Part shown: piece after piece, positions 1 to 47,756 of the stretch
Layout of the letters: each line of letters begins with the position of its first letter
Numbering within the stretch: the stretch's first letter is position 1
Source of the DNA: Erysipelotrichaceae bacterium
Lineage (GTDB): Bacteria > Bacteroidota > Bacteroidia > Bacteroidales > Paludibacteraceae
Direction: 5' to 3'
Assembly (NCBI GenBank): GCA_963633255.1
Contig: CAVGYO010000001.1
Span: forward strand, 1 to 47,756
Length of the DNA: 47,756 bases
Program-made: the position numbers and the translations under genes
The notes under the pieces: generated by a model
Database searches by the model: none
Seen by the model: the letters and a program-made list of their open reading frames with translations, nothing else
What the model was told of the DNA's origin: nothing

Positions 1-118
1 ATTGTCTGCGGCTTCGCCGCATCACTCCTCACTCCTAATTCCTAACTCCTCACTCAAGAACACTCCTCACTTCTCACTGCTCACTTGTCTTGCTACTTGC
101 TACTCATATCTTGCGACT
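1..118 (-). repeat. Dispersed intergenic repeat element, copy A (inverted orientation, touches window start)
   Basis: The reverse complement of 1-118 aligns with 43830-43918 and 47663-47756. The 36-nt core ggaattaggagtgaggagtgatgcggcgaagccgca is identical in all three copies (here it is the rc of 6-41). Hairpin TGCGGC-ttc-GCCGCA lies at 6-20. GTAGCAA and GTGAGGA-type heptads are present. Confidence 0.85.
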
Positions 119-153
119 AAATTTCCACTTTTTCAAAAAAATGTTCATAACTT

Positions 154-184
154 TTTGTCAGTTCAAAAAAAAGTAGTAATTTTG
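154..184 (+). promoter_or_regulatory. Bacteroidetes-type promoter for the ribosomal supercluster (-33 TTTG / -7 TAnnTTTG)
   Basis: TTTG at 154-157, a 19-nt spacer, then TAATTTTG at 177-184. The rpsL ATG is at 239. Confidence 0.6.
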
Positions 185-238
185 CAGCCCCAAATAGTGG
201 GAAGAATTAACAGTTTTAGTAATCAAAAATCAGAAGAA

Positions 239-613
239 ATGCCTACAATTCAACAATTGGTTAGAAAAGGAAGGGTAGTTTTGGAAGACAACAGCAAGGC
301 TCCTGCCTTGGATTCGTGCCCCCAACGCCGCGGCGTTTGCGTGCGTGTGTACACCACCACACCCAAAAAGCCAAACTCGGCAATGCGTAAAGTTGCCCGT
401 GTGCGTTTGACCAACGCCAAAGAGGTGAACGCCTACATTCCAGGCGAGGGACACAACCTGCAGGAACACTCGATTGTGCTGGTGCGTGGCGGCCGTGTAA
501 AAGACCTGCCAGGCGTGCGCTATCACATCGTGCGTGGCACACTCGATACGGCTGGCGTAACATCGCGCACACAACGCCGCTCGAAATACGGTGCCAAGCG
601 TCCGAAAAAATAA
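239..613 (+). CDS. rpsL: 30S ribosomal protein uS12
   Basis: Translation [12 protein letters not shown]...RPKK. The ATG at 239 was chosen because the track ORF 2..613 reads through the upstream repeat element with no homology. Confidence 0.97.
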
Positions 614-751
614 TACACCCTATTTAATTAACACAGAAGTCTAAAATTGTTTTTGATTTTTTGAGCAGTGCACGGTTGAGTAAATGCGTTCGGTGGAACG
701 CGTTGAAGACAAAAACGACAGCCAAAACAAAAACGTAACTTTTTTTGAAAA

Positions 752-1228
752 ATGAGAAAATCAACTCCCAAAAAACGGGTGATCCTGCCGGATTCCGTTT
801 TTAACGAAGTCATGGTGACGAAATTCGTCAACCACCTGATGTACGATGGAAAGAAAAGCATCTCTTTCGACATCTTCTACACCTCTCTCGACTTGGTAAA
901 GGCAAAACTGCCCAACGAGGAGAAGACCCCTCTCGAAATTTGGAAAAACGCTCTCGACAACATCACTCCACAAGTCGAAGTAAAATCGCGCCGCATCGGT
1001 GGTGCCACTTTCCAAGTTCCTACCGAAATCCGTCCCGATAGAAAACAATCTATCTCGATGAAAAACCTGATTATTTTTGCACGCAAACGCGCTGGACATT
1101 CGATGGCCGAAAAATTGGCTGCCGAAATCATCGACGCATACAATAATCAGGGTGGCGCATTCAAACGCAAAGAAGAAATTCACCGCATGGCCGAAGCAAA
1201 CCGCGCTTTTGCGCATTTCCGCTTCTAA
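752..1228 (+). CDS. rpsG: 30S ribosomal protein uS7
   Basis: Translation [18 protein letters not shown]...; sits in the str-operon position after rpsL. Confidence 0.97.
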
Positions 1229-1249
1229 ATTTAATTTTTGGATATAGAA

Positions 1250-3367
1250 ATGGCAAAAAAAGATTTGCACTTTACGCGTAATATCGGCATCATGGCTCAC
1301 ATCGATGCTGGTAAAACTACCACATCGGAACGCATCTTGTTCTATACCGGTTTGACTCACAAAATCGGCGAGGTGCACGACGGTGCGGCTACTATGGACT
1401 GGATGGAGCAGGAACAAGAGCGTGGTATCACCATCACCTCGGCCGCTACCACCGCCTACTGGAACTACAACGCAAACAAATACAAAATCAACCTGATTGA
1501 CACCCCGGGGCATGTCGATTTCACTGTCGAAGTGGAACGCTCGCTCCGTATTCTCGATGGTGCCGTGGCTACTTTCTGCGCCGTTGGTGGCGTAGAACCG
1601 CAGTCCGAAACCGTGTGGCGTCAGGCCGATAAGTACAATGTGCCGCGCATCGGCTATGTGAACAAGATGGACCGCTCTGGTGCCAACTTTTTCGATGTTG
1701 TGCAACAGATTCACGATGTACTCGGCGCAAACCCCTGCCCGATACAAATCCCGATTGGTGCCGAAGAACACTTCAAAGGCATTATCGACCTCGTGCGCAT
1801 GAAAGCACTCTACTGGCACGACGAGACGATGGGCGCAGAATACGAAGTAGATGATATTCCTGCCGAACTGGTGGCCGAAGCCGAAGAGTGGCGCGACAAA
1901 ATGCTCGAAACACTCGCTGGCATCGACGACACATTGATGGAAAAATACTTCGACGACCCATCGACCATCACCGAAGACGAGATAAAAGCCGCTCTGCGCA
2001 AAGGCACTGTAACGATGGAAATCAACCCGATTATCTGCGGCTCGTCGTTCAAAAACAAAGGCGTTCAACCGCTGTTGGATGCTGTTTGCGCCTACCTGCC
2101 GTCGCCACTCGACACAGCACATGTCGATGGCACCGACCCGCGCGACCCCGAAAAGAAACTGACCCGCAAACCAAGCGAAGACGAACCGCTGTGTGCCTTG
2201 GCGTTCAAAATCGCCACCGACCCGTATGTCGGCCGCCTCTGCTTCTTCCGCGTCTATTCGGGACATCTCGACGCTGGCTCGTATGTGTACAACGCACGCT
2301 CGGGCAAAAAAGAGCGCATCTCGCGCATCTTCCAAATGCACTCCAACAAACAGAATCCTGTCGATGTAATCGGCGCTGGCGACATCGGTGCTGGCGTAGG
2401 TTTCAAAGATATTCGCACGGGCGACACGCTCTGTGCCGAAGAAGCACCTATCGTACTCGAATCGATGGACTTCCCCGATCCTGTTATCGGTATCGCTGTT
2501 GAACCAAAATCGCAAGCCGACATCGACAAACTCGGCATCGGTTTGGCAAAACTGGCCGAAGAGGACCCAACTTTCACCGTTCGTACCGACGAACAATCGG
2601 GACAAACCGTTATCTCGGGCATGGGCGAACTGCACTTGGAAATCATCATCGACCGCCTGAAACGCGAATTCAAAGTCGAGTGCAACCAAGGGCGTCCGCA
2701 AGTGTCGTACAAAGAGTGCATCACGCAAACCGTCGATCTGCGCGAAGTTTACAAGAAACAGTCGGGCGGTCGTGGTAAATTTGCCGACATCATCGTCAAA
2801 GTTGGTCCGTGCGACGAAGGCTGGGAAGGCGGCCTGCAATTTGTCGACGAGGTGAAAGGCGGCAACATTCCGAAAGAGTTTATTCCATCGGTGCAAAAGG
2901 GCTTCCAAATGGCCATGAAAAACGGCGTTCTGGCTGGCTATCCAGTCGATTCGCTCAAGGTCGTTTTGGTCGATGGCTCGTTCCACCCAGTCGATTCCGA
3001 CCAGTTGTCGTTCGAAATTTGCGCACAAATCGCGTTCAAAAACGCCTGCGCAAAAGCCAAACCTGCGCTGCTCGAACCGATTATGAAACTCGAAGTTGTA
3101 ACCCCCGAAGAGAGCATGGGCGATGTCATCGGCGACTTGAACAAACGCCGCGGACAGGTCGAAGGCATGGAGTCGAGCCGCACAGGCGCGCGCATTGTCA
3201 AAGCCAAAGTGCCGCTGGCCGAAATGTTTGGCTATGTAACCGCTCTGCGCACCATCACATCGGGTCGTGCTACCTCGTCGATGGAGTTCTCGCACTACGC
3301 CGAAGTTTCGACCTCCATAGCCAAAGCCGTGGTCGAAGAAGCCAAAGGCCGTGTCGATCTCTTGTAA
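1250..3367 (+). CDS. fusA: Elongation factor G (canonical)
   Basis: Translation [36 protein letters not shown]. The ATG at 1250 is preferred over the in-frame TTG at 1238. Confidence 0.97.
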
Positions 3368-3460
3368 AACGAAAAATGACGAATCGCCGTGCGTTAGCGA
3401 ATGACTCTTAACGCACGCGCGGTTCCTCAAAAAAATGAATAATTTTTAACAAAAAAAACA

Positions 3461-3766
3461 ATGAGTCAAAAAATCAGAATCAAACTCAAATCGTACGATC
3501 ACAATTTGGTCGACAAATCGGCCGAAAAAATCGTCAAAACAGTGAAGGCTACAGGCGCAGTCGTTAGCGGCCCAATTCCGCTGCCCACGCACAAACGCAT
3601 TTTCACCGTCAACCGCTCGACCTTCGTCAACAAAAAAGCGCGCGAACAGTTCGAACTCTCGGCCTACAAACGCCTGATCGACATCTACAGTTCGACCACG
3701 CAGACCGTCGATGCGCTGATGAAACTCGAATTGCCATCGGGCGTCGAAGTTGAAATCAAAGTGTAG
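3461..3766 (+). CDS. rpsJ: 30S ribosomal protein uS10
   Basis: Translation [18 protein letters not shown]...; first gene of the S10 block. Confidence 0.97.
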
Positions 3767-3826
3767 CCGCTCGCTCACACCAAATTAAAAAAAAGAAAAG
3801 AGTAAGAATAATAAAATTTAATTGAA

Positions 3827-4447
3827 ATGCCAGGATTAATTGGAAAAAAAATCGGAATGACATCCGTTTTCAGTGCCGAGGGAAAAAACATTCCATGCAC
3901 TGTTATCGAAGTTGGTCCATGCGTGGTTACGCAGGTTAAAACCGTCGAACGCGACGGCTACAGCGCACTTCAGTTGGGTTTCGGCGATGTGAAAGAAAAA
4001 CACGCTACCAAAGCCGAAATTGGCCACTGCAAAGCGTCGGGCGCAACCCCCAAAGGACACTTGGTTGAGTTCAAGAGTTTCGACAACGCCTACAAATTGG
4101 GCGACATCATCACCGTCGACAAAGTGTTCGAGGCGGGCGATTGGGTCGATGCTGTCGGAACATCGAAAGGTAAAGGTTTCCAAGGCGTAGTGAAACGCCA
4201 CGGATTCGGCGGCGTAGGCCAATCGACACACGGTCAGGACGACCGCTTGCGCGCTCCCGGTTCGCTGGGCGCATCGTCGTACCCATCGAAAGTATTCAAA
4301 GGCATGCGTATGGCAGGCCGCATGGGTGGCGACCGCGTAACCGTACAAAACCTTCAAGTTATCAAAGTAATGCCAGAACACAATCTGTTGGTTATCAAGG
4401 GATCGGTGCCGGGCGTTAAAGGTTCAATCATTTTAATCGAAAAATAA
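3827..4447 (+). CDS. rplC: 50S ribosomal protein uL3
   Basis: Translation [15 protein letters not shown]... Confidence 0.97.
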
Positions 4448-5076
4448 TGGAACTGAGCGTATATAACATCAAAGGAGAAGAGACCGGAAAAAAAGTCGTC
4501 CTGAAAGACGAAATTTTCGGCATTGAGCCCAACGACCACGCCATCTACCTCGATGTGAAGCAGTATTTGGCCAACCAGCGTCAAGGCACACACAAATCGA
4601 AACAACGCAGCGAGCTGTCGGGTTCGACCCGCAAACTCGGCCGCCAAAAAGGCGGTGGCGGCGCCCGCCGCGGCGATATCAACTCGCCACTGCTCGTGGG
4701 CGGCGCACGCGTGTTCGGCCCAGTGCCGCGCGACTACAGTTTCAAACTCAACAAGAAACTGAAACAACTCGCCCGCAAATCGGCACTCTCGTACAAAGCC
4801 GCCAACGGCGAAATCATCGTGGTCGACACCATCAATTTCGATGCGCCAAAGACCAAAGAGTTTGTCGCAATGGCGAACAATCTGAAAATCGCGGACAAAA
4901 AATCGCTCGTGATTTTGCCAGAACCAAATAAATTCGTATATTTGTCGGCTCGTAACCTTCAGAAAGCGAAGGTTATAACCGTCTCAGAATTAAGCACATA
5001 CGAAATTCTGAACAATTCTGTTGTGGTGCTTCCCGAAGCCACCATCGCCGAAATTGAGCAACATTTTAATGTATAA
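4447..5076 (+). CDS. rplD: 50S ribosomal protein uL4
   Basis: Translation [15 protein letters not shown]...; 1-nt TAATG overlap with rplC. Confidence 0.96.
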
Positions 5077-5093
5077 GAGGAGGACAAACGCTT

Positions 5094-5384
5094 ATGTCAG
5101 TAATTATCAAACCAATCGTTACGGAGAAAATGACCAAAATCGGCGAGAAATTCAACCGCGTCGGTTTTCGCGTTGTGCCCACTGCCAACAAACTTGAAAT
5201 CAAGGCTGCGGTAGAGGCTCTGTATAACGTAACCGTGGTGGATGTAAACACCTCCAATGTACACGGTAAGGCAAAAAGCCGCTACACCAAGAGCGGTGTC
5301 GTCAACGGACATTCGGCCATCTACAAAAAAGCCATTGTAACGTTGAAAGAAGGAGACACAATCGATTTTTATAGCAACATTTAA
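5094..5384 (+). CDS. rplW: 50S ribosomal protein uL23
   Basis: Translation MSVIIKPIVTEKMTK...; conserved position. Confidence 0.96.
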   Translation: MSVIIKPIVTEKMTKIGEKFNRVGFRVVPTANKLEIKAAVEALYNVTVVDVNTSNVHGKAKSRYTKSGVVNGHSAIYKKAIVTLKEGDTIDFYSNI

Positions 5385-5393
5385 TAAACCAAA

Positions 5394-6218
5394 ATGGCTG
5401 TACGTAAATTAAAGCCCACAACACCAGGGCAAAGACACAAAGTTATTGGTGCGTTCGACACAATTACCGCCAGCGCACCAGAGAAGTCTCTTGTATTTGG
5501 TTTTGGAAAAACCGGCGGTCGCAACAACACCGGCAAAATGACCATGCGCTACATCGGTGGCGGACACAAGAGAAAGTATAGAGTAATTGATTTCTGCCGT
5601 AGCAAAGACGGCGTGCCAGCAACGGTAAAAAGCATCGAATACGACCCGAATCGCTCGGCGCGTATCGCCCTGCTTTACTATGCCGATGGCGAAAAAGCGT
5701 ACATTCTTGCTCCCAATGGACTGCAAGTAGGTCAGAAATTGCTCTCTGGCGCCGAAGCCGCTCCCGAAGTAGGCAACGCGCTCCCAATGGAAAACATTCC
5801 GCTTGGTACGATTGTACACAACATCGAACTGCGCCCCGGACAGGGTGCCGCCCTCGTTCGCTCTGCTGGAACATTTGCGCAAATCACCTCGCGCGAAGGC
5901 AAGTATGTTATCATCAAACTGCCCTCGGGCGAAATCCGTAAGGTGCTCGCCGCCTGCAAAGCCACTGTTGGTAGCGTAGGCAATGCCGACCACGCTCTCG
6001 AAAAATCGGGCAAGGCTGGTCGCAGCCGCTGGCTCGGACGCCGCCCGCGCAACCGTGGTGTAGCCATGAACCCAGTCGATCACCCAATGGGCGGTGGCGA
6101 AGGACGCGCTTCGGGCGGACACCCACGCTCGCGCAAAGGCTTGCTTGCCAAAGGTAAGAAGACTCGCGCTCCGAAGAAACTTTCGAACCAATACATCATT
6201 GAAAGGAAACACAAATAA
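5394..6218 (+). CDS. rplB: 50S ribosomal protein uL2
   Basis: Translation [15 protein letters not shown]...[13 protein letters not shown]. Confidence 0.97.
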
Positions 6219-6238
6219 CGCTTAAAAGGAGAGTAATT

Positions 6239-6505
6239 ATGAGTCGTTCATTGAAAAAAGGACCATATATCAACCTGAAACTCGAGAAAAAAGTGCTCGA
6301 CATGAATGAGAGCGGCCGCAAATCCGTTATCAAAACATGGGCGCGCGCTTCGATGATTTCGCCTGATTTCGTAGGTCATACAATTGCAGTTCACAACGGA
6401 AACAAATTCATTCCTGTTTATGTAACGGAAAACATGGTCGGCCACAAACTCGGCGAGTTTGCCCCGACACGCATATTCCGCGGTCACGCAGGTAACCGAA
6501 AGTAA
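6239..6505 (+). CDS. rpsS: 30S ribosomal protein uS19
   Basis: Translation [15 protein letters not shown]... Confidence 0.97.
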
Positions 6506-6548
6506 CCCGTTGCACATCTATTTTGTAAAATAAAAAAGAGAAACAAAT

Positions 6549-6959
6549 ATGGGCAAAAGAAAGAAAATATCTGCCGAAAAGAGAAAAGAAGCCCGGCGCG
6601 CGGTTTACTTCGCCAAACTGAACGATGTGCCAACATCGCCGCGCAAGATGCGCCTCGTGGCCGACATGATTCGTGGCGTGGAGGTGAACAAAGCGCTGAG
6701 CATGTTGCACTTCTCGACCAAACAAGCATCGGTGAAAATGGAGCAAGTACTCAAGTCGGCCATCGCCAACTGGGAACAGAAAACCGAGCAGAAAGCCGAC
6801 AGCGCAAACCTCTATGTGAGTGCCGTTTATGTCGATTCGGCGCGTATGCTGAAACGCCTGCGCACCGCTCCACAAGGACGCGGCTACCGCATTCGCAAAC
6901 GCTCGAACCACATCACACTGTTTGTTGATTCGAAAAATACTAACGACAATAAAGATTAA
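6549..6959 (+). CDS. rplV: 50S ribosomal protein uL22
   Basis: Translation ...[22 protein letters not shown]... Confidence 0.96.
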
Positions 6960-6964
6960 GCCAG

Positions 6965-7696
6965 ATGGGACAGAAAATTAATCCAATTAGCAACCGACTC
7001 GGTATCATCCGCGGTTGGGATTCGAACTGGTACGGTGGCAAAAACTATGGCGACACCCTACTCGAAGATAGCAAAATCAGAAAGTATCTGAACGCCCGTC
7101 TCGCTAAAGCCAGTTTATCGCGAATCGTTATCGAACGCACACTGAAACTTGTTACAATCACTGTCTGCACTGCTCGCCCCGGTATGATTATCGGTAAGGG
7201 CGGACAAGAAGTCGACAAGTTGAAGGAAGAACTGAAGAAAATCACCGACAAGGAGGTGCAAATCAACATCTTCGAGGTGAAACGCCCCGACTTGGATGCC
7301 GTGATTGTTGCCAACAACATCGCTCGCCAAATCGAAGGCAAAATCGCTTACCGCAAGGCTGTGAAGACAGCCATCGCTTCGACCATGCGCATGGGTGCCG
7401 AAGGCATCAAAGTGCTGGTGGCTGGCCGCTTGAACGGTGCCGAAATTGCGCGCGCCGAAATGTTCAAAGAGGGCCGCACACCGCTGCACACATTCCGCGC
7501 CGACATCGACTACTGCCCGACGGCCGCACTGACCAAAGTCGGACTCATCGGTATCAAAGTGTGGATTTGCCGTGGTGAAGTATATGGCAAAAGAGACCTC
7601 GCTCCAAACTTCGCAACCAAAGAAAACGGACGCGGCGGCGCACCCGCTGGCGAACGCAACATGGGCGGCAAAGGCTTCAGAAAAAGAAAAAAATAA
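6965..7696 (+). CDS. rpsC: 30S ribosomal protein uS3
   Basis: Translation [23 protein letters not shown]...; basic Gly-rich C-terminal tail. Confidence 0.97.
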
Positions 7697-7725
7697 TTAT
7701 CGAACGCATTTGAATTTAACAAGCC

Positions 7726-8157
7726 ATGTTACAACCTAAAAAGACAAAATACAGAAGACAGCAAGACGGACACCCGCAGGGCATCGCCCAGCGCGGCAAC
7801 CAACTTGCGTTCGGCTCGTTTGGCATCAAGTCGTTGGGAACAATTTGGATTACTGGCCAGCAAATCGAGGCCGCCCGTGTAGCCGTAACACGCTATATGC
7901 AGCGTCAAGGTCAGATTTGGATACGCATATTCCCCGACAAACCAATCACACGCAAACCTGCCGATGTGCGCATGGGTAAAGGTAAAGGTAACCCCGAAGG
8001 ATTCGTGGCACCTGTAACCCCCGGTCGTATGATTATCGAAGTCGATGGCGTGCCTTTCGAGGTAGCCAAAGAAGCACTGCGCTTGGCTGCTCAAAAGTTG
8101 CCAATCCAAACCAAGTTCGTCGTAAGACGCGATTATGACCCAACTCAAAATGTGTAA
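7726..8157 (+). CDS. rplP: 50S ribosomal protein uL16
   Basis: Translation [13 protein letters not shown]... Confidence 0.97.
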
Positions 8158-8167
8158 AGGATTGATT

Positions 8168-8365
8168 ATGAAAACAAGAGAAATTAAAGAACTCACTACC
8201 AATGAACTTCAGGAGCAGATAGGCGTGAAACGCGAAGAGTTGAACCGCCTCACCCTGAACCATGCCATTTCTCCTATTGACAATCCTGCTCAAATAAGAG
8301 AAATACGCAAAACGATTGCCCGCATGGCAACCGAACTGCGTCAACGCGAACTTCAACAACAATAA
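8168..8365 (+). CDS. rpmC: 50S ribosomal protein uL29
   Basis: Translation MKTREIKELTTNELQEQI... The ATG at 8168 was chosen because the track start at 8135 overlaps the rplP 3' end. Confidence 0.93.
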   Translation: MKTREIKELTTNELQEQIGVKREELNRLTLNHAISPIDNPAQIREIRKTIARMATELRQRELQQQ

Positions 8366-8377
8366 TGATTATCCAAA

Positions 8378-8635
8378 ATGGAAACAAGAAATTTAAGAAA
8401 AGAGAGAATAGGTGTTGTTTTCAGCAATAAAATGGATAAATCCATTACAGTTGCAGTGAAATGGAAAGAGCAACACCCCATCTACGGGAAATTCGTTAAT
8501 AAAACGAAGAAGTATCACGCCCACGACGAGAAAAACGAATGCAACATCGGCGATACCGTACGCATTATGGAAACCCGTCCGCTGAGCAAGACAAAGAAAT
8601 GGAGATTAGTAGAAATCATAGAAAAAGCGAAGTAA
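8378..8635 (+). CDS. rpsQ: 30S ribosomal protein uS17
   Basis: Translation ...[19 protein letters not shown]... Confidence 0.96.
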
Positions 8636-8636
8636 T

Positions 8637-9002
8637 ATGATACAGCAAGAAACAAGACTCAAAGTAGCCGACAACAGCGGCGCAAAAGAGGTACTTTGCA
8701 TTCGCGTGCTGGGCGGAACGGGCAAACGCTACGCCACACTCGGCGATACAATTGTGGTGGCCGTGAAAAGCGCGCTCCCCGCAGGCGACGCCAAAAAAGG
8801 CACCGTGTCGAAGGCTGTCGTTGTGCGCACTGCCAAAGAGGTGCGTCGCGCCGACGGCTCCTATATCCGTTTCGACGACAACGCCTGTGTGCTTCTGAAC
8901 AACGCTGGCGAAATGCGCGGTAGCCGCATATTCGGTCCCGTGGCACGCGAACTGCGCGCTACGAACATGAAAATCATTTCACTTGCGCCAGAAGTACTCT
9001 AA
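8637..9002 (+). CDS. rplN: 50S ribosomal protein uL14
   Basis: Translation [19 protein letters not shown]... Confidence 0.97.
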
Positions 9003-9034
9003 ACTTTAACCACACAAAAAACACAGTAAGTAAA

Positions 9035-9355
9035 ATGAGTAAACTGCACATAAAAAAGGGTGATACCGTTTTCGTAAACGCTGGCGACGACAAAGGCAAA
9101 ACAGGCCGTGTGCTGAAAGTGCTTGTCGATAAACAACGCGCTATCGTAGAGGGTATCAATATGGTGTCGAAAAGCACCAAACCCAACGCAAAGAATCCGC
9201 AAGGCGGAATCGTGAAAAAAGAGGCAGCCTTGCACATCTCGAATCTGAATGTGCTCGACCCAAAAACGGGCAAACCGACGCGCATCGGCCGTCGCAGAAA
9301 CGATGAAGGCAAGTTGGTACGTTACGCTAAAAAATCAGGGGAGGAGATCAAATGA
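9035..9355 (+). CDS. rplX: 50S ribosomal protein uL24
   Basis: Translation [26 protein letters not shown]... Confidence 0.96.
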
Positions 9356-9900
9356 TGGTAACCGATAGTATGAAACAAGATTACAAGGAACGCATCGTTC
9401 CCGCATTGATGAAACAATTCGGATACAGTTCCGTGATGCAATGCCCCCGACTCGAGAAAATAGTGCTGAACCAAGGTCTTGGCATCGCAGTGGCCGACAA
9501 AAAAATTGTCGATACCGCCATCGAAGAGATGACCGCCATCACGGGTCAAAAAGCCGTTCAAACACTCTCGAAAAAAGACATCTCGAACTTCAAAGTGCGT
9601 AAAAAAATGCCTATCGGCGTGCGCGTAACTTTGCGCGACAAGAAAATGTACGAATTTTTGGAGCGTTTGATTCGCGTGGCTCTGCCTCGTATTCGCGACT
9701 TCAAGGGAATTGAATCGAAACTCGACGGCCGTGGCAACTACACGCTGGGCATCACCGAGCAGATTATCTTCCCCGAAATCAACATCGACAGCATCCAAAA
9801 GTTGCTGGGCATGAACATCACATTCGTAACATCGGCCAAAACCGACGAAGAAGGTCTTGCTCTGCTCAAAGAGTTCGGATTACCATTCAAGAAAAACTAA
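9352..9900 (+). CDS. rplE: 50S ribosomal protein uL5
   Basis: Translation ...[28 protein letters not shown]...; ATGA overlap with rplX. The exact start (9352 or 9355) is ambiguous. Confidence 0.95.
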
Positions 9901-9918
9901 CTAAAAAGGGACAAGAAA

Positions 9919-10188
9919 ATGGCAAAAGAGTCAATGAAAGCCCGCGAGGTGAAACGCGCCAAATTGGTGGCCAAATATGCCGAAAAGCGCAAAGCCTTGA
10001 TAGCGGCTGGCGATTACGAATCGCTGCAACTTTTACCCAAAAACGCTTCGTATGTGCGCCTGCACAACCGTTGCAAAATTTCTGGTCGTCCGCGCGGCTA
10101 TATGCGTCAATTCGGCATCTCGCGCATCGACTTCCGCGAATTGGCTTCGGCTGGATTGATTCCGGGCGTGAAGAAAGCAAGTTGGTAA
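9919..10188 (+). CDS. rpsN: 30S ribosomal protein uS14 (89 aa, single Cys, zinc-independent type)
   Basis: Translation [16 protein letters not shown]...GVKKASW; no CxxC pairs. Confidence 0.96.
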
Positions 10189-10266
10189 ACGAACGCTTTT
10201 TTAGAGATAAGAAAAAGTTAATAAATATTGTCCCGACAGTCGGGATCAATTTAATCTTAAAATTTT

Positions 10267-10662
10267 ATGACAGATCCAATTGCAGATTATCTGACGAGAG
10301 TGCGGAACGCCATCAAGGCCAACCACCGCGTGGTAGAAATTCCCGCCTCGAACCTGAAAAAGGAAATCACGAAAGTCCTTTTCGAAAAAGGCTACATTTT
10401 GAACTACAAATTTGTAGAAGACGGCCCGCAGGGGACCATCAAAATAGCCTTGAAATACGACCCTGCCAACAAAGTAAACGCCCTGCGCAAACTCATCAGA
10501 GTATCCACTCCGGGCTTGCGTAAGTATGTGGGCTACCGCGAAATGCCGCGCGTGCTGAACGGTCTTGGTATCGCCATTCTTTCGACATCGAAAGGCGTGA
10601 TGACCGACAAAGAAGCCCGCGAACAGAAAGTCGGCGGCGAAGTTTTGTGTTACATCTATTAA
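10267..10662 (+). CDS. rpsH: 30S ribosomal protein uS8
   Basis: Translation MTDPIADYLTRVRNA... Confidence 0.97.
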   Translation: MTDPIADYLTRVRNAIKANHRVVEIPASNLKKEITKVLFEKGYILNYKFVEDGPQGTIKIALKYDPANKVNALRKLIRVSTPGLRKYVGYREMPRVLNGLGIAILSTSKGVMTDKEAREQKVGGEVLCYIY

Positions 10663-10675
10663 TGGAGGAAGAGCA

Positions 10676-11227
10676 ATGTCACGAATAGGAAAATTACCGA
10701 TAGCAATTCCTGCAGGCGTTACTGTAACAGTCAAAGACAACGAAGTTACTGTGAAAGGTCCCAAAGGTGAACTGAAACAGACCGTCGCTCCAGCCATCAC
10801 CGTTACCGTCGAAGGCAATGTGTGCCATGTGGCTCGCCCCGACGACGAACGCGAAAACCGCGCTATGCACGGCCTCTACCGCGCACTGATTCACAACATG
10901 GTTGTGGGTGTGTCGGAAGGCTACAAAAAAACTTTGGAACTTGTGGGCGTGGGCTACCGTGCCAACAGCAATGGCCAAGTGCTCGAACTCGCGCTCGGCT
11001 ACACACACGCCATCTATCTGGGCTTGCCCGCCGAAGTGAAAGTGCAAACCGTTTCGGAACGCAACCAAAACCCGCTGATTGTGCTCGAAAGTGCCGACAA
11101 ACAACTGCTTGGGCAAATTTGCGCCAAAATCCGCTCGTTCCGCAAACCAGAACCTTACAAAGGCAAAGGCGTTAAGTTCCAAGGCGAAATCATCCGCCGC
11201 AAGGCTGGTAAGACCGCTGGTAAGTAA
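10676..11227 (+). CDS. rplF: 50S ribosomal protein uL6
   Basis: Translation MSRIGKLPIAIPAGVTVTV... Confidence 0.97.
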   Translation: MSRIGKLPIAIPAGVTVTVKDNEVTVKGPKGELKQTVAPAITVTVEGNVCHVARPDDERENRAMHGLYRALIHNMVVGVSEGYKKTLELVGVGYRANSNGQVLELALGYTHAIYLGLPAEVKVQTVSERNQNPLIVLESADKQLLGQICAKIRSFRKPEPYKGKGVKFQGEIIRRKAGKTAGK

Positions 11228-11247
11228 ACCCGTAAATTAGTACGACT

Positions 11248-11592
11248 ATGATTGATAAAATAGAAAGAAGACTGAAGATAAAAGCGCACATTCGCCGCAC
11301 GATAAAAGGCACAGCCGAGCGTCCGCGCCTGACGGTGTTCCGCAGCAATGCGCAAATCTATGCACAGGTTATCGACGACAAAGCAGGCAAAACGCTGGCA
11401 GCCGCCTCGTCGCTTGCCATCAAGGACAAAATGACGAAAAAAGAGCAGGCCGCCAAGGTTGGCGAACTCATCGCCAAAAACGCCCAAGAGGCAGGCATTA
11501 CCACCGTGGTATTCGACCGCAACGGATACCTGTACCACGGCCGAGTTAAAGAATTGGCAGACGCTGCCCGTAATGGTGGACTTAAATTTTAA
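11248..11592 (+). CDS. rplR: 50S ribosomal protein uL18
   Basis: Translation ...[20 protein letters not shown]... Confidence 0.96.
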
Positions 11593-11604
11593 TAACGAAC
11601 AACT

Positions 11605-12123
11605 ATGTCAGAAAACAATAACAGAGTAAAATCGACAAACGATGTTGAATTGCAAGATCGTTTGGTAGCCATTAACCGTGTTACGAAAGTTACCAAAGGT
11701 GGTCGCGCATTCACATTTGCAGCCATCGTAGTTGTTGGTAACGGCAACGGCATTGTTGGTTGGGGCTTGGGCAAAGCGGGCGAAGTTACCGCTGCCATCG
11801 CCAAAGGCGTCGAAGCCGCCAAAAAGAACCTGATTCGCGTTCCTGTGCTGAAAGGTACCATTCCGCACGAACAGGCTGCACACTTTGGCGGTGCCGAAGT
11901 GATTCTGCTTCCTGCCTCGCAAGGTACTGGTGTGAAAGCGGGCGGTGCTATGCGTGCCGTACTCGAAAGCGTAGGTATCACCGATGTGCTGGCCAAATCG
12001 AAAGGGTCGTCGAACCCTCACAACTTGGTGAAAGCCACATTTGCCGCTCTCGGCGAAATGCGCGACGCCTACACCGTGGCAAAAAATCGCGGTATCTCGA
12101 TGAGCAAAGTGTTTAACGGATAA
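11605..12123 (+). CDS. rpsE: 30S ribosomal protein uS5
   Basis: Translation ...[30 protein letters not shown]... Confidence 0.97.
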
Positions 12124-12138
12124 AACAAGCGAAAAATT

Positions 12139-12315
12139 ATGGCAAAGATAAAAATCCAACAAGTAAGAAGCCGCATCCGTTGCCCACGCGTGCAAAAAGC
12201 CACGCTCGACGCACTCGGACTGCACAAGATGAACGCCGTAGTTGAACACGAAGACACTGCCAGCATTCGCGGCATGGTCGAAAAAGTGAAACACTTGGTA
12301 AAAATCGTCGGTTAA
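12139..12315 (+). CDS. rpmD: 50S ribosomal protein uL30 (58 aa; below the ORF-track size cutoff)
   Basis: Hand translation from the ATG at 12139: MAKIKIQQVRSRIRCPRVQKATLDALGLHKMNAVVEHEDTASIRGMVEKVKHLVKIVG, stop TAA at 12313-12315. Canonical position between rpsE and rplO. Confidence 0.92.
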   Translation: MAKIKIQQVRSRIRCPRVQKATLDALGLHKMNAVVEHEDTASIRGMVEKVKHLVKIVG

Positions 12316-12349
12316 TGTAAGTGTAAAACCCAATTAAATTAACGAAAAA

Positions 12350-12796
12350 ATGGACTTAAGCAATATCAAACCCGCAGCAGGTTCCGTAAAAGCATCGAAG
12401 CGTTTGGGACGCGGTCCCGGATCGGGCAAAGGCGGCACCTCGACGCGCGGTCACAAAGGCGCAAAATCGCGCTCTGGCTACAAACGCAAAATCGGTTTCG
12501 AAGGCGGACAAATGCCGCTGCAACGCCGTTTGCCAAAATTCGGATTCAACAATATCAACCGTGTTGAATACAAGGCCATTAACTTAGATGCCCTGCAAAT
12601 GCTGGCCGAAACAGCCAAATTGACCAAAATCGACAAAGCCGCCCTTGTAGAGGCTGGCATCATCAAACCGAAACACTTGGTGAAAATTCTGGCCAAAGGC
12701 ACCATCACAGCAAAAATCGAAGTGGAAGCAGACGCCTTCTCGAAAGCAGCCGAAGAGGCAATCGTGGCTGCAGGCGGAAGCGTCGTAAAACTCTGA
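12350..12796 (+). CDS. rplO: 50S ribosomal protein uL15
   Basis: Translation [31 protein letters not shown]... Confidence 0.96.
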
Positions 12797-12802
12797 TAGC
12801 GT

Positions 12803-14143
12803 ATGAAATTCATAGAGACCATCAAAAATATCTGGAAGATTGAAGAACTCCGGAGCAAACTCGGGATAACGATACTCTTTATCCTGATCTACCGCTTCGG
12901 CTCGTTCATCGTGCTTCCAGGTATTGACCCTGGCTCGCTTGCGGCTCTGAAGTCGCAGACGGCTGGCGGTCTGATGTCGCTGTTGGATATGTTCTCGGGC
13001 GGTGCGTTCTCCAACGCATCAATCTTCGCCTTGGGTATCATGCCCTACATCTCGGCATCTATCGTTGTGCAGTTGCTGACCATCGCCGTGCCGTATTTCC
13101 AAAAAATGCAGCGCGACGGCGAAAGCGGACGGCGCAAGATGAACCAAATCACGCGTTACCTTACGGTATTTGTGCTGATTTTGCAAGGTTGGGCTTATCT
13201 GAAAAACTTGGATTACCAACTGCGCGGCGCAGGTGCCATTATGGATCACGGCTTTTGGTTCATGTTCTCGTCGATGATTATCATGTGCGCAGGCTCCATG
13301 TTTGTGATGTGGCTCGGCGAACGCATGACCGATAAAGGCATTGGCAACGGCATCTCGATGCTCATCATGATTGGTATCATCGCACGCTTCCCGAGCGCAA
13401 TCATACAAGAGTTCATCTCGCGTATGAACATGGCGCAAGGCGGCTTGGTGATGTTCTTGGCCGAACTGGTGGTGCTGTTGCTCGTTATTGCAGCAAGCAT
13501 ACTGCTGGTGCAAGGCACACGCAAAATACCTGTTCAATACGCCAAACGCGTAGTTGGCAACAAGCAATATGGCGGTGTGCGCCAATACATTCCGCTGAAA
13601 GTGAATGCGGCTGGCGTTATGCCAATCATCTTTGCACAAGCCATCATGATGTTGCCCATAATGTTCGCAGGTTTTAATGCCGACGGTGTTAATAACTTTA
13701 TGCGTGTTTTTATGGACAATACAGGATTTTGGTATAATTTTGTATATGCTTTGATGATCATCGCATTCACCTATTTTTACACGGCTATCACCATCAATCC
13801 GACCCAAATGGCGGAGGATATGAAGCGCAACAACGGCTTCATTCCAGGTGTGAAACCGGGCAAAAAGACGGCTGAATATATCGACGAAATCATGTCGCGT
13901 ATCACGCTGCCGGGTTCGTTCTTCTTGGCACTTGTGGCTATCATGCCATCGTTTGCCAGCATGTTCAACATCACGGCAAGTTTCGCCCAATTCTACGGCG
14001 GCACATCGTTGCTGATTTTGGTGGGCGTGGTGCTCGATACATTGCAGCAGATCGAAAGTCACCTGCTGATGCGCCACTACGATGGTCTGCTCAAATCGGG
14101 CGGTCGTATCAAAGGGCGTTCAGGCTCGATAGCGGCATATTGA
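12803..14143 (+). CDS. secY: Preprotein translocase subunit SecY
   Basis: 446-aa multi-TM protein, ...IFALGIMPYISASIVVQLL...; spc-operon position. Confidence 0.97.
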   Translation: MKFIETIKNIWKIEELRSKLGITILFILIYRFGSFIVLPGIDPGSLAALKSQTAGGLMSLLDMFSGGAFSNASIFALGIMPYISASIVVQLLTIAVPYFQKMQRDGESGRRKMNQITRYLTVFVLILQGWAYLKNLDYQLRGAGAIMDHGFWFMFSSMIIMCAGSMFVMWLGERMTDKGIGNGISMLIMIGIIARFPSAIIQEFISRMNMAQGGLVMFLAELVVLLLVIAASILLVQGTRKIPVQYAKRVVGNKQYGGVRQYIPLKVNAAGVMPIIFAQAIMMLPIMFAGFNADGVNNFMRVFMDNTGFWYNFVYALMIIAFTYFYTAITINPTQMAEDMKRNNGFIPGVKPGKKTAEYIDEIMSRITLPGSFFLALVAIMPSFASMFNITASFAQFYGGTSLLILVGVVLDTLQQIESHLLMRHYDGLLKSGGRIKGRSGSIAAY

Positions 14144-14154
14144 TTTTTCGTAAG

Positions 14155-14937
14155 ATGATTTACTTGAAGACGGCCGAAGAGATTGAATTGCTTCGCGAAA
14201 GCAGCCTGCTGGTAAGCAAAACGCTCGCCGAATTGGCAAAAGTTATTGCCCCAGGCGTAACCACTGCTTATCTCGACAAGTTGGCCGAAGAGTTCATTCG
14301 CGACAATGGTGCAATTCCAGCCTGCAAAGGTTACGAAGGTTACCCAGCAGCCATTTGCACCTCGGTAAACGAGCAAGTGGTACACGGCATTCCGTCGGAG
14401 CAGACGGTGTTGAAAGATGGCGACATCATTTCGGTCGATCTCTGCACACTGAAAAATGGCTTTGTAGGCGATTCGGCCTACACATTCGAAGTGGGCGAGG
14501 TGTCGGACGAGGTGAAACACCTGCTCAAAACCACCAAAGAGTCCCTGTTTTTGGGCATCGAAAAGGCGGTCGAGGGCAATCGCATTGGCGACATAGGCTA
14601 CGCCGTACAAACGCATTGCGAGGCGGCTGGCTATGGAGTTGTGCGCGAAATGGTGGGACACGGTGTCGGGCGCGAGATGCACGAAGCCCCCGAAGTGGCC
14701 AACTACGGTCGCCGAGGCACAGGAACGCTCCTGCGTGCAGGCATGACCATCTGCATCGAGCCGATGATAACACTGGGCAAGCGCGCACTGCGTTTCGAAC
14801 GCGACGGCTGGACCACACGCACCGCCGACCGCAAACCAGCAGCACACTTTGAACACGCTGTGGCGGTGTGCCGAGGCAAAGCGGACATACTGTCGGATTT
14901 CGGAATCATCGAAGAAGCATTGAAAAACAAAAAATAG
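14155..14937 (+). CDS. map: Type I methionine aminopeptidase
   Basis: Translation MIYLKTAEEIELLRES...VHGIP...GHGVGREMHE. The ATG at 14155 is preferred to the TTG at 14140. Confidence 0.95.
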   Translation: MIYLKTAEEIELLRESSLLVSKTLAELAKVIAPGVTTAYLDKLAEEFIRDNGAIPACKGYEGYPAAICTSVNEQVVHGIPSEQTVLKDGDIISVDLCTLKNGFVGDSAYTFEVGEVSDEVKHLLKTTKESLFLGIEKAVEGNRIGDIGYAVQTHCEAAGYGVVREMVGHGVGREMHEAPEVANYGRRGTGTLLRAGMTICIEPMITLGKRALRFERDGWTTRTADRKPAAHFEHAVAVCRGKADILSDFGIIEEALKNKK

Positions 14938-14946
14938 AAAAATCGT

Positions 14947-15165
14947 ATGGCAAAACAAGCGGCAATAGAGCAGGACGGCACGATAGTGGAATCGCTGTCG
15001 AACGCCATGTTTCGCGTCGAACTAGAAAATGGACACGAAATAACGGCACACATCTCGGGAAAGATGCGTATGCACTACATTCGCATACTCCCGGGCGACA
15101 GGGTGAAAGTAGAGATGTCGCCCTACGACTTGACCAAAGGTCGCATATCGTTCAGATATAAATAA
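14947..15165 (+). CDS. infA: Translation initiation factor IF-1
   Basis: Translation [41 protein letters not shown]... Confidence 0.97.
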
Positions 15166-15186
15166 CCAAAAAAATTAACAAATAAA

Positions 15187-15303
15187 ATGAAAGTAAGAGC
15201 ATCTATCAAGAAGCGCAACGACGATTGCAAAATCGTTCGCAGAAAAGGACGCTTGTATGTTATTAACAAAAAAAATCCCAAGATGAAACAACGTCAGGGA
15301 TAA
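15187..15303 (+). CDS. rpmJ: 50S ribosomal protein bL36 (38 aa; not in ORF track; single Cys, zinc-independent type)
   Basis: Hand translation: [38 protein letters not shown], stop TAA at 15301-15303. Lies between infA and rpsM. Confidence 0.92.
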
Positions 15304-15319
15304 GTAAAAACAAACAATT

Positions 15320-15700
15320 ATGGCAATAAGAATTGTAGGAGTAGATTTGCCCCAGAACAAACGCGGGGAAGTTGGATTGACTTATATCTACGGAATAGGT
15401 CGCAGTAGTGCACGCAAAATTTTGGCCGACGCAGGTGTCGATTTGGCAAAGAAGGTTCAGGACTGGACCGACGAAGAGGCCGCCAAAATTCGTGAAATTA
15501 TCGGCGCGAACTTCAAAGTGGAAGGTGAACTTCGCTCTGAAGTGCAATTGAACATCAAACGACTGATGGATATCGGTTGCTACAGAGGCGTGCGTCATCG
15601 TATCGGCTTGCCGCTGCGTGGACAACGCACCAAAAACAACGCCCGTACGCGCAAGGGCAAGAAGAAAACAGTGGCCAACAAGAAGAAGGCGACCAAGTAG
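15320..15700 (+). CDS. rpsM: 30S ribosomal protein uS13
   Basis: Translation [27 protein letters not shown]... Confidence 0.97.
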
Positions 15701-15724
15701 TTTAACTGCTAAAAATTAGAAGTT

Positions 15725-16114
15725 ATGGCAAAAAAAACAGTAGCAACCAAGAAAAGGGTAGTGAAAGTTGATGGCGTAGGGCAACTGCATGTTCACTCGT
15801 CGTTCAACAATATCATAGTAACGATAACCAACGGCGAAGGTCAGGTTATCTCGTGGTCGTCGGCAGGTAAGATGGGCTTCCGTGGTTCGAAAAAGAACAC
15901 GCCGTATGCTGCCCAGATGGCCGCACAGGACTGCGCCAAAGTGGCGTTTGATCTCGGTTTGAGAAAAGTGAAAGCCTATGTGAAAGGCCCGGGCAACGGT
16001 CGTGAATCGGCCATTCGCACCGTGCATGGCGCAGGCATCGAAGTTACCGAAATTATCGACGTTACGCCGCTGCCACACAACGGCTGCCGTCCCGCTAAAC
16101 GCAGAAGAGTATAA
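15725..16114 (+). CDS. rpsK: 30S ribosomal protein uS11
   Basis: Translation ...[30 protein letters not shown]... Confidence 0.97.
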
Positions 16115-16133
16115 CCGCTAAAAATCAAAGAAA

Positions 16134-16739
16134 ATGGCAAGATATATTGGACCAAAATCAAAAATCGCTCGCAAATTTGGCGAGCCGATATTCGGACCCG
16201 ACAAAGCCCAAGCGCGCCGCAACTATGCGCCGGGACAACACGGCAACTCGCGCAAGCGCAAGACATCGGAGTACGGCACACAGTTGAAAGAGAAACAGAA
16301 AGCCAAATACACCTACGGTGTGTTGGAGCGTCAGTTCCGCAACTTGTTCGAAAAAGCCGAAACATCGAAAGGTGTAACTGGCGAAGTGCTGTTGCAGTTG
16401 CTCGAAAGCCGTTTGGACAATGTGGTATATCGTTTGGGTATAGCCAAAACGCGCGCCGCTGCACGCCAGTTGGTGTCGCACCGCCACATCACAGTCGATG
16501 GCAAAGTGGTGAACATTCCTTCGTACAGCGTAAAACAGGGTCAGGTGATTGCCGTGCGCGAACGCGACAAATCGCTTGTAGCCATTGTTGATGCGCTCAA
16601 CGGATTCAACCACGCCAAATATCCGTGGCTCGAATGGGACAACAACGCGATGGCTGGCAAATTCCTGCACACGCCCGAGCGTGCCGACATTCCTGAAAAC
16701 ATCAAGGAGCAGTTAATCGTCGAGTTGTACTCTAAATAA
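16134..16739 (+). CDS. rpsD: 30S ribosomal protein uS4
   Basis: Translation [21 protein letters not shown]... Confidence 0.97.
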
Positions 16740-16750
16740 TCGATAAGACT

Positions 16751-17743
16751 ATGGCCATACTAACATTTCAAAAACCCGAAAAGGTTATCATGCTGGAGTC
16801 GAGCAATTCGTTCGGCAAGTTCGAATTTCGTCCGCTGGAGCCTCGTTTCGGTATAACAATCGGCAATGCGCTGCGTCGTATTTTGCTCTCGTCGCTCGAG
16901 GGTTACGCCCTCACATCGGTGAAAATCGATGGTGTCGATCACGAGTTTGCGACCATTCCCGGCGTGATAGACGATGTAACGAGCATCATTTTGAACTTGA
17001 AGCATGTGCGTTTCAAAGCACGGCACGAAGACCCCGACTGCAAGCGCATTGTGCTTGATGTTACGGGCAAAACTGTGCTGACCGCTGGCGATTTGGCACC
17101 ACAACTGACCGATTTCGAGGTGTTGAACCCCGAACTCGTCATCTGCCGCATGGATCCGTCGGCCAAACTGCACATGGAACTGACCATGGACAAGGGTCGT
17201 GGCTACCTGCCTGCCGACGAAAACAAAACCATTCCAGAGGAGATTGGCACTATCGCTATCGACGCTATCTACACGCCTATCGTCAATGTGAAATACACGG
17301 TCGATAACTACCGCGTAGAGCAGAAAACCGACTACGAGAAACTGACTATCGAGATTACGACAGACGGTTCGATAAACCCGAAAGACGCGCTTCAAGAGGC
17401 TGCACACATTTTGATTCAGCACTTTGTACTCTTCTCCGACGACAAAATAGAGTTGGATTTGGTAGAAAAACCTGCCGACGACGAGTTCGACGAAGAGGCT
17501 TTGCGTCTGCGCCAACTGTTCAAGAGCCGTTTGGTGGATATGGATCTGTCGGTGCGTGCGCTCAACTGCTTGAAAGCCGCCGAGATAGAAACGCTTGGGC
17601 AACTCTGCACCACCACGCGCGCCGAACTGCTCAAATTCCGCAATTTCGGTCGTAAATCGATGAACGAGTTGGAAACCAAACTGGCAAGCATGAACCTGTC
17701 GTTTGGCATGGATCTCACAAAGTATAAACTTGATAAAGACTAA
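16751..17743 (+). CDS. rpoA: DNA-directed RNA polymerase alpha subunit
   Basis: 330 aa, ...[25 protein letters not shown]...[19 protein letters not shown]. Confidence 0.97.
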
Positions 17744-17749
17744 CACGCT

Positions 17750-18247
17750 ATGAAACATAACAAGAAAGTAAATCACTTGGGTCGCACGGCAGAACACCGC
17801 AAGGCAATGCTGGCAAATATGGCCTGCTCGCTCATCATGCACAAGCGCATCAAGACGACAACGGCCAAGGCAAAAGCCTTGAAAGTGTTTGTTGAACCGC
17901 TGATAACCAAATCGAAAGACGACACGACGGCTTCGCGCCGCATTGTGTTCAGTCGCTTGCGCCAAAAAGAGGCTGTTACCGAACTCTTCCGCGAAGTGTC
18001 GCAAAAGGTGGCCAACCGTCCAGGCGGCTACACACGCATTTTGCGCACGGGATTCCGTCAGGGCGATGCTGCCGAAATGTGCATCATCGAATTGGTAGAC
18101 TACAACGAGAATATGCTGAAAGACACGACCGCCAAAAAGGCTACGCGCACACGCCGCAGCAAAAAGGCAGCCCCGAAAGCAGACGCTCCAGTGGCAGAAC
18201 CAGTGGCCGAAGCACCAGCCGCCGAAGAGCCAAAAGCCGAAGAATAA
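17750..18247 (+). CDS. rplQ: 50S ribosomal protein bL17 with Ala/Pro/Glu-rich C-terminal tail
   Basis: Translation [25 protein letters not shown]...; tail ...[26 protein letters not shown]. Confidence 0.96.
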
Positions 18248-18283
18248 GAACGGAAATAATCGGCATTGTGACGAAAATAGAAG

Positions 18284-18316
18284 AACGAGTGGTTGTACGA
18301 CCACTCGTTTCTTGTT
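18284..18316. terminator. Bidirectional intrinsic terminator between convergent rplQ and mutL
   Basis: Perfect 10-bp stem: aacgagtggt (18284-18293) pairs with accactcgtt (18300-18309). The loop is 6 nt, and a T-rich run tcttgttt follows. Confidence 0.7.
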
Positions 18317-18330
18317 TGTATAGCGACCGT

Positions 18331-20139
18331 TCAGAAGAGTTTTTCGAGGTCGCTATCGCTGATGATGCGCACGATGGTTTTGCCGTCGGGAGTGGCGTTT
18401 GGGTTTTGGCAGGCAAAAAGTTGTCCGATGAGTTGCGACATCTCTTCGGGCGTTGTAGTGGCGTTGGCGCGCGCCTGTGCCGACGATTTTGCCACTTCGT
18501 AGGCTAGCGATTCGTAGAGTTCGGTTTGTAGGCGACCATCGCGCTCCTTGGCGCAGCGCAGCATATTGTGCAGCACGCCGATAGTGTTTGGCGCATCGGT
18601 CAGCAGCGCAGGCACGCCGTTGATAGAGTAGGCCTGTTTGCCAAACGGCTCGATGTCGAAGCCAAGTGCCGTGAGGTCGGGCAACAGCGTTTTGAACAGC
18701 AGGTTGTCGTCGGGCGTAAGTTCCAACACTTCGGGAAAAAGCGTGCGTTGCGAGGCGCTCTGCTGCATTTCGAGTTGGTGCAGAATGCGTTCGTAGAGAA
18801 TGCGTTCGGTGGCGCGTCGGCGGTCGATAACCATCAGTCCCGACTTGACGGTGGTAAGCACAAAACGATTTTTGTAGAGCAGCGTATCGGTTTGTTCGTC
18901 GCTTTCGGCGTGTTCAAAGAGCGTTTTTGTCGCCTCTTCGGGCGTTGGTTGCGGCTGTGGCTCGTGGCGACGCTCGTACAGTTGTTGCCAAGTGTCGCTC
19001 ACAGGGTGTTTGGCGCCGAAACTGCTTGTGCCACGAAACGGATTGTAGTCGGGATTGAGCGTAATGGTCGGCTGTGGCGCGCTGGCGTGGTTGTCGATAG
19101 GCAGGTCGATTTGTCCTTCGGTGTCGAAATCGATGGCTGGCGCAACATTGAATTTGCCCAACGCCTCTTTCACGCAAGTGGTGAGAATGCTCCAGAGATC
19201 GCGCTCGTTTTCGAACTTGATTTCGGTTTTTGTCGGGTGAATATTCACATCAATTTCGGCGGGATTCATGTCGAAATAGATGAAATAGGCAGGATTTTCG
19301 TTGGGTTGCAGCATACGGTCGTAGGCCTGCATCACCGCGCGGTGAAAGTATGGGTGGCGCATATAGCGGCCATTGACAAAGAAAAATTGGTTGGCACTTT
19401 TCTGCGCAAATTCGGGTTTCCCAACAAATCCGCTGATATTGCCGAGCATGGTATGCGCTTCGATTGGCACGAGTTGTTGTTGCAGGTCGCGCGTTTTTTT
19501 GCCAAAAATGGCGGTGATGCGTTGGCGCGTATTGCCGATGGGCAGTTCGTACACCACCTCGTCGCCGTTGAACAGTTCGAAGCAGATATTGGGATAGACC
19601 AGTGTGATGCGCTGAAACTCCTGTATGATTTGGCGCATTTCGGTGTCGTCCGATTTCAGAAATTTGCGGCGCGCTGGCACATTGAAAAATAGATTTTTGA
19701 CCAAAAACGAAGTCCCTTCGGGGCAGGCGGTGGGCTCTTGCGTTACCACTTTCGATGCGGCAATTTCGATGAAAGTGCCGATGTCGCTGCCCTGTGGTCG
19801 TGTGCGCAGTTCCACATCGGCCACGGCGGCGATGCTCGCCAACGCCTCGCCACGAAAACCCATGGTGCGCAGCGAAAAGAGGTCGTGTGCGTTGGTAATT
19901 TTCGATGTGGCGTGCCGCTCGAACGCCATGCGCGCGTCGGTTTCGGACATACCTTTGCCGTTGTCGACCACCTGTATAGCCGTACGGCCAGCGTTTTTCA
20001 CGATGACCTGAATTTTTGTCGCTCCAGCATCGATGGCGTTTTCCATCAACTCTTTGATGACGGATGCGGGGCGTTGTATCACTTCGCCAGCGGCAATTTG
20101 GTTGGCTACTGCATCGGGCAGCAGGTGGATTATGTCCAT
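18331..20139 (-). CDS. mutL: DNA mismatch repair protein MutL
   Basis: Translation MDIIHLLPDAVANQIAAGEVIQRPASVIKELMENAIDAGAT...; 602 aa. Confidence 0.96.
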   Translation of the reverse strand: MDIIHLLPDAVANQIAAGEVIQRPASVIKELMENAIDAGATKIQVIVKNAGRTAIQVVDNGKGMSETDARMAFERHATSKITNAHDLFSLRTMGFRGEALASIAAVADVELRTRPQGSDIGTFIEIAASKVVTQEPTACPEGTSFLVKNLFFNVPARRKFLKSDDTEMRQIIQEFQRITLVYPNICFELFNGDEVVYELPIGNTRQRITAIFGKKTRDLQQQLVPIEAHTMLGNISGFVGKPEFAQKSANQFFFVNGRYMRHPYFHRAVMQAYDRMLQPNENPAYFIYFDMNPAEIDVNIHPTKTEIKFENERDLWSILTTCVKEALGKFNVAPAIDFDTEGQIDLPIDNHASAPQPTITLNPDYNPFRGTSSFGAKHPVSDTWQQLYERRHEPQPQPTPEEATKTLFEHAESDEQTDTLLYKNRFVLTTVKSGLMVIDRRRATERILYERILHQLEMQQSASQRTLFPEVLELTPDDNLLFKTLLPDLTALGFDIEPFGKQAYSINGVPALLTDAPNTIGVLHNMLRCAKERDGRLQTELYESLAYEVAKSSAQARANATTTPEEMSQLIGQLFACQNPNATPDGKTIVRIISDSDLEKLF

Positions 20140-20227
20140 GTTTATTTTAGTGCGAAAGTTTGTAAAGTTTATAAAGTTGAAAGTCCGAACGCTTCAACAA
20201 ATCAACAAATCTTCAAATAATTGTCAA

Positions 20228-20533
20228 TTAAATAGTCATCATCATCCAGATGGCGATAGCGATTAGAACGGCAGCGATGGCGAGCAGTCTGATGTTTGAG
20301 CGGCGGCGTTCGGTGCGCATGTCCGATGTTTCGGCGGGCGCGTCCCACAGTTTTTTGCGGAAGGTGCCGCGTTTGATGCTGCTTTGGAATGGTTTTTCGG
20401 GGTCGGTTTGACCTGCGTTGCGTGTTGCGCGTGCGTCGCGTTCTTTGCGCGCCTCTTCTTCGGGATTCCAATAGATTGGAACATGGTTGAATTGGCGTGG
20501 CTTGGGTGTGCGGACAAAGACAAATTTGAACAT
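20228..20533 (-). CDS. Hypothetical small tail-anchored membrane protein (101 aa)
   Basis: ATG start. Basic, charged N-terminal region and one C-terminal TM segment (LLAIAAVLIAIAIWMMM). Lies 16 nt downstream of the manC-like gene and upstream of mutL on the same strand. No family recognised. Confidence 0.6.
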   Translation of the reverse strand: MFKFVFVRTPKPRQFNHVPIYWNPEEEARKERDARATRNAGQTDPEKPFQSSIKRGTFRKKLWDAPAETSDMRTERRRSNIRLLAIAAVLIAIAIWMMMTI

Positions 20534-20548
20534 AACTTGGTCGGTTTT

Positions 20549-21622
20549 TTATACAAAATCTTTGCCGAAATGTGCTTCGACATCGTTCACATATTGGCGA
20601 ATTTTCTGCTCTTCGTCCTTTTTGCAGATGAGCAACACATTGTCTTCTTCGGCTATCAAGTAGTTATTAAGGTCTTGAATCACAGCCAGTTTGCCCGATG
20701 GCAGCACCGTCAGATTGTTGTGGCTGCCGTAGGCAAGGCAGTTGCCGTGCAGTGTAGCATTGCCGTCGCTGTCCTTGTCGGCCAGTTCGTAGAGCGAGCC
20801 CCAAGTACCGAGGTCGGACCAGCCAAAATCGGCCATGCGGACATAGACATTTTGCGCTTTTTCCATGATACCATAGTCGATAGAGATGTTTTGGCAAGTG
20901 GCGTAAGCCTGTTCGATAAACGCCTGTTCGCCATCGGTGTGGTAGAGAGCGCTGCCCGCTTCGAAAGTGGCGGCAATGTCGGGCAGGTGCGCCTCGAACG
21001 CCTTGACGATGGTGTTGAGATTCCAGAGGAACATGCCCGAATTCCAATAAAATTCGCCGCTTTTGACGAACACTTTTGCCATTTCGATGTTTGGCTTTTC
21101 GGTGAAAGTCTTCACTTTGCGCAGCAACCCGCCGCCTTCGGCTATCTGTATGTAGCCGTAGCCCGTTTCGGGGCGCGTCGGTTTCATACCGAGCGTGAGC
21201 AACGCATCGTTGTCGGCGATGAAAGTGAAACATTCGCGCAGCACATTGCGGTACTCCTCCTCTTTGGTTATCAAGTGGTCGCTCGGCACGACAAGAATGT
21301 TGGCGTTGCGTGTTTTGGCCTTTATTTTGTAAACGGCATAGGCGATACATGGCGCAGTGTTGCGGCGCAGCGGTTCGAGCAGCACTTGGTCGGGTTTGAG
21401 GTCGGGCAGTTGCTCCAAAATCAAGTCGCGGTAGGCACTGTTCGACACGATGTAGATATTTTCGGTAGGTACAATGCCGTGAAAGCGGTCGAAAGTCATT
21501 TGCAGCAGCGACCGGCCTGTGCCTAAAAAGTCGAGAAATTGTTTTGGTTTGGTGGTGCGGCTGTATGGCCAAAAACGGCTGCCAATTCCGCCCGCCATAA
21601 TGATACAATAGTTGTTGTTCAT
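20549..21622 (-). CDS. Mannose-1-phosphate guanylyltransferase-like nucleotidyltransferase
   Basis: Translation MNNNYCIIMAGGIGSRFWPYSRTTKPKQFLDF... (G-x-G-x-R nucleotidyl-transferase motif); 357 aa with no C-terminal isomerase domain. Confidence 0.88.
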   Translation of the reverse strand: MNNNYCIIMAGGIGSRFWPYSRTTKPKQFLDFLGTGRSLLQMTFDRFHGIVPTENIYIVSNSAYRDLILEQLPDLKPDQVLLEPLRRNTAPCIAYAVYKIKAKTRNANILVVPSDHLITKEEEYRNVLRECFTFIADNDALLTLGMKPTRPETGYGYIQIAEGGGLLRKVKTFTEKPNIEMAKVFVKSGEFYWNSGMFLWNLNTIVKAFEAHLPDIAATFEAGSALYHTDGEQAFIEQAYATCQNISIDYGIMEKAQNVYVRMADFGWSDLGTWGSLYELADKDSDGNATLHGNCLAYGSHNNLTVLPSGKLAVIQDLNNYLIAEEDNVLLICKKDEEQKIRQYVNDVEAHFGKDFV

Positions 21623-21717
21623 ATTGTTTAACCTGTTGAATTTTAGCGTTTAATTGTTTTGTTGGTTTAACTTGCTAAAGTAGTAACAATTTTTCGGTTT
21701 TGCAAATGTTTTGTTAC

Positions 21718-21749
21718 AAAAAAAATCGGGAACTTTTGTCCCGATTTTT
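21718..21749 (-). terminator. Intrinsic terminator downstream of the giant gene
   Basis: Stem atcggga (21724-21730) / tcccgat (21738-21744), flanked by an A-run (21718-21724) and a T-run (21744-21749). On the minus-strand RNA the hairpin is followed by a U-tract. It starts 15 nt after the stop codon at 21764-21766. Confidence 0.7.
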
Positions 21750-21763
21750 TAGCGCAGGTTGGT

Positions 21764-24700
21764 TCAATAGGCGAATTTGCCCTGCGAAACACGCTTTTCG
21801 TCGTTGTAGTAGAATACATAGATCAGCGTTTTGCCCGTGCGTTGTATGCGAATGATAGTGCCAGCCGCGCCTGCATCGCAAATATCGTCGTTCGGGTCGA
21901 TGAGCGGCACATCGTGCTTGGTAATCAGTCGGCCAGCGGTGTCGTATATGGCCACCGACACATTGTTGCGCCGTGTGCTGGCTTTGAACAGGTCGCCGCC
22001 GAGCATTGTCCAGCAAACATCGTCGGCTGTTGGTGCGTCGCCCGGGTTGATGTCCGACTCGATGAACTTGATGGTGTAGGTTTGTGTGGTGCCATCTTCG
22101 GCGGTGCAATAGATGTACTGCGTGAAGCGGTCGGTGCGGTCTTCGCCATATTCTACCGTCTGCAGCAGCGAGTCGCTCGCTATGCCCTCGATGGTCGGAA
22201 TAGTGGTGGCACCTTTGGCAATGGTGTAAGTGTATTCAAACACATTCGGGTCGAAATCTTTCAGCGATTTGTGGTCGATGATGATGTCTTTCAGCAGAGC
22301 ATTGTCCGATTTTTCGATGGCAAACATCAGCACATAGACATTTGTTGCGCCGTTTTGTGCCGTTACCGAAACGAGAATGACAGCGTTGTTATCGACAATA
22401 GTCGTGAGCGTATCGCCCGCAGCAACGGTTACCGTTTGTCCCGCAGCGATGGTATTGACGGTATTTTCGTGCGACAAATAGCCTTCGTTGGTGAGTGTCA
22501 GCGTGGTGTCGGTCAGTTGCAGCGTTTGTGTGGCATAGGCCAAGGTTACCGTTTGGTCTTTGTCGCCTTTGGTATAGCGCACATTGGCCAGTTTCGGGAA
22601 ATCGTTTTCGGTTGTGCCAAGGTCGAACAACAGGTCGTAACTCGTCGAATCGGGGTGGAATAGCGGCTCGAAATTCGGGTAGATAACATCGACGAAATAG
22701 AGGTCTTTCAGTTTGTTGTTGTTCGACAGTGCCACGGTGAAGTTCAGTATGTACTCGTTGGTCTGCATTTCGTCTTGCGAAACAACGCTGATGCTTGCGC
22801 TGCCGTGTGTGCCGAGGCTGTCGGTAGTGAGTTCGTGTGTGTCGAGCGTTACCGATTTGTAGGCCGTTTCGGGCAGTTGCGTTTTCCAAGTGATGCTGGG
22901 CAGTTGTTCGGTGCCGTAGGGCAGTGTGATGTAGTATTCGTAGTCGTCGCTCGCAAAGTTTTCTTCTACTACGAAGTTGGCTGCCTGCGTACTGAGCGAA
23001 TCGCCATTGAGGAAAATCATTTGCAGGAAAGCGTTGTCCGACAATTTTGTGGTGAATGTGATGTGGTAAACGGTCGTGGTGCTGCCGTCGGCGGCGGTTA
23101 CGGTGATGGTGGCCGTGTTTTCGCCACGCACAACCTCAACGATTTGTTCTGCATCGCCCTTTTCGTAGGTGATTTCGAGATTGCTAACGGTTGTTCCGTA
23201 GGGCAGCGTAACATTGTATTCGGTTGTTTCTTTGTCGAAATTATCGATGGCAGTGCCGTTTAGCACGATGTTGTTCAGTGTGGCGATGTTCGATTTTGCA
23301 ACGCTGAAACTGAATGTGTAGGTGCGGCTGTTGCCGTTTTCGGCGGTTACGGTCAGTGTGTAGTGGCCGTTCAGTCCGTCGAAAATCGAATCTTTCGTTA
23401 CGGTTTGGAACGCATCGCCCGCTTCCCAAGTGATTTGCGGAATGGTGGTTGTGCCGTAGGGCATCACGCTGTCGTACTGCGTGGTGTTCGGGTCGAATCT
23501 GTCGTAAGGCAAATTGTCGAAGAAGATGTTGCGCAGCGTATCGGTGGGCGAGAGCAGCAGCGTGTTGTGCACGGTGTAGGTGCGTGTTGTGCCGTTTTCG
23601 GCGGTTACACGAATGACTGCGTTGTCGTTCAGTGTCGTCATCTGGTGCAGAATTTCGACGGTTTGATAAGCGTCGCTCCGCTCAAAATCGATGGTAACTT
23701 CGTCGCGTGTGCCGATGTCCCATGTTACATGGTAGTCGTTGGTGCGACCCGCAAAGGCGTGGTCGGCCGTGTAGTGTGTTCCCGACAGTGCCAAAGGTTC
23801 TTCTATGCCGTTGATATTCAGCACGATTGCCGCCAGCGTGTCGTTGGCCGATTTTTCGACGATGAAATGCAGCGTGTAGGTACGGCTGTTGCCCTTTTCG
23901 GCGGTTACGGTCAATGTCGATGTGGCGTTGTAGTCGTCGCTCACTTGCGTGTCGATGGTTACAGTTTGCCACTTATCGCCTTTGCCGCGGCTATCGTTGT
24001 CCGATGGCGCAATGGCTGGCCACTGGCGCGTGCCTATGGGCAGTGTGATGGTGTATTCGTACACATCGGCGGCAAAATTCTTGTCGGCGGCGAAGTTGGT
24101 TTGCCCCATCAGCAGCGAATCGCCATCGAGGTAAATCATTTTCAGTGTGTCGCTTTCCGACAGTTCCACATCGAAGAAGATGTTGTATGTTTTGGTCGTT
24201 TCGCCGTCGGGTGCGGTAACGGTGATGAGCGTTGTTTCGCGCACGCCGTTGTTGCTGATGGCGACGCTTTGTCCATCTTCGTCAAGCACAGCCACAATGT
24301 CGGGACGAATTTCGGTGCCAGCGGGCAGTGTGATGGTGTAGTCCGTTTTGTCGCTGTCGAAATCGGAAAGTGGCTCGCCGTCCACTTCGATTTGCGCCAA
24401 ATTGGTATTGCTAGAGCCTGCGGGTTTCGTGAAGGTAACGGTGTAGGTCTTCGTGTTGCCGTTTTCGGCCGTAACTGTGATAGTTGCCGCTTTCAGATTG
24501 ACGGTCAAATCGATTTTCTGTTGGAAGCGATCTTCGCTCGTGTAGTCGATGACTGGGATTTCGTTTTTCGACAGCAAAATGCTGTAATCCAGCGTGTTAG
24601 CATCAAACTCGGCGATGGCGATATAATCCACAGCAATGCTCGTCAGGTCGGCGTTGGCCGATTTTTCGGCAACGAAATTGAGCGTATAGACCTTTTCGGT

Positions 24701-27700
24701 GCCATCTTCGGCGGAAACCGTTATGGTCGTCGCTTCGTTCAGACCGTTCTGCTCCATGGCGATGGTTTGGTTGGCATCGTTGGCGCGGAAGGTGATGTTC
24801 GGCATTGTAGGTTCGTCTATCTTCGGATTGGCGCACCGCAGCGTGATGTTGTAGTCGGTAATATCGGCCGCAAACGCATGGTCTGCCGTGTATTCGGCGG
24901 CATCGGTGTTGAGCAGGCTGCCGTTGAGCATGATGGCCGCCAAAGTAGCGTCGCTCGAGGGCAGGTGGCGCAGACGAACGACCGTGGTTTTGGTGGTTAC
25001 ATTGTCTTCGGCGGTAACTTCGAATGTTGCTTCGGCAAAATAGTTGTCGCTTGCGCTACTTGCACTGCGTTGTGCTGCATTGTTGGTCGCTTGTCCGTTG
25101 AGCGTGAATTGCGCCTTTATCTGTTGACCAGCGTCGCCGTGAATGGCCTCGATAACCACAGGTTCGGTGCGGTCGATGGCGTATTCGTAAACGCTGCTGT
25201 TGAAGTTTTGCAGTGCTTGGCCGTTTATCAGAATGTTGGCCAAATCGGCATTATCCGACGGTGTGCGGTCGAACTGCAGCGTGTAGCGGTTGGTGTTTGT
25301 GCCGCGCACTTGCCAAACAACGCTGCCTTTTGTGATGGTTTGCGCCACAGTGTCGGTTGCGTCGATGCGCTCGAAAGTGGTGGCTGGTTGCGTGTTGGCG
25401 GTGTGGTGATAGTCGAATTGGTCTTGGTCGAAACTGTCGAAAGGCGTGTCGCTCAAAATGCTGATATTCGCCAATTTACCCGAAGTAACGGGTGCTTCCC
25501 AACCGAACACAATTTGGTAAGTCTTGGCGTCGGTGCCGTTTTCGGCCAGCACATCTAAACGCGTGGTATCGGCAGCGAACAGAGTTACCTGCTGTCCGTC
25601 GGACTGCTTGGTGAACGACACATTTGGCAACTGTTCGTTGGCGGTCAAGGTAACGCTGTAGTTCTCTGTGGCGCTGTCGAACGCTATGTCGTGTCCATCG
25701 ATGGTGATATTGGCCAAAGTGGCATCGTCCGATTTTTTCTCGACACGGTGGAGCAGATATTTTTGCGTATCTTTTCCGTTTTCGGCCACCACGATGATGG
25801 TATCGGTCTCGCCGTTTGTGCCGAAGCGCAGCGTTTGGTACATATTGCCACGAATCGCCACAATGTCGGGTGCGAAACGACTGCCGTTGGGCACTTGCAC
25901 GGTGTACTCAAGAGTTTTGGCGGCAAAATCGACCAGCGTGTCGCCATCGACGATGATGCCCGCCAGCGCAGCGTTGCTCGACAGCGGTCGGTTCAGATTG
26001 ACGATGTATTGGCTCGTGTTGCCGTCTTCGGCTTTCGATGTGATGGTTACAACGCGCGTTTTGTACTGTCCGCTGCAGTTGTCGGTCTCTTCGCTGTAAC
26101 TGTAGGTGTACTCTTGGTCGCTCACCTCGCCTTCGAAGGTCAGCACAGGGTCGCCTTGTAGTTCGGCATCGACTTTTACCGCCTGAATCCAGTTGCCGTC
26201 GTATTTGCCTTTGAAGCCTTTGGCCTCTTGCCCATTGACAAAAATTTTGGCGATTTTGCTGTTGTAGGCAAATTTCACCCAATCGACCAACAGCGTCGAA
26301 GCGGCCTTGCTTTTCAGCGCGCTGGCGTTGTCGCTTTCGCAACTGTTGATGGTGATGTTCATCATCGCTGGATTCTCTATCGTATTGTCGATGAGCGACA
26401 GTTCCATTGTTTTCCAACTGTTGTTGAAGTTGCGGTCGGTGAACTCTTTGGCGTATTTGCCGTTGTCGAGTGTGTAGGCAAAACTCATGTTGCCAACATT
26501 CGATTGCGACACAGGATTGTACGACATCGATACATGGTCGGGTGTGTTGCGGAACGGAATGCCGCCAAAAATCGATGTTGCGGACGAACCGTCGTTGAGG
26601 GTGGCGGTCATGTCGCCGAGCGTCATTGCACCGGGCATTGAGCCGTCTATCACTTTGCTGTAGGCGGTGGTGAGTTTGGCGTTGCTGCCGTCTTGCGTTA
26701 CCTCGCTGCCCGGCGTGAAAGTGCCTTTCGAGAAGAGGCTACCGATGGGCAGTCCAGCGATTGTTGCGCTACTTTTGATTTCGGTGGCGGTGGCAACATC
26801 GGCCAAAACCGTCCAGCCAGTGGGCTTCTGCGCCGATGTGGTGGCTTGTGCCGCTTCCCATTGGGCAAAATCGGCGTTTGGAATCACATCGTTGGTGTAG
26901 AAATAGTAGATGGTGTAGGTGGCGCTGCTGTCGTCGTCTTTGCCGAGAACGGTTATTTTGGTGCGTTTGGTGTTGCTCTCCTCTTCGTCGATGGTGGCGG
27001 TGGTGTTGTCGTAGGTGTAGGCAATCTCGGCGTTCGAGGTGTTGTCGTTGTCCACGCTCACCACATATTGGTATTTGTACGGGTCGAAATCGGCAATGGG
27101 CGTGCCATTCACCGAAATGCCAGTCAGTGTGGCTTGCGGTTTGGCCAGTTGCGGCGTGAGCGTATAAACCACATCGGCCACGCCTTCGCGGTTGGCTTTG
27201 ACGGTGATGGTGGTTGTGCCGTAGATGCCGCCGTTGTCGATGAGTACGGTTTGCTCGTCGTACTTTTTGAGACAGGTGATTTTGGGCAATACGGTCGTGC
27301 CGTAGGGCAGCGTGATGGTGTCGTTCAAAGCCGAAATCATGCCAACGCCATCGACAATGTAGTACTGCAAACCGTTGTCTTCGTCGCTTTCAGCCACTTC
27401 GAAGGCGATGTTGTAGGTGCGTTCGTCGCCATTTTCGGCTATCACGGTGAGGTGTGCGGTGTTGCGCAAACCAGCGTCGTGCAGTTTGATGCGCTGCCCG
27501 AGTGTTTGCCCATCTTTTTTGCCCAGTTCCCAATGAATGGCGGGCGCAACTGTGGTGCCGTAGGGCAGTTTTGCTACATAGTCCAGCACTTCGGCATCGA
27601 AGTCGGGCAGTAGTTCGTTGGCGTTGTCCACCGTCAGATTTTCGAGCGCGGTGATGTCCGATTTTTCTACATCGAAATAGATGCGATAGTCGGTCGAATT

Positions 27701-30700
27701 TTCGCCGTTTTCGGCCACTACACGCACGATGGTGGTGTCGTTCACGCTGTTGTAGTAGATGGTGATGGTCTGTCCGTCGTTGGCTGCCACGGGATTTATC
27801 GGTCGAACGGCAGTCTCGCCCCAAGCGAGCAGGTGCGTGTATTCGAGCGTTTCGGGCGTGAACCCATCGATGGATTTGTACTCGTTGCCGTCGTAAATTT
27901 GCAGGTCTTGCAGTTGGGCGTTGTCGCTTTTTTCAGCATCGAAATTGATTTTATACTCTTTGTTGTCGCCGTTTTGGGCGGTTACAACTATCTGCGTGCC
28001 GTTCAGTCCAGCGTTTGCTATGGCAATGTATTGTGTCGAGTCGATGTCGAGTTGTATATCGGGCGTTGTGGTGCTGGTCGTGCTGGTGTATTCGCTCGTT
28101 TCTGGCTGAAAATCAGCAATTTCGTCGCCATCTACACGGATGCCGTTGATGGTCGCTGCGGTCATCGGTGCGGCTTGGTAGGCGATGGTGTAGGTGAGGC
28201 GCGTTGTTCTGTCGGGCGCGGTTACCGCTATTTGCGCCGTGCCTGTGAGTACAGGTTCGGTTACGGCGTAGGTTTGCCCATCTACATTGCCTTCGAAGGT
28301 CAGTTGCGGTGCTTTGGTTGCACCAGCGGTCAGCGTGTGCGTGTAGTCGAGGGTTGCGCTCTCGAATCCGTTCAGCGGCGTGCCGTCGAGGACGATGTTT
28401 TTCAGCGTGGCATCGCTCGATATGGCGCGTGTGAAGGCAATTTTGTAGGTGGTTACGGTTTCGTCTTCGGCTTTCACAGCGATGGTTGTGCCGCCCCAGC
28501 CGTTGTTCGACACGAGTACGGTTTGCGTTTCGTTGCCTTTTTCGTAGCCAATGGTCGGCAGCGTGGCAGCGTAGGGCAGTTCTACGCTATATTCGAGCGT
28601 CTCGGGCGCAAAATCCGCTATGGTTGCACCATTAATCAGAATGTTGCTGAGCAGACTATTGCCGTTCAGCAGGCGGTCGGTAAAGAGAATTGTGTAGATG
28701 TTCGGGTCGCCAATTTCGGGCGTTACGGTGATTTTGGCTGTGCCGAGCAGCGCAGGTTTCACAATGCTCACACTCTGCCCCTCGTTTTTCTCTACACTGA
28801 TGCTGGGACAGGCTTTTACAACTGTAGTGTCGAGCAGATAGGCGTATTTGTTGGTTTTGGGGTCGAAATTCGGCAGTGCCACACCGTCGATGTAAATCTG
28901 GTTCAGCAGACGGTTCGACGATTTTTTTACCGAGAACAGGAGCGTGTAGTTGCGCACTGTGCCGTCTTCGGCGGTTACGGTGATGGTGGTTGTGCCGTTC
29001 ACATCGCCAGCAACAATCGTTACAGTCTGCGTGCTTTCGGCTTTGATTGGCGAAATTGCGGGCAGTTCGGTGGTGCTGCTGGGCAGTTCTATGGCGTATT
29101 CGAGCGTTTCGGGTGCAAAGTTGCTCAATGCTGTGCCGTCTATTTTTATGCCGCTCAAGGCTGCATTGCTCGATTTTTGTACCGAAAAGTGTATGATGTA
29201 AACCGCTGTGGCACCCGATTGCGCCCGCACGGTGATTTTTGTGTCGCCGTCCACGCCGTCTTTGCGCATGCTGATGGTTTGCCATGCGTCGCCAGCGGTG
29301 TAGGCGATGTTGGGCAGGGTGGTGGTGCCGCTACGGAGTGTTATGCTGTATTCCAGTTGCGCTGGGTTGAAGTCGAGCGTGTAGCCATCGATGGCGATGT
29401 TGCCGAGTTGCGTGTTGTCGGCCTGTTTCACCGAAAAGTTGATGGAGTAGGTGCTCGACGAGCCGTCTTGCGCTTTTGCAATGATGCGCGTTGTGCCGCT
29501 CACGCCGTTGGTGATGATGGTTGGCTCGCTTTGGTAACTGTCGCCTTTGGTGTAGGTGATGGCGGGCAGTGCCGTGGTGCCGATGGGCAGTTCGTATGTG
29601 TAATTGAGCGTGTATTCGTCGAAATTCGGCAGCAATACGCCGTCGAGATAGATGGCTTTCAGGGTCGAAACCGACGATTTGGCGGCGGTGAACACAATTT
29701 TGTAGGTGCATTTTGCGCCGCTTGCCGCTGTTACAACTATTTTGTATGTGCCTTCGATGCCGCTGATTCCGCTTGCATCGGTGGCGATGGTCTGGTATTC
29801 GTCGCCCTGTTCGTAGGTTATTTTGGGCAGACTGGTTGTGCCGAGTGGCAGATTTTGATAATAGGTCGTTTTTTCAGCGTCCCAACCCTCTATTGCTACG
29901 CCGTCGAGTTTCAAACTTTTCAGGTAGCAGTAGGTCGATGCGGTGATTTTGAACGACAGTTTGTAGGTGCGTGTGGTGGTGTTGCCAGGGGCTTTCACGG
30001 CAATGTTGTAGGTGCCAGTGCAACTGCCGTCGGCAATTTTCACGCCATTGCTCACGGTGATGGTTTGCGCACCCGCTGCGTATGCCGATGTGTAGGTGAT
30101 GGTGGGCAAAGTTGTTGTGCCGAGCGGCAACTCTACGGTGTAGTTGTTTTTGGTTGGGCTGAAACCAGCGATGGATTTACCGCCAACTTGTATGTCTTGC
30201 AGCGTGTTGTCGGTCAGTTTGCCTATCGAAAACGCAATGCGATAGGTGTTTGTTGCACCGTTGGCGGCTTTCACGCTGATGGTGGCTGTGCCTGTCGGTG
30301 TGGTGGCTTGCGTAATGCTGATGGTCTGCCCGTCGTCGCCTTTGGTTACGCTCACAACTGGGGCTTCGGTGGTGCCGTAGGGCAGTTCTACGCTATATTC
30401 GGTGATGTAGCCGTTGTAGTTTGGCACCGAGGTGGTGATGTCGCCCACTGTGTACGAAATGCTTGCGGGGCGGTTGTTCGACGACTGCTCGGCCACAAAT
30501 TTGATTTTGTAGGTCGATGTGCGCTTGCCGTCTTCCGATTTCACGGTGATAACTACAGGTTCGCCGCCTACCGTTGCTTTCGAACGGTCGATGCTGATTT
30601 CGCTGCCCGACAGTACGCGCCCCGAGAAAGAAACGCTTGTGCCGCGGCAGTTGGTGAGTGTGCCCACACCACGCTTGGCAAACATATCGGGAATCTCCGT

Positions 30701-31585
30701 CGCACCAAGTCCAAGGGCGTAGGTCTGCTCTTCACCGTTGTTTTTCTTCGGGTCGAAGCCGCTCCAACGGCGGTTGTTCACATACAATTCGTCGATATTC
30801 GAACTGTAAATCAACTCTACATCGTCGATATAGAGGTCGTTGCCCGGATAGATGCCGCTGTTGGCACGGAAATTGGGATAGTTGCCCGCCGAAAAAATTA
30901 CATTACACTTTTCTGGCGTGTCTGCTTTGCCCGTGTAGTAAATCGGCACTTTTATCTGTGTCCATTCCGAGTAGGTTTTGTACTCTTTTACCCAACCTTC
31001 GGCCACTTGGTCGGCAAATTGGCTGGTGGAACATTTGTTGCCGTCGAGGGCTTGGCGTATATCCGACTCTTCGTCGGTGTGCGTGGTCGAGGTGCAACCA
31101 CCGCTCTTGCCTGTGTATGAGTTGCCTACCGATGTGCCTTTCCACGAGTAGAACATCAGGTGGAAATACTCTTTGTCGGTGTTGTTGCCAGTGCGCTTTA
31201 TCCAAACGCTCATGGTGTCGGGGTGGTATTTGAAACTGATGCCGCCGTCGCAACCTGCCGTGGCTTCGCTCACTTTGGTGATGCTTTCGAGATACGACCA
31301 CGGTTTTCCCAAGGCCATATAGCCAGGCGCAGGCTCGGTAATGCCAGCCGCACCAACCTCCTTGTCGGTTACGTATGCGCACGAACCGCCGTTGCGACCT
31401 TCGCGCTTGTACATGAATGTGAATTTGAAACCGACTTGCGTTACATTCGAGCCGTGCCAATTTTTCAATTGCGCATCGCCGTTGAACGAATCGCTCCAAT
31501 CTTCAAATCCCGAGTCGGGCAGTTGCTGCGCTATGGCTGCAAGAGCCAAGGTCAGCAAGTATATGGTAATTCTATATCGTCTCAT
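21764..31585 (-). CDS. Giant (3273 aa) T9SS-sorted surface protein: signal peptide, PCMD-like domain, ~15 cadherin-like beta-sandwich repeats, second PCMD-like domain, ~15 more repeats, Por-type C-terminal domain
   Basis: The start was moved to MRRYRITIYLLTLALAAIAQQ (cat at 31583-31585). The N-terminal region LPDSGFEDWSD...LYIDDVELIYSS (~30800-31525) resembles the PCMD family. There are about 30 repeats of ~85-95 aa with the pattern S-x-N-x-L-x-I-x-(V/I)-D-G...F-x-P-x-x-x-x-Y...LP-x-GTT...I-x-V-x-AE(D/N)G...TY-x-I-x-F. A second PCMD-like block, NDVIPNADFAQWEAAQ...LLVDWVKFAYNS, lies at ~26255-26895. The C-terminus ...VSVAIYDTAGRLITKH...TLIYVFYYNDEKRVSQGKFAY resembles TIGR04183. Confidence 0.9.
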   Translation of the reverse strand: MRRYRITIYLLTLALAAIAQQLPDSGFEDWSDSFNGDAQLKNWHGSNVTQVGFKFTFMYKREGRNGGSCAYVTDKEVGAAGITEPAPGYMALGKPWSYLESITKVSEATAGCDGGISFKYHPDTMSVWIKRTGNNTDKEYFHLMFYSWKGTSVGNSYTGKSGGCTSTTHTDEESDIRQALDGNKCSTSQFADQVAEGWVKEYKTYSEWTQIKVPIYYTGKADTPEKCNVIFSAGNYPNFRANSGIYPGNDLYIDDVELIYSSNIDELYVNNRRWSGFDPKKNNGEEQTYALGLGATEIPDMFAKRGVGTLTNCRGTSVSFSGRVLSGSEISIDRSKATVGGEPVVITVKSEDGKRTSTYKIKFVAEQSSNNRPASISYTVGDITTSVPNYNGYITEYSVELPYGTTEAPVVSVTKGDDGQTISITQATTPTGTATISVKAANGATNTYRIAFSIGKLTDNTLQDIQVGGKSIAGFSPTKNNYTVELPLGTTTLPTITYTSAYAAGAQTITVSNGVKIADGSCTGTYNIAVKAPGNTTTRTYKLSFKITASTYCYLKSLKLDGVAIEGWDAEKTTYYQNLPLGTTSLPKITYEQGDEYQTIATDASGISGIEGTYKIVVTAASGAKCTYKIVFTAAKSSVSTLKAIYLDGVLLPNFDEYTLNYTYELPIGTTALPAITYTKGDSYQSEPTIITNGVSGTTRIIAKAQDGSSSTYSINFSVKQADNTQLGNIAIDGYTLDFNPAQLEYSITLRSGTTTLPNIAYTAGDAWQTISMRKDGVDGDTKITVRAQSGATAVYIIHFSVQKSSNAALSGIKIDGTALSNFAPETLEYAIELPSSTTELPAISPIKAESTQTVTIVAGDVNGTTTITVTAEDGTVRNYTLLFSVKKSSNRLLNQIYIDGVALPNFDPKTNKYAYLLDTTVVKACPSISVEKNEGQSVSIVKPALLGTAKITVTPEIGDPNIYTILFTDRLLNGNSLLSNILINGATIADFAPETLEYSVELPYAATLPTIGYEKGNETQTVLVSNNGWGGTTIAVKAEDETVTTYKIAFTRAISSDATLKNIVLDGTPLNGFESATLDYTHTLTAGATKAPQLTFEGNVDGQTYAVTEPVLTGTAQIAVTAPDRTTRLTYTIAYQAAPMTAATINGIRVDGDEIADFQPETSEYTSTTSTTTPDIQLDIDSTQYIAIANAGLNGTQIVVTAQNGDNKEYKINFDAEKSDNAQLQDLQIYDGNEYKSIDGFTPETLEYTHLLAWGETAVRPINPVAANDGQTITIYYNSVNDTTIVRVVAENGENSTDYRIYFDVEKSDITALENLTVDNANELLPDFDAEVLDYVAKLPYGTTVAPAIHWELGKKDGQTLGQRIKLHDAGLRNTAHLTVIAENGDERTYNIAFEVAESDEDNGLQYYIVDGVGMISALNDTITLPYGTTVLPKITCLKKYDEQTVLIDNGGIYGTTTITVKANREGVADVVYTLTPQLAKPQATLTGISVNGTPIADFDPYKYQYVVSVDNDNTSNAEIAYTYDNTTATIDEEESNTKRTKITVLGKDDDSSATYTIYYFYTNDVIPNADFAQWEAAQATTSAQKPTGWTVLADVATATEIKSSATIAGLPIGSLFSKGTFTPGSEVTQDGSNAKLTTAYSKVIDGSMPGAMTLGDMTATLNDGSSATSIFGGIPFRNTPDHVSMSYNPVSQSNVGNMSFAYTLDNGKYAKEFTDRNFNNSWKTMELSLIDNTIENPAMMNITINSCESDNASALKSKAASTLLVDWVKFAYNSKIAKIFVNGQEAKGFKGKYDGNWIQAVKVDAELQGDPVLTFEGEVSDQEYTYSYSEETDNCSGQYKTRVVTITSKAEDGNTSQYIVNLNRPLSSNAALAGIIVDGDTLVDFAAKTLEYTVQVPNGSRFAPDIVAIRGNMYQTLRFGTNGETDTIIVVAENGKDTQKYLLHRVEKKSDDATLANITIDGHDIAFDSATENYSVTLTANEQLPNVSFTKQSDGQQVTLFAADTTRLDVLAENGTDAKTYQIVFGWEAPVTSGKLANISILSDTPFDSFDQDQFDYHHTANTQPATTFERIDATDTVAQTITKGSVVWQVRGTNTNRYTLQFDRTPSDNADLANILINGQALQNFNSSVYEYAIDRTEPVVIEAIHGDAGQQIKAQFTLNGQATNNAAQRSASSASDNYFAEATFEVTAEDNVTTKTTVVRLRHLPSSDATLAAIMLNGSLLNTDAAEYTADHAFAADITDYNITLRCANPKIDEPTMPNITFRANDANQTIAMEQNGLNEATTITVSAEDGTEKVYTLNFVAEKSANADLTSIAVDYIAIAEFDANTLDYSILLSKNEIPVIDYTSEDRFQQKIDLTVNLKAATITVTAENGNTKTYTVTFTKPAGSSNTNLAQIEVDGEPLSDFDSDKTDYTITLPAGTEIRPDIVAVLDEDGQSVAISNNGVRETTLITVTAPDGETTKTYNIFFDVELSESDTLKMIYLDGDSLLMGQTNFAADKNFAADVYEYTITLPIGTRQWPAIAPSDNDSRGKGDKWQTVTIDTQVSDDYNATSTLTVTAEKGNSRTYTLHFIVEKSANDTLAAIVLNINGIEEPLALSGTHYTADHAFAGRTNDYHVTWDIGTRDEVTIDFERSDAYQTVEILHQMTTLNDNAVIRVTAENGTTRTYTVHNTLLLSPTDTLRNIFFDNLPYDRFDPNTTQYDSVMPYGTTTIPQITWEAGDAFQTVTKDSIFDGLNGHYTLTVTAENGNSRTYTFSFSVAKSNIATLNNIVLNGTAIDNFDKETTEYNVTLPYGTTVSNLEITYEKGDAEQIVEVVRGENTATITVTAADGSTTTVYHITFTTKLSDNAFLQMIFLNGDSLSTQAANFVVEENFASDDYEYYITLPYGTEQLPSITWKTQLPETAYKSVTLDTHELTTDSLGTHGSASISVVSQDEMQTNEYILNFTVALSNNNKLKDLYFVDVIYPNFEPLFHPDSTSYDLLFDLGTTENDFPKLANVRYTKGDKDQTVTLAYATQTLQLTDTTLTLTNEGYLSHENTVNTIAAGQTVTVAAGDTLTTIVDNNAVILVSVTAQNGATNVYVLMFAIEKSDNALLKDIIIDHKSLKDFDPNVFEYTYTIAKGATTIPTIEGIASDSLLQTVEYGEDRTDRFTQYIYCTAEDGTTQTYTIKFIESDINPGDAPTADDVCWTMLGGDLFKASTRRNNVSVAIYDTAGRLITKHDVPLIDPNDDICDAGAAGTIIRIQRTGKTLIYVFYYNDEKRVSQGKFAY

Positions 31586-31625
31586 GATGGTAATTCTGTT
31601 TGATGGTTTCTCTTCTGCCAATGCA

Positions 31626-34520
31626 CTATTCCTCTGTGATGTTTATCGGAATTTCTACTTCGATTGGCTCGCAAAGTTCCAGATTGGCAGGCGTGAAAGT
31701 GCCTTTTGCAATCCAAAGACAGGCCGAAAATGTGGTTGGCGTGTCGGCGTTGAACTGCCATGTGCCAGCCACCGACGATTCGACATGCACTTCTACATCG
31801 CTCAAACTGATGCTGCCGCCTTTGGCTACGGTTATCGGGCGTGTGGCAGCAAAAAATTCGGCGCGTGTTTTGCGCAGTATCACACTATATATTACAGTGT
31901 CCGAAGGCAGATAGTTGTTGTCGCCCGCCTGCCACGCCTTGATTATCAACTCTTTGTCGAGCGCATCGGCAGTCGCGGTGATGTTCAGTGTACCCTCACC
32001 TTCGATTTTGGCATACGCCTGACCGCTGCACGGCTCTATGGCGTAACTTACAGGCAGTTTCGATGTGGCGTAAGCGTCGAGCGTGAGGCTGTCCATCACA
32101 CCAATGCTGTCGGGCATCGACCACACAATTTTCTGCGCTTGCCGATTGACTGTAACGACCAGCGTGTCGTGCGCATTGTCGTAAAGGGCTTGGTTGTATG
32201 GCACAAATGTAATCTCTTGCTTGATGGCGCTTCCTGCGTTCGGCACAATGTTTTTGTTGGTCCACATAAAGTCGCCTTCAATCTCCTCGCCCGTAACGGT
32301 GGTGGCTTTGCCGCCCACTATCTCTACTTCGCTCAAGGTCTGTCCGTAGGTGATTTCGTTGCCAACGGTGGGCAGCGTCAGTTCGGGAATGCCTTTGAAA
32401 ATTTCGAGCGCAATGCTTATCGGCGTGGCGTCGTTGTATTCGTCGTTGCCGGGGCAGGTGGCGGTGATGGTAACGGGCGCGTCGGGGTCGGCTTTCAGAA
32501 AGACGAGTTGGTTGTTTTCGTTGAGTGTCAAGGCTGTTTCGTCCGAAATTTCGTAGAAAATCGGCAGTCCCGATACGGGATTCACTTTGTTCAGAATCCA
32601 AGTTTGCGTGGTGGCAATGCTGTCGCGCAGTTGCCAACTCAAATTTTGGTTGCGCTTGCTCACGCTGGTGGTGATGGGAATGCGCAGTGTGGCGTCTTTT
32701 TCGTTGCTGATTATCAGCGCATTTTCGTCGTTTTCGATGGCCGATGGCGTGTAACTTACGCTGATGGTGGCAGTACCATATTCGCCGCAGTTGCCTGTGC
32801 CGATGGTGGCTGGTTCAACCGAAAATTCGGCATTCTCGCTCTCCAAAGCCACATTGAGCAGATCTTGCAGGTTCGAGTAGGTTACGGTTACTGTTTTGCG
32901 TGTGGTTGTGCCATACTGTGCGTCGATGGCCAATGCACTGGCGTTTGCTTCTACAAAGTGGGCGCGCGTAACCTGCACATTTTTGAACACTTTGTAGCCC
33001 GTAGCACCCGCTTCGGTGAAGAGTTGTATCTTGGTCGCTCGGCGATCTAAATCGAAGGGACCAAAGTGGTAGTAGGTGTTTTTCTTGTCGAATTTGCAGG
33101 TGGCAATTTTGTCGCTCCACGAGCCGTTGATGTACTGTTTCACATAGAGGTCGCCGCCCCAAAACAGCATGATGGCTTCGCATTTGGCATCGAACGAGAG
33201 TTGCCCAGCGGGACTGCCGTCGAGCGTGTACTCTTGGCTGCTGATGGTCGAAAACGATTTTTCGGCGGTTTCGTCGCATACAAATGGCTCGCTCAAACAA
33301 CTGGCGTTCGGGTCGCGCACACGCACGGTGCGCACATACGAGGTGGCGGCGTACTCTGCATTGCCTGCCTGAATGGCGCGAATGGTGGCTGTACCTGCGT
33401 TGCTGGTCGAGATGGTCAGCACGCCGTCCGCAAGCGATACCACATTGCTGGCGTTGTCCACTATTTCGTAGGTGATGGGCAGCCCTACCGACGATTCGGC
33501 GGTGAGCGTTGTCGGCGCATCGCCCCACTTGAAGTTGAGCGACTGTGTCCAACTGATTTTCTGCGTCAGCAGGTTGGTAACCTCCAAACGCAGCGTGTCG
33601 CGCACTTCGTCGATGGTCTCGTTGCCCGCTTGGTAGGCGGTGATTTCGGCCGTGCCTGCTGCAACGGCTATCAGTTGCCCGTTCTCGATTTTCAGCACCG
33701 ATTCGTCGCTCGATTTCAGTTCGGTGAGTTCCAAACCGCTCGAAGCCACCACAAACGGACTCTCTATCACATCGCCGCGCGAAAGCATGGTAACCTCGTC
33801 GTCCCACCACACAATGTATTGCGGCTCTGGCTTGGCGTAGCCTTTTAGCGTGATGGTCGTCCAACCCGACTGTTTGTCGTTGTTGTAAATGGTTACTTTG
33901 GCGGTTTTGTTGCCTTTGGTTGTTGGGTGAAAGTCCACTGTAATCTCTGCCGTACCATAACTGCACAACGCCGCCGCAATGCTCGTGCTACTCAAACTGA
34001 AATCCGTGGTGTTGTCAATCGAAAGGCTCAACGCATTCACATTGCTCCAGTTTACCGAAAACTTGGCATCCTGCGACGAACCGCCCACTTCTACCGTGCC
34101 GCAATCGACCGTGCTTGCCGACGGCTCAACATAGGTGGCTTGGGTCAGAACAATGTTACTAATTGTCTTTTTAAGTGTTCCCGTTCCCTTGAACTCTAAT
34201 TTTGAAACGACTTTTCTGCCAAAATTAAAACTTTGACTTGTCGACGACTCGCCACTGATTATCGTAGCCGAAGAGCCGTCGGAGTAAGTGGCAGTTACAG
34301 TTACACCACCAATGGCCAGCGAACCTTTAGTGTAACTGAATGTCAGTTGGTCGCATGGTCTTGCTGGGTTTATCGTGAATGTTTTTGTCGAACTTTTCGA
34401 CGAATTACTCATGATTTCGTACGATCCGCCGTCGTTTATCAAGTAGCATTCTGCCCACGCTTGCGGCGCAAACGCTGTCAGCAACAGGATAAATGCAACG
34501 AATATATGATTTTTTCTCAT
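31626..34520 (-). CDS. Secreted 964-aa Ig-like (Big_2-type) / MBG-like repeat protein, no T9SS CTD or lipobox seen
   Basis: The start was moved to MRKNHIFVAFILLLTAFAPQAWA|E (cat at 34518-34520). Four modules begin Q(K/N)(I/L)xW. One carries the classic Big_2 signature SSDESVLKIENGQLIAVAAGTAEITA. TYG-containing modules (EITYGQTLSEVEI) are also present. The stop is 40 nt upstream of the giant gene's start. Confidence 0.88.
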   Translation of the reverse strand: MRKNHIFVAFILLLTAFAPQAWAECYLINDGGSYEIMSNSSKSSTKTFTINPARPCDQLTFSYTKGSLAIGGVTVTATYSDGSSATIISGESSTSQSFNFGRKVVSKLEFKGTGTLKKTISNIVLTQATYVEPSASTVDCGTVEVGGSSQDAKFSVNWSNVNALSLSIDNTTDFSLSSTSIAAALCSYGTAEITVDFHPTTKGNKTAKVTIYNNDKQSGWTTITLKGYAKPEPQYIVWWDDEVTMLSRGDVIESPFVVASSGLELTELKSSDESVLKIENGQLIAVAAGTAEITAYQAGNETIDEVRDTLRLEVTNLLTQKISWTQSLNFKWGDAPTTLTAESSVGLPITYEIVDNASNVVSLADGVLTISTSNAGTATIRAIQAGNAEYAATSYVRTVRVRDPNASCLSEPFVCDETAEKSFSTISSQEYTLDGSPAGQLSFDAKCEAIMLFWGGDLYVKQYINGSWSDKIATCKFDKKNTYYHFGPFDLDRRATKIQLFTEAGATGYKVFKNVQVTRAHFVEANASALAIDAQYGTTTRKTVTVTYSNLQDLLNVALESENAEFSVEPATIGTGNCGEYGTATISVSYTPSAIENDENALIISNEKDATLRIPITTSVSKRNQNLSWQLRDSIATTQTWILNKVNPVSGLPIFYEISDETALTLNENNQLVFLKADPDAPVTITATCPGNDEYNDATPISIALEIFKGIPELTLPTVGNEITYGQTLSEVEIVGGKATTVTGEEIEGDFMWTNKNIVPNAGSAIKQEITFVPYNQALYDNAHDTLVVTVNRQAQKIVWSMPDSIGVMDSLTLDAYATSKLPVSYAIEPCSGQAYAKIEGEGTLNITATADALDKELIIKAWQAGDNNYLPSDTVIYSVILRKTRAEFFAATRPITVAKGGSISLSDVEVHVESSVAGTWQFNADTPTTFSACLWIAKGTFTPANLELCEPIEVEIPINITEE

Positions 34521-34653
34521 CTCTTTTCTCTTTTGTTTGGTTTGAAAAATCTCTCGTACTCTCGTGTACGCGTGCGCGCGAGAAACGGTTGCGCACAATG
34601 CAGCAAAGCCCAACGCACGAGGGTGCATTAGGGAGTGCAGGGAAGGTGTGGAA

Positions 34654-35019
34654 TTAGCCCGAGTAGAGCGAAATGCGCAGCAGATGGCGTTGCGGCAACT
34701 CTTTGGCTGCCTCCATCAACAAGCGCAAGTTGGCCAGATTGGCCGCCATAAACGCATCGTACGCATTATGCGCTCGATGCTCGTACTGCGCCCGCAGTTT
34801 TCGGAAAAGTGTGCGGATATCGGGAACAATGTCGGTCGCTACAGGCGCATCGGTCGCACCGCCAGCCACAATCTCGTAGCGGCTTTCGACCTTATTGCGC
34901 TTCTGCACAGTGCAGAACATCTCGTCGCGCAGAGTAACGAAACCAGCCCAAAAGAACCAATAAATCAGTCCTTTGTATAGGTTTACGGCAACATCTTTGA
35001 GTAAATGTATCAAAGCCAT
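34654..35019 (-). CDS. Orphan 121-aa ORF, candidate first gene of the giant-protein operon
   Basis: ATG start about 20 nt downstream of a consensus promoter. Codon usage (CGC, CTG/TTG, GCG/GCC, TCG) matches neighbouring genes. It has a hydrophobic N-terminal segment (LIYWFFWAGFV) and a helical C-terminus. No recognisable family, and an open antisense frame exists, so the call is tentative. Confidence 0.5.
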   Translation of the reverse strand: MALIHLLKDVAVNLYKGLIYWFFWAGFVTLRDEMFCTVQKRNKVESRYEIVAGGATDAPVATDIVPDIRTLFRKLRAQYEHRAHNAYDAFMAANLANLRLLMEAAKELPQRHLLRISLYSG

Positions 35020-35038
35020 AGGCGTTCCCTTTACGCTG

Positions 35039-35071
35039 CAAAGTTACAACTTTATTTCTATAATATGCAAA
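35039..35071 (-). promoter_or_regulatory. Bacteroidetes-type promoter driving the 121-aa ORF / giant operon
   Basis: On the minus strand: TTTG (rc of 35068-35071), a 21-nt spacer, then TAACTTTG (rc of 35039-35046). The ATG is at 35019. Confidence 0.6.
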
Positions 35072-35257
35072 AATCGTTGCAAATACGGCGCGTAAAAAAC
35101 GCAAAAGCCTGATTTTTAGTAAGTTATAAAGTGTTAAAAATGTTAAAATGTGTTAATTTCGCAGAGATTTCTTGCTAATTTTATGCTGTCGCAACATCTG
35201 TTTTTGTCAATTTTTGTTCGTTTTTTGCCTTTTCTATATATAATATGGTGTAAAAAC

Positions 35258-35296
35258 GAAAGTTCCCGACTCTTTTTTCAGAATCGGGAACTCTTT
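35258..35296 (-). terminator. Intrinsic terminator downstream of the EF-G paralog
   Basis: 9-bp stem: agttcccga (35261-35269) pairs with tcgggaact (35284-35292). On the minus-strand RNA it is followed by uucguuuuua. It lies about 20 nt after the stop at 35314-35316. The loop is long (14 nt). Confidence 0.5.
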
Positions 35297-35313
35297 TTGT
35301 GTGCCGTTGGCGT

Positions 35314-37473
35314 TTATTCGTCCTTTTGCGTGGCTTCGTACTCTTTCAGCAGTTTGTCCTGAACATCGGCAGGGCAGAGTTCGTACGAGGCGAACTTCAT
35401 GGTGAACGATGCGCGGCCACCCGAGAGCGAACTGAGCGATGTGGAGTAGTTCGACAACTCTTTGAGCGGCACTTTGGCGGTGAGTTTCTCAAATCCTTTC
35501 ACGCTCTCCATGCCCATGATGATGGCGCGTCGGCCTTGCAGGTCGCCCATCACATCGCCCATGCGGTCGCTTGGCACAAGCACTTCGAGGTCGTAGATCG
35601 GCTCCATTACTTTCGGCCCCGCATTGCGGAATGCCTCGGCAAAAGCGTTGCGGCCAGCCAGTCGGAACGAGATTTCGTTTGAATCGACGGGGTGCATTTT
35701 GCCGTCGTACACAATCACACGCACATCGCGCGCATACGAGCCTGTGAGCGGCCCCTGCTCCATGCGGTCCATCACGCCTTTCAGAATAGCGGGCAGGAAG
35801 CGTGCATCGATGGCACCGCCCACAATGCTGTTGATGAATACCAGTTTGCCGCCCCATTCCAGCGGAATTTCTTGCGTGTCGCGCACGCTGATTTTGTACT
35901 CTTGACCGCCAAATTTGAAGGTGTCGGGCACCGGCATTCCTTCGGTGTAGGGCTCTACTATCAGATGCACTTCGCCAAATTGGCCAGCACCGCCCGACTG
36001 CTTTTTGTGGCGATAGTCGGCGCGCGCCGCCTTGGTGATGGTTTCGCGGTAAGGAATTTTCGGCTCGTCGTACACAATGGGCAGTTTGTCGTTGTTCTCG
36101 ATGCGCCATTTGAGCGTGCGCAGGTGAAATTCGCCCTGTCCATAAACGATGGTCTGCTTCAACTCTTTCGATTGCTCGACAATCCATGTGGGGTCTTCTT
36201 CGTGCATACGGGTGAGAATGGCACTCAGTTTCTCCTCTTCGCCACGCGTTTGCGGACTGATGGCGCGGCGGTATTTTGGGTCGGGATATTTGATGCGCGG
36301 GAACTCATAGTCGCAGCCTTTGCCGTCGAGTGTGTTGCCCGTGCGTGTGTCTTTCAGTTTTACGGTTGCGCCGATGTCGCCAGCCACCATTTCGCTCACC
36401 TCTTCGCGGTTTTGTCCCGAAACGGAGAATATCTGGCTGATGCGCTCTTTGCCTTGGTTGCGGCTCACATTGGTCAGGTCGTCGCCAGCGTGCAGTGTGC
36501 CGCTCATCACTTTGAAATACGATACCTCGCCGATGTGCGGCTCTACGCTCGTTTTGAACACAAAAATGCTGGTTGGTCCGTTGGGGTCGGGCGCAATTTC
36601 TACACCTTCGGTGGTAACGGGTTTGGGCATATCGGTAACGAAAGGCACCACATTGCCCAAAAATTCCATCAGTCGGCGCACGCCCATCGAGCGGCCCGAG
36701 CAGACGCAGAACACGGGGAATATGTCGCGCCCAATCAACCCTTTGCGAATGCCGTTGCGCATCTCGTCTTCGGTGAGCGAACCCTGTTCAAAGTATTTGT
36801 CCATGAGACCTTCGTCGTTTTCGGCGGCGGCCTCAATCAGTTTGTTGTGCAGTTCGTTGGCTCTCTCTTGCTCTGCATCGGGAATTGGCAGAATTTCGGG
36901 CGCACCGCCTTCGGGTTTCCAGCGATACATCTTCATCATCAGCACATCGACAACGGCGTTGAACTCTGGACCAACATTGAGCGGATATTGCACCAGCACG
37001 GTTTTTGCACCGAAACTGTCGCGCAACTGCTCAACGGTTTTGTTGAAGTCCGATTTCTCGGTGTCCAACTGGTTGCAAAGGAAAATGACAGGTTTTTTGA
37101 ACTTCTCGGTGTAGCGGAAGTGGTTTTGTGTGCCAACTTCGACGCCATATTGCGTATTCACAAGAATCACGGCTTGGTCGGTAACCTCGAGCGAGGTGAT
37201 GGCGCCGCCGATAAAGTCGTCGTTGCCCGGACAGTCGATGATGTTCAACTTTTTGCCGAGCCATTCGGCGTGAATCACCGTGGGGAATACCGAGTAACCA
37301 TACTCCTGCTCCACGGGAAAATAGTCCGACACGGTGTTTTTGGCATCAATCGTGCCGCGGCGTTTTATCACGCCACTCTCGTAGAGCATGGCTTCTACAA
37401 GGGTGGTCTTTCCTGCTCCAGAACTTCCCATCAACGAGATGTTCTTGATTTCGTTGGCTTGGTAAACTTTCAT
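35314..37473 (-). CDS. Elongation factor G paralog (EF-G2-like) with degenerate GTPase motifs
   Basis: 719 aa with five-domain EF-G-like length and similarity. The P-loop GSSGAGKT is intact. Switch II is DCPGN (rc of 37222-37236) instead of DTPGH. G4 is NQLD (rc of 37063-37074) instead of NKMD. There is no RGITI switch-I motif. Confidence 0.93.
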   Translation of the reverse strand: MKVYQANEIKNISLMGSSGAGKTTLVEAMLYESGVIKRRGTIDAKNTVSDYFPVEQEYGYSVFPTVIHAEWLGKKLNIIDCPGNDDFIGGAITSLEVTDQAVILVNTQYGVEVGTQNHFRYTEKFKKPVIFLCNQLDTEKSDFNKTVEQLRDSFGAKTVLVQYPLNVGPEFNAVVDVLMMKMYRWKPEGGAPEILPIPDAEQERANELHNKLIEAAAENDEGLMDKYFEQGSLTEDEMRNGIRKGLIGRDIFPVFCVCSGRSMGVRRLMEFLGNVVPFVTDMPKPVTTEGVEIAPDPNGPTSIFVFKTSVEPHIGEVSYFKVMSGTLHAGDDLTNVSRNQGKERISQIFSVSGQNREEVSEMVAGDIGATVKLKDTRTGNTLDGKGCDYEFPRIKYPDPKYRRAISPQTRGEEEKLSAILTRMHEEDPTWIVEQSKELKQTIVYGQGEFHLRTLKWRIENNDKLPIVYDEPKIPYRETITKAARADYRHKKQSGGAGQFGEVHLIVEPYTEGMPVPDTFKFGGQEYKISVRDTQEIPLEWGGKLVFINSIVGGAIDARFLPAILKGVMDRMEQGPLTGSYARDVRVIVYDGKMHPVDSNEISFRLAGRNAFAEAFRNAGPKVMEPIYDLEVLVPSDRMGDVMGDLQGRRAIIMGMESVKGFEKLTAKVPLKELSNYSTSLSSLSGGRASFTMKFASYELCPADVQDKLLKEYEATQKDE

Positions 37474-37610
37474 TGTGTAATAGATTTTTGGGTTAAACTT
37501 GTTTTAGTTTACGAAAAGAGTTTTTTACGCTCAAAATTTTCGCAATTTACAAATTTTTTGATTAAAAAGAAATTTTATTGATATGTTTTACAACATAATA
37601 ATGCACCTAG

Positions 37611-37646
37611 CAAAAAACGCGGAACTTTCCGAAAAAAGTCCCGCGC
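37611..37646 (-). terminator. Intrinsic terminator downstream of the nuclease gene
   Basis: Stem 37618-37628 pairs with 37635-37645 (cgcggaacttt / aaagtcccgcg, one A-C mismatch). The plus-strand A-run at 37612-37617 gives UUUUUU after the hairpin on the minus-strand RNA. It lies 21 nt after the stop at 37667. Confidence 0.6.
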
Positions 37647-37666
37647 CAGTGTGTCGCTTTTGCTTG

Positions 37667-40654
37667 CTATTTGGCTATTTTATAGGTGTGTAGCCCATTT
37701 TTGTCGGCCACCTGCACAATGTAGATGCCGTGCCGCACGATGGGTACAAAGTGCTCGTTTCCGATGTTTGAGCGGTCGTAAACAATCTGCCCGCCGATGT
37801 TGTAGATGCGTATGCGTGCGTTTTCGGTTGCGCCCGCAATGCCAATTCCGCTGCCGTTTGCCCAAATGGTGAGCGCATTGTCAGCGATTTCGGTTATTTT
37901 TACATCAATTTCGGGGTCGTCGTTCAGCGGCTCTGGCACAATGTTGGTGTGCGGGTCGTGCATGAGCGTGGTGTCGGTGCGCACGCAAATCTCGTTCGAG
38001 TAGTCCGATATGTAGCCGTGGCGTGTGGCGCGCAGGCGGTAGCGGTATTCGGTGAGTGTGTCGAGCCCTTCGACCCACCAACCTTCGTACCAAGGTTCGT
38101 TTTGCTTCACAAAAATGGTCTCTTCGGGCGTGTAGGTTGCCGACACATCGTCAAGCGTTACCGAACCATAGACTTTGAATGTGTAGATCCAGCGGAACTG
38201 TTTGAACCCATCTTCGTAGGCAAATTTGTAGTCTGGATATTTTTTGTCGGTGGTGCTGTCGGCGCGCAGTGTGTCGATGTTTAGCCATTCGCTGCCATTG
38301 TAGCCGTCGAGCGTGAGCGTGGCAATGCTATCGCCGTTGCCTTTGGCTTTTTTGTAGCCCCAGCGGTACATAAACGACAGATTTTTGACAACACCATTGT
38401 ATGGTTTTGTAACCAATGTGTCGAGTATAGGCGTTGCATTTTTGAGCTTTTCTCCTTGGAACGATACACATGGAGTTGCTACACCGCAAGCCGAGGCGCT
38501 GGAACTTGTTCCTGTTATTCCAAACTGCCAGCCAGCCGCTTCGAGCGAGGCTTTGTCGGTAACGAGCTTGTCGAATCCTTCGGTTTCGGTGGTATCGTTG
38601 GCGTGCGTAATAATTTTGTAGATGTCAATCAGATATTCTTGCACATTCGGCACACTTTCCCACAGCGGTTCAAAGGCATCGCCCTCGATGTTGTTGGGGT
38701 CGAGCGCAATGGGCGCAGGCAGAACATCGGTAGTGAAGCGCACGGCGTTCACAGTGGGCGTGTTGGTCGCGTCCATGGCTGTGATGCGGTAGGTGTACTT
38801 GGTGCCTGGTGCAAGGTTGAGAATGCGGCATGTGGCAACATTGCCCACCTCTTGTTGTTTGACAATGTATTGCGTTGGCGCGCCTGTCATGGTGTGCTTG
38901 TCCAGATCGGTGTAGTAGTCGGTGGCGAATTTCTCCCACTCGTCCCAATCGAACGACGGCGTAGGTCCATTGACGGTGGCTTTGCGGCGCAGCGTTACAT
39001 TGGCACCCCATTTTTTCGGATTGTTCGCCTCGCCCAGCATATCTATCTGTATGCCGCTGTGGTAGAGCGCAACAGCATCGTCACCGTTGAACGACAGCAG
39101 CGTTTTCTGGTCCGTGCTTGTTTCGCCGCATATTTTGTTGGCGAGTGCTTTTATCGCGTCGCTTGCGCCATAGTGTGCCAATACATACACGCTGCCGTTG
39201 GCCAATGTGCCGCTCAACACAAGGTTGGTGTCGCTCTTGAACGAGCCAACACCGTCGTTTTGCTTGCGCAGTTCGTATTTCGACAAATCGACTGCCGCGC
39301 CTGTGCCGTTGTAGATGGCGATGGCTTTGTTGAAGCCCGAACCCTCGATGTAGTACGAGAAGAAGAGGTCGCTGGCCTTCTCGCCGCCTTGGTACACATC
39401 TACTTTGTAGCCTGCGGCATCGGCTTTGGGCATCCAGTTGAGTCGCGCCTCGGTGGCGGAAACATCGCTGGCGGGCAGGGTCATAAATTCGTCGGTAACG
39501 CTGGCGCGCAGCCCGATTTTCACCGCTTCGGTCAAGCCGCCGCCCGAAATGACGATGGTGTCGCTATATTCGCCCGTTTCCGATGCATCGAAAGTGAGCG
39601 TTATCTTCTCTTGGTTCAGCGCCTCTTCTTTGGTGATTTTGCTCTTCGAAAGGGCGAACGCTTTGGTGCCGTCCTGAATTTTGAGCGTTAAGTCGCTGTT
39701 GAGGTTCAAGCCTTCGACGGTGAAACTGGTGCTTTGGTTGTTGCCTTCCATCACTACGCCAAAATTGAAGCGATCCCAGCGCGTGGGCGATACCAAAAAT
39801 GGTTTGTCGGTTTCGGGTGCGTCGAACTTTTCTCCCTGTTTATTGCCCCAAATCAGTTCCACCAAATCGGGACAATCGATAAACGGATTGCGGTTGCCCT
39901 GTATTTTATAAACCTCTTCTTGGCGGTCGCGCTCTTTTTGGCTCACGGGGTCGGCGCGGTGCCACGCCAGCAGCAGTTCGAGTGCCCACGGTTTCCACAC
40001 GGGATAGGTGTTGTTGTCCATCATGGGCGACTGCCAAAGGTTCTGTTCGCCGAACTTTTCGTAGGCGGTGACCACATAGAAGTAGGCGCGCGCAAAATCG
40101 CCTTTATACTGGTCGGCTGGCTCGAAGCAATTGCCCGAATAGTCGCTCGCACGGAAGGTGTTTTGTCCCACTTTGCTCACACCGTTGTCGCTTGTAGCCG
40201 TGCCAACAATGCCGAGTGGCAGGTCGTTTTTTGCCGAGTTGATTCTCCCTTCGGCAGGGAATAGGTGGTTCAAATCTTTGTACGAATTGTACATGGCGCC
40301 GCCCCACCACGATTTTGGCAGCGCGTGTTCGATGTGCATGCCGCTCACGCTCATGAAAGTGGGCGTGCCGTCGATGTAGGGGAATTTGAATGTTTCGTTC
40401 GAATACATGTCGATGACCGAACTGTCGGCGGCGTTGCGGTCGGTGTAGTAGAAACCTTCCCAAGTGGTGTTTGGGCCGCCGCTGCTGTTGTAGGGCAAAA
40501 ATCGCCCGTTCGAGATGATTTGGCTGAGTGCCGTTTTCAATGCCTCTTGCGTTAGGTCGTCGGCTTTGTAGTAGTAGCCCACAGGAATTTCGGCAAATAG
40601 TCCGAAAATAGTAAACGCCCCAACGAGGCAGGCTGCAAATAGTCGCTTCTTCAT
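37667..40654 (-). CDS. T9SS-secreted multidomain nuclease: endonuclease I family + FN3/Ig-like + lamin-tail domain (LTD) + Por-type CTD
   Basis: Signal peptide MKKRLFAACLVGAFTIFGLFA. Endonuclease I motif MHIEHALPKSWWGG (rc of 40304-40339). LTD-like segment DLFFSYYIEGSGFNKAIAIYNGTGAAVDLSKYEL...FNGDDAVALY. FN3-like segment SATEARLNWMPKADAAGYKVDVY. C-terminus ARIRIYNIGGQIVYDR...HGIYIVQVADKNGLHTYKIAK. Confidence 0.92.
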   Translation of the reverse strand: MKKRLFAACLVGAFTIFGLFAEIPVGYYYKADDLTQEALKTALSQIISNGRFLPYNSSGGPNTTWEGFYYTDRNAADSSVIDMYSNETFKFPYIDGTPTFMSVSGMHIEHALPKSWWGGAMYNSYKDLNHLFPAEGRINSAKNDLPLGIVGTATSDNGVSKVGQNTFRASDYSGNCFEPADQYKGDFARAYFYVVTAYEKFGEQNLWQSPMMDNNTYPVWKPWALELLLAWHRADPVSQKERDRQEEVYKIQGNRNPFIDCPDLVELIWGNKQGEKFDAPETDKPFLVSPTRWDRFNFGVVMEGNNQSTSFTVEGLNLNSDLTLKIQDGTKAFALSKSKITKEEALNQEKITLTFDASETGEYSDTIVISGGGLTEAVKIGLRASVTDEFMTLPASDVSATEARLNWMPKADAAGYKVDVYQGGEKASDLFFSYYIEGSGFNKAIAIYNGTGAAVDLSKYELRKQNDGVGSFKSDTNLVLSGTLANGSVYVLAHYGASDAIKALANKICGETSTDQKTLLSFNGDDAVALYHSGIQIDMLGEANNPKKWGANVTLRRKATVNGPTPSFDWDEWEKFATDYYTDLDKHTMTGAPTQYIVKQQEVGNVATCRILNLAPGTKYTYRITAMDATNTPTVNAVRFTTDVLPAPIALDPNNIEGDAFEPLWESVPNVQEYLIDIYKIITHANDTTETEGFDKLVTDKASLEAAGWQFGITGTSSSASACGVATPCVSFQGEKLKNATPILDTLVTKPYNGVVKNLSFMYRWGYKKAKGNGDSIATLTLDGYNGSEWLNIDTLRADSTTDKKYPDYKFAYEDGFKQFRWIYTFKVYGSVTLDDVSATYTPEETIFVKQNEPWYEGWWVEGLDTLTEYRYRLRATRHGYISDYSNEICVRTDTTLMHDPHTNIVPEPLNDDPEIDVKITEIADNALTIWANGSGIGIAGATENARIRIYNIGGQIVYDRSNIGNEHFVPIVRHGIYIVQVADKNGLHTYKIAK

Positions 40655-40678
40655 AGTATTTGGTATTTAGGGTTAAGT

Positions 40679-41356
40679 TTACTTCTTTTTGGCCAGCGCG
40701 CACACCGACAGCAGCGTGTACCAAACGATGATGTAGGGCAGCGCATTTTGCCGTAGCACGCCACCGAGAATCGCTGTGCCGCCAATGAAAATCCAGCGGA
40801 CTTCGTTACCTTTCCAGCCGAATGTCTTGAATTTGAGCGAAAACATCGGCAGTTCGCATATCAGCAGGAAACAGGAGAGTGCCACCATCAGCAGAATAGC
40901 CCACGGATAGTGCATTGCCAGTTCGGTGTCGTGGTACGAGTAGGACAAACCGACCCAAAAAAGGGCGTTGGCTGGCGTGGCAAGCCCGATAAACGACGAT
41001 GTTTGCCGCTCGTCGAGGTTGAATTTGGCCAAGCGCAGTGCCGAAAATGCCACCATCAGCAGCGCAAAATAGGCCGACCACTCCCATTCACCGACTTTGA
41101 GCAGCGAAAATGCCGCCATGCTCGGCGCAAAACCAAAACTGATAAGGTCGGCCAGCGAGTCGAGTTCCTTGCCAATGCCCGACGAAACGCCCAGCAGGCG
41201 CGCCGAAAAACCATCGAAAAAATCGAAGGTGGCTGCCAGCAAAACAAGCAGCACTGTCAGCCCGTAGCGACCGTTGTAGGCCGCCATCACAGCCACTGTT
41301 CCCGATAGCAAATTGAGGCAAGTTATGGTGTTTGGAATGTGCTTTTTTATACTCAT
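40679..41356 (-). CDS. pssA: CDP-diacylglycerol--serine O-phosphatidyltransferase
   Basis: Translation MSIKKHIPNTITCLNLLSG...DFFDGFSARLLGVSSGIGKELDSLADLISFG (CDP-alcohol phosphatidyltransferase motif D-G-x2-A-R-x8-G-x3-D-x3-D). The start was moved to the cat at 41354-41356. Confidence 0.93.
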   Translation of the reverse strand: MSIKKHIPNTITCLNLLSGTVAVMAAYNGRYGLTVLLVLLAATFDFFDGFSARLLGVSSGIGKELDSLADLISFGFAPSMAAFSLLKVGEWEWSAYFALLMVAFSALRLAKFNLDERQTSSFIGLATPANALFWVGLSYSYHDTELAMHYPWAILLMVALSCFLLICELPMFSLKFKTFGWKGNEVRWIFIGGTAILGGVLRQNALPYIIVWYTLLSVCALAKKK

Positions 41357-41382
41357 GGTCGTTTTGTCTCTTTTTGAAAAAG

Positions 41383-41390
41383 CAAAGGTA
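41383..41390 (-). promoter_or_regulatory. Candidate -7 box (TACCTTTG) for pssA and the nuclease gene
   Basis: The rc of caaaggta at 41383-41390 is TACCTTTG, 27 nt upstream of the pssA ATG. No well-spaced -33 TTTG was found. Confidence 0.4.
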
Positions 41391-41444
41391 CAACAAAAAA
41401 ATAGCATTACCTACTTTTTTTGTCAAAAAAAATGCTAAAAAAAT

Positions 41445-41475
41445 TTTGTAGTGTCGAAAAATGTTTGTACCTTTG
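41445..41475 (+). promoter_or_regulatory. Bacteroidetes-type promoter for tRNA-fMet
   Basis: TTTG at 41445-41448, a 19-nt spacer, then TACCTTTG at 41468-41475. The tRNA starts at 41489. Confidence 0.6.
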
Positions 41476-41488
41476 CACCCGAAATCAT

Positions 41489-41560
<72 letters not shown>

Positions 41561-41612
41561 CTAATTGAAAACCAGCCGTTTGACGATTATCAAGTGGCTG
41601 ATTTTTTTGTAA

Positions 41613-42011
41613 ATGAAACGCACTGTTTATTTTGTTCTGCTATTGCTTGCACTGTTGGCGTGCAAGCGCAAAAACGAGGTTTCGTACGACTCTATCGAGG
41701 GGCGTTGGTACCTCTACGCCGCCTATCGTGCTGGTCATAACACCGATATTTTGCCGTTTGCGCACATGTGTGGCTACGACTGCATCGACGATATGGAACT
41801 GCTGGTTGGTGCCGACACTTTTGCCATTACTGGCGCAGGTGCTTGCGACGATTTGACCATGCACGGCACTTACACCATGTCGGCCGATGCCATTACCGCC
41901 TACGACGACGATGGCGACCCTGTGCCGTTCAGTTTCGACGGTGGTGTGCTTTCTACTATGGTGGAAATCGATGTGCTTGGCGATGTCGAATTGCGTTTTC
42001 AAAAAAAATAA
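41613..42011 (+). CDS. Small lipoprotein, lipocalin-like (132 aa)
   Basis: Lipobox LLALLAC at MKRTVYFVLLLLALLAC|K, and a GRWYLY motif typical of lipocalin-like lipoproteins. Confidence 0.7.
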   Translation: MKRTVYFVLLLLALLACKRKNEVSYDSIEGRWYLYAAYRAGHNTDILPFAHMCGYDCIDDMELLVGADTFAITGAGACDDLTMHGTYTMSADAITAYDDDGDPVPFSFDGGVLSTMVEIDVLGDVELRFQKK

Positions 42012-42021
42012 GTCGGTGCGT

Positions 42022-43071
42022 ATGCGTCCAAAAATCATCATCGACGATTTTATCCCATATATAAAGGGTGTGTTCGAGCCAGTGGCCGATGTGGTCTATC
42101 TGCCGCCGCAGGCTTTCACGCCGCAGGCTGTGCAGCACGCCGATGCGTTGGTGGTGCGCACGCGTACTCGCTGCAATGGCGCATTGCTGGCCGATTCGGC
42201 AGTCAAATTTATTGCTACAGCCACTATCGGTTACGACCATATCGATGCGCAATTTTGTGCCGAACACGGCATTGTTTGGACGAATGCGGCGGGTTGCAAT
42301 GCCTCGTCGGTGGCGCAGTATGTGGCTTCGGCCTTGTGCGTGTGGGCGCACGCCACTCGGTGCGACTTACGCACGCTGACGCTCGGCATTGTTGGCGTTG
42401 GGCATGTGGGGCGCGAAGTGCTAAAAACGGCTAATCTCTTGGGAATGAGCGTTTTACAAAACGACCCCGTGCGTGCTGCCGCCGAAATGGCGACCGATTT
42501 TGTGTCGCTCGACACGGTGGCTGCCCAAGCCGATGTCATCACCTTTCACACGCCTTTGACGCACAGCGGTCGCTATGCTACCTACCATTTGGCTGATGCC
42601 GATTTTTTTGCAAAATGTGTGCGGAAACCATTGATAATCAACGCTGCGCGCGGCGGTGTAGTCGACGAGCAGGCGTTGAAACAGGCACTGCGGTGTGGTC
42701 GTGTGGCGGCGTGTGTGGTCGATTGTTGGGAAAACGAGCCGCATATCGACCGCGAACTGCTCGATTTGTCGCTGTTGGCCACGCCGCACATTGCGGGCTA
42801 CTCGGCCGACGGCAAAGCCACTGCCACCGCCATGAGCGTGCGGGCGGTCAGTCGCTTTTTTGGCTTAGGATTGGACGATTTCTGTGTGTCGCAACTGCCG
42901 CCGAAGCCCGTTTGCCGCTGCACTTACAGCGCATTGCCGCAAAAAATGGTCGAAAACTACGACATTCGCCGCGACGATGCCGCCTTGCGCCGCCAACCCG
43001 ATGGTTTTGAGCAGTTGCGGAGCGGCTATCCGTTGCGCCGCGAAGCGGATTATCTGATTGAAAATCAGTAA
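42022..43071 (+). CDS. pdxB: 4-phosphoerythronate dehydrogenase-like D-2-hydroxyacid dehydrogenase
   Basis: Translation MRPKIIIDDFIPYIKGVFEP...LGIVGVGHVGREV (NAD-binding GxGxxG)...HIAGYS. The ATG at 42022 was chosen because the track start at 41887 overlaps the lipoprotein gene. Confidence 0.8.
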   Translation: MRPKIIIDDFIPYIKGVFEPVADVVYLPPQAFTPQAVQHADALVVRTRTRCNGALLADSAVKFIATATIGYDHIDAQFCAEHGIVWTNAAGCNASSVAQYVASALCVWAHATRCDLRTLTLGIVGVGHVGREVLKTANLLGMSVLQNDPVRAAAEMATDFVSLDTVAAQADVITFHTPLTHSGRYATYHLADADFFAKCVRKPLIINAARGGVVDEQALKQALRCGRVAACVVDCWENEPHIDRELLDLSLLATPHIAGYSADGKATATAMSVRAVSRFFGLGLDDFCVSQLPPKPVCRCTYSALPQKMVENYDIRRDDAALRRQPDGFEQLRSGYPLRREADYLIENQ

Positions 43072-43113
43072 GAAGCGTAAATTTTTCAAAAAAATAGTCA
43101 ATTTGGAGAAAAA

Positions 43114-43914
43114 GTGGAACTTTTCGAGAAAATAGCGCGCAAAGTCAATGCTGCACTCAAAAATTACGCCCTGATAGCCGACGGCGATAAAATTCTCATC
43201 GGACTTTCGGGCGGCAAGGACTCGCTGGCGTTGGTGGAGTTTTTGAGCGAGCGCGCCAAAATCTACAAGCCGCGTTTTTCGGTGGTGGCGGCACATATTT
43301 CGGTCGAAAATGTACCCTACCAGTCCGATTTGTCCTACCTCGACGACTTTTGTCGCCAGCACGGCGTGCCGTTTGTTCATCGCACCACCAAATTCGATGC
43401 CTCGACCGACCCACGCAAGTCGCACTGTTTTCTCTGTTCGTGGAATCGGCGAAAGGCGTTATTCGCTGTGGCAGAGGAACTTGGCTGCAACAAAATTGCT
43501 CTTGGCCACCACCGCGACGATATGCTCGAAACGCTGTTGATGAACCAGATTTTTCAGGGTGCGTTCGCTTCGATGCCGCCCAAACTGCGCATGGACAAGT
43601 TCGATATGACCATCATTCGTCCCTTGGCCGATGTGCGCGAAGCCGATTTGCAGGCGTTGGCGGTGCAGCGTGGCTATCGGAAGCAGATAAAAAACTGCCC
43701 CTACGAACGCGACTCGCACCGCAGCGATGTACGCCGCCTGCTCGAAGCCATGGAACGCCTCAACCCCAACGCCGCCTCGTCGCTCTGGAACAGCATGCAA
43801 CATGTGCAGCCGCAGTATTTGCCTCAAAAAGTCGCAAGATGTGAGTCGCAAGTAGCAAGAAAAGTGAGGAGTGAGGAATTAGGAGTGAGGAGTGATGCGG
43901 CGAAGCCGCAATGA
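43114..43914 (+). CDS. ttcA: PP-loop ATPase, TtcA-like tRNA 2-thiocytidine synthetase; C-terminal ~27 aa encoded by a repeat element
   Basis: GTG start. SGGKDS PP-loop and CFLCSWNRR (CxxC). The tail [27 protein letters not shown] and the TGA stop lie inside repeat copy B. Confidence 0.82.
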   Translation: MELFEKIARKVNAALKNYALIADGDKILIGLSGGKDSLALVEFLSERAKIYKPRFSVVAAHISVENVPYQSDLSYLDDFCRQHGVPFVHRTTKFDASTDPRKSHCFLCSWNRRKALFAVAEELGCNKIALGHHRDDMLETLLMNQIFQGAFASMPPKLRMDKFDMTIIRPLADVREADLQALAVQRGYRKQIKNCPYERDSHRSDVRRLLEAMERLNPNAASSLWNSMQHVQPQYLPQKVARCESQVARKVRSEELGVRSDAAKPQ

Positions 43915-43918
43915 CAAT
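43830..43918 (+). repeat. Dispersed intergenic repeat element, copy B (complete)
   Basis: Layout: agtcgcaagatgtgagtcgcaagtagcaaga, then (GTGAGGA/ATTAGGA) heptads, then hairpin TGCGGC-gaa-GCCGCA (43896-43910), then atgacaat. The 36-nt core at 43875-43910 is identical to copies A and C. Confidence 0.88.
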
Positions 43919-43920
43919 TA

Positions 43921-43948
43921 GTAGCAAGTAGCAAGTAGCAAGTAGCAA
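43921..43948 (+). repeat. Tandem heptamer array (GTAGCAA)x4
   Basis: Four perfect units read directly. The same heptamer occurs in the 5' part of all three element copies, and the array continues ...gtagcaagaca as in copies A and C, so this may be the 5' stub of a second, tandem element. Confidence 0.9.
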
Positions 43949-43961
43949 GACATTGATAATT

Positions 43962-43988
43962 ATTTGAAAATTTGAAGATTTGAAGATT
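43962..43988 (+). repeat. Tandem octamer array (ATTTGAAG)x3 plus partial
   Basis: Reads atttgaaa atttgaag atttgaag att. Confidence 0.85.
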
Positions 43989-44014
43989 ATTGCGACATTG
44001 TTGATACCGACAAC

Positions 44015-44050
44015 TAGAAATTAGAAATCTAGAAATTAGAAATTAGAAAT
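44015..44050 (+). repeat. Tandem heptamer array (TAGAAAT)x5
   Basis: Reads tagaaat tagaaat c tagaaat tagaaat tagaaat. Confidence 0.9.
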
Positions 44051-44072
44051 TAACGCCAATGCGTTAAACCGA

Positions 44073-44103
44073 TCAACCAATCAACCAATCAACCAATCAA
44101 CCA
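44073..44103 (+). repeat. Tandem octamer array (TCAACCAA)x4
   Basis: Three perfect units plus tcaacca. Confidence 0.9.
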
Positions 44104-44109
44104 GAAATC

Positions 44110-44141
44110 GCTTCAACGCTTCAACAGTTCAACGCTTCAAC
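44110..44141 (+). repeat. Tandem octamer array (GCTTCAAC)x4
   Basis: Reads gcttcaac gcttcaac agttcaac gcttcaac. Confidence 0.9.
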
Positions 44142-44142
44142 G

Positions 44143-44166
44143 ATTAAACAATTAAACAATTAAACA
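44143..44166 (+). repeat. Tandem octamer array (ATTAAACA)x3
   Basis: Three perfect units. Confidence 0.9.
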
Positions 44167-44170
44167 GAAC

Positions 44171-44203
44171 TTTGCACACTTTCAAACTTTTTTCGTATCT
44201 TTG
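44171..44203 (+). promoter_or_regulatory. Bacteroidetes-type promoter for serS
   Basis: TTTG at 44171-44174, a 21-nt spacer, then TATCTTTG at 44196-44203. The ATG is at 44243. Confidence 0.6.
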
Positions 44204-44242
44204 CAGGTTGATTGAACGACGAGATTTTTATTGCAAAACAAT

Positions 44243-45520
44243 ATGCTTACACTCAAACAAATTATCGGAAACCGCGACGAGGTGGTTCGTCGTCTGGGGA
44301 AAAAACATTTTGCGCCAGCGGCCGAAATGATTGACCAAGTGATAGCCGACGATGCCGACCGCCGCGCCGCCCAAAAAGAGTTAGACGCCAAACTGGCACA
44401 AATCAACCAACTGTCGAAATCGATAGGCGGACTGATGCAACAAGGCAAAAAAGCCGAAGCCGAACAAGCCAAAGCCGAAGTGGCAGCACTGAAAGATGCC
44501 ACAAAACAACTGTCGGCACAGATGGAAGAGAAAGAGAACGCCATGCGCGACCTGCTGCTGCAAATTCCTAATCTGCCCAAAGAGAGCGTGCCAGAAGGCA
44601 CTTGCGCCGACGACAATGTGGTAGAAAAAATGGGCGGCGAAATGCCCAAATTCGACGGATTCGAACCGCTGCCACACTGGGAGTTGGCAAAAAAATACGA
44701 CCTTATCGATTTTGAACTTGGCGTGAAAATTTCGGGCGCAGGATTCCCCGTGTACAAAGGACTTGGCGCACGCTTGCAACGCGCACTCATCAACTTTTTC
44801 CTCGACGAGGCGCGCGCCGCTGGCTATCTCGAAATTATGCCGCCAACGGTGGTGAATGCGGCTTCGGGGTACGGCACTGGTCAACTGCCCGACAAAGAGG
44901 GGCAGATGTATCACGCCGAGGTGGACGATCTCTACCTGATTCCTACCGCCGAAGTGCCTGTAACGAACATCTACCGCAATGTGATTCTGAACGAAAAAGA
45001 CCTGCCGATAAAAAATTGCGCCTACACGCAGTGCTTCCGCCGCGAGGCTGGCTCGTATGGCAAAGATGTGCGCGGGCTGAACCGTCTGCACGAGTTCTCG
45101 AAAATCGAAATTGTGCGCATCGATACGCCCGAACACAGCGAAGAGTCGCACCGCGAAATGCTGGCGCATGTCGAAGGACTGCTCAAAAAACTGGAACTGC
45201 CCTACCGCATTTTGCGCCTCTGTGGCGGCGATATGAGTTTCACCGCTGCACTCTGCTTCGATTTCGAAACATTCTCGGCAGCACAAAAACGCTGGCTCGA
45301 AGTCAGTTCCGTGTCGAATTTCGAGGCATATCAGGCCAACCGCTTGAAGTGCCGCTACAAAACCGCCGACGGCAAAACCGAACTTTGCCACACGCTCAAC
45401 GGATCGGCATTGGCACTGCCGCGCATCGTGGCTACCATACTCGAAAACAACCAAACGCCCGACGGCATTCGTGTGCCGAAAGTGCTGGTGCCTTACATGG
45501 GCTGCGAAATCATCAAGTGA
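44243..45520 (+). CDS. serS: Seryl-tRNA synthetase
   Basis: Translation MLTLKQIIGNRDEVVRRL... with an N-terminal coiled coil; class II motifs ...FRREAGSYGKDVRGLNRLHEF...GSALALPR. The ATG at 44243 is preferred to the TTG at 44231. Confidence 0.96.
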   Translation: MLTLKQIIGNRDEVVRRLGKKHFAPAAEMIDQVIADDADRRAAQKELDAKLAQINQLSKSIGGLMQQGKKAEAEQAKAEVAALKDATKQLSAQMEEKENAMRDLLLQIPNLPKESVPEGTCADDNVVEKMGGEMPKFDGFEPLPHWELAKKYDLIDFELGVKISGAGFPVYKGLGARLQRALINFFLDEARAAGYLEIMPPTVVNAASGYGTGQLPDKEGQMYHAEVDDLYLIPTAEVPVTNIYRNVILNEKDLPIKNCAYTQCFRREAGSYGKDVRGLNRLHEFSKIEIVRIDTPEHSEESHREMLAHVEGLLKKLELPYRILRLCGGDMSFTAALCFDFETFSAAQKRWLEVSSVSNFEAYQANRLKCRYKTADGKTELCHTLNGSALALPRIVATILENNQTPDGIRVPKVLVPYMGCEIIK

Positions 45521-45710
45521 ATGTGAATAAAAATGGCGAAATCAATCAGTTAAAGAGTTAAAAATGGACATTAGTTAGAGCGCATTTTCTCCGAAGATTT
45601 TGAGCGTTTTTTTAGAAGTTTGACGCACTCGCTCATTGCCATATATTTCGCCTTCTACTTTTTGTTGAAAAAAAAGTGTCGTAACGGCTTGATTTAGTAA
45701 ATTTTTTTAC

Positions 45711-45718
45711 TATTTTTG
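45711..45718 (+). promoter_or_regulatory. Candidate -7 box (TATTTTTG) for mreB
   Basis: Matches TAnnTTTG, 35 nt upstream of the mreB ATG. The -33 is only a partial match (cTTG at 45688-45691). Confidence 0.4.
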
Positions 45719-45753
45719 TCGCTTGAAAATTACAAAAAAAACCAAAAAACAGA

Positions 45754-46776
45754 ATGGGACTATTTTCTTTTACACAAGATGTTGCCATCGACCTTGGTAC
45801 CGCCAATACCATCATTACTTGTAACGACAAAATTGTGGTCGATGAACCATCGATAGTGGCGCTCGACCGCAGCACAGGCAAACTGATTGCCATCGGTCGG
45901 CAGGCGCAGCAGATGCAGGGGCGCGAACACCCCAACATTCGCACCATACGCCCGTTGCGCGATGGCGTGATAGCCGACTTTAACGCTGCCGAGTTGATGA
46001 TTCGCGGTATGATAAAGATGATTCCGCACCGCAGCCGTCTGGTTACACCGTCGTTGCGCATGGTGGTTGGCATTCCGTCGGGCAGCACCGAGGTAGAAGT
46101 GCGCGCCGTCCGCGACTCGTCGGAACATGCTGGCGGTCGCGAAGTGTATATGATTTACGAACCGATGGCGGCTGCCATTGGCATTGGTCTCGATGTAGAA
46201 GCCCCCGAAGGCTGCATGGTGGTCGATATAGGCGGTGGCACTACCGAAATTGCCGTTATCTCGTTGGGTGGCATGGTGTCGAACCAGTCGATCCGCATTG
46301 CTGGCGACGATTTCACCAAAGATATCATCGAGTATATGAACCGCCAGCACAATGTCAAAGTGGGCGAGCGCATGGCCGAGCAGATTAAAATCCGCGTCGG
46401 TTCGGCACTCATCGACTTGGGCGACGAAGCCCCCGAAGATTTCATTGTCGATGGGCCGAACAAAATGACTGCGCTGCCGATGAAAGTGCCTGTATCGTAC
46501 CAAGAGATAGCGCACTGCCTCGAAAAATCGATAACCAAAATCGAAGCGGCTGTATTGGCGGCGCTCGAAGAGACTCCGCCCGAACTCTACGCCGACTTGG
46601 TGAAAAACGGCATCTATCTGGCGGGTGGCGGCGCACTATTGCGCGGCTTGGCCAAACGCCTCACCGATAAAATTCAGATTCCGTTCCATGTGGCCGACGA
46701 CCCACTGCGGGCTGTGGCGCGTGGCACAGGCGTAGCGTTGAAAAATGTGGACAAGTTCCAATTCTTGCTCCGTTAA
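45754..46776 (+). CDS. mreB: Rod shape-determining protein MreB
   Basis: Translation MGLFSFTQDVAIDLGTANTII...VVDIGGGTTEIAVISLGG... Confidence 0.97.
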   Translation: MGLFSFTQDVAIDLGTANTIITCNDKIVVDEPSIVALDRSTGKLIAIGRQAQQMQGREHPNIRTIRPLRDGVIADFNAAELMIRGMIKMIPHRSRLVTPSLRMVVGIPSGSTEVEVRAVRDSSEHAGGREVYMIYEPMAAAIGIGLDVEAPEGCMVVDIGGGTTEIAVISLGGMVSNQSIRIAGDDFTKDIIEYMNRQHNVKVGERMAEQIKIRVGSALIDLGDEAPEDFIVDGPNKMTALPMKVPVSYQEIAHCLEKSITKIEAAVLAALEETPPELYADLVKNGIYLAGGGALLRGLAKRLTDKIQIPFHVADDPLRAVARGTGVALKNVDKFQFLLR

Positions 46777-46793
46777 AAAGCAACGCCAAGCGT

Positions 46794-46832
46794 GGCGGCG
46801 GGATTTTGCGCCCGTCGCCTTTTGATTTTTTG
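46794..46832 (+). terminator. Strong hairpin plus T-tract between mreB and mreC (terminator or attenuator)
   Basis: GGCGGCGGG (46794-46802) pairs with CCCGTCGCC (46811-46819): 9 bp with one G-U. The loop is 8 nt, followed by ttttgatttttt. Confidence 0.6.
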
Positions 46833-46858
46833 TAAACAACAAATTTGACTCTCGTTCG

Positions 46859-47689
46859 ATGTCGACCTTGTTGCGTTTTCTGCTTAAATTTGCCAACTTC
46901 TTTGAATTTCTATTCTTGGAAGTGGTTGCGTTTTTGTTCATTGTGAACTTCAACGCCTTTCAGCAGAGCGCATTCTACCGATTCAACGCCTCGATGGTGG
47001 CATCGCTCTATTCGGCAACGAACGCTTGTGCCGACTACTTCCATCTGACAGCAGAAAATGCGCAGTTGATGGACGAAAACAATCGGTTGCTCAATCGGAT
47101 AGCGGCTTTGGAGGCGCAACTGCCCGACACGATGGCGGTTACGGCGGTCGAATTGCCCTACCATGCTCGCACGGCCAAAGTGGTTTATGCGTCGGTCAAT
47201 CGGTTGCAAAATGTGCTGATTATCAATCGTGGAACAGCCGACAGCATTGCCACCGACATGGGCGTGGTGAATGCCGACGGCGTGGTGGGCATAGTCGATG
47301 CGGTGTCGAAACATTTTGCGGTGGTGTTGCCCGTGATTAGCACCAAATCGATGGTGAGCGGCAAAATCGCCAAAAACGGCACTATCGGTTCGGTGGTGTG
47401 GGACGGTCTTTCGCCCGAATATGCCGAACTGACCGACATTCCGTATCATGTCGATGTGGCGGTGGGCGACACGGTGGTTACCAGCGGCTATTCCGCCATT
47501 TTTGCCAGCGGCGTGCCTATCGGCGTGGTCGACGAGGTGGAGGTGAACAACAGCCGCGTATTTTGCAAAATCAGACTGCGACTGCTCGTCAATTACCGCA
47601 CCGTCGATGCTGTGCATGTAATCGATTGCGCGCACCGCGACGAATTGAAACAAGTAATCTCCGATAATGTTAGTAGCAAGACAAGTTAG
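46859..47689 (+). CDS. mreC: Rod shape-determining protein MreC
   Basis: N-terminal TM segment, coiled coil (AENAQLMDENNRLLNRIAALEAQL), then a beta-rich domain. It follows mreB. The last codons and the TAG stop (47687-47689) lie in repeat copy C. Confidence 0.9.
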   Translation: MSTLLRFLLKFANFFEFLFLEVVAFLFIVNFNAFQQSAFYRFNASMVASLYSATNACADYFHLTAENAQLMDENNRLLNRIAALEAQLPDTMAVTAVELPYHARTAKVVYASVNRLQNVLIINRGTADSIATDMGVVNADGVVGIVDAVSKHFAVVLPVISTKSMVSGKIAKNGTIGSVVWDGLSPEYAELTDIPYHVDVAVGDTVVTSGYSAIFASGVPIGVVDEVEVNNSRVFCKIRLRLLVNYRTVDAVHVIDCAHRDELKQVISDNVSSKTS

Positions 47690-47756
47690 GAGTGAGAAGT
47701 GGTTTTTGAGTTAGGAGTTAGGAATTAGGAGTGAGGAGTGATGCGGCGAAGCCGCA
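47663..47756 (+). repeat. Dispersed intergenic repeat element, copy C (cut by window end immediately after the hairpin)
   Basis: The sequence gataatgttagtagcaagacaagttaggagtgagaagtgg...ggaattaggagtgaggagtgatgcggcgaagccgca aligns with rc(1-118) and with copy B. The 36-nt core at 47721-47756 is identical. Confidence 0.85.

Follow-up and report, generated by a model that had tools for sequence, protein, structure and literature searches.

A Paludibacteraceae operon encoding a giant cadherin-like repeat protein with two jelly-roll heads and two accessory proteins

Layout and conservation of the locus

The 47,756-nucleotide stretch of DNA analysed here (the window) contains three open reading frames on the minus strand, which are framed by a promoter (35039-35071) and a terminator (21718-21749). 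They encode a small orphan protein, a mid-sized secreted protein and a giant protein, with gaps of 133 nt between the small and the mid gene and 40 nt between the mid gene and the giant gene. In the direction of transcription, the unit and the segments of its largest product comprise the following features:

35039..35071, minus strand: Bacteroidetes-type promoter, TTTG-N21-TAACTTTG, about 20 nt 5' of the small-gene ATG
34654-35019, minus strand: small gene, 121 aa
34521..34653, minus strand: small-mid spacer containing GTGCGTTGGGC, a box that is conserved (34608-34618), plus a weak hairpin of 5 bp (34555-34570)
31626-34520, minus strand: mid gene, 964 aa, counted from the ATG ahead of the signal peptide
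21764-31585, minus strand: giant gene, 3273 aa
31526..31585, minus strand: predicted signal peptide of the giant, MRRYRITIYLLTLALAAIA, with cleavage before QQ (Gln at +1); kept in 120 relatives
30809..31525, minus strand: domain A (aa 21-259), PCMD-type beta-jelly roll, putative glycan-binding head
26888..30808, minus strand: arm 1 (aa 260-1566), 15 cadherin-like beta-sandwich repeats
26267..26887, minus strand: domain B (aa 1567-1773), second jelly roll at mid-protein, distant kin of domain A
22049..26266, minus strand: arm 2 (aa 1774-3179), 15 cadherin-like repeats, one with a long insertion (aa 2960-3094)
21767..22048, minus strand: C-terminal domain (aa 3180-3273), seven-strand beta-sandwich, candidate divergent sorting or anchoring signal
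21718..21749, minus strand: intrinsic terminator, AAAAAATCGGGAC-AAAA-GTTCCCGATTTTTTTT, hairpin and T-run

An earlier, sequence-only reading of this DNA had described a three-gene promoter-to-terminator unit that takes up 28% of the window. This description held when the genes and both signals were read again, and the signals are kept in relatives. The consensus promoter, TTTG-N21-TAACTTTG, was recovered exactly at 35071-35039. Its full pattern (TTTG-N19-22-TAnnTTTG) occurs five times in the window, compared with 0.76 expected occurrences, and the TAnnTTTG (-7) box is found at the same position upstream of the small gene in the related loci L001, L003, L005 and L015. The terminator (21749-21718) folds with an energy of -16.1 kcal/mol (z = -4.0) and has an identical stem in L001 and L003. 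The interior of the unit contains neither a consensus box nor a conserved terminator, and the conserved -7 box is confined to the region 5' of the small gene. No TAnnTTTG box is present on the minus strand of the small-mid spacer (34521-34653), and the idea that this region forms an RNA structure or terminator that is conserved was rejected, because the consensus fold reaches only -6.6 kcal/mol. The three genes are probably co-transcribed. A frameshifted fusion of the 964-aa protein with the giant was considered and dismissed, since the reading frame of the giant opens just 14 nt before the stop codon of the mid gene and the giant has a conserved signal peptide of its own.

The unit has a GC content of 0.52-0.53, which matches that of its housekeeping flanks (0.50-0.52). 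It is immediately flanked by genes for an NTP-transferase, MutL and an EF-G paralogue, in a neighbourhood that also includes ribosomal-protein genes and secY. HMM scans across the three genes bore out the earlier impression that catalytic, SusC/D and glycosyltransferase domains are absent. Neither the window nor the related loci examined contain a SusC/SusD pair, which sets the unit apart from polysaccharide utilisation loci. Similarly, the recognisable modules all proved to be beta-sandwich binding or spacer types, as had been proposed (AF2 pLDDT 86.5-87), and Sec signal peptides are present in both large proteins, which show no barrel, lipobox or catalytic domain.

Synteny of the three genes in relatives, on which the idea of a common unit depended, was found in 10 of the 11 species-representative genomes, all with the order small-mid-giant. 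This order is seen in the window and in L001-L005, L017-L025 and L027. Other loci have a small-giant pair without a mid gene (L015, L026), a mid-giant pair without a small gene (L006) or the giant alone (L012-L014, L028), and most giant relatives stand alone, without a mid-like neighbour. Where mid gene and giant do occur together, their order and tight 40-nt spacing are kept across 49% to 99% identity. The three-gene operon is real, but restricted to uncultured gut Paludibacteraceae, with the 964-aa and 121-aa genes probably representing accessory additions within one subclade. Relatives of the giant, for their part, are present in hundreds of metagenome clusters.

Architecture of the giant protein and its two companions

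The giant is composed of a signal peptide, a PCMD-type jelly roll (domain A), 15 repeats, a PCMD-like jelly roll (domain B), another 15 repeats and a 94-aa C-terminal domain. This architecture is kept in 120 relatives, which range from 3087 to 5433 aa in length. The signal-peptide cleavage site was placed by general cleavage-site logic, and the 30 repeats were delimited with an HMM derived from the repeats themselves (i-E 1e-17 to 1e-32 each). Their earlier assignment to the cadherin-like family PF12733 is well founded, as the protein scores 92.2 bits where the cut-off is 24.2. The proposed PCMD domain stood only in part: the window protein itself has diverged too far for the Pfam model to recognise it, with PF13201 giving nothing at E <= 10 on residues 1-300 and 1531-1870, but the assignment is supported through homologues and fold. 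PF13201 matches 4 of the 18 aligned giant relatives (best E 1e-9), and the best Foldseek matches of an AF2 model of a chimera of domains A, B and C, aligned to full-length homologues, are BT2081 (3hbz, E 4e-8) and BVU_0247 (3s30, E 4.5e-7). Domain B is confidently modelled, and domain A weakly matches the domain B region in the relatives P0149 and P0164.

Domain A has a conserved FE..W motif at its start and a conserved DD motif at its end. The motifs place acidic residues at either end of the domain, about where the calcium ligands of BT2081, Glu122 and Asp351, are found when positions are compared without superposition. In addition, domain A contains an invariant acidic EESDIR motif, whose EESD residues belong to an insertion specific to this lineage, in what is predicted to be a short helix, off the strand that lines the jelly-roll cleft.

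The centre of domain B is located at 0.507-0.538 of the protein length in all 121 family members, and the numbers of repeats in the two arms range from 15/15 through 19/19, 20/20 and 25/24 to 28/25. We do not claim an equal-arm constraint on its position, since a binomial estimate indicates that random insertion gives a similar balance; in P0142, the insertion positions show no clear mirror or parallel arrangement between the arms. An origin of the arms by duplication of a unit comprising a head and 15 repeats was rejected, because no offset-15 diagonal emerges from the 30 x 30 matrix of repeat scores.

The 964-aa protein has a predicted signal peptide (residues 1-23, ending in APQAWA, with cleavage before E) that is kept in relatives. 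It forms a string of about ten beta-sandwich domains and is all-beta in a confident AF2 model (pLDDT 87). An unknown N-terminal sandwich and an Ig domain of the ASH/choice-of-anchor-D-like type occur twice in succession, followed by Big-like and then MBG-like domains. The likeness of residues 129-228 to choice-of-anchor D and ASH/Cep192-type Ig domains is one of fold only, with scores below the cut-offs of NF012200 (35.1 bits, cut-off 45) and PF22073 (34.6 bits, cut-off 35.5). Of the Ig-like/MBG-like character previously ascribed to this protein, the Ig-like domains are borne out by the model, but Big_2 and MBG families gave no match at E <= 0.01; distant relatives have precomputed PF02368 and PF21461 matches where the window protein has none at this threshold. 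Foldseek returned generic Ig strings alone, such as hydin, GhpA and S-layer proteins, and a profile search against the PDB yielded nothing useful. The C-terminus has no match to a sorting domain (CTD), and a surface location of the protein is a candidate assignment. Some distant relatives do carry a sorting tail, with TIGR04183 scores of 24.8 bits in P0106 and 18.8 bits in P0104. Every orthologue in the range of 49-99% identity stems from a Paludibacteraceae or Bacteroidales metagenome-assembled genome, and mid-like proteins are also found alone at other loci. The protein probably derives from a family whose remaining members are secreted independently, a few of them with T9SS tails.

The 121-aa protein contains two conserved blocks, LYKGLIYWFFWA.F..RDEMFC and NLANLR.LMEAAK.LPQRH.LRISLYSG, which are joined by a variable linker. 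It has no match in Pfam, NCBIfam or the PDB, a profile search against the PDB yielded nothing useful either, and its designation as an orphan is fully justified, with just 10 clusters among 1.84e9 protein representatives. Differences between small genes are distributed over codon positions 1, 2 and 3 as 47/35/70, the pattern expected of a coding sequence. With respect to a possible membrane anchor, the best 19-residue Kyte-Doolittle mean is 1.27, under the usual value of 1.6. The small protein evolves faster than the 964-aa protein, with about 45% identity where the latter shows 59-63%. A giant-family gene always lies downstream of its homologues: in 12 of 12 distinct arrangements with a small homologue and downstream sequence (11 species-representative genomes and L015), a same-strand giant comes next, even in L015, where the small homologue has only 27% identity. 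Of the two companion proteins, the small one is more closely tied to the giant.

The C-terminal domain and the question of type IX secretion

Type A CTDs are characterised by a seven-strand Ig-like beta-sandwich and one or more motif E lysines no more than 13 residues from the end (PMC10202324). The giant has corresponding features, with seven strands in the last 97 residues of the AF2 chimera model (block-mean pLDDT about 77-92) at the extreme C-terminus and a lysine within the last 13 residues. Across 36 diverse relatives, the domain displays an IYD..G motif and a terminal SGKF.. motif, in which the lysine at -4 is invariant and the glycine at -5 near-invariant. The Sec (SPI) signal peptide expected of T9SS type A cargo is also present, as read from the sequence; such cargo is further defined by T9SS-dependent secretion, removal of the CTD by PorU and attachment to A-LPS. 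The domain thus appears CTD-like in its modelled fold and terminal lysine, though it is unmatched by TIGR04183.

The sorting domain that the sequence-only reading had assigned to the giant was not recovered by this model, which gives nothing on the C-terminus of the window protein. Among the 36 relatives, TIGR04183 matches four at E 0.005-0.1, below its curated cut-off, and TIGR04131 matches one (E 0.15). On five ordinary CTDs of the same lineage, by contrast, TIGR04183 scores 20-49 bits, with four of the five exceeding the 23-bit cut-off. An ordinary T9SS cargo, composed of Endonuclease_1, LTD and fn3 domains, is encoded only two genes away (37667-40654) and has a TIGR04183 tail of 31.2 bits. 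It resembles the giant in its Sec signal, beta-sandwich modules, IY(D/N)..G motif and terminal lysine, but the tail of the giant differs by a DPN-containing insertion between strands. Given this failure of TIGR04183 beside working local CTDs, we can only infer T9SS export of the giant.

PF18962, TIGR04131 and a type C model all fail on the C-terminus of the giant as well. Type B cargo genes adjoin a PorP/SprF-like gene (PMC9143113, PMC10202324), and both this neighbour and a SprB-like TIGR04131/PF13585 domain are missing here. Alignment of the C-terminal domain with seven bona fide local CTDs by hhalign gave a weak and short match (P 7e-4 over 23 columns only), and its profile retrieved only noise from PDB sequences. 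Within 527 kb of related DNA, the domain was seen on giants only, and there is consequently no sign that it acts as a portable sorting signal.

A putative glycan-binding surface fibre

On balance, we lean towards a glycan-binding surface fibre, probably exported through the type IX secretion system, that has acquired two lineage-specific accessory genes. The core of this presumably native Paludibacteraceae operon would be the giant, a Sec-exported, all-beta fibrillar surface protein whose 15 + 15 cadherin-like spacers may keep two PCMD-type heads apart and off the cell, one at the N-terminal tip and the other at mid-length. Judging from the number of domains, it could measure about 100-140 nm when fully extended. 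The heads most likely bind glycans, such that the giant might act as an adhesin or a glycan-capture fibre, and the 94-aa C-terminal domain would most likely serve as a signal for outer-membrane crossing and/or anchoring via the type IX secretion system, a machinery present in this organism, and would represent a divergent form of CTD that current models miss. Physical contacts among the three products are conceivable.

The sequence-only reading had gone further and proposed a two-component fibre with a small accessory protein. In such an arrangement, the 964-aa protein would join the giant in a common surface assembly, with the giant carrying or capturing its CTD-less neighbour and the small protein acting as an assembly factor. 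The persistent mid-giant order with its tight gap speaks for this possibility, as does the absence from the 964-aa protein of the sorting tail seen in P0106 and P0104, a loss that may have made it dependent on a partner. However, a fixed two-component fibre is unlikely, because the giant occurs alone in most relatives and its pairs lack either the mid gene (L015, L026) or the small gene (L006); moreover, mid-like proteins exist on their own elsewhere. An interaction of the two proteins is a candidate only. We know of no description of piggy-back export through the type IX secretion system; the term does not appear in a review of the system (PMC10202324). More demanding still is a joint reading in which the C-terminal domain constitutes an undescribed class of T9SS signal, the 121-aa protein a giant-dedicated factor and the 964-aa protein a passenger docked on the giant, with the small protein possibly acting in the cytoplasm or inner membrane in the production or export of the giant. 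We regard this combination as distinctly doubtful; if true, it would represent the first partner-dependent T9SS export. At the opposite extreme, the genes may form no functional system at all, sharing a promoter region by descent, with the small frame being a regulatory leader or an unrelated, fast-evolving gene. The variety of partial combinations and the rapid divergence of the small protein are compatible with this notion, but the unbroken succession of small homologue and giant and the conserved -7 box upstream of the small gene alone make it very hard to sustain.

Two further alternatives concern the giant itself. Its C-terminal domain may be no T9SS signal, its likeness to CTDs reflecting a generic Ig-like fold, in which case the protein would be periplasmic, released by vesicles or lysis, or anchored in another manner. 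Every CTD model fails on the giant and works on the CTDs of its neighbours, the domain is confined to giants, and NCBI labels all relatives "hypothetical protein". We nevertheless consider this explanation improbable: an acidic rod of more than 3000 residues, with 32 beta-sandwich domains including the heads, has no obvious periplasmic role and shows no barrel, lipobox or T1SS features, and its extreme C-terminal place, seven strands, IYD..G motif and terminal G-K pair fit a type A CTD, as do the four sub-threshold TIGR04183 matches. The heads, in turn, could be exo-glycosidases, and the giant would then be no adhesin but a carbohydrate-active enzyme tethered to the surface. In keeping with this idea, 3hbz and 3s30 were deposited as "putative glycoside hydrolase", Asp259 and Asp338 of BT2081 have been discussed as possible catalytic residues (PMC2954218), and domain A contains the invariant EESDIR motif. 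Hydrolase activity of BT2081 was never shown, however, and its authors note that the catalytic glutamates of GH16 are missing (PMC2954218). In the giant, the EESD residues are predicted to lie off the cleft strand, and no GH family model matches its heads, rendering enzymatic heads quite unlikely. The preferred reading remains a glycan-binding fibre.

The giant T9SS repeat adhesins of Bacteroidota include SprB and RemA (Flavobacterium johnsoniae, sprCDBF operon) and the grappling-hook protein GhpA (Aureispira). Like these, the giant is a Sec-exported, all-beta rod of several thousand residues with upstream accessory genes in its operon, in an organism that has T9SS cargo, and the structures that resemble the 964-aa protein in fold include the GhpA segments 9flp and 9fly. 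There is, however, no sequence relationship that we could find, and the giant differs in its PCMD jelly-roll heads, its PF12733 spacers and a C-terminal domain unmatched by CTD models, as well as from SprB-type proteins in lacking both a type B CTD and an adjoining PorP/SprF-like gene. Paludibacteraceae are not known to glide. In fibrillar adhesins generally, a repeated Ig-like stalk is combined with a distal domain for binding and an anchor on the cell surface. The giant follows this plan with its heads, 30 stalk repeats and cell-proximal C-terminal domain, but has a second head at mid-length, a conserved orphan protein alongside and an anchor of unrecognised class. BT2081, its best fold match within the PCMD family (PF13201), is a PUL-associated, putatively glycan-binding Bacteroides protein of 341 aa with two domains and a putative carbohydrate pocket, encoded beside SusC/D-like genes (PMC2954218), whereas the giant, a 3273-aa rod, contains two copies of the domain and is not part of a PUL. 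No member of the giant family has a functional name or a paper, in line with the earlier view that the system is undescribed, and a literature search on PF12733, PCMD and Paludibacter with T9SS revealed no study of it. The operon is best seen as an uncharacterised variant of familiar giant bacterial adhesins, not as a new kind of system.

Paludibacteraceae are common uncultured Bacteroidales of guts and digesters, whose attachment to substrates or hosts is almost uncharted, and this operon devotes 13 kb of a small core-genome region to one putative fibre. The combination of a CTD-like domain with its invisibility to current models implies that large proteins could be overlooked when T9SS cargo is listed by TIGR04183 and TIGR04131. 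The orphan gene that accompanies the giant, in turn, makes a tangible candidate for a new accessory role. If the heads do bind glycans, the fibre would probably be a main device by which this family attaches to substrates or hosts, outside the Sus/PUL framework.

The gene unit and its transcription signals

The three genes read earlier from the sequence alone are real and lie on the minus strand as proposed, framed by a promoter and a terminator:

35071-35039, minus strand: promoter TTTG-N21-TAACTTTG, read from the sequence
34654-35019, minus strand: ORF of the small protein, 121 aa
31626-34520, minus strand: ORF of the 964-aa protein, counted from the ATG preceding its signal peptide
21764-31585, minus strand: ORF of the giant protein, 3273 aa
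21749-21718, minus strand: terminator, fold -16.1 kcal/mol, z = -4.0

There are five copies of the full two-box promoter pattern in the window (0.76 expected), and a TAnnTTTG box is found 20-35 nt before the small gene at the same position in the related loci L001, L003, L005 and L015, whose small proteins are just 27-46% identical. In L001 and L003, a terminator with the same stem recurs 3' of the giant gene. The stem octamer GTTCCCGA/TCGGGAAC is common to this terminator (21718-21749) and that of the upstream EF-G-like gene (35259-35294), with six occurrences in the window (1.35 expected). Neither the 133-nt spacer between the small and 964-aa genes nor the 40-nt spacer before the giant gene contains a consensus -7 box on the coding strand, and the former lacks a conserved strong hairpin, so that co-transcription of the three genes appears plausible. 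The longer spacer also retains a box, (C/G)(A/T)GCGTTGGGC / CACGTTGGGC, in the window (34608-34618), in L001 (~9915-9925) and at the equivalent position in L003 and L005, although the adjoining small protein is just ~45% identical among relatives; no conserved secondary structure was found around it.

The unit matches its flanks in GC content and is surrounded by core genes (the S10/spc/alpha ribosomal operons, secY, map, rpoA, mutL, an NTP-transferase gene, an EF-G paralogue, serS and mreB); it is native and not an island. The window probably contains two EF-G-type genes, the paralogue adjoining the operon (35314-37473, minus strand), with EF-G domains by Pfam, and a putative fusA ahead of the ribosomal-protein operon (1238-3367, plus strand), assigned by position and 709-aa length only. 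The high GC content also gives rise to long shadow ORFs, one of which, 761-3430 (minus strand), has no Pfam match. Two genes upstream of the unit, 37667-40654 (minus strand) encodes a 995-aa secreted nuclease with Endonuclease I, lamin-tail and fn3 domains and a regular T9SS type A tail; its synteny with the EF-G paralogue extends to L001-L004. In these loci, which come from relatives at 59-63% identity, the EF-G paralogue is separated from the operon by two inserted genes on the opposite strand (3912-9022), one for a 1393-aa Amidase_3/CarboxypepD_reg protein and one for a 301-aa protein; the window has neither.

Conservation of the unit and its two smaller proteins

The order small-mid-giant is kept where the 964-aa protein is 59-63% identical and also at 50% (L005, whose small gene is present though uncalled). 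It also holds in 10 of the 11 species-representative genomes recovered with a small-protein profile, and the three genes are thus syntenic in relatives, a point on which the sequence-only reading had staked its proposal of an uncharacterised two-component T9SS surface system. Partial combinations exist as well, with the small gene absent from L006, the 964-aa gene absent from L015 and L026, where the small gene directly precedes the giant, and many giants at 36-41% identity standing alone (L012-L014, L028). Together, they make the giant the core, the small protein its closest companion and the 964-aa gene an insertion within one subclade. The operon contigs of four GTDB species representatives (L017-L020) carry the labels Acutalibacteraceae, Segatella copri, Leyella stercorea and Flexilinea, all within one MAG set ('H076xx cleanbin'), which suggests mis-binned contigs or mislabelled bins.

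The small protein has no match in Pfam, NCBIfam or the PDB, and an exhaustive profile search recovered just 10 clusters among 1.84 billion representatives. It consists of two strongly conserved blocks joined by a variable linker, its gene shows the codon-position differences of coding sequence, and its hydrophobic aromatic segment falls below the usual transmembrane-helix threshold. Directly upstream of the stand-alone giant in L012, a 51-aa ORF (9831-9986) gives a weak match, of 11.3 bits, to the aromatic N-terminal motif; since a TAnnTTTG box sits inside it, this ORF may be a remnant or a chance match.

The 964-aa protein carries a signal peptide and is confidently modelled as an all-beta string of ~10 domains (AF2, pLDDT 87). 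In fold, it matches Ig strings of a generic kind (hydin/ASH, Aureispira GhpA, S-layer proteins), and by sequence it gives only sub-threshold matches to ASH/Cep192-type Ig and choice-of-anchor D domains. At 49-99% identity, every orthologue is a protein without a name that comes from a Paludibacteraceae or Bacteroidales MAG. More distant relatives (28-36% identity, mostly ~1000-1570 aa) are encoded singly, in other surroundings. Their C-terminus is a TIGR04183-type tail in some (P0106, 24.8 bits; P0104, 18.8) and a short motif without a recognised match in the others. Since these relatives are tailed and the operon copy has no C-terminal sorting domain, the latter appears to be a secreted string of Ig domains whose own export tail was lost. 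In P0044, P0055, P0060, P0066, P0071, P0099, P0109 and P0116, the terminal motif is a conserved ~27-residue tail, K.IRDGRLYIIRNGH.YN.NGQ.VE (encoded, for example, in L007 10001-13270 and L008 10001-14524), which no NCBIfam model matches and which may be another Bacteroidales C-terminal sorting or anchoring motif.

Architecture and export of the giant protein

The sole Pfam match on the giant is the cadherin-like beta sandwich PF12733 (92 bits). A repeat HMM built from the protein itself delimits the following layout:

Residues 1-20: signal peptide
Residues 21-259: domain A
Residues 260-1566: first arm, 15 repeats
Residues 1567-1773: domain B
Residues 1774-3179: second arm, 15 repeats
Residues 3180-3273: C-terminal domain (C)

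All 120 relatives retrieved (3087-5433 aa) share this layout, with arms of 15/15, 19/19, 20/20, 25/24 or 28/25 repeats. Domain B lies at 0.507-0.538 of the length in 121 proteins (P0132-P0251 and the window giant), whatever their total length, a striking regularity that is nevertheless compatible with random insertion into either arm, and we claim no constraint.

Domains A, B and C were modelled jointly as a chimera of the three window segments aligned to full-length homologues (pLDDT 86.5). The best PDB matches were 3hbz (BT2081, E 4e-8) and 3s30 (BVU_0247, E 4.5e-7); next came glycosidase sandwiches resembling CBMs and a glycan-binding surface protein of Bacteroides. The jelly-roll family PCMD (PF13201), to which the heads had been assigned from sequence alone, does not match the window giant itself but matches 4 of 18 aligned relatives (up to E 1e-9); in terms of homology and fold, the assignment is therefore correct. 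In the PUL-associated protein BT2081, the jelly roll has a putative pocket for carbohydrate and a structural calcium site built from a Glu near the domain start and an Asp near its end (PMC2954218). The giant's heads likewise have conserved acidic residues near both ends (FE..W early, DD late), a likeness of position along the sequence.

The T9SS label is weakest at the sorting domain ascribed to the giant, as no CTD model matches the window protein. Among 36 diverse relatives, TIGR04183 matches four (best E 0.005), the type C model two (0.09) and the type B model one (0.15). The same TIGR04183 model gives five ordinary CTDs of this lineage 20-49 bits, four of them above its 23-bit cut-off, including the window nuclease (31.2 bits), and the fifth at 19.6; the failure to match is thus specific to the giant family. 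The C-terminal domain is either a CTD of a divergent or new class or no sorting signal. Several features point to a CTD: its position at the extreme C-terminus, seven predicted strands, an IYD..G motif that hhalign aligns to motif B of local CTDs (P 7e-4, 23 columns) and, close to the end, a near-invariant G together with an invariant K (four residues from the terminus). Published descriptions of type A CTDs list an Ig-like fold of seven strands and, within the last 13 residues, essential lysines (PMC10202324). Moreover, the giant carries a Sec signal peptide but lacks barrel, lipobox and T1SS features, and T9SS cargo is present in the organism, making T9SS, by elimination, the most likely export route.

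A candidate glycan-binding surface fibre

Enzymatic heads are a rival to glycan binding; for BT2081, enzymatic activity is speculation only (PMC2954218). A true two-component fibre would fit the conserved gene order, and the lone giants speak against it; the absence of any functional link between the three genes would fit the partial combinations, but each of 12 distinct arrangements with a small homologue and its downstream sequence has a same-strand giant after it. In line with the sequence-only reading, neither protein names nor the literature yielded a characterised member for any of the three families. The unit resembles giant repeat adhesins with upstream accessory genes, a familiar Bacteroidota kind, but differs from those described in its head type, the duplicated head-plus-spacer layout, the unrecognised C-terminal domain and the orphan partner. 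On balance, we favour, with moderate confidence, a surface fibre whose two heads would bind glycans while held on a long spacer and whose export and anchoring probably run through T9SS by way of an atypical C-terminal domain, with the small and 964-aa genes as putative lineage-specific accessories.

Follow-up and report, generated by a model that had tools for sequence, protein, structure and literature searches.

BrickBuilt of Porphyromonas gingivalis is a Bacteroidales MITE with terminal inverted repeats (TIRs) and a variable internal minisatellite of ~23 bp units. Other dispersed bacterial repeats are built around short hairpins, and among these the REP sequences, found for the most part downstream of ORFs, are plausibly RNA elements that are transcribed (PMC3733652). 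Genomes with heptameric SSRs (the cyanobacterial STRR type, GGGAATC in Xanthomonas, GGGGAYT in Nostoc) carry one or a few unit types and show no strand preference (30% vs 35%; PMC4692102, Mrazek 2007 cited therein). Binding of S1, Csp or CsrA has been proposed for the TAACTGA heptamers found in marine Beggiatoaceae, in cyanobacteria and in five Bacteroidetes, one of them Paludibacter propionicigenes (PMC4679880). Heptad arrays as such, of the heptameric SSR and STRR type, have thus far been described from other phyla (PMC4692102, PMC4679880). Here we compare with these systems a locus at which heptads and a hairpin together supply the end of a coding sequence.

The window, that is the whole 47,756-nt stretch of DNA analysed (contig CAVGYO010000001.1), holds a 266-aa ORF with a PF01171 (PP-loop) match that reads through an array of heptads and a hairpin, H1, its last 27 codons and TGA being element sequence. 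A sequence-only reading had proposed a layout for this element, copy B, and the units, read off directly in the sequence across 43831-43918, bear it out (Table 1). Copy B is, as claimed, the sole copy complete within the window, two others being cut by the contig ends. The 15-mer hairpin occurs three times in the window (0.26 expected; 0 of 100 shuffles reach three) and the heptad dimer 13 times (0.12 expected), and period-7 arrays are called there by TRF. The proposal of an 89-nt element as the unit did not survive, however: the entire spacer 43826-44190 is a mosaic of 7/8-nt arrays, and the element counts as one module in a mosaic that comprises more than 170 different tandem units (more than 80 heptamers and more than 90 octamers, in fixed order) and a few hairpin families.

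Table 1. Repeat modules and associated features in the window.
Feature	Position	Strand	Content
Copy A, truncated by contig start	1..117	-	Upstream of rpsL, pointing away from rpsL; minus strand, 5' part GTCGCAA-GATATGA-GTAGCAA-GTAGCAA-GACAA, then GTGAGCA/GTGAGAA/GTGAGGA and spacer GTGTTCTTGA; 3' part GTGAGGA-GTTAGGA-ATTAGGA-GTGAGGA-GTGATGC, hairpin (21..7), GACAAT
ttcA-like ORF	43114..43914	+	266 aa PP-loop ATPase; residues 240-266 and stop codon element-encoded
Copy B 5' module	43831..43863	+	GTCGCAA (43831-37), GATGTGA (43838-44), GTCGCAA (43845-51), GTAGCAA (43852-58), then linker GAAAA
Purine-rich heptad array, consensus RTKAGNA	43864..43895	+	GTGAGGA, GTGAGGA, ATTAGGA, GTGAGGA, GTGA; with the last unit complete (GTGATGC) 43864-43898, entering the hairpin in register
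Hairpin H1	43896..43910	+	TGCGGC-GAA-GCCGCA; 6-bp stem, 3-nt purine loop
Copy B tail variant	43911..43918	+	ATGACAAT; holds ttcA TGA stop 43912-43914
Rest of mosaic spacer	43919..44166	+	AGTAGCA x4.3, ATTTGAAG x3.4, TAGAAAT x5.3, AACCAATC x4.6, CGCTTCAA x4.2, AACAATTA x3.5
Small hairpin	44050-44067	+	TTAACGC-CAAT-GCGTTAA, in mosaic spacer after copy B
Native serS promoter-like motifs	44171..44203	+	TTTG 44171-74, TATCTTTG 44196-203
Copy C, truncated by contig end	47669..47756	+	GTTAGTAGCAA-GACAA-GTTAGGA-GTGAGAA, spacer GTGGTTTTTGA, GTTAGGA-GTTAGGA-ATTAGGA-GTGAGGA-GTGATGC, hairpin 47742-47756; mreC TAG stop (47687-89) within the heptads

A search for further copies, as had been proposed, revealed a genuine multi-copy family. 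Exact cores are dispersed in three related MAGs (at least 35, at least 25 and at least 10 copies; at least 66 loci across the three), four more MAGs hold further copies, and the CAVBBP MAG has a degenerate H1 variant at its ttcA end. The same module grammar recurs in Logan assemblies of SRA runs and in a JGI metagenome contig (3300001525, reached via the protein route), and an independent ENA assembly carries other heptads. Each genome presents, at dozens of gene 3' ends, a composite unit of ~40-120 nt comprising GTMGCAA heptads, RTKAGNA heptads, the hairpin TGCGGC-RRA-GCCGCA and ATTTCAR heptads. The 5' module of copy B is found again at other loci, with the S-Q-linker-P architecture in 8 of 82 copies. 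Where copy B has atgacaat after the hairpin, most family members carry (ATTTCAR)n; the tail is ATTTCAR in 55/82 copies and ATGACAR in 11/82. Scanning JGI metagenomes with the exact core gave three chance matches only, in unrelated GC-rich DNA. The family had not been recognised as a described one, and Rfam 15 contains no match: nothing appears at E<=1 on 43780-44260, and at the gathering threshold the window yields one tRNA only. A literature search likewise found neither the element nor Paludibacteraceae repeats.

The hairpin had been called invariant, which is nearly true of the stem and not of the loop (AGA, AAA, GAA, GGA or GAT among 97 family instances); the preceding tag is GTGA in nearly all 97, with GTGG or other sequence in a few. 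Folding of the whole element or of the spacer is no better than that of shuffles (z = -0.8 and -0.5), and the 6-bp hairpin is the one real structure. Compensatory changes in the stem are absent, the 97 instances showing one-sided breaks only, in a sample that is biased in this respect, most copies having been chosen with a pattern fixing the stem. The structure of H1 is backed by its palindrome and by variation concentrated in the loop, and by these only.

The claim that the element supplies the TtcA C-terminus and stop codon is supported by 15 orthologs (>=92% identical), which are invariant up to QYLP, ending at P237, and then diverge into nine other tails of 0-13 residues. The MreC alignment shows the same pattern, its last residues and stop codon again being element-supplied. 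In relatives at 82-89% TtcA identity the ttcA-serS spacer is repeat-free and 66-87 nt long with the same promoter, compared with ~360 nt in the window; TtcA tails differ in these repeat-free species, and the short native end and compact spacer of orthologs without the repeat agree with the insertion originally suggested. The serS promoter-like motifs, conserved in the repeat-free relatives, mark its right-hand boundary. Of the 380 genes sampled, 67 (18%) carry the stop codon within a 7/8-nt array and 35 others stop no more than 10 nt from such an array; only 40 of 787 arrays fall within ORFs. Turnover of the spacer repeats rewrites C-terminal tails and stop codons as a by-product. Sense-strand stops are present in 79% of arrays adjoining gene ends and 40% of those adjoining gene starts (58% expected). 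A strict three-frame stop design of the heptads was considered and rejected: the conserved core GTGAGGA-ATTAGGA-GTGAGGA-GTGATGC stops two frames only, and for this reason ttcA reads through the element.

The mosaic also changes between strains. Unit numbers vary in the arrays downstream of copy B, and between strains with identical flanks CAACCAAT is present in four, three or two units, with other unit counts variable as well. Whole mosaics, aligned with the direction of transcription, are swapped between genomes that are 96-99% identical. Gene partners switch at the spacer: ttcA-serS becomes ttcA-prfC, and the same H1 and serS are also found joined to a gene for an M23 peptidase. Some of these strain differences could be chimeras of short-read assembly, since contigs break at repeats. 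Turnover coincides with synteny breakpoints.

Orientation relative to gene 3' ends, tabulated as had been suggested, is strongly biased. In co-directional spacers H1 is found 47 times in sense and once in antisense, at a position that directly follows or spans the stop codon; for 67 of 82 copies a gene on the same strand ends upstream, with a median of 41 nt between stop codon and hairpin. In 84% of cases array units keep a single orientation with respect to genes, and arrays often extend up to the start codon. The observation that genes here show no Shine-Dalgarno (SD) sequence was confirmed, an SD-like tetramer at -20..-5 being found in 3 of 43 window genes and in 5% of 402 genes overall, counts that rest on rough start calls.

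We read the locus as part of a lineage-specific, transcription-oriented intergenic mosaic of a Paludibacteraceae-like gut Bacteroidales genus, with the H1 element as one module family, and we give this reading an even chance of being correct. The spacers would be transcribed along with the upstream gene, often inside operons, and H1 would function in the RNA much as a REP/BIME hairpin does, as a barrier to 3'-to-5' exonuclease or a weak attenuator, setting the 3' end and the stability of the upstream cistron without being an efficient terminator. In this strain ttcA is translated through H1, which complicates a 3'-end role for copy B. The heptads would be slippage-prone simple repeats, whose loops of 7-8 nt may escape mismatch repair and which may be tolerated beside genes as most sense-oriented units carry TGA or TAG. 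Since arrays are shared by many loci, they could serve as homology tracts for ectopic recombination, shuffling modules and flanking genes; gene conversion or a hairpin-specific enzyme are candidates for the seeding of new copies. Three functional options had been offered for the element: the mRNA 3'-end element probably fits best, ribosome binding is weak, and a MITE is unsupported.

Alternatively, the GC hairpin and the interrupted U-rich ATTTCAR could form a factor-independent or NusA/NusG-assisted terminator at transcription-unit ends, with the repeats carried along, which we consider unlikely. Sense orientation at the observed distance past stop codons would suit such a cassette, as would the replacement, in the window, of the native hairpin-plus-T-run of a repeat-free relative by an H1 that lies upstream of the retained serS promoter. 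H1 is moreover interchangeable with a second family, H2 (GTAG-GGACGCAC-N4-GTGCGTCC, with GTAG on one side in 49/53), some copies of which are followed by T7-8 like canonical terminators; the two swap at one and the same gene end between two genomes, and again between the window and L071 and L092. The first hairpin past gene ends comes mostly from four repeat families. The tail, however, is AUUUCAA or AUGACAA, in keeping with the absence of a U-tract remarked on earlier, and a terminator scan that calls canonical terminators in the same window does not list H1, although the stem is present. Furthermore, the ttcA stop codon lies past the hairpin, and H1 also sits at the junction within the mreC-mreD-pbp2 operon, where mreD begins 130 nt further on and the TAnnTTTG motif is absent. 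This promoter motif is found in 5 of 56 intervals between H1 and the next gene and absent from 51, and it is depleted in array-rich co-directional spacers (9%, vs 30% in array-poor co-directional and 52% in array-poor divergent ones), in a test whose gene calls were heuristic and whose one strict motif has ~50% sensitivity. The arrays themselves may contain non-canonical promoters. In the downstream arrays the excess of C over G, as for Rho loading at a rut site, is modest (0.12-0.23 vs 0.07-0.17). Because the hairpin sits inside the mreC-mreD junction and 51/56 downstream spacers have no promoter motif, what we favour over a terminator, on sequence evidence, is a transcribed REP/BIME-like 3' or intercistronic RNA hairpin accompanied by slippage arrays.

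A purely selfish, non-autonomous mobile element without host function, mobilised in trans by a hairpin-recognising enzyme (RAYT/IS200-like Y1 or other), seems equally doubtful to us; on this account purifying selection against harmful insertions would alone explain the orientation bias. Composite units that are nearly identical (92-96% over 70-83 nt) and recur at dozens of unrelated loci, shared sub-architectures implying whole-unit copying, and presence or absence that varies among close relatives would all be expected of it, and the neighbouring H2 has the GTAG tag of RAYT-associated REPs (PMC3733652). H1 itself carries GTGA, lacks the GTAG/CGTC tag of REPs and has neither inverted doublets nor alternating BIME arrays. 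Of the earlier REP/MITE-like suggestion, the REP part fails for H1 on this tag, which the neighbouring H2 does carry. The MITE part is unsupported: there are no TIRs or paired copies, the flanks are different direct arrays, and the best candidate TIR across the insertion is 18 nt at 72% complementarity, an A-run against a T-run. H1 copies are singletons, the nearest same-family neighbours listed in a pair scan being at least 500 nt apart and bracketing ordinary genes. No target-site duplication was seen against the empty site, in a relative only ~80% identical in the flanking DNA. In ~0.5 Mb of fragments the 15 hairpin-bracketed intervals hold ordinary or housekeeping genes or no ORF, and no transposase. 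Viral contigs gave no match to the exact core, and in BLAST of plasmids and phages the matches were confined to coincidental 30-nt (AGTAGCA)n stretches, in Staphylococcus phages and a cyanobacterial plasmid. The 47:1 orientation is, moreover, far beyond the REPIN/MITE norm.

Going beyond the intercistronic hairpin and slippage arrays that we prefer, it is conceivable, if improbable, that an active sequence-specific process writes and copies short oriented modules into transcribed spacers as a functional grammar for SD-less expression. The writing agent might then be an enzyme system such as an HUH nuclease directed by hairpins, or an activity that adds repeats from a template, a suggestion we make with little confidence. 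In the grammar that such a process would serve, also a long shot, the upstream cistron would be closed off by purine-rich stop-bearing arrays and the hairpin, and unstructured arrays rich in C and A would lead to the next start codon. If true, active writing would amount to a novel mode of constructing intercistronic regions, and it would drive rearrangement within species as well as variation of C-termini.

It is very improbable that the units form an RNA platform in which (G/U)AG-GA at 7-nt spacing titrates an RNA-binding protein or the anti-SD at mRNA 3' ends. Four to five sense-oriented AGGAG motifs, the near absence of SD-like motifs upstream of genes and a unit vocabulary common to many loci prompt the idea; set against it are a GGAG core that is not conserved, as heptad position 6 is free (GGA, GAA, GTA, GCA; GTGAGAA, GTGAGTA and GTGAGCA are common), unit numbers from ~1 to >15 with a 5' repeat zone of 11-95 nt, and dozens of unrelated units that behave alike. 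The anti-SD is sequestered in Bacteroidota ribosomes, and CsrA and TRAP are, to our knowledge, not typical of this phylum. An assembly or library artefact confined to a single MAG project, to which contigs ending inside the repeat and the origin of all exact-core matches listed in the genome collection in one ENA MAG series with inconsistent organism labels might point, is rejected as barely conceivable, given the same modules in Logan and JGI assemblies and, with other heptads, in an independent ENA assembly, elements placed precisely between intact syntenic genes, and related, non-identical copies at orthologous loci.

Hundreds of arrays with dozens of unit types, strict polarity and strain turnover constitute a dense natural data set on why heptanucleotide repeats accumulate in certain bacterial genomes and whether they have any effect there, in which the turnover of non-coding repeats is seen directly rewriting protein C-termini and stop codons. 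The repeats also fragment short-read MAGs, both contig ends here lying in them, and can give rise to chimeric joins and to artefacts of annotation, for instance protein lengths that vary within 90% clusters. If mRNA 3' ends or SD-independent initiation in Bacteroidales should prove to be tuned by the hairpin and arrays, these could be put to use as parts in the engineering of gut Bacteroidota.

With BrickBuilt the element shares a dispersed, non-coding nature and a variable tandem array; it differs in having 7-nt units and no TIRs. The likeness to the REP/BIME and GTAG-REP super-family is closer (PMC3733652, PMC2817692): H1 is a short GC-rich palindrome (15 nt) of high copy number, extragenic and mainly downstream of ORFs, and, as with REPs and BIMEs, copies lie between co-directional or convergent genes and also inside operons, form mosaics with other conserved motifs, are plausibly transcribed and vary between strains. 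The GTAG-REP definition is fitted by the neighbouring H2 and not by H1, which differs from REP/BIMEs in its GTGA (rarely GTGG) tag, its stem of only 6 bp, the lack of inverted doublets and of alternating orientation, a near-absolute strand bias, the absence of a RAYT from the ~0.5 Mb of fragments sampled, and its embedding in 7/8-nt arrays, which REP/BIMEs do not have. With heptameric SSRs (PMC4692102) the arrays share head-to-tail 7-nt units in intergenic DNA, a position nearer the upstream ORF (the present arrays lie at or across its stop codon, those of Xanthomonas ~28 nt away) and length and sequence that vary between close relatives, presumably by slippage; here too, the tandem 7-nt units are intergenic and strain-polymorphic in number. 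In contrast to those repeats, the mosaic has many units in fixed order, hairpin modules, polarity with transcription and frequent stop-codon overlap. TAACTGA repeats are likewise oriented intergenic heptamers in genomes or spacers without a canonical RBS, and precede start codons by a few nt (PMC4679880), whereas heptads linked to H1 come after stop codons; elsewhere in the mosaic, arrays extend to start codons as the TAACTGA repeats do. The two differ further in unit sequence (RTKAGNA and GTMGCAA here), and in the hairpin partner and the many unit types found here. On balance, we rate the element and its mosaic as a variant of the known REP/BIME and heptameric SSR types.

Copy B, the heptad-repeat and hairpin element at the 3' end of ttcA, was read over 43500-44200 and matches letter for letter the layout given in the sequence-only reading. 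The ORF that it closes (43114-43914; 266 aa, PP-loop/TtcA-type) stays open across heptads and hairpin alike and stops at a TGA (43912-14). In the window the hairpin 15-mer was counted three times where 0.26 occurrences are expected, and the heptad dimer 13 times where 0.12 are. Copy B is, as that reading held, the only complete copy, with copies A and C truncated by the two contig ends and the mreC stop codon lying within copy C. Since both ends cut copies of the element, the contig evidently broke at a repeat bearing H1, the hairpin TGCGGC-RRA-GCCGCA. Each contig end lies inside an H1 copy (1-21 and 47742-47756), and the related contigs L071, L083, L084, L088 and L091 likewise terminate in repeats. 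Short-read assemblies of the lineage break at the elements, so that copy numbers are underestimates.

Features of copy B, of the spacer behind it and elsewhere in the window
Feature	Position	Strand	Remarks
Heptads GTCGCAA, GATGTGA, GTCGCAA, GTAGCAA; then GAAAA linker	43831-43858	+	Reading of 43500-44200
Five in-register heptads GTGAGGA, GTGAGGA, ATTAGGA, GTGAGGA, GTGATGC	43864-43898	+	Sequence reading
Hairpin TGCGGC-GAA-GCCGCA, then ATGACAAT	43896-43910	+	Last heptad GTGATGC runs into hairpin
Six further tandem arrays: AGTAGCA, ATTTGAAG, TAGAAAT, AACCAATC, CGCTTCAA, AACAATTA	43919-44166		Rest of ttcA-serS spacer; TRF
7-bp hairpin TTAACGC-CAAT-GCGTTAA	44050-44067		In ttcA-serS spacer
Copy A	Window start	-	Upstream of rpsL
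Very long ORF	21764-31585	-	3273 aa

Homologs of TtcA comprise 234-254 aa and end 3-12 residues past a conserved QYLP. Fifteen proteins within the 90% cluster, 92-99% identical to the window TtcA, show no variation through P237, past which nine different tails were found (none, KK, KSRK, VSRK, KSSK, KSSKI, ASSKI, KKSQESEK, KKSQDVSCK, KKSQDVSSKPNEE). These alternatives are GTCGCAA/GTAGCAA heptads translated in differing frames and copy numbers, and the tail of the window, at 29 residues, is the longest because its reading frame avoids every TGA and TAG. The pattern is repeated in MreC, with a fixed body and a variable tail. Relatives with 82-89% TtcA identity retain the gene order pdxB-ttcA-serS-mreB-mreC and have a repeat-free ttcA-serS spacer of 66-87 nt with the same serS promoter motifs as the window, where ∼360 nt of repeats separate the final ttcA codons from that promoter. 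The variable tails and the compact spacer of the relatives uphold the proposal that an insertion supplied the C-terminus and stop codon of TtcA; the tail is, as judged by sequence comparison, element-derived. An element confined to this site and a tail shared with repeat-free species, the two outcomes by which the sequence-only reading would have been refuted, both fail, there being many copies and differing tails.

The element belongs to a multi-copy family, as had been supposed. The core AGGAGTGATGCGGCNNNGCCGCA, run against a species-representative genome collection, found among the matches listed at least 66 loci in three related MAGs of one ENA series (at least 35, at least 25 and at least 10 copies), and four additional MAGs carry more; four other matches among those listed were due to chance, in unrelated GC-rich genomes. 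The exact core was not found in a scan of the JGI contig collection, in viral contigs or in plasmid or phage records, and no Rfam family matches the element. An artefact of a single assembly is excluded by independent assemblies with the same grammar or site, and the element is real biology: in Logan contigs with the same genes the breaks fall within heptads, a JGI metagenome contig (sample 3300001525) follows this module grammar where ttcA ends, with a second hairpin, H2, in place of H1, and an independent ENA assembly of a relative further removed (TtcA identity 83%) has other heptads at the same site, again coding the TtcA tail. The CAVBBP MAG has a degenerate variant (GTGA-AGCGGC-AAA-GCCGCA) where its ttcA ends. 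The three MAG records CAVBBP01, CAVKTI01 and CAVKQB01 (loci L001-L070) are labelled Segatella copri, Acutalibacteraceae bacterium and Leyella stercorea. These labels look wrong, and all three belong to one genus-level lineage, because gene identity is ∼96% between CAVBBP and CAVKTI and ∼89% from CAVKQB to each, TtcA of the window's 90% cluster occurs in CAVBBP (confirmed) and CAVKQB (probably), and among named relatives a Paludibacteraceae MAG comes closest.

A typical unit runs from an optional GTCGCAAGATRTGA through (GTMGCAA)n, a short linker and (RTKAGNA)n, often in two blocks divided by GTG-T(n)-GA, to GTGA-TGCGGC-RRA-GCCGCA and (ATTTCAR)n. The first downstream unit is an ATGACAR variant in 11 of 82 copies, including copy B, and the 5' repeat zone measures 11-95 nt (median 39). 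Composite units are copied entire and do not grow separately at each site, as is seen from sub-architectures common to unrelated loci and from 92-96% identity between loci over 70-83 nt. The H1 stem is near-invariant, with loops AGA (33), AAA (27), GAA (24), GGA (3) and GAT (1); its changes are one-sided only and no covariation was seen among copies mostly picked by a pattern that fixes the stem. Folding against shuffled sequence gave no gain for anything beyond the H1 hairpin.

With gene calls from a greedy longest-ORF heuristic, a same-strand gene ends upstream of 67 of the 82 orientable H1 copies, the stop codon lying a median of 41 nt before the hairpin, and co-directional spacers hold 47 sense copies against one antisense (p ∼3e-13 against 50:50 by our own arithmetic). 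In the sampled loci the stop codon lies inside an array in 67 of 380 genes, and in 35 more an array starts within 10 nt of it. Sense-strand stops occur in 79% of arrays adjoining gene ends (58% expected) and in 40% of those adjoining the start of the next gene, with the opposite trend on the antisense strand; the conserved core covers just two frames, so this enrichment is a tendency and not a design.

The whole spacer is a mosaic, a larger picture absent from the sequence-only reading. TRF detected 473 period-7 and 354 period-8 arrays, built from over 80 and over 90 different units respectively, covering 5.1% of bases in 489 kb around H1 copies, a sample enriched by design; the window itself is 1.1% array, nearly all at its three H1 sites. 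ORFs contain just 40 of the 787 non-redundant arrays, and in 84% of cases a unit type is oriented in a single way with respect to the direction of genes. Most hairpins first following gene ends belong to four families: H1 (69, sampling-enriched), H2 (20) and two G/C-tract hairpins (9 and 6). H2, GTAG-GGACGCAC-N4-GTGCGTCC, was counted 53 times across the loci sampled (25 sense, 8 antisense), including in L004, L012 (e.g. 5434-5456), L020, L031 and many others, with none in the window, and fits the definition of the GTAG-tagged REP super-family (PMC3733652). Variants with an altered stem keep tag and palindrome (GTAG-GGGCGCA..TGCGCCC in L085; GGACG-CGGCATGCCA-CGTCC in L048 and L071), and T7-8 trails some H2 copies, resembling canonical terminators. 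Long non-coding stretches can be purely repeat-built, as in L004 (271-889) and L049 (1734-2351), where ∼620 nt between two H2 hairpins hold no ORF above 56 aa. The (AGTAGCA)n array at 43920-43949 shows 100% identity across 30 nt with arrays of a Chondrocystis (cyanobacterial) plasmid and several Staphylococcus phages; so simple a repeat probably arose independently in each.

These spacers differ among close relatives. Strains whose MreC is identical have different heptad numbers, heptad compositions and loop bases, CAACCAAT has 4, 3 or 2 units in otherwise identical spacers, and one contig with 99.1% identity to the window has wholly different sequence beyond the first 15 nt of the element. 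Genomes with ∼96% identical genes have unrelated modules in orthologous spacers, diverging from the last 2-3 codons. Gene partners also switch, from ttcA-serS to ttcA-prfC in CAVBBP, CAVDHO and a JGI contig, while in a MAG with 99% identical MreC an M23 peptidase gene, not ttcA, precedes the same H1-spacer-serS (L087 960-1380; window 43830-44240). Synteny breakpoints, or assembly chimeras, coincide with repeat spacers. Part of the strain variation could be short-read chimerism, as contigs break at repeats; the pattern is nevertheless seen in contigs that span the genes on both sides. Slippage within arrays and ectopic recombination between arrays common to many loci may generate this variation; loops of 7-8 nt lie outside mismatch-repair correction. 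Gene insertions of 1.2-1.5 kb were also seen at spacers between ∼96% identical genomes (L003 492-1986; L063 4251-5490), one an HTH-containing two-ORF cassette and the other a 373-aa ORF, predicted ATPase-like from its sequence.

An efficient terminator at H1 fits these spacers poorly. The U-tract is absent, as already remarked from the sequence alone, and a consensus scan skips H1 yet calls canonical terminators nearby. H1 also sits within the mreC / mreD-pbp2 junction, 130 nt before mreD, without a promoter motif. The promoter motif TAnnTTTG occurs in only 5 of 56 intervals from H1 to the next co-directional gene, and in 9% of array-rich co-directional spacers against 30% of array-poor co-directional and 52% of array-poor divergent ones, and arrays frequently reach right to the ATG. 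On this evidence the element-bearing spacers are most likely transcribed, often within operons, and their polarity would then reflect constraints on RNA. C/A-rich arrays (CAACCAAT, CACACTTT, TAGAAAC, TCTGAAAT) end a few bases before the next start codon in many spacers without TAnnTTTG (L002, L012, L018, L022, L041, L044 etc.), recalling the Beggiatoaceae TAACTGA repeats upstream of starts. H2 takes the place of H1 at the same gene end in a genome with ∼96% identical genes, which suggests that what is kept is 'a hairpin after the gene'. The RNA-level role, like the mode of spread, we infer: transcribed downstream of ORFs, H1 may act as REP/BIME hairpins do, affecting mRNA stability or attenuation. 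Classic malE-malF work reportedly found mRNA stabilisation by such a hairpin, and BIME work is said to have found attenuation. For REP/BIME hairpins downstream of ORFs, transcription and an influence on attenuation or on the stability of the mRNA have been proposed (PMC3733652, PMC2817692).

The identity of the element and its effect on neighbouring genes are well supported. The sequence-only reading had offered a REP/MITE-like mobile element, an mRNA 3'-end stabiliser or a protein- or ribosome-binding RNA module; its observation stands and its interpretation is supported in part, the MITE option falling away as H1 does not qualify as a MITE. H1 likewise has neither the tag nor the doublet of REPs. 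Heptameric intergenic repeats are already known from Calothrix/Nostoc and, as GGGAATC ∼28 nt past the upstream ORF and without strand bias, from Xanthomonas (PMC4692102), and TAACTGA repeats from Beggiatoaceae, cyanobacteria and five Bacteroidetes including Paludibacter (PMC4679880). The element combines heptameric repeats with a REP/BIME-type mosaic, likewise a known kind. It differs from both in the number of unit types, their fixed order, the partnership with a hairpin, an almost exclusively sense orientation and how often it supplies stop codons.

Follow-up and report, generated by a model that had tools for sequence, protein, structure and literature searches.

Short tandem repeats of the heptamer type have long been known from the intergenic DNA of bacteria, going back to the early STRR work, and the pneumococcal BOX elements offer a further comparison as modular intergenic repeats. 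In the contingency loci of Haemophilus, Neisseria and Moraxella, repeat units usually measure 1–5 nt, and they are positioned such that a change alters either the promoter spacing or the reading frame of genes with surface, virulence or restriction-modification functions. Cyanobacterial STRRs and prokaryotic long simple sequence repeats (long SSRs; units of 5–11 nt; Mrazek 2007, as cited in PMC4679880), TAACTGA heptamers and 'assemblages of heptamer repeats' in Bacteroidetes have been described as a known class for which slippage is the proposed cause (MacGregor 2015, PMC4679880). REP, BIME and REPtron elements (Di Nocera 2013, PMC3733652) are RAYT-mobilized, GC-rich palindromes outside genes that carry GTAG on one side only, lie mostly 3′ of genes, form mosaic clusters with short motifs and flank RAYT genes; BIME linkers are single fixed motifs, and Bacteroidetes were not among the groups for which this survey reported GTAG REPs. 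Within the Bacteroidales, the BrickBuilt MITE of Porphyromonas gingivalis (PMC4596501) is modular, always intergenic near promoters and variable in its internal tandem repeat, which consists of one 23-nt unit, and its leader and tail ends carry inverted repeats.

Here we describe a block of short tandem arrays between a ttcA-like gene and serS in a window of 47,756 nt, the whole stretch of DNA that was analyzed, which also carries mreBC. The block belongs to a mosaic of hairpins, linkers and 7/8-nt arrays that is specific to a clade of gut Paludibacteraceae and spread throughout their genomes, and this clade mosaic is a variant within the known heptamer arrays of the STRR/long SSR class and the mosaics of the REP/BIME class. 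As in STRRs and long SSRs, intergenic tandem heptamers occur at many loci per genome and are lineage-specific, close relatives have shorter, repeat-free spacers, and contigs end in repeats. Unlike those systems, the mosaic contains both 7- and 8-nt units in abundance (about 100 types), packs them back-to-back, interleaves them with GC triloop hairpins and REPs, has a polar G/C layout with near-absent ATG, and resides in gut Bacteroidales. We rejected an assignment to STRRs in the strict sense because the unit sequences differ and the host, judged from SerS homology, belongs to the Paludibacteraceae and not to the cyanobacteria. With REP, BIME and REPtron elements the mosaic shares GC-rich palindromes outside genes, their position mostly 3′ of genes and their clustering with short motifs; the one-sided GTAG tag and the RAYT gene between palindromes were seen in sister genomes, whereas the sole hairpin class in the window (hairpin 1) has no GTAG tag. 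Tandem 7–8-nt arrays take the place of single fixed linkers. With BrickBuilt it shares modularity, the bacterial order, variable tandem repeats and an intergenic position near promoters, but it comprises many different 7–8-nt arrays and has no discrete ends, terminal inverted repeats (TIRs) or target-site duplication (TSD) at the serS site. Iterons of replicon origins (direct repeats of about 17–22 bp near rep genes or origins, with an AT-rich unwinding region) were dismissed in view of the 7–8-nt units, the ttcA-like, serS and mreBC neighbors and the many chromosomal loci, and CRISPR (23–50-nt repeats with unique spacers of similar length) in view of contiguous 7–8-nt units without spacers.

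Tandem Repeats Finder resolved positions 43920–44166 into AGTAGCA (4.3 copies), ATTTGAAG (3.4), TAGAAAT (5.3), AACCAATC (4.6), CGCTTCAA (4.2) and AACAATTA (3.5). Arrays with a period of 6–9 and at least 2.8 copies covered 189 of the 246 nt of the block, compared with a mean of 0.2 nt and a maximum of 27 nt in 500 dinucleotide-preserving shuffles, four of which contained any array. This confirmed that the six arrays of 7–8 nt reported by the first-pass annotation are real, and that the block holds, beyond chance, at least three head-to-tail copies of units in the 5–11-nt range that defines long SSRs. Their description as six different arrays of unrelated units required correction. The repeats are present, but the fifth and sixth arrays constitute one uninterrupted, in-register array of seven 8-nt units (44109–44164; four of CGCTTCAA followed by three CRATTAAA), in which one position drifts from C to A; arrays 4–6 have nnnTCAAC/nnTTMAAC in common, and the heptamers share TAGnAAn.

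On the plus strand, to which all features of the region except hairpin 1 are assigned, the mosaic includes a heptad-periodic module, AGTCGCAAGATGTGAGTCGCAAGTAGCAAGA (43830–43860), that is dispersed in this imperfect form: matches of 27–45 nt with 91–97% identity were found at about 12 other loci, and the module is present in hairpin 1 flanks too. A seventh array, just upstream of the six already noted, consists of A-R-T-K-A-G-N heptamers (43863–43895; AGTGAGG/AATTAGG, 4.7 units, called as AGTGAGG by Tandem Repeats Finder); it continues in register into hairpin 1 (43896–43910) and belongs to a family of 40 arrays at 28 loci. Array 1, (TAGCAAG)x4, occupies 43922–43949, and array 2, (ATTTGAAR)x3, follows at 43962–43985, with three units in all six covering alleles; its unit, with at most one mismatch, accounts for 17 arrays at 15 loci. 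The non-repeated linker ATTATTGCGACATTGTTGATACCGACAA (43986–44013) is the same in alleles L001–L004 and L006. By eye and unscored, ATTGCGGCGTTTCGGTTACCG-like relatives of this linker were seen after ATTTGAA-type arrays elsewhere, in both orientations. Array 3 consists of five units of (C)TAGAAAT (44014–44050), a unit that, at up to one mismatch, makes up 64 arrays at 29 loci. The next linker (44052–44069) contains the small palindrome AACGCCAATGCGTT at 44052–44065, where it had been placed by the earlier annotation, and the dispersed module AATGCGTTAAAC (44058–44069), and base counts identify it as the switch point of the block from C-poor to G-poor. The succession of AATGCGTTAAAC and (NNATCAAC)n is also found in L011, L015, L016, L030, L043 and L047, where it is non-palindromic. 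Array 4, four units of NNATCAAC (44070–44101), keeps an ATCAAC core, with variable positions 1 and 2 (chi-square p = 1.6e-50). At other loci, units of arrays 5 and 6 follow the 3′ foot of a second hairpin, hairpin 2 (GTGCGTCC-GAACG-CTTCAACG...).

The window contains further copies of the element at its ends. Copy A (1–118, minus strand), at the left contig end, comprises a TAGCAAG module, A-R-T-K-A-G-N arrays and hairpin 1 and is delineated by the inverted-repeat pairs I1–I3, I5 and I7. Copy C (47669–47756, plus strand) starts directly 3′ of the mreC stop codon, and the right contig end falls inside its hairpin 1; in other strains of the species, the corresponding mosaic runs 100–280 nt further, to the mreD ATG. 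The string TAGCAAGACA is indeed common to 43943–43952, copy C (47674–47683) and copy A (reverse strand), as previously noted, and the recurrence of the six units and the linkers at other copies in related genomes bears out the proposal that the block and copies A, B and C belong to one dispersed repeat system. Hairpin 1 (TGCGGC-GAA-GCCGCA) has a GC stem of 6 bp capped by a GAA triloop and contains GCGAAGC, an exceptionally stable DNA mini-hairpin (PMC13037366). It occurs three times in the window (7–21, 43896–43910 and 47742–47756), where it is preceded by AGTGA. Three related MAG species together contained 41 copies of the hairpin 1 20-mer, all of which had flanks of one and the same architecture, and in 33 of 43 copies the hairpin lay just 3′ of a gene end on the same strand. 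Zero matches to the 20-mer in viral contigs left a phage or viral origin of the element without support. A role as intrinsic terminator was likewise rejected: copy B is followed by ATGACAATTAG, without a direct T run, a terminator consensus scan of the plus strand called nothing there, at most other copies the sequence after the hairpin is ATTTCAAATTTC, in which the T run is interrupted, and hairpin 1 copies are present within the mreBCD operon. A scan for sigma-70 and terminator consensus sequences yielded no more than chance, the sole terminator-like match lying on the minus strand and corresponding to the small palindrome.

To describe the dispersal of the mosaic, loci were sampled via hairpin 1 from a dataset that consisted of metagenome assemblies throughout, with ORFs of at least 100 aa as gene models. 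Among 293 arrays in 42 loci, 175 had a period of 7 and 103 a period of 8 (together 278/293), drawn from a vocabulary of about 100 related unit types. Arrays made up 15–17% of the intergenic bases in those loci, 0.1–0.3% of coding DNA and at most 1% in related array-poor species, all of these densities being biased by the hairpin 1-based sampling and the crude gene models. All six units of the serS block, and their order, were found again at other loci in related genomes, a search that the first-pass annotation had suggested. The intergenic regions in which arrays adjoin unrelated genes number well over a hundred, and the occurrence of the arrays at many loci, in non-coding DNA and within a restricted lineage is that of STRRs and long SSRs. 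The concentration of arrays, previously judged very unusual, is unusual by the standards of bacteria at large and of related species, but it is the norm within this clade. No multicopy transposase was found near the elements among 244 ORFs in roughly 310 kb sampled.

Comparison with the orthologous site in relatives defined what had been added. The ttcA–serS spacer measures 86 nt in L054–L059 and 70 nt in L066–L069, which implies the addition of about 370 nt here in exchange for about 50 nt (about 51 nt relative to L054). The mreC–mreD spacer likewise measures 18 nt and 3 nt in those relatives and 100–350 nt in array-rich lineages. At the serS site, homology with the array-poor relative L054 stops at 43823 (CAGTATTTGCC) and homology with array-poor relatives restarts at the Bacteroidota-type serS −7 box TATCTTTG (44196–44203), which lies outside the mosaic; with sister species, too, homology restarts at the end of the arrays. 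The new sequence took the place of the terminal ttcA codons, the stop included, and of the −33 region of serS, and spared the −7 box. Translation and the L054 homology limit show that the TtcA-like ORF, which matches Pfam PP-loop, ends in a repeat-encoded tail of 29 codons plus stop (43824–43914) in place of the ancestral PQNEK-stop. On the other side, three degenerate ACTTTnnn units (44169–44195) include the −33 TTTG and the promoter spacer and cover the promoter from −33 to −12; by alignment, ACTTTCAN units occupy this position in array-rich species and are absent from array-poor species. The −33 TTTG (44171–44174) follows the last array at a distance of 4 nt, in agreement with the earlier annotation. 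Neither TIRs nor a TSD were seen at 43823/44196 when compared with the compact L054 site; with no discrete ends and about 51 nt replaced, the identification as a MITE was abandoned. Array types at the ttcA–serS site are not conserved among sister species, and the unit types at the same site have wholly turned over between species that are 87–94% identical. Flanking genes are 87–100% identical in array-rich species and 77–88% in compact-spacer relatives.

Within the species, we compared nine alleles with 98–99.96% identity, obtained from NCBI MAGs (some of them SPAdes-derived) and Logan assemblies representing at least nine samples; in an exact-protein look-up, the MreB query matched and the SerS query from the ATG did not. 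The alleles differed by whole units and had identical linkers. Unit numbers ranged from 4 to 5 for TAGCAAG, 3 to 5 for TAGAAAT, 2 to 4 for NNATCAAC, 2 to 5 for CGCTTCAA (counted by eye) and 2 to 3 for RATTAAAC. The earlier suggestion of slippage-prone arrays was borne out by these differences. Invariant copy numbers and a restriction of the arrays to this site, which the first-pass annotation had named among its grounds for refutation, were both contradicted. Module swaps were observed in addition, namely in L005, in L073, in L070 versus L071 and in L002 versus L003. The upstream neighbors differ in alleles L001, L004 and L005.

From these observations we infer that the mosaic is, on balance, probably mainly a self-propagating or neutral intergenic repeat family, filtered by compatibility with the neighboring genes. 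Its building blocks are short GC-rich triloop hairpins (hairpin 1 and the REP-type hairpin 2), a few unique linkers and arrays from a limited, interrelated 7/8-nt vocabulary, and at the ttcA–serS site about 370 nt of such material replaced the ancestral spacer of about 50 nt. Subsequently, whole units may have been gained and lost by replication slippage or unequal exchange, and modules may have been exchanged with other copies by recombination or gene conversion. Selection would act as a filter on what genes tolerate nearby, with a composition that depends on the side, rare ATG and an untouched core promoter. The near-exclusive unit size of 7/8 nt, which this reading leaves unaccounted for, counts against it, as do the missing TSD, TIRs and multicopy transposase.

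The composition of the mosaics bears on this filter and on a possible function. In 106 of 139 intergenic regions the sequence runs from G-rich to C-rich (p = 5e-14), a polarity that persisted without hairpin 1 (76/106) and was absent from array-poor relatives (7/24). On the sense strand, C is scarce and TGA frequent after stop codons, and G is scarce before start codons. Within units, ATG is depleted 3–5-fold on both strands and TGA is enriched 2-fold; the ATG depletion fits the avoidance of AUG near start codons in Bacteroidetes, which are without Shine–Dalgarno sequences (PMC6847099). Stop codons in units showed a modest enrichment (94% vs 84%). Furthermore, units vary at fixed positions only (NN-ATCAAC; A-R-T-K-A-G-N, with K being G or T only; p < 1e-50), which is not predicted by purely neutral slippage and mutation and points to a constraint on function or on array propagation. 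Neither a DNA-structure element, as had been considered, nor a long hairpin or structured RNA was borne out, since whole-block folding was not significant (z = −0.41 as RNA, −0.21 as DNA); the mean z of −1.9 of other mosaics is attributed to their local hairpins. At Rfam gathering thresholds, one tRNA was detected in the window and no RNA family at all in the block, and no symmetry of G-rich and C-rich flanks was found around hairpin 1.

These features raise the alternative, which we regard as rather unlikely, that the arrays are putative generic cis-elements, that is, polar 7–8-nt platforms for a single-strand RNA- or DNA-binding factor that would, genome-wide, insulate adjacent transcription units or modulate translation initiation and the 3′ ends of mRNAs. 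Candidate factors are cold-shock or S1-type OB-fold proteins, RRM proteins and, on the C-rich, G-poor half, Rho. Such a role would agree with the retained core positions of the units, with the strong polarity relative to the flanking genes, with the placement of hairpin 1 and array in sense directly after stop codons (33/43) and with the promoter-proximal 100 nt of the block, which resemble a Rho-binding site (29 C vs 7 G); heptamer repeats have been proposed as Csp/S1 binding sites, with a reported effect on expression in Nostoc (PMC4679880; bioRxiv 10.1101/2022.06.06.494920). Iteron-like or other protein binding, which the first-pass annotation had raised, would likewise be compatible with these core positions. 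However, the full turnover of unit types at the same site argues against it, spacers of 3–86 nt suffice in related species, and mosaics inside the mreBCD operon reach the mreD ATG, which is hard to square with efficient termination. The polarity itself is mathematically symmetric between strands and is thus equally explained by a tolerance filter.

The mosaic also includes hairpin 2, a REP that bears a GTAG tag. The RAYT transposase gene of this REP occurs in sister genomes (L060:4958–5488, L037:6951–7481 and L087), flanked by GTAG-GGACG...CGTCC-CTAC palindromes; a RAYT gene flanked by REPs, the arrangement of a REPtron, was found in sister genomes only, and neither RAYT nor hairpin 2 was found in the window. 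The RAYT ORF (176 aa) has HUH and Tyr motifs and matched NCBIfam NF047646 'REP-associated tyrosine transposase' (E = 8e-15) with 55 bits, which is under the equivalog cut-off of 80, and Pfam Y1_Tnp with E = 4e-4, under the gathering score. Among 27 copies of hairpin 2, 23 carried a one-sided GTAG tag, with GTAG on the 5′ side in 13 and CTAC on the 3′ side in 10; three of the 27 had GTAA. A further alternative, which concerns the generation step only, is that arrays arise at hairpin feet through the REP machinery and not through ordinary polymerase slippage: RAYT nicking and rejoining at a GTAG-type head, or replication stalling at very stable GNA-triloop hairpins, would reiterate the 7–8 nt adjacent to the stem, a mechanism to which we assign a low probability. 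It would be consistent with the cleavage of single-stranded REP DNA at the GTAG motif by the E. coli RAYT (PMC3733652), with the stability of the GCGAAGC mini-hairpin, with the A-R-T-K-A-G-N array in register with hairpin 1, with arrays located within 2 nt of a GC hairpin more often than in random placement (23% vs 7%, p = 8e-12) and with nine of the 27 hairpin 2 copies, in which in-register units (GAAAGTGT GAAAGTGC GAAAGTAG|GGACG) end in a last unit that is the GTAG head. Nevertheless, contact with a hairpin is missing in about 70% of arrays, four of the six arrays in the serS block have no hairpin beside them, and GTAG shows no overall enrichment in units (5.4% vs 6.2% expected; rank 57 of 136 tetranucleotides), for which reason we rejected the general rule that every unit is a reiterated GTAG head. 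RAYT homologues and REP also occur in an array-poor genome, so that RAYT alone cannot explain the arrays. Similarly doubtful is the wider proposal that the mosaics form a clade-wide polar 'spacer code', in which arrays of 7–8-nt sites with conserved cores, started at REP-type hairpins through RAYT action or stalling, would be putative platforms for a single-strand-binding factor of Csp/S1/RRM type or Rho, insulating transcription units and keeping start regions unstructured and AUG-free in an organism that has no Shine–Dalgarno sequences.

Inter-strain changes in unit number by slippage are shared with classical contingency loci, and the block abuts a promoter. Nonetheless, it is very improbable that unit number switches or tunes the expression of serS (or ttcA), as the first-pass annotation had contemplated. 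The variable arrays end at 44164, all upstream of −33, the −7 box and the −33/−7 spacer are identical in every covering allele of this species, and the −7 core G-T-A-n-n-T-T-T-G-C-A upstream of the serS ATG (44243) is invariant in 7/7 aligned species or strains. Unlike in contingency loci, core promoter geometry is thus unaffected, the gene concerned is essential and housekeeping, the same arrays stand beside unrelated genes elsewhere, and array types are unconserved between sister species. An artefact of short-read assembly or chimeric binning, to which the habitual ending of this organism's contigs within mosaics and possible chimeric joins at the differing neighbors of L001, L004 and L005 might point, can practically be discounted, because the same block and order were assembled independently from at least nine samples, each array (at most 40 nt) is below sequencing read length, and sister-species mosaics recur across many ENA, JGI and NCBI assemblies.

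With array-saturated species, compact relatives and strains that differ by units and swapped modules, the clade represents a natural experiment. The mosaics fragment short-read assemblies of these gut bacteria, lengthen annotated ORFs, as in the ttcA tail, and could serve strain typing. The link to GTAG REPs and RAYT, the strict 7/8-nt size and the polar, ATG-poor composition lead to testable hypotheses. If the 'spacer code' were true, it would provide an origin mechanism and a function for heptamer-type repeats.

Reading of the sequence between 43400 and 44700, together with Tandem Repeats Finder, confirmed that six tandem arrays lie upstream of serS (43921-44166), as the first-pass annotation had claimed. 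In order, these were AGTAGCA (4.3 units), ATTTGAAG (3.4), TAGAAAT (5.3), AACCAATC (4.6), CGCTTCAA (4.2) and AACAATTA (3.5); a seventh array, AGTGAGG (4.7 units), was found at 43863-43895. The block is neighboured by a PP-loop (TtcA-like) ORF, serS, mreB and mreC, and 189 of its 246 nt fall in arrays, versus a mean of 0.2 nt in 500 dinucleotide-preserving shuffles. Arrays five and six run on in register as a single 8-nt array, seven units long (44109-44164). The arrays had also been described as unrelated, which did not hold: the 8-mers have nnnTCAAC in common and the 7-mers TAGnAAn. TTTC/GAAA and TCAA/TTGA were the tetranucleotides most over-represented in units (z of 15-21). The serS -33 TTTG (44171-44174) is contained in three degenerate ACTTTnnn units (44169-44195), followed by the -7 box TATCTTTG (44196-44203) and the ATG (44243). 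When the whole block was folded, the overall fold was not significant. Weaker short arrays occurred in two further intergenic regions of the window, 20155-20211 and 35123-35225, with the units AAAGTTTAT (x2.7), TCAACAAA (x2.2), GTTAAAAGT (x3.6) and GTTTTTGTCA (x2.6). Elsewhere in the window, a tRNA gene (41489-41560; RF00005, 63.8 bits) was the sole Rfam match, and many diverged, presumably coding DNA repeats spaced by about 250 nt (families D1-D14; ~22000-31000, minus strand) suggest a very large protein built of tandem domain repeats.

Homology to array-poor relatives ends at 43823, in the last ttcA codons, and restarts at the -7 box. In related species (77-88% nucleotide identity) the ttcA-serS spacer measures 86 nt (loci L054-L059) or 70 nt (L066-L069) and is without arrays; thus, about 370 nt took the place of about 51 nt. 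As a consequence, 29 element-derived codons are now read at the end of the ttcA ORF, and the serS -33 region is made of array units. The C-terminus of the TtcA-like protein is rewritten by the repeat: its ORF tail (43824-43914) lies inside the element, while the product ends in PQNEK* in array-poor L054 and stops straight after QYLP in L078. Mosaics of hairpins, linkers and arrays, 330-640 nt long, occupy the same site in L060-L065, L070-L077 and L083 (94% identity) and in L078-L082 (87-90%), with unit types in the sister species that differ from those of the window. Similarly, the mreC-mreD spacer measures 18 or 3 nt in array-poor species versus 100-350 nt of mosaic in all array-rich lineages (window 47690-47756; L001:5844-6020; L002:3793-4067; L003:3770-3949; L079:6272-6624; L060:13616-13719). 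There it reaches the mreD ATG directly, placing the mosaic within the mreBCD operon. The triloop hairpin 1 (TGCGGC-GAA-GCCGCA) is present in this spacer in L001 and L003 and absent in L002.

Among nine same-species alleles of the block, linkers were identical while unit counts varied: 4-5 for TAGCAAG, 3-5 for TAGAAAT, 2-4 for NNATCAAC, 2-5 for CGCTTCAA and 2-3 for RATTAAAC, with ATTTGAAR invariant at three. Modules were replaced in some alleles (L005, L073, L070 versus L071, L002 versus L003), which suggests that dispersed copies exchange at shared modules. In three same-species alleles the sequence 5' of the shared arrays differed (L001:1986-2389, L004:1-100, L005:1-60), with a Peptidase_M23 gene, a REP-like hairpin and other arrays, respectively, in place of ttcA; either the mosaic has been a site of rearrangement or the contigs are chimeric. 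The window is an entire contig, both ends of which (1-21 and 47742-47756) lie inside hairpin 1 copies. Ten contigs with identical MreB showed 98-99.96% identity to it, and most of them start within the serS-upstream arrays, consistent with assembly breaking at repeats; contigs L002-L008, from other strains of the species, start there too. For this organism, short-read assembly seems to fail systematically at the mosaics.

A hairpin 1 20-mer, searched in one genome per species, gave 41 copies in three MAG species and two matches in unrelated taxa, where by our own estimate about one match was expected by chance. In 33 of 43 cases, hairpin 1 lay 3' of a gene on its own strand. Every copy shared one layout: a stop codon, an (A-R-T-K-A-G-N)n array, hairpin 1 and an (ATTTCAA/ATTTCAGA)n array, beyond which further hairpins, linkers and arrays followed. 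We counted 293 arrays in 42 loci (period 7, 175; period 8, 103; other, 15), with about 100 canonical units. All six block units were found again at other loci, as was the composite order TAGAAAY - AATGCGTTAAAC - (NNATCAAC)n. Arrays made up 15-17% of intergenic bases at hairpin 1 loci, a value biased by sampling via hairpin 1, 5% in the window and 1% or less in array-poor relatives; in coding DNA they made up 0.1-0.3%. The block is genuine and polymorphic, one local representative of a clade-wide mosaic repeat family that shares some traits with STRR/long-SSR heptamer arrays (PMC4679880) and others with REP/BIME mosaics. Three element-carrying MAGs (contigs CAVBBP01, CAVKQB01 and CAVKTI01; L011-L052) bear the NCBI names Segatella copri, Leyella stercorea and Acutalibacteraceae, at odds with SerS and nucleotide similarities to the window of 87-98%. 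Since the named SerS homologues are all from Paludibacteraceae, these names appear wrong and, judging from sequence, the records are probably mislabelled.

Several regularities in the sequence call for an explanation. Positions that vary within units are fixed ones (p < 1e-50): NN-ATCAAC units varied at positions 1-2 only, and for position 4 of A-R-T-K-A-G-N the count was 140 G, 111 T, 4 A and no C. On either strand, 106 of 139 intergenic regions ran from G-rich/C-poor to C-rich/G-poor (p = 5e-14); that is, the sense strand is C-poor following stop codons and G-poor preceding start codons. The gradient persisted in regions without hairpin 1 (76/106), also in their arrays alone (rho = -0.57), and was not seen in array-poor relatives (7/24 regions). 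The block conforms (G 58, C 24 up to 44052; C 29, G 7 in 44067-44166), its switch coinciding with a small palindrome (44052-44065). Furthermore, units were 3-5-fold depleted in ATG on either strand, with a 2-fold enrichment of TGA. As Bacteroidetes are without Shine-Dalgarno sequences and, in the vicinity of start codons, avoid AUG (PMC6847099), we infer that the polarity and the ATG and TGA biases represent a filter on the sequence tolerated beside genes. The best-supported account, which we consider reasonably probable, is that the mosaic would be self-propagating or neutral filler, altered by slippage and exchange between copies and subject to this compatibility filter.

That the arrays serve as a generic binding platform seems rather unlikely. 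Somewhat more doubtful is array formation driven by a hairpin or by RAYT. Hairpin 2, GTAG-GGACGCAC-NNN-GTGCGTCC, carries a one-sided GTAG tag, the defining mark of REPs (PMC3733652); GTAG REPs of Bacteroidetes are not listed in that 2013 survey. In sister genomes we found a gene for a 176-aa protein that has HUH and Tyr motifs and matched the NCBIfam 'REP-associated tyrosine transposase' (E = 8e-15, below the equivalog cut-off) and, under the gathering score, Pfam Y1_Tnp. RAYT-like genes (L060:4958-5488; L037:6951-7481; L087:4001-4528; L084:4001-4534) are flanked by GTAG...CTAC REP palindromes and also contain one within the reading frame; its position is conserved, and it encodes R-D-x-A-x-x-V-P-T in the stretch separating the HUH motif from the Tyr motif. 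In favour of such an origin, the share of arrays that abut a GC hairpin is 23%, three times the 7% expected by chance, and 9 of 27 hairpin 2 copies repeat the GTAG-head unit in register. However, GTAG is not enriched among units overall, and neither hairpin 2 nor RAYT was found in the window. Moreover, homologues are widespread in Bacteroidales and one occurs in an array-poor genome, indicating that REP/RAYT predates the arrays and is insufficient alone to explain them. A contingency switch of serS is highly improbable, and an assembly artefact even more so. The contrast between array-rich and array-poor lineages turns an old question into a testable one.
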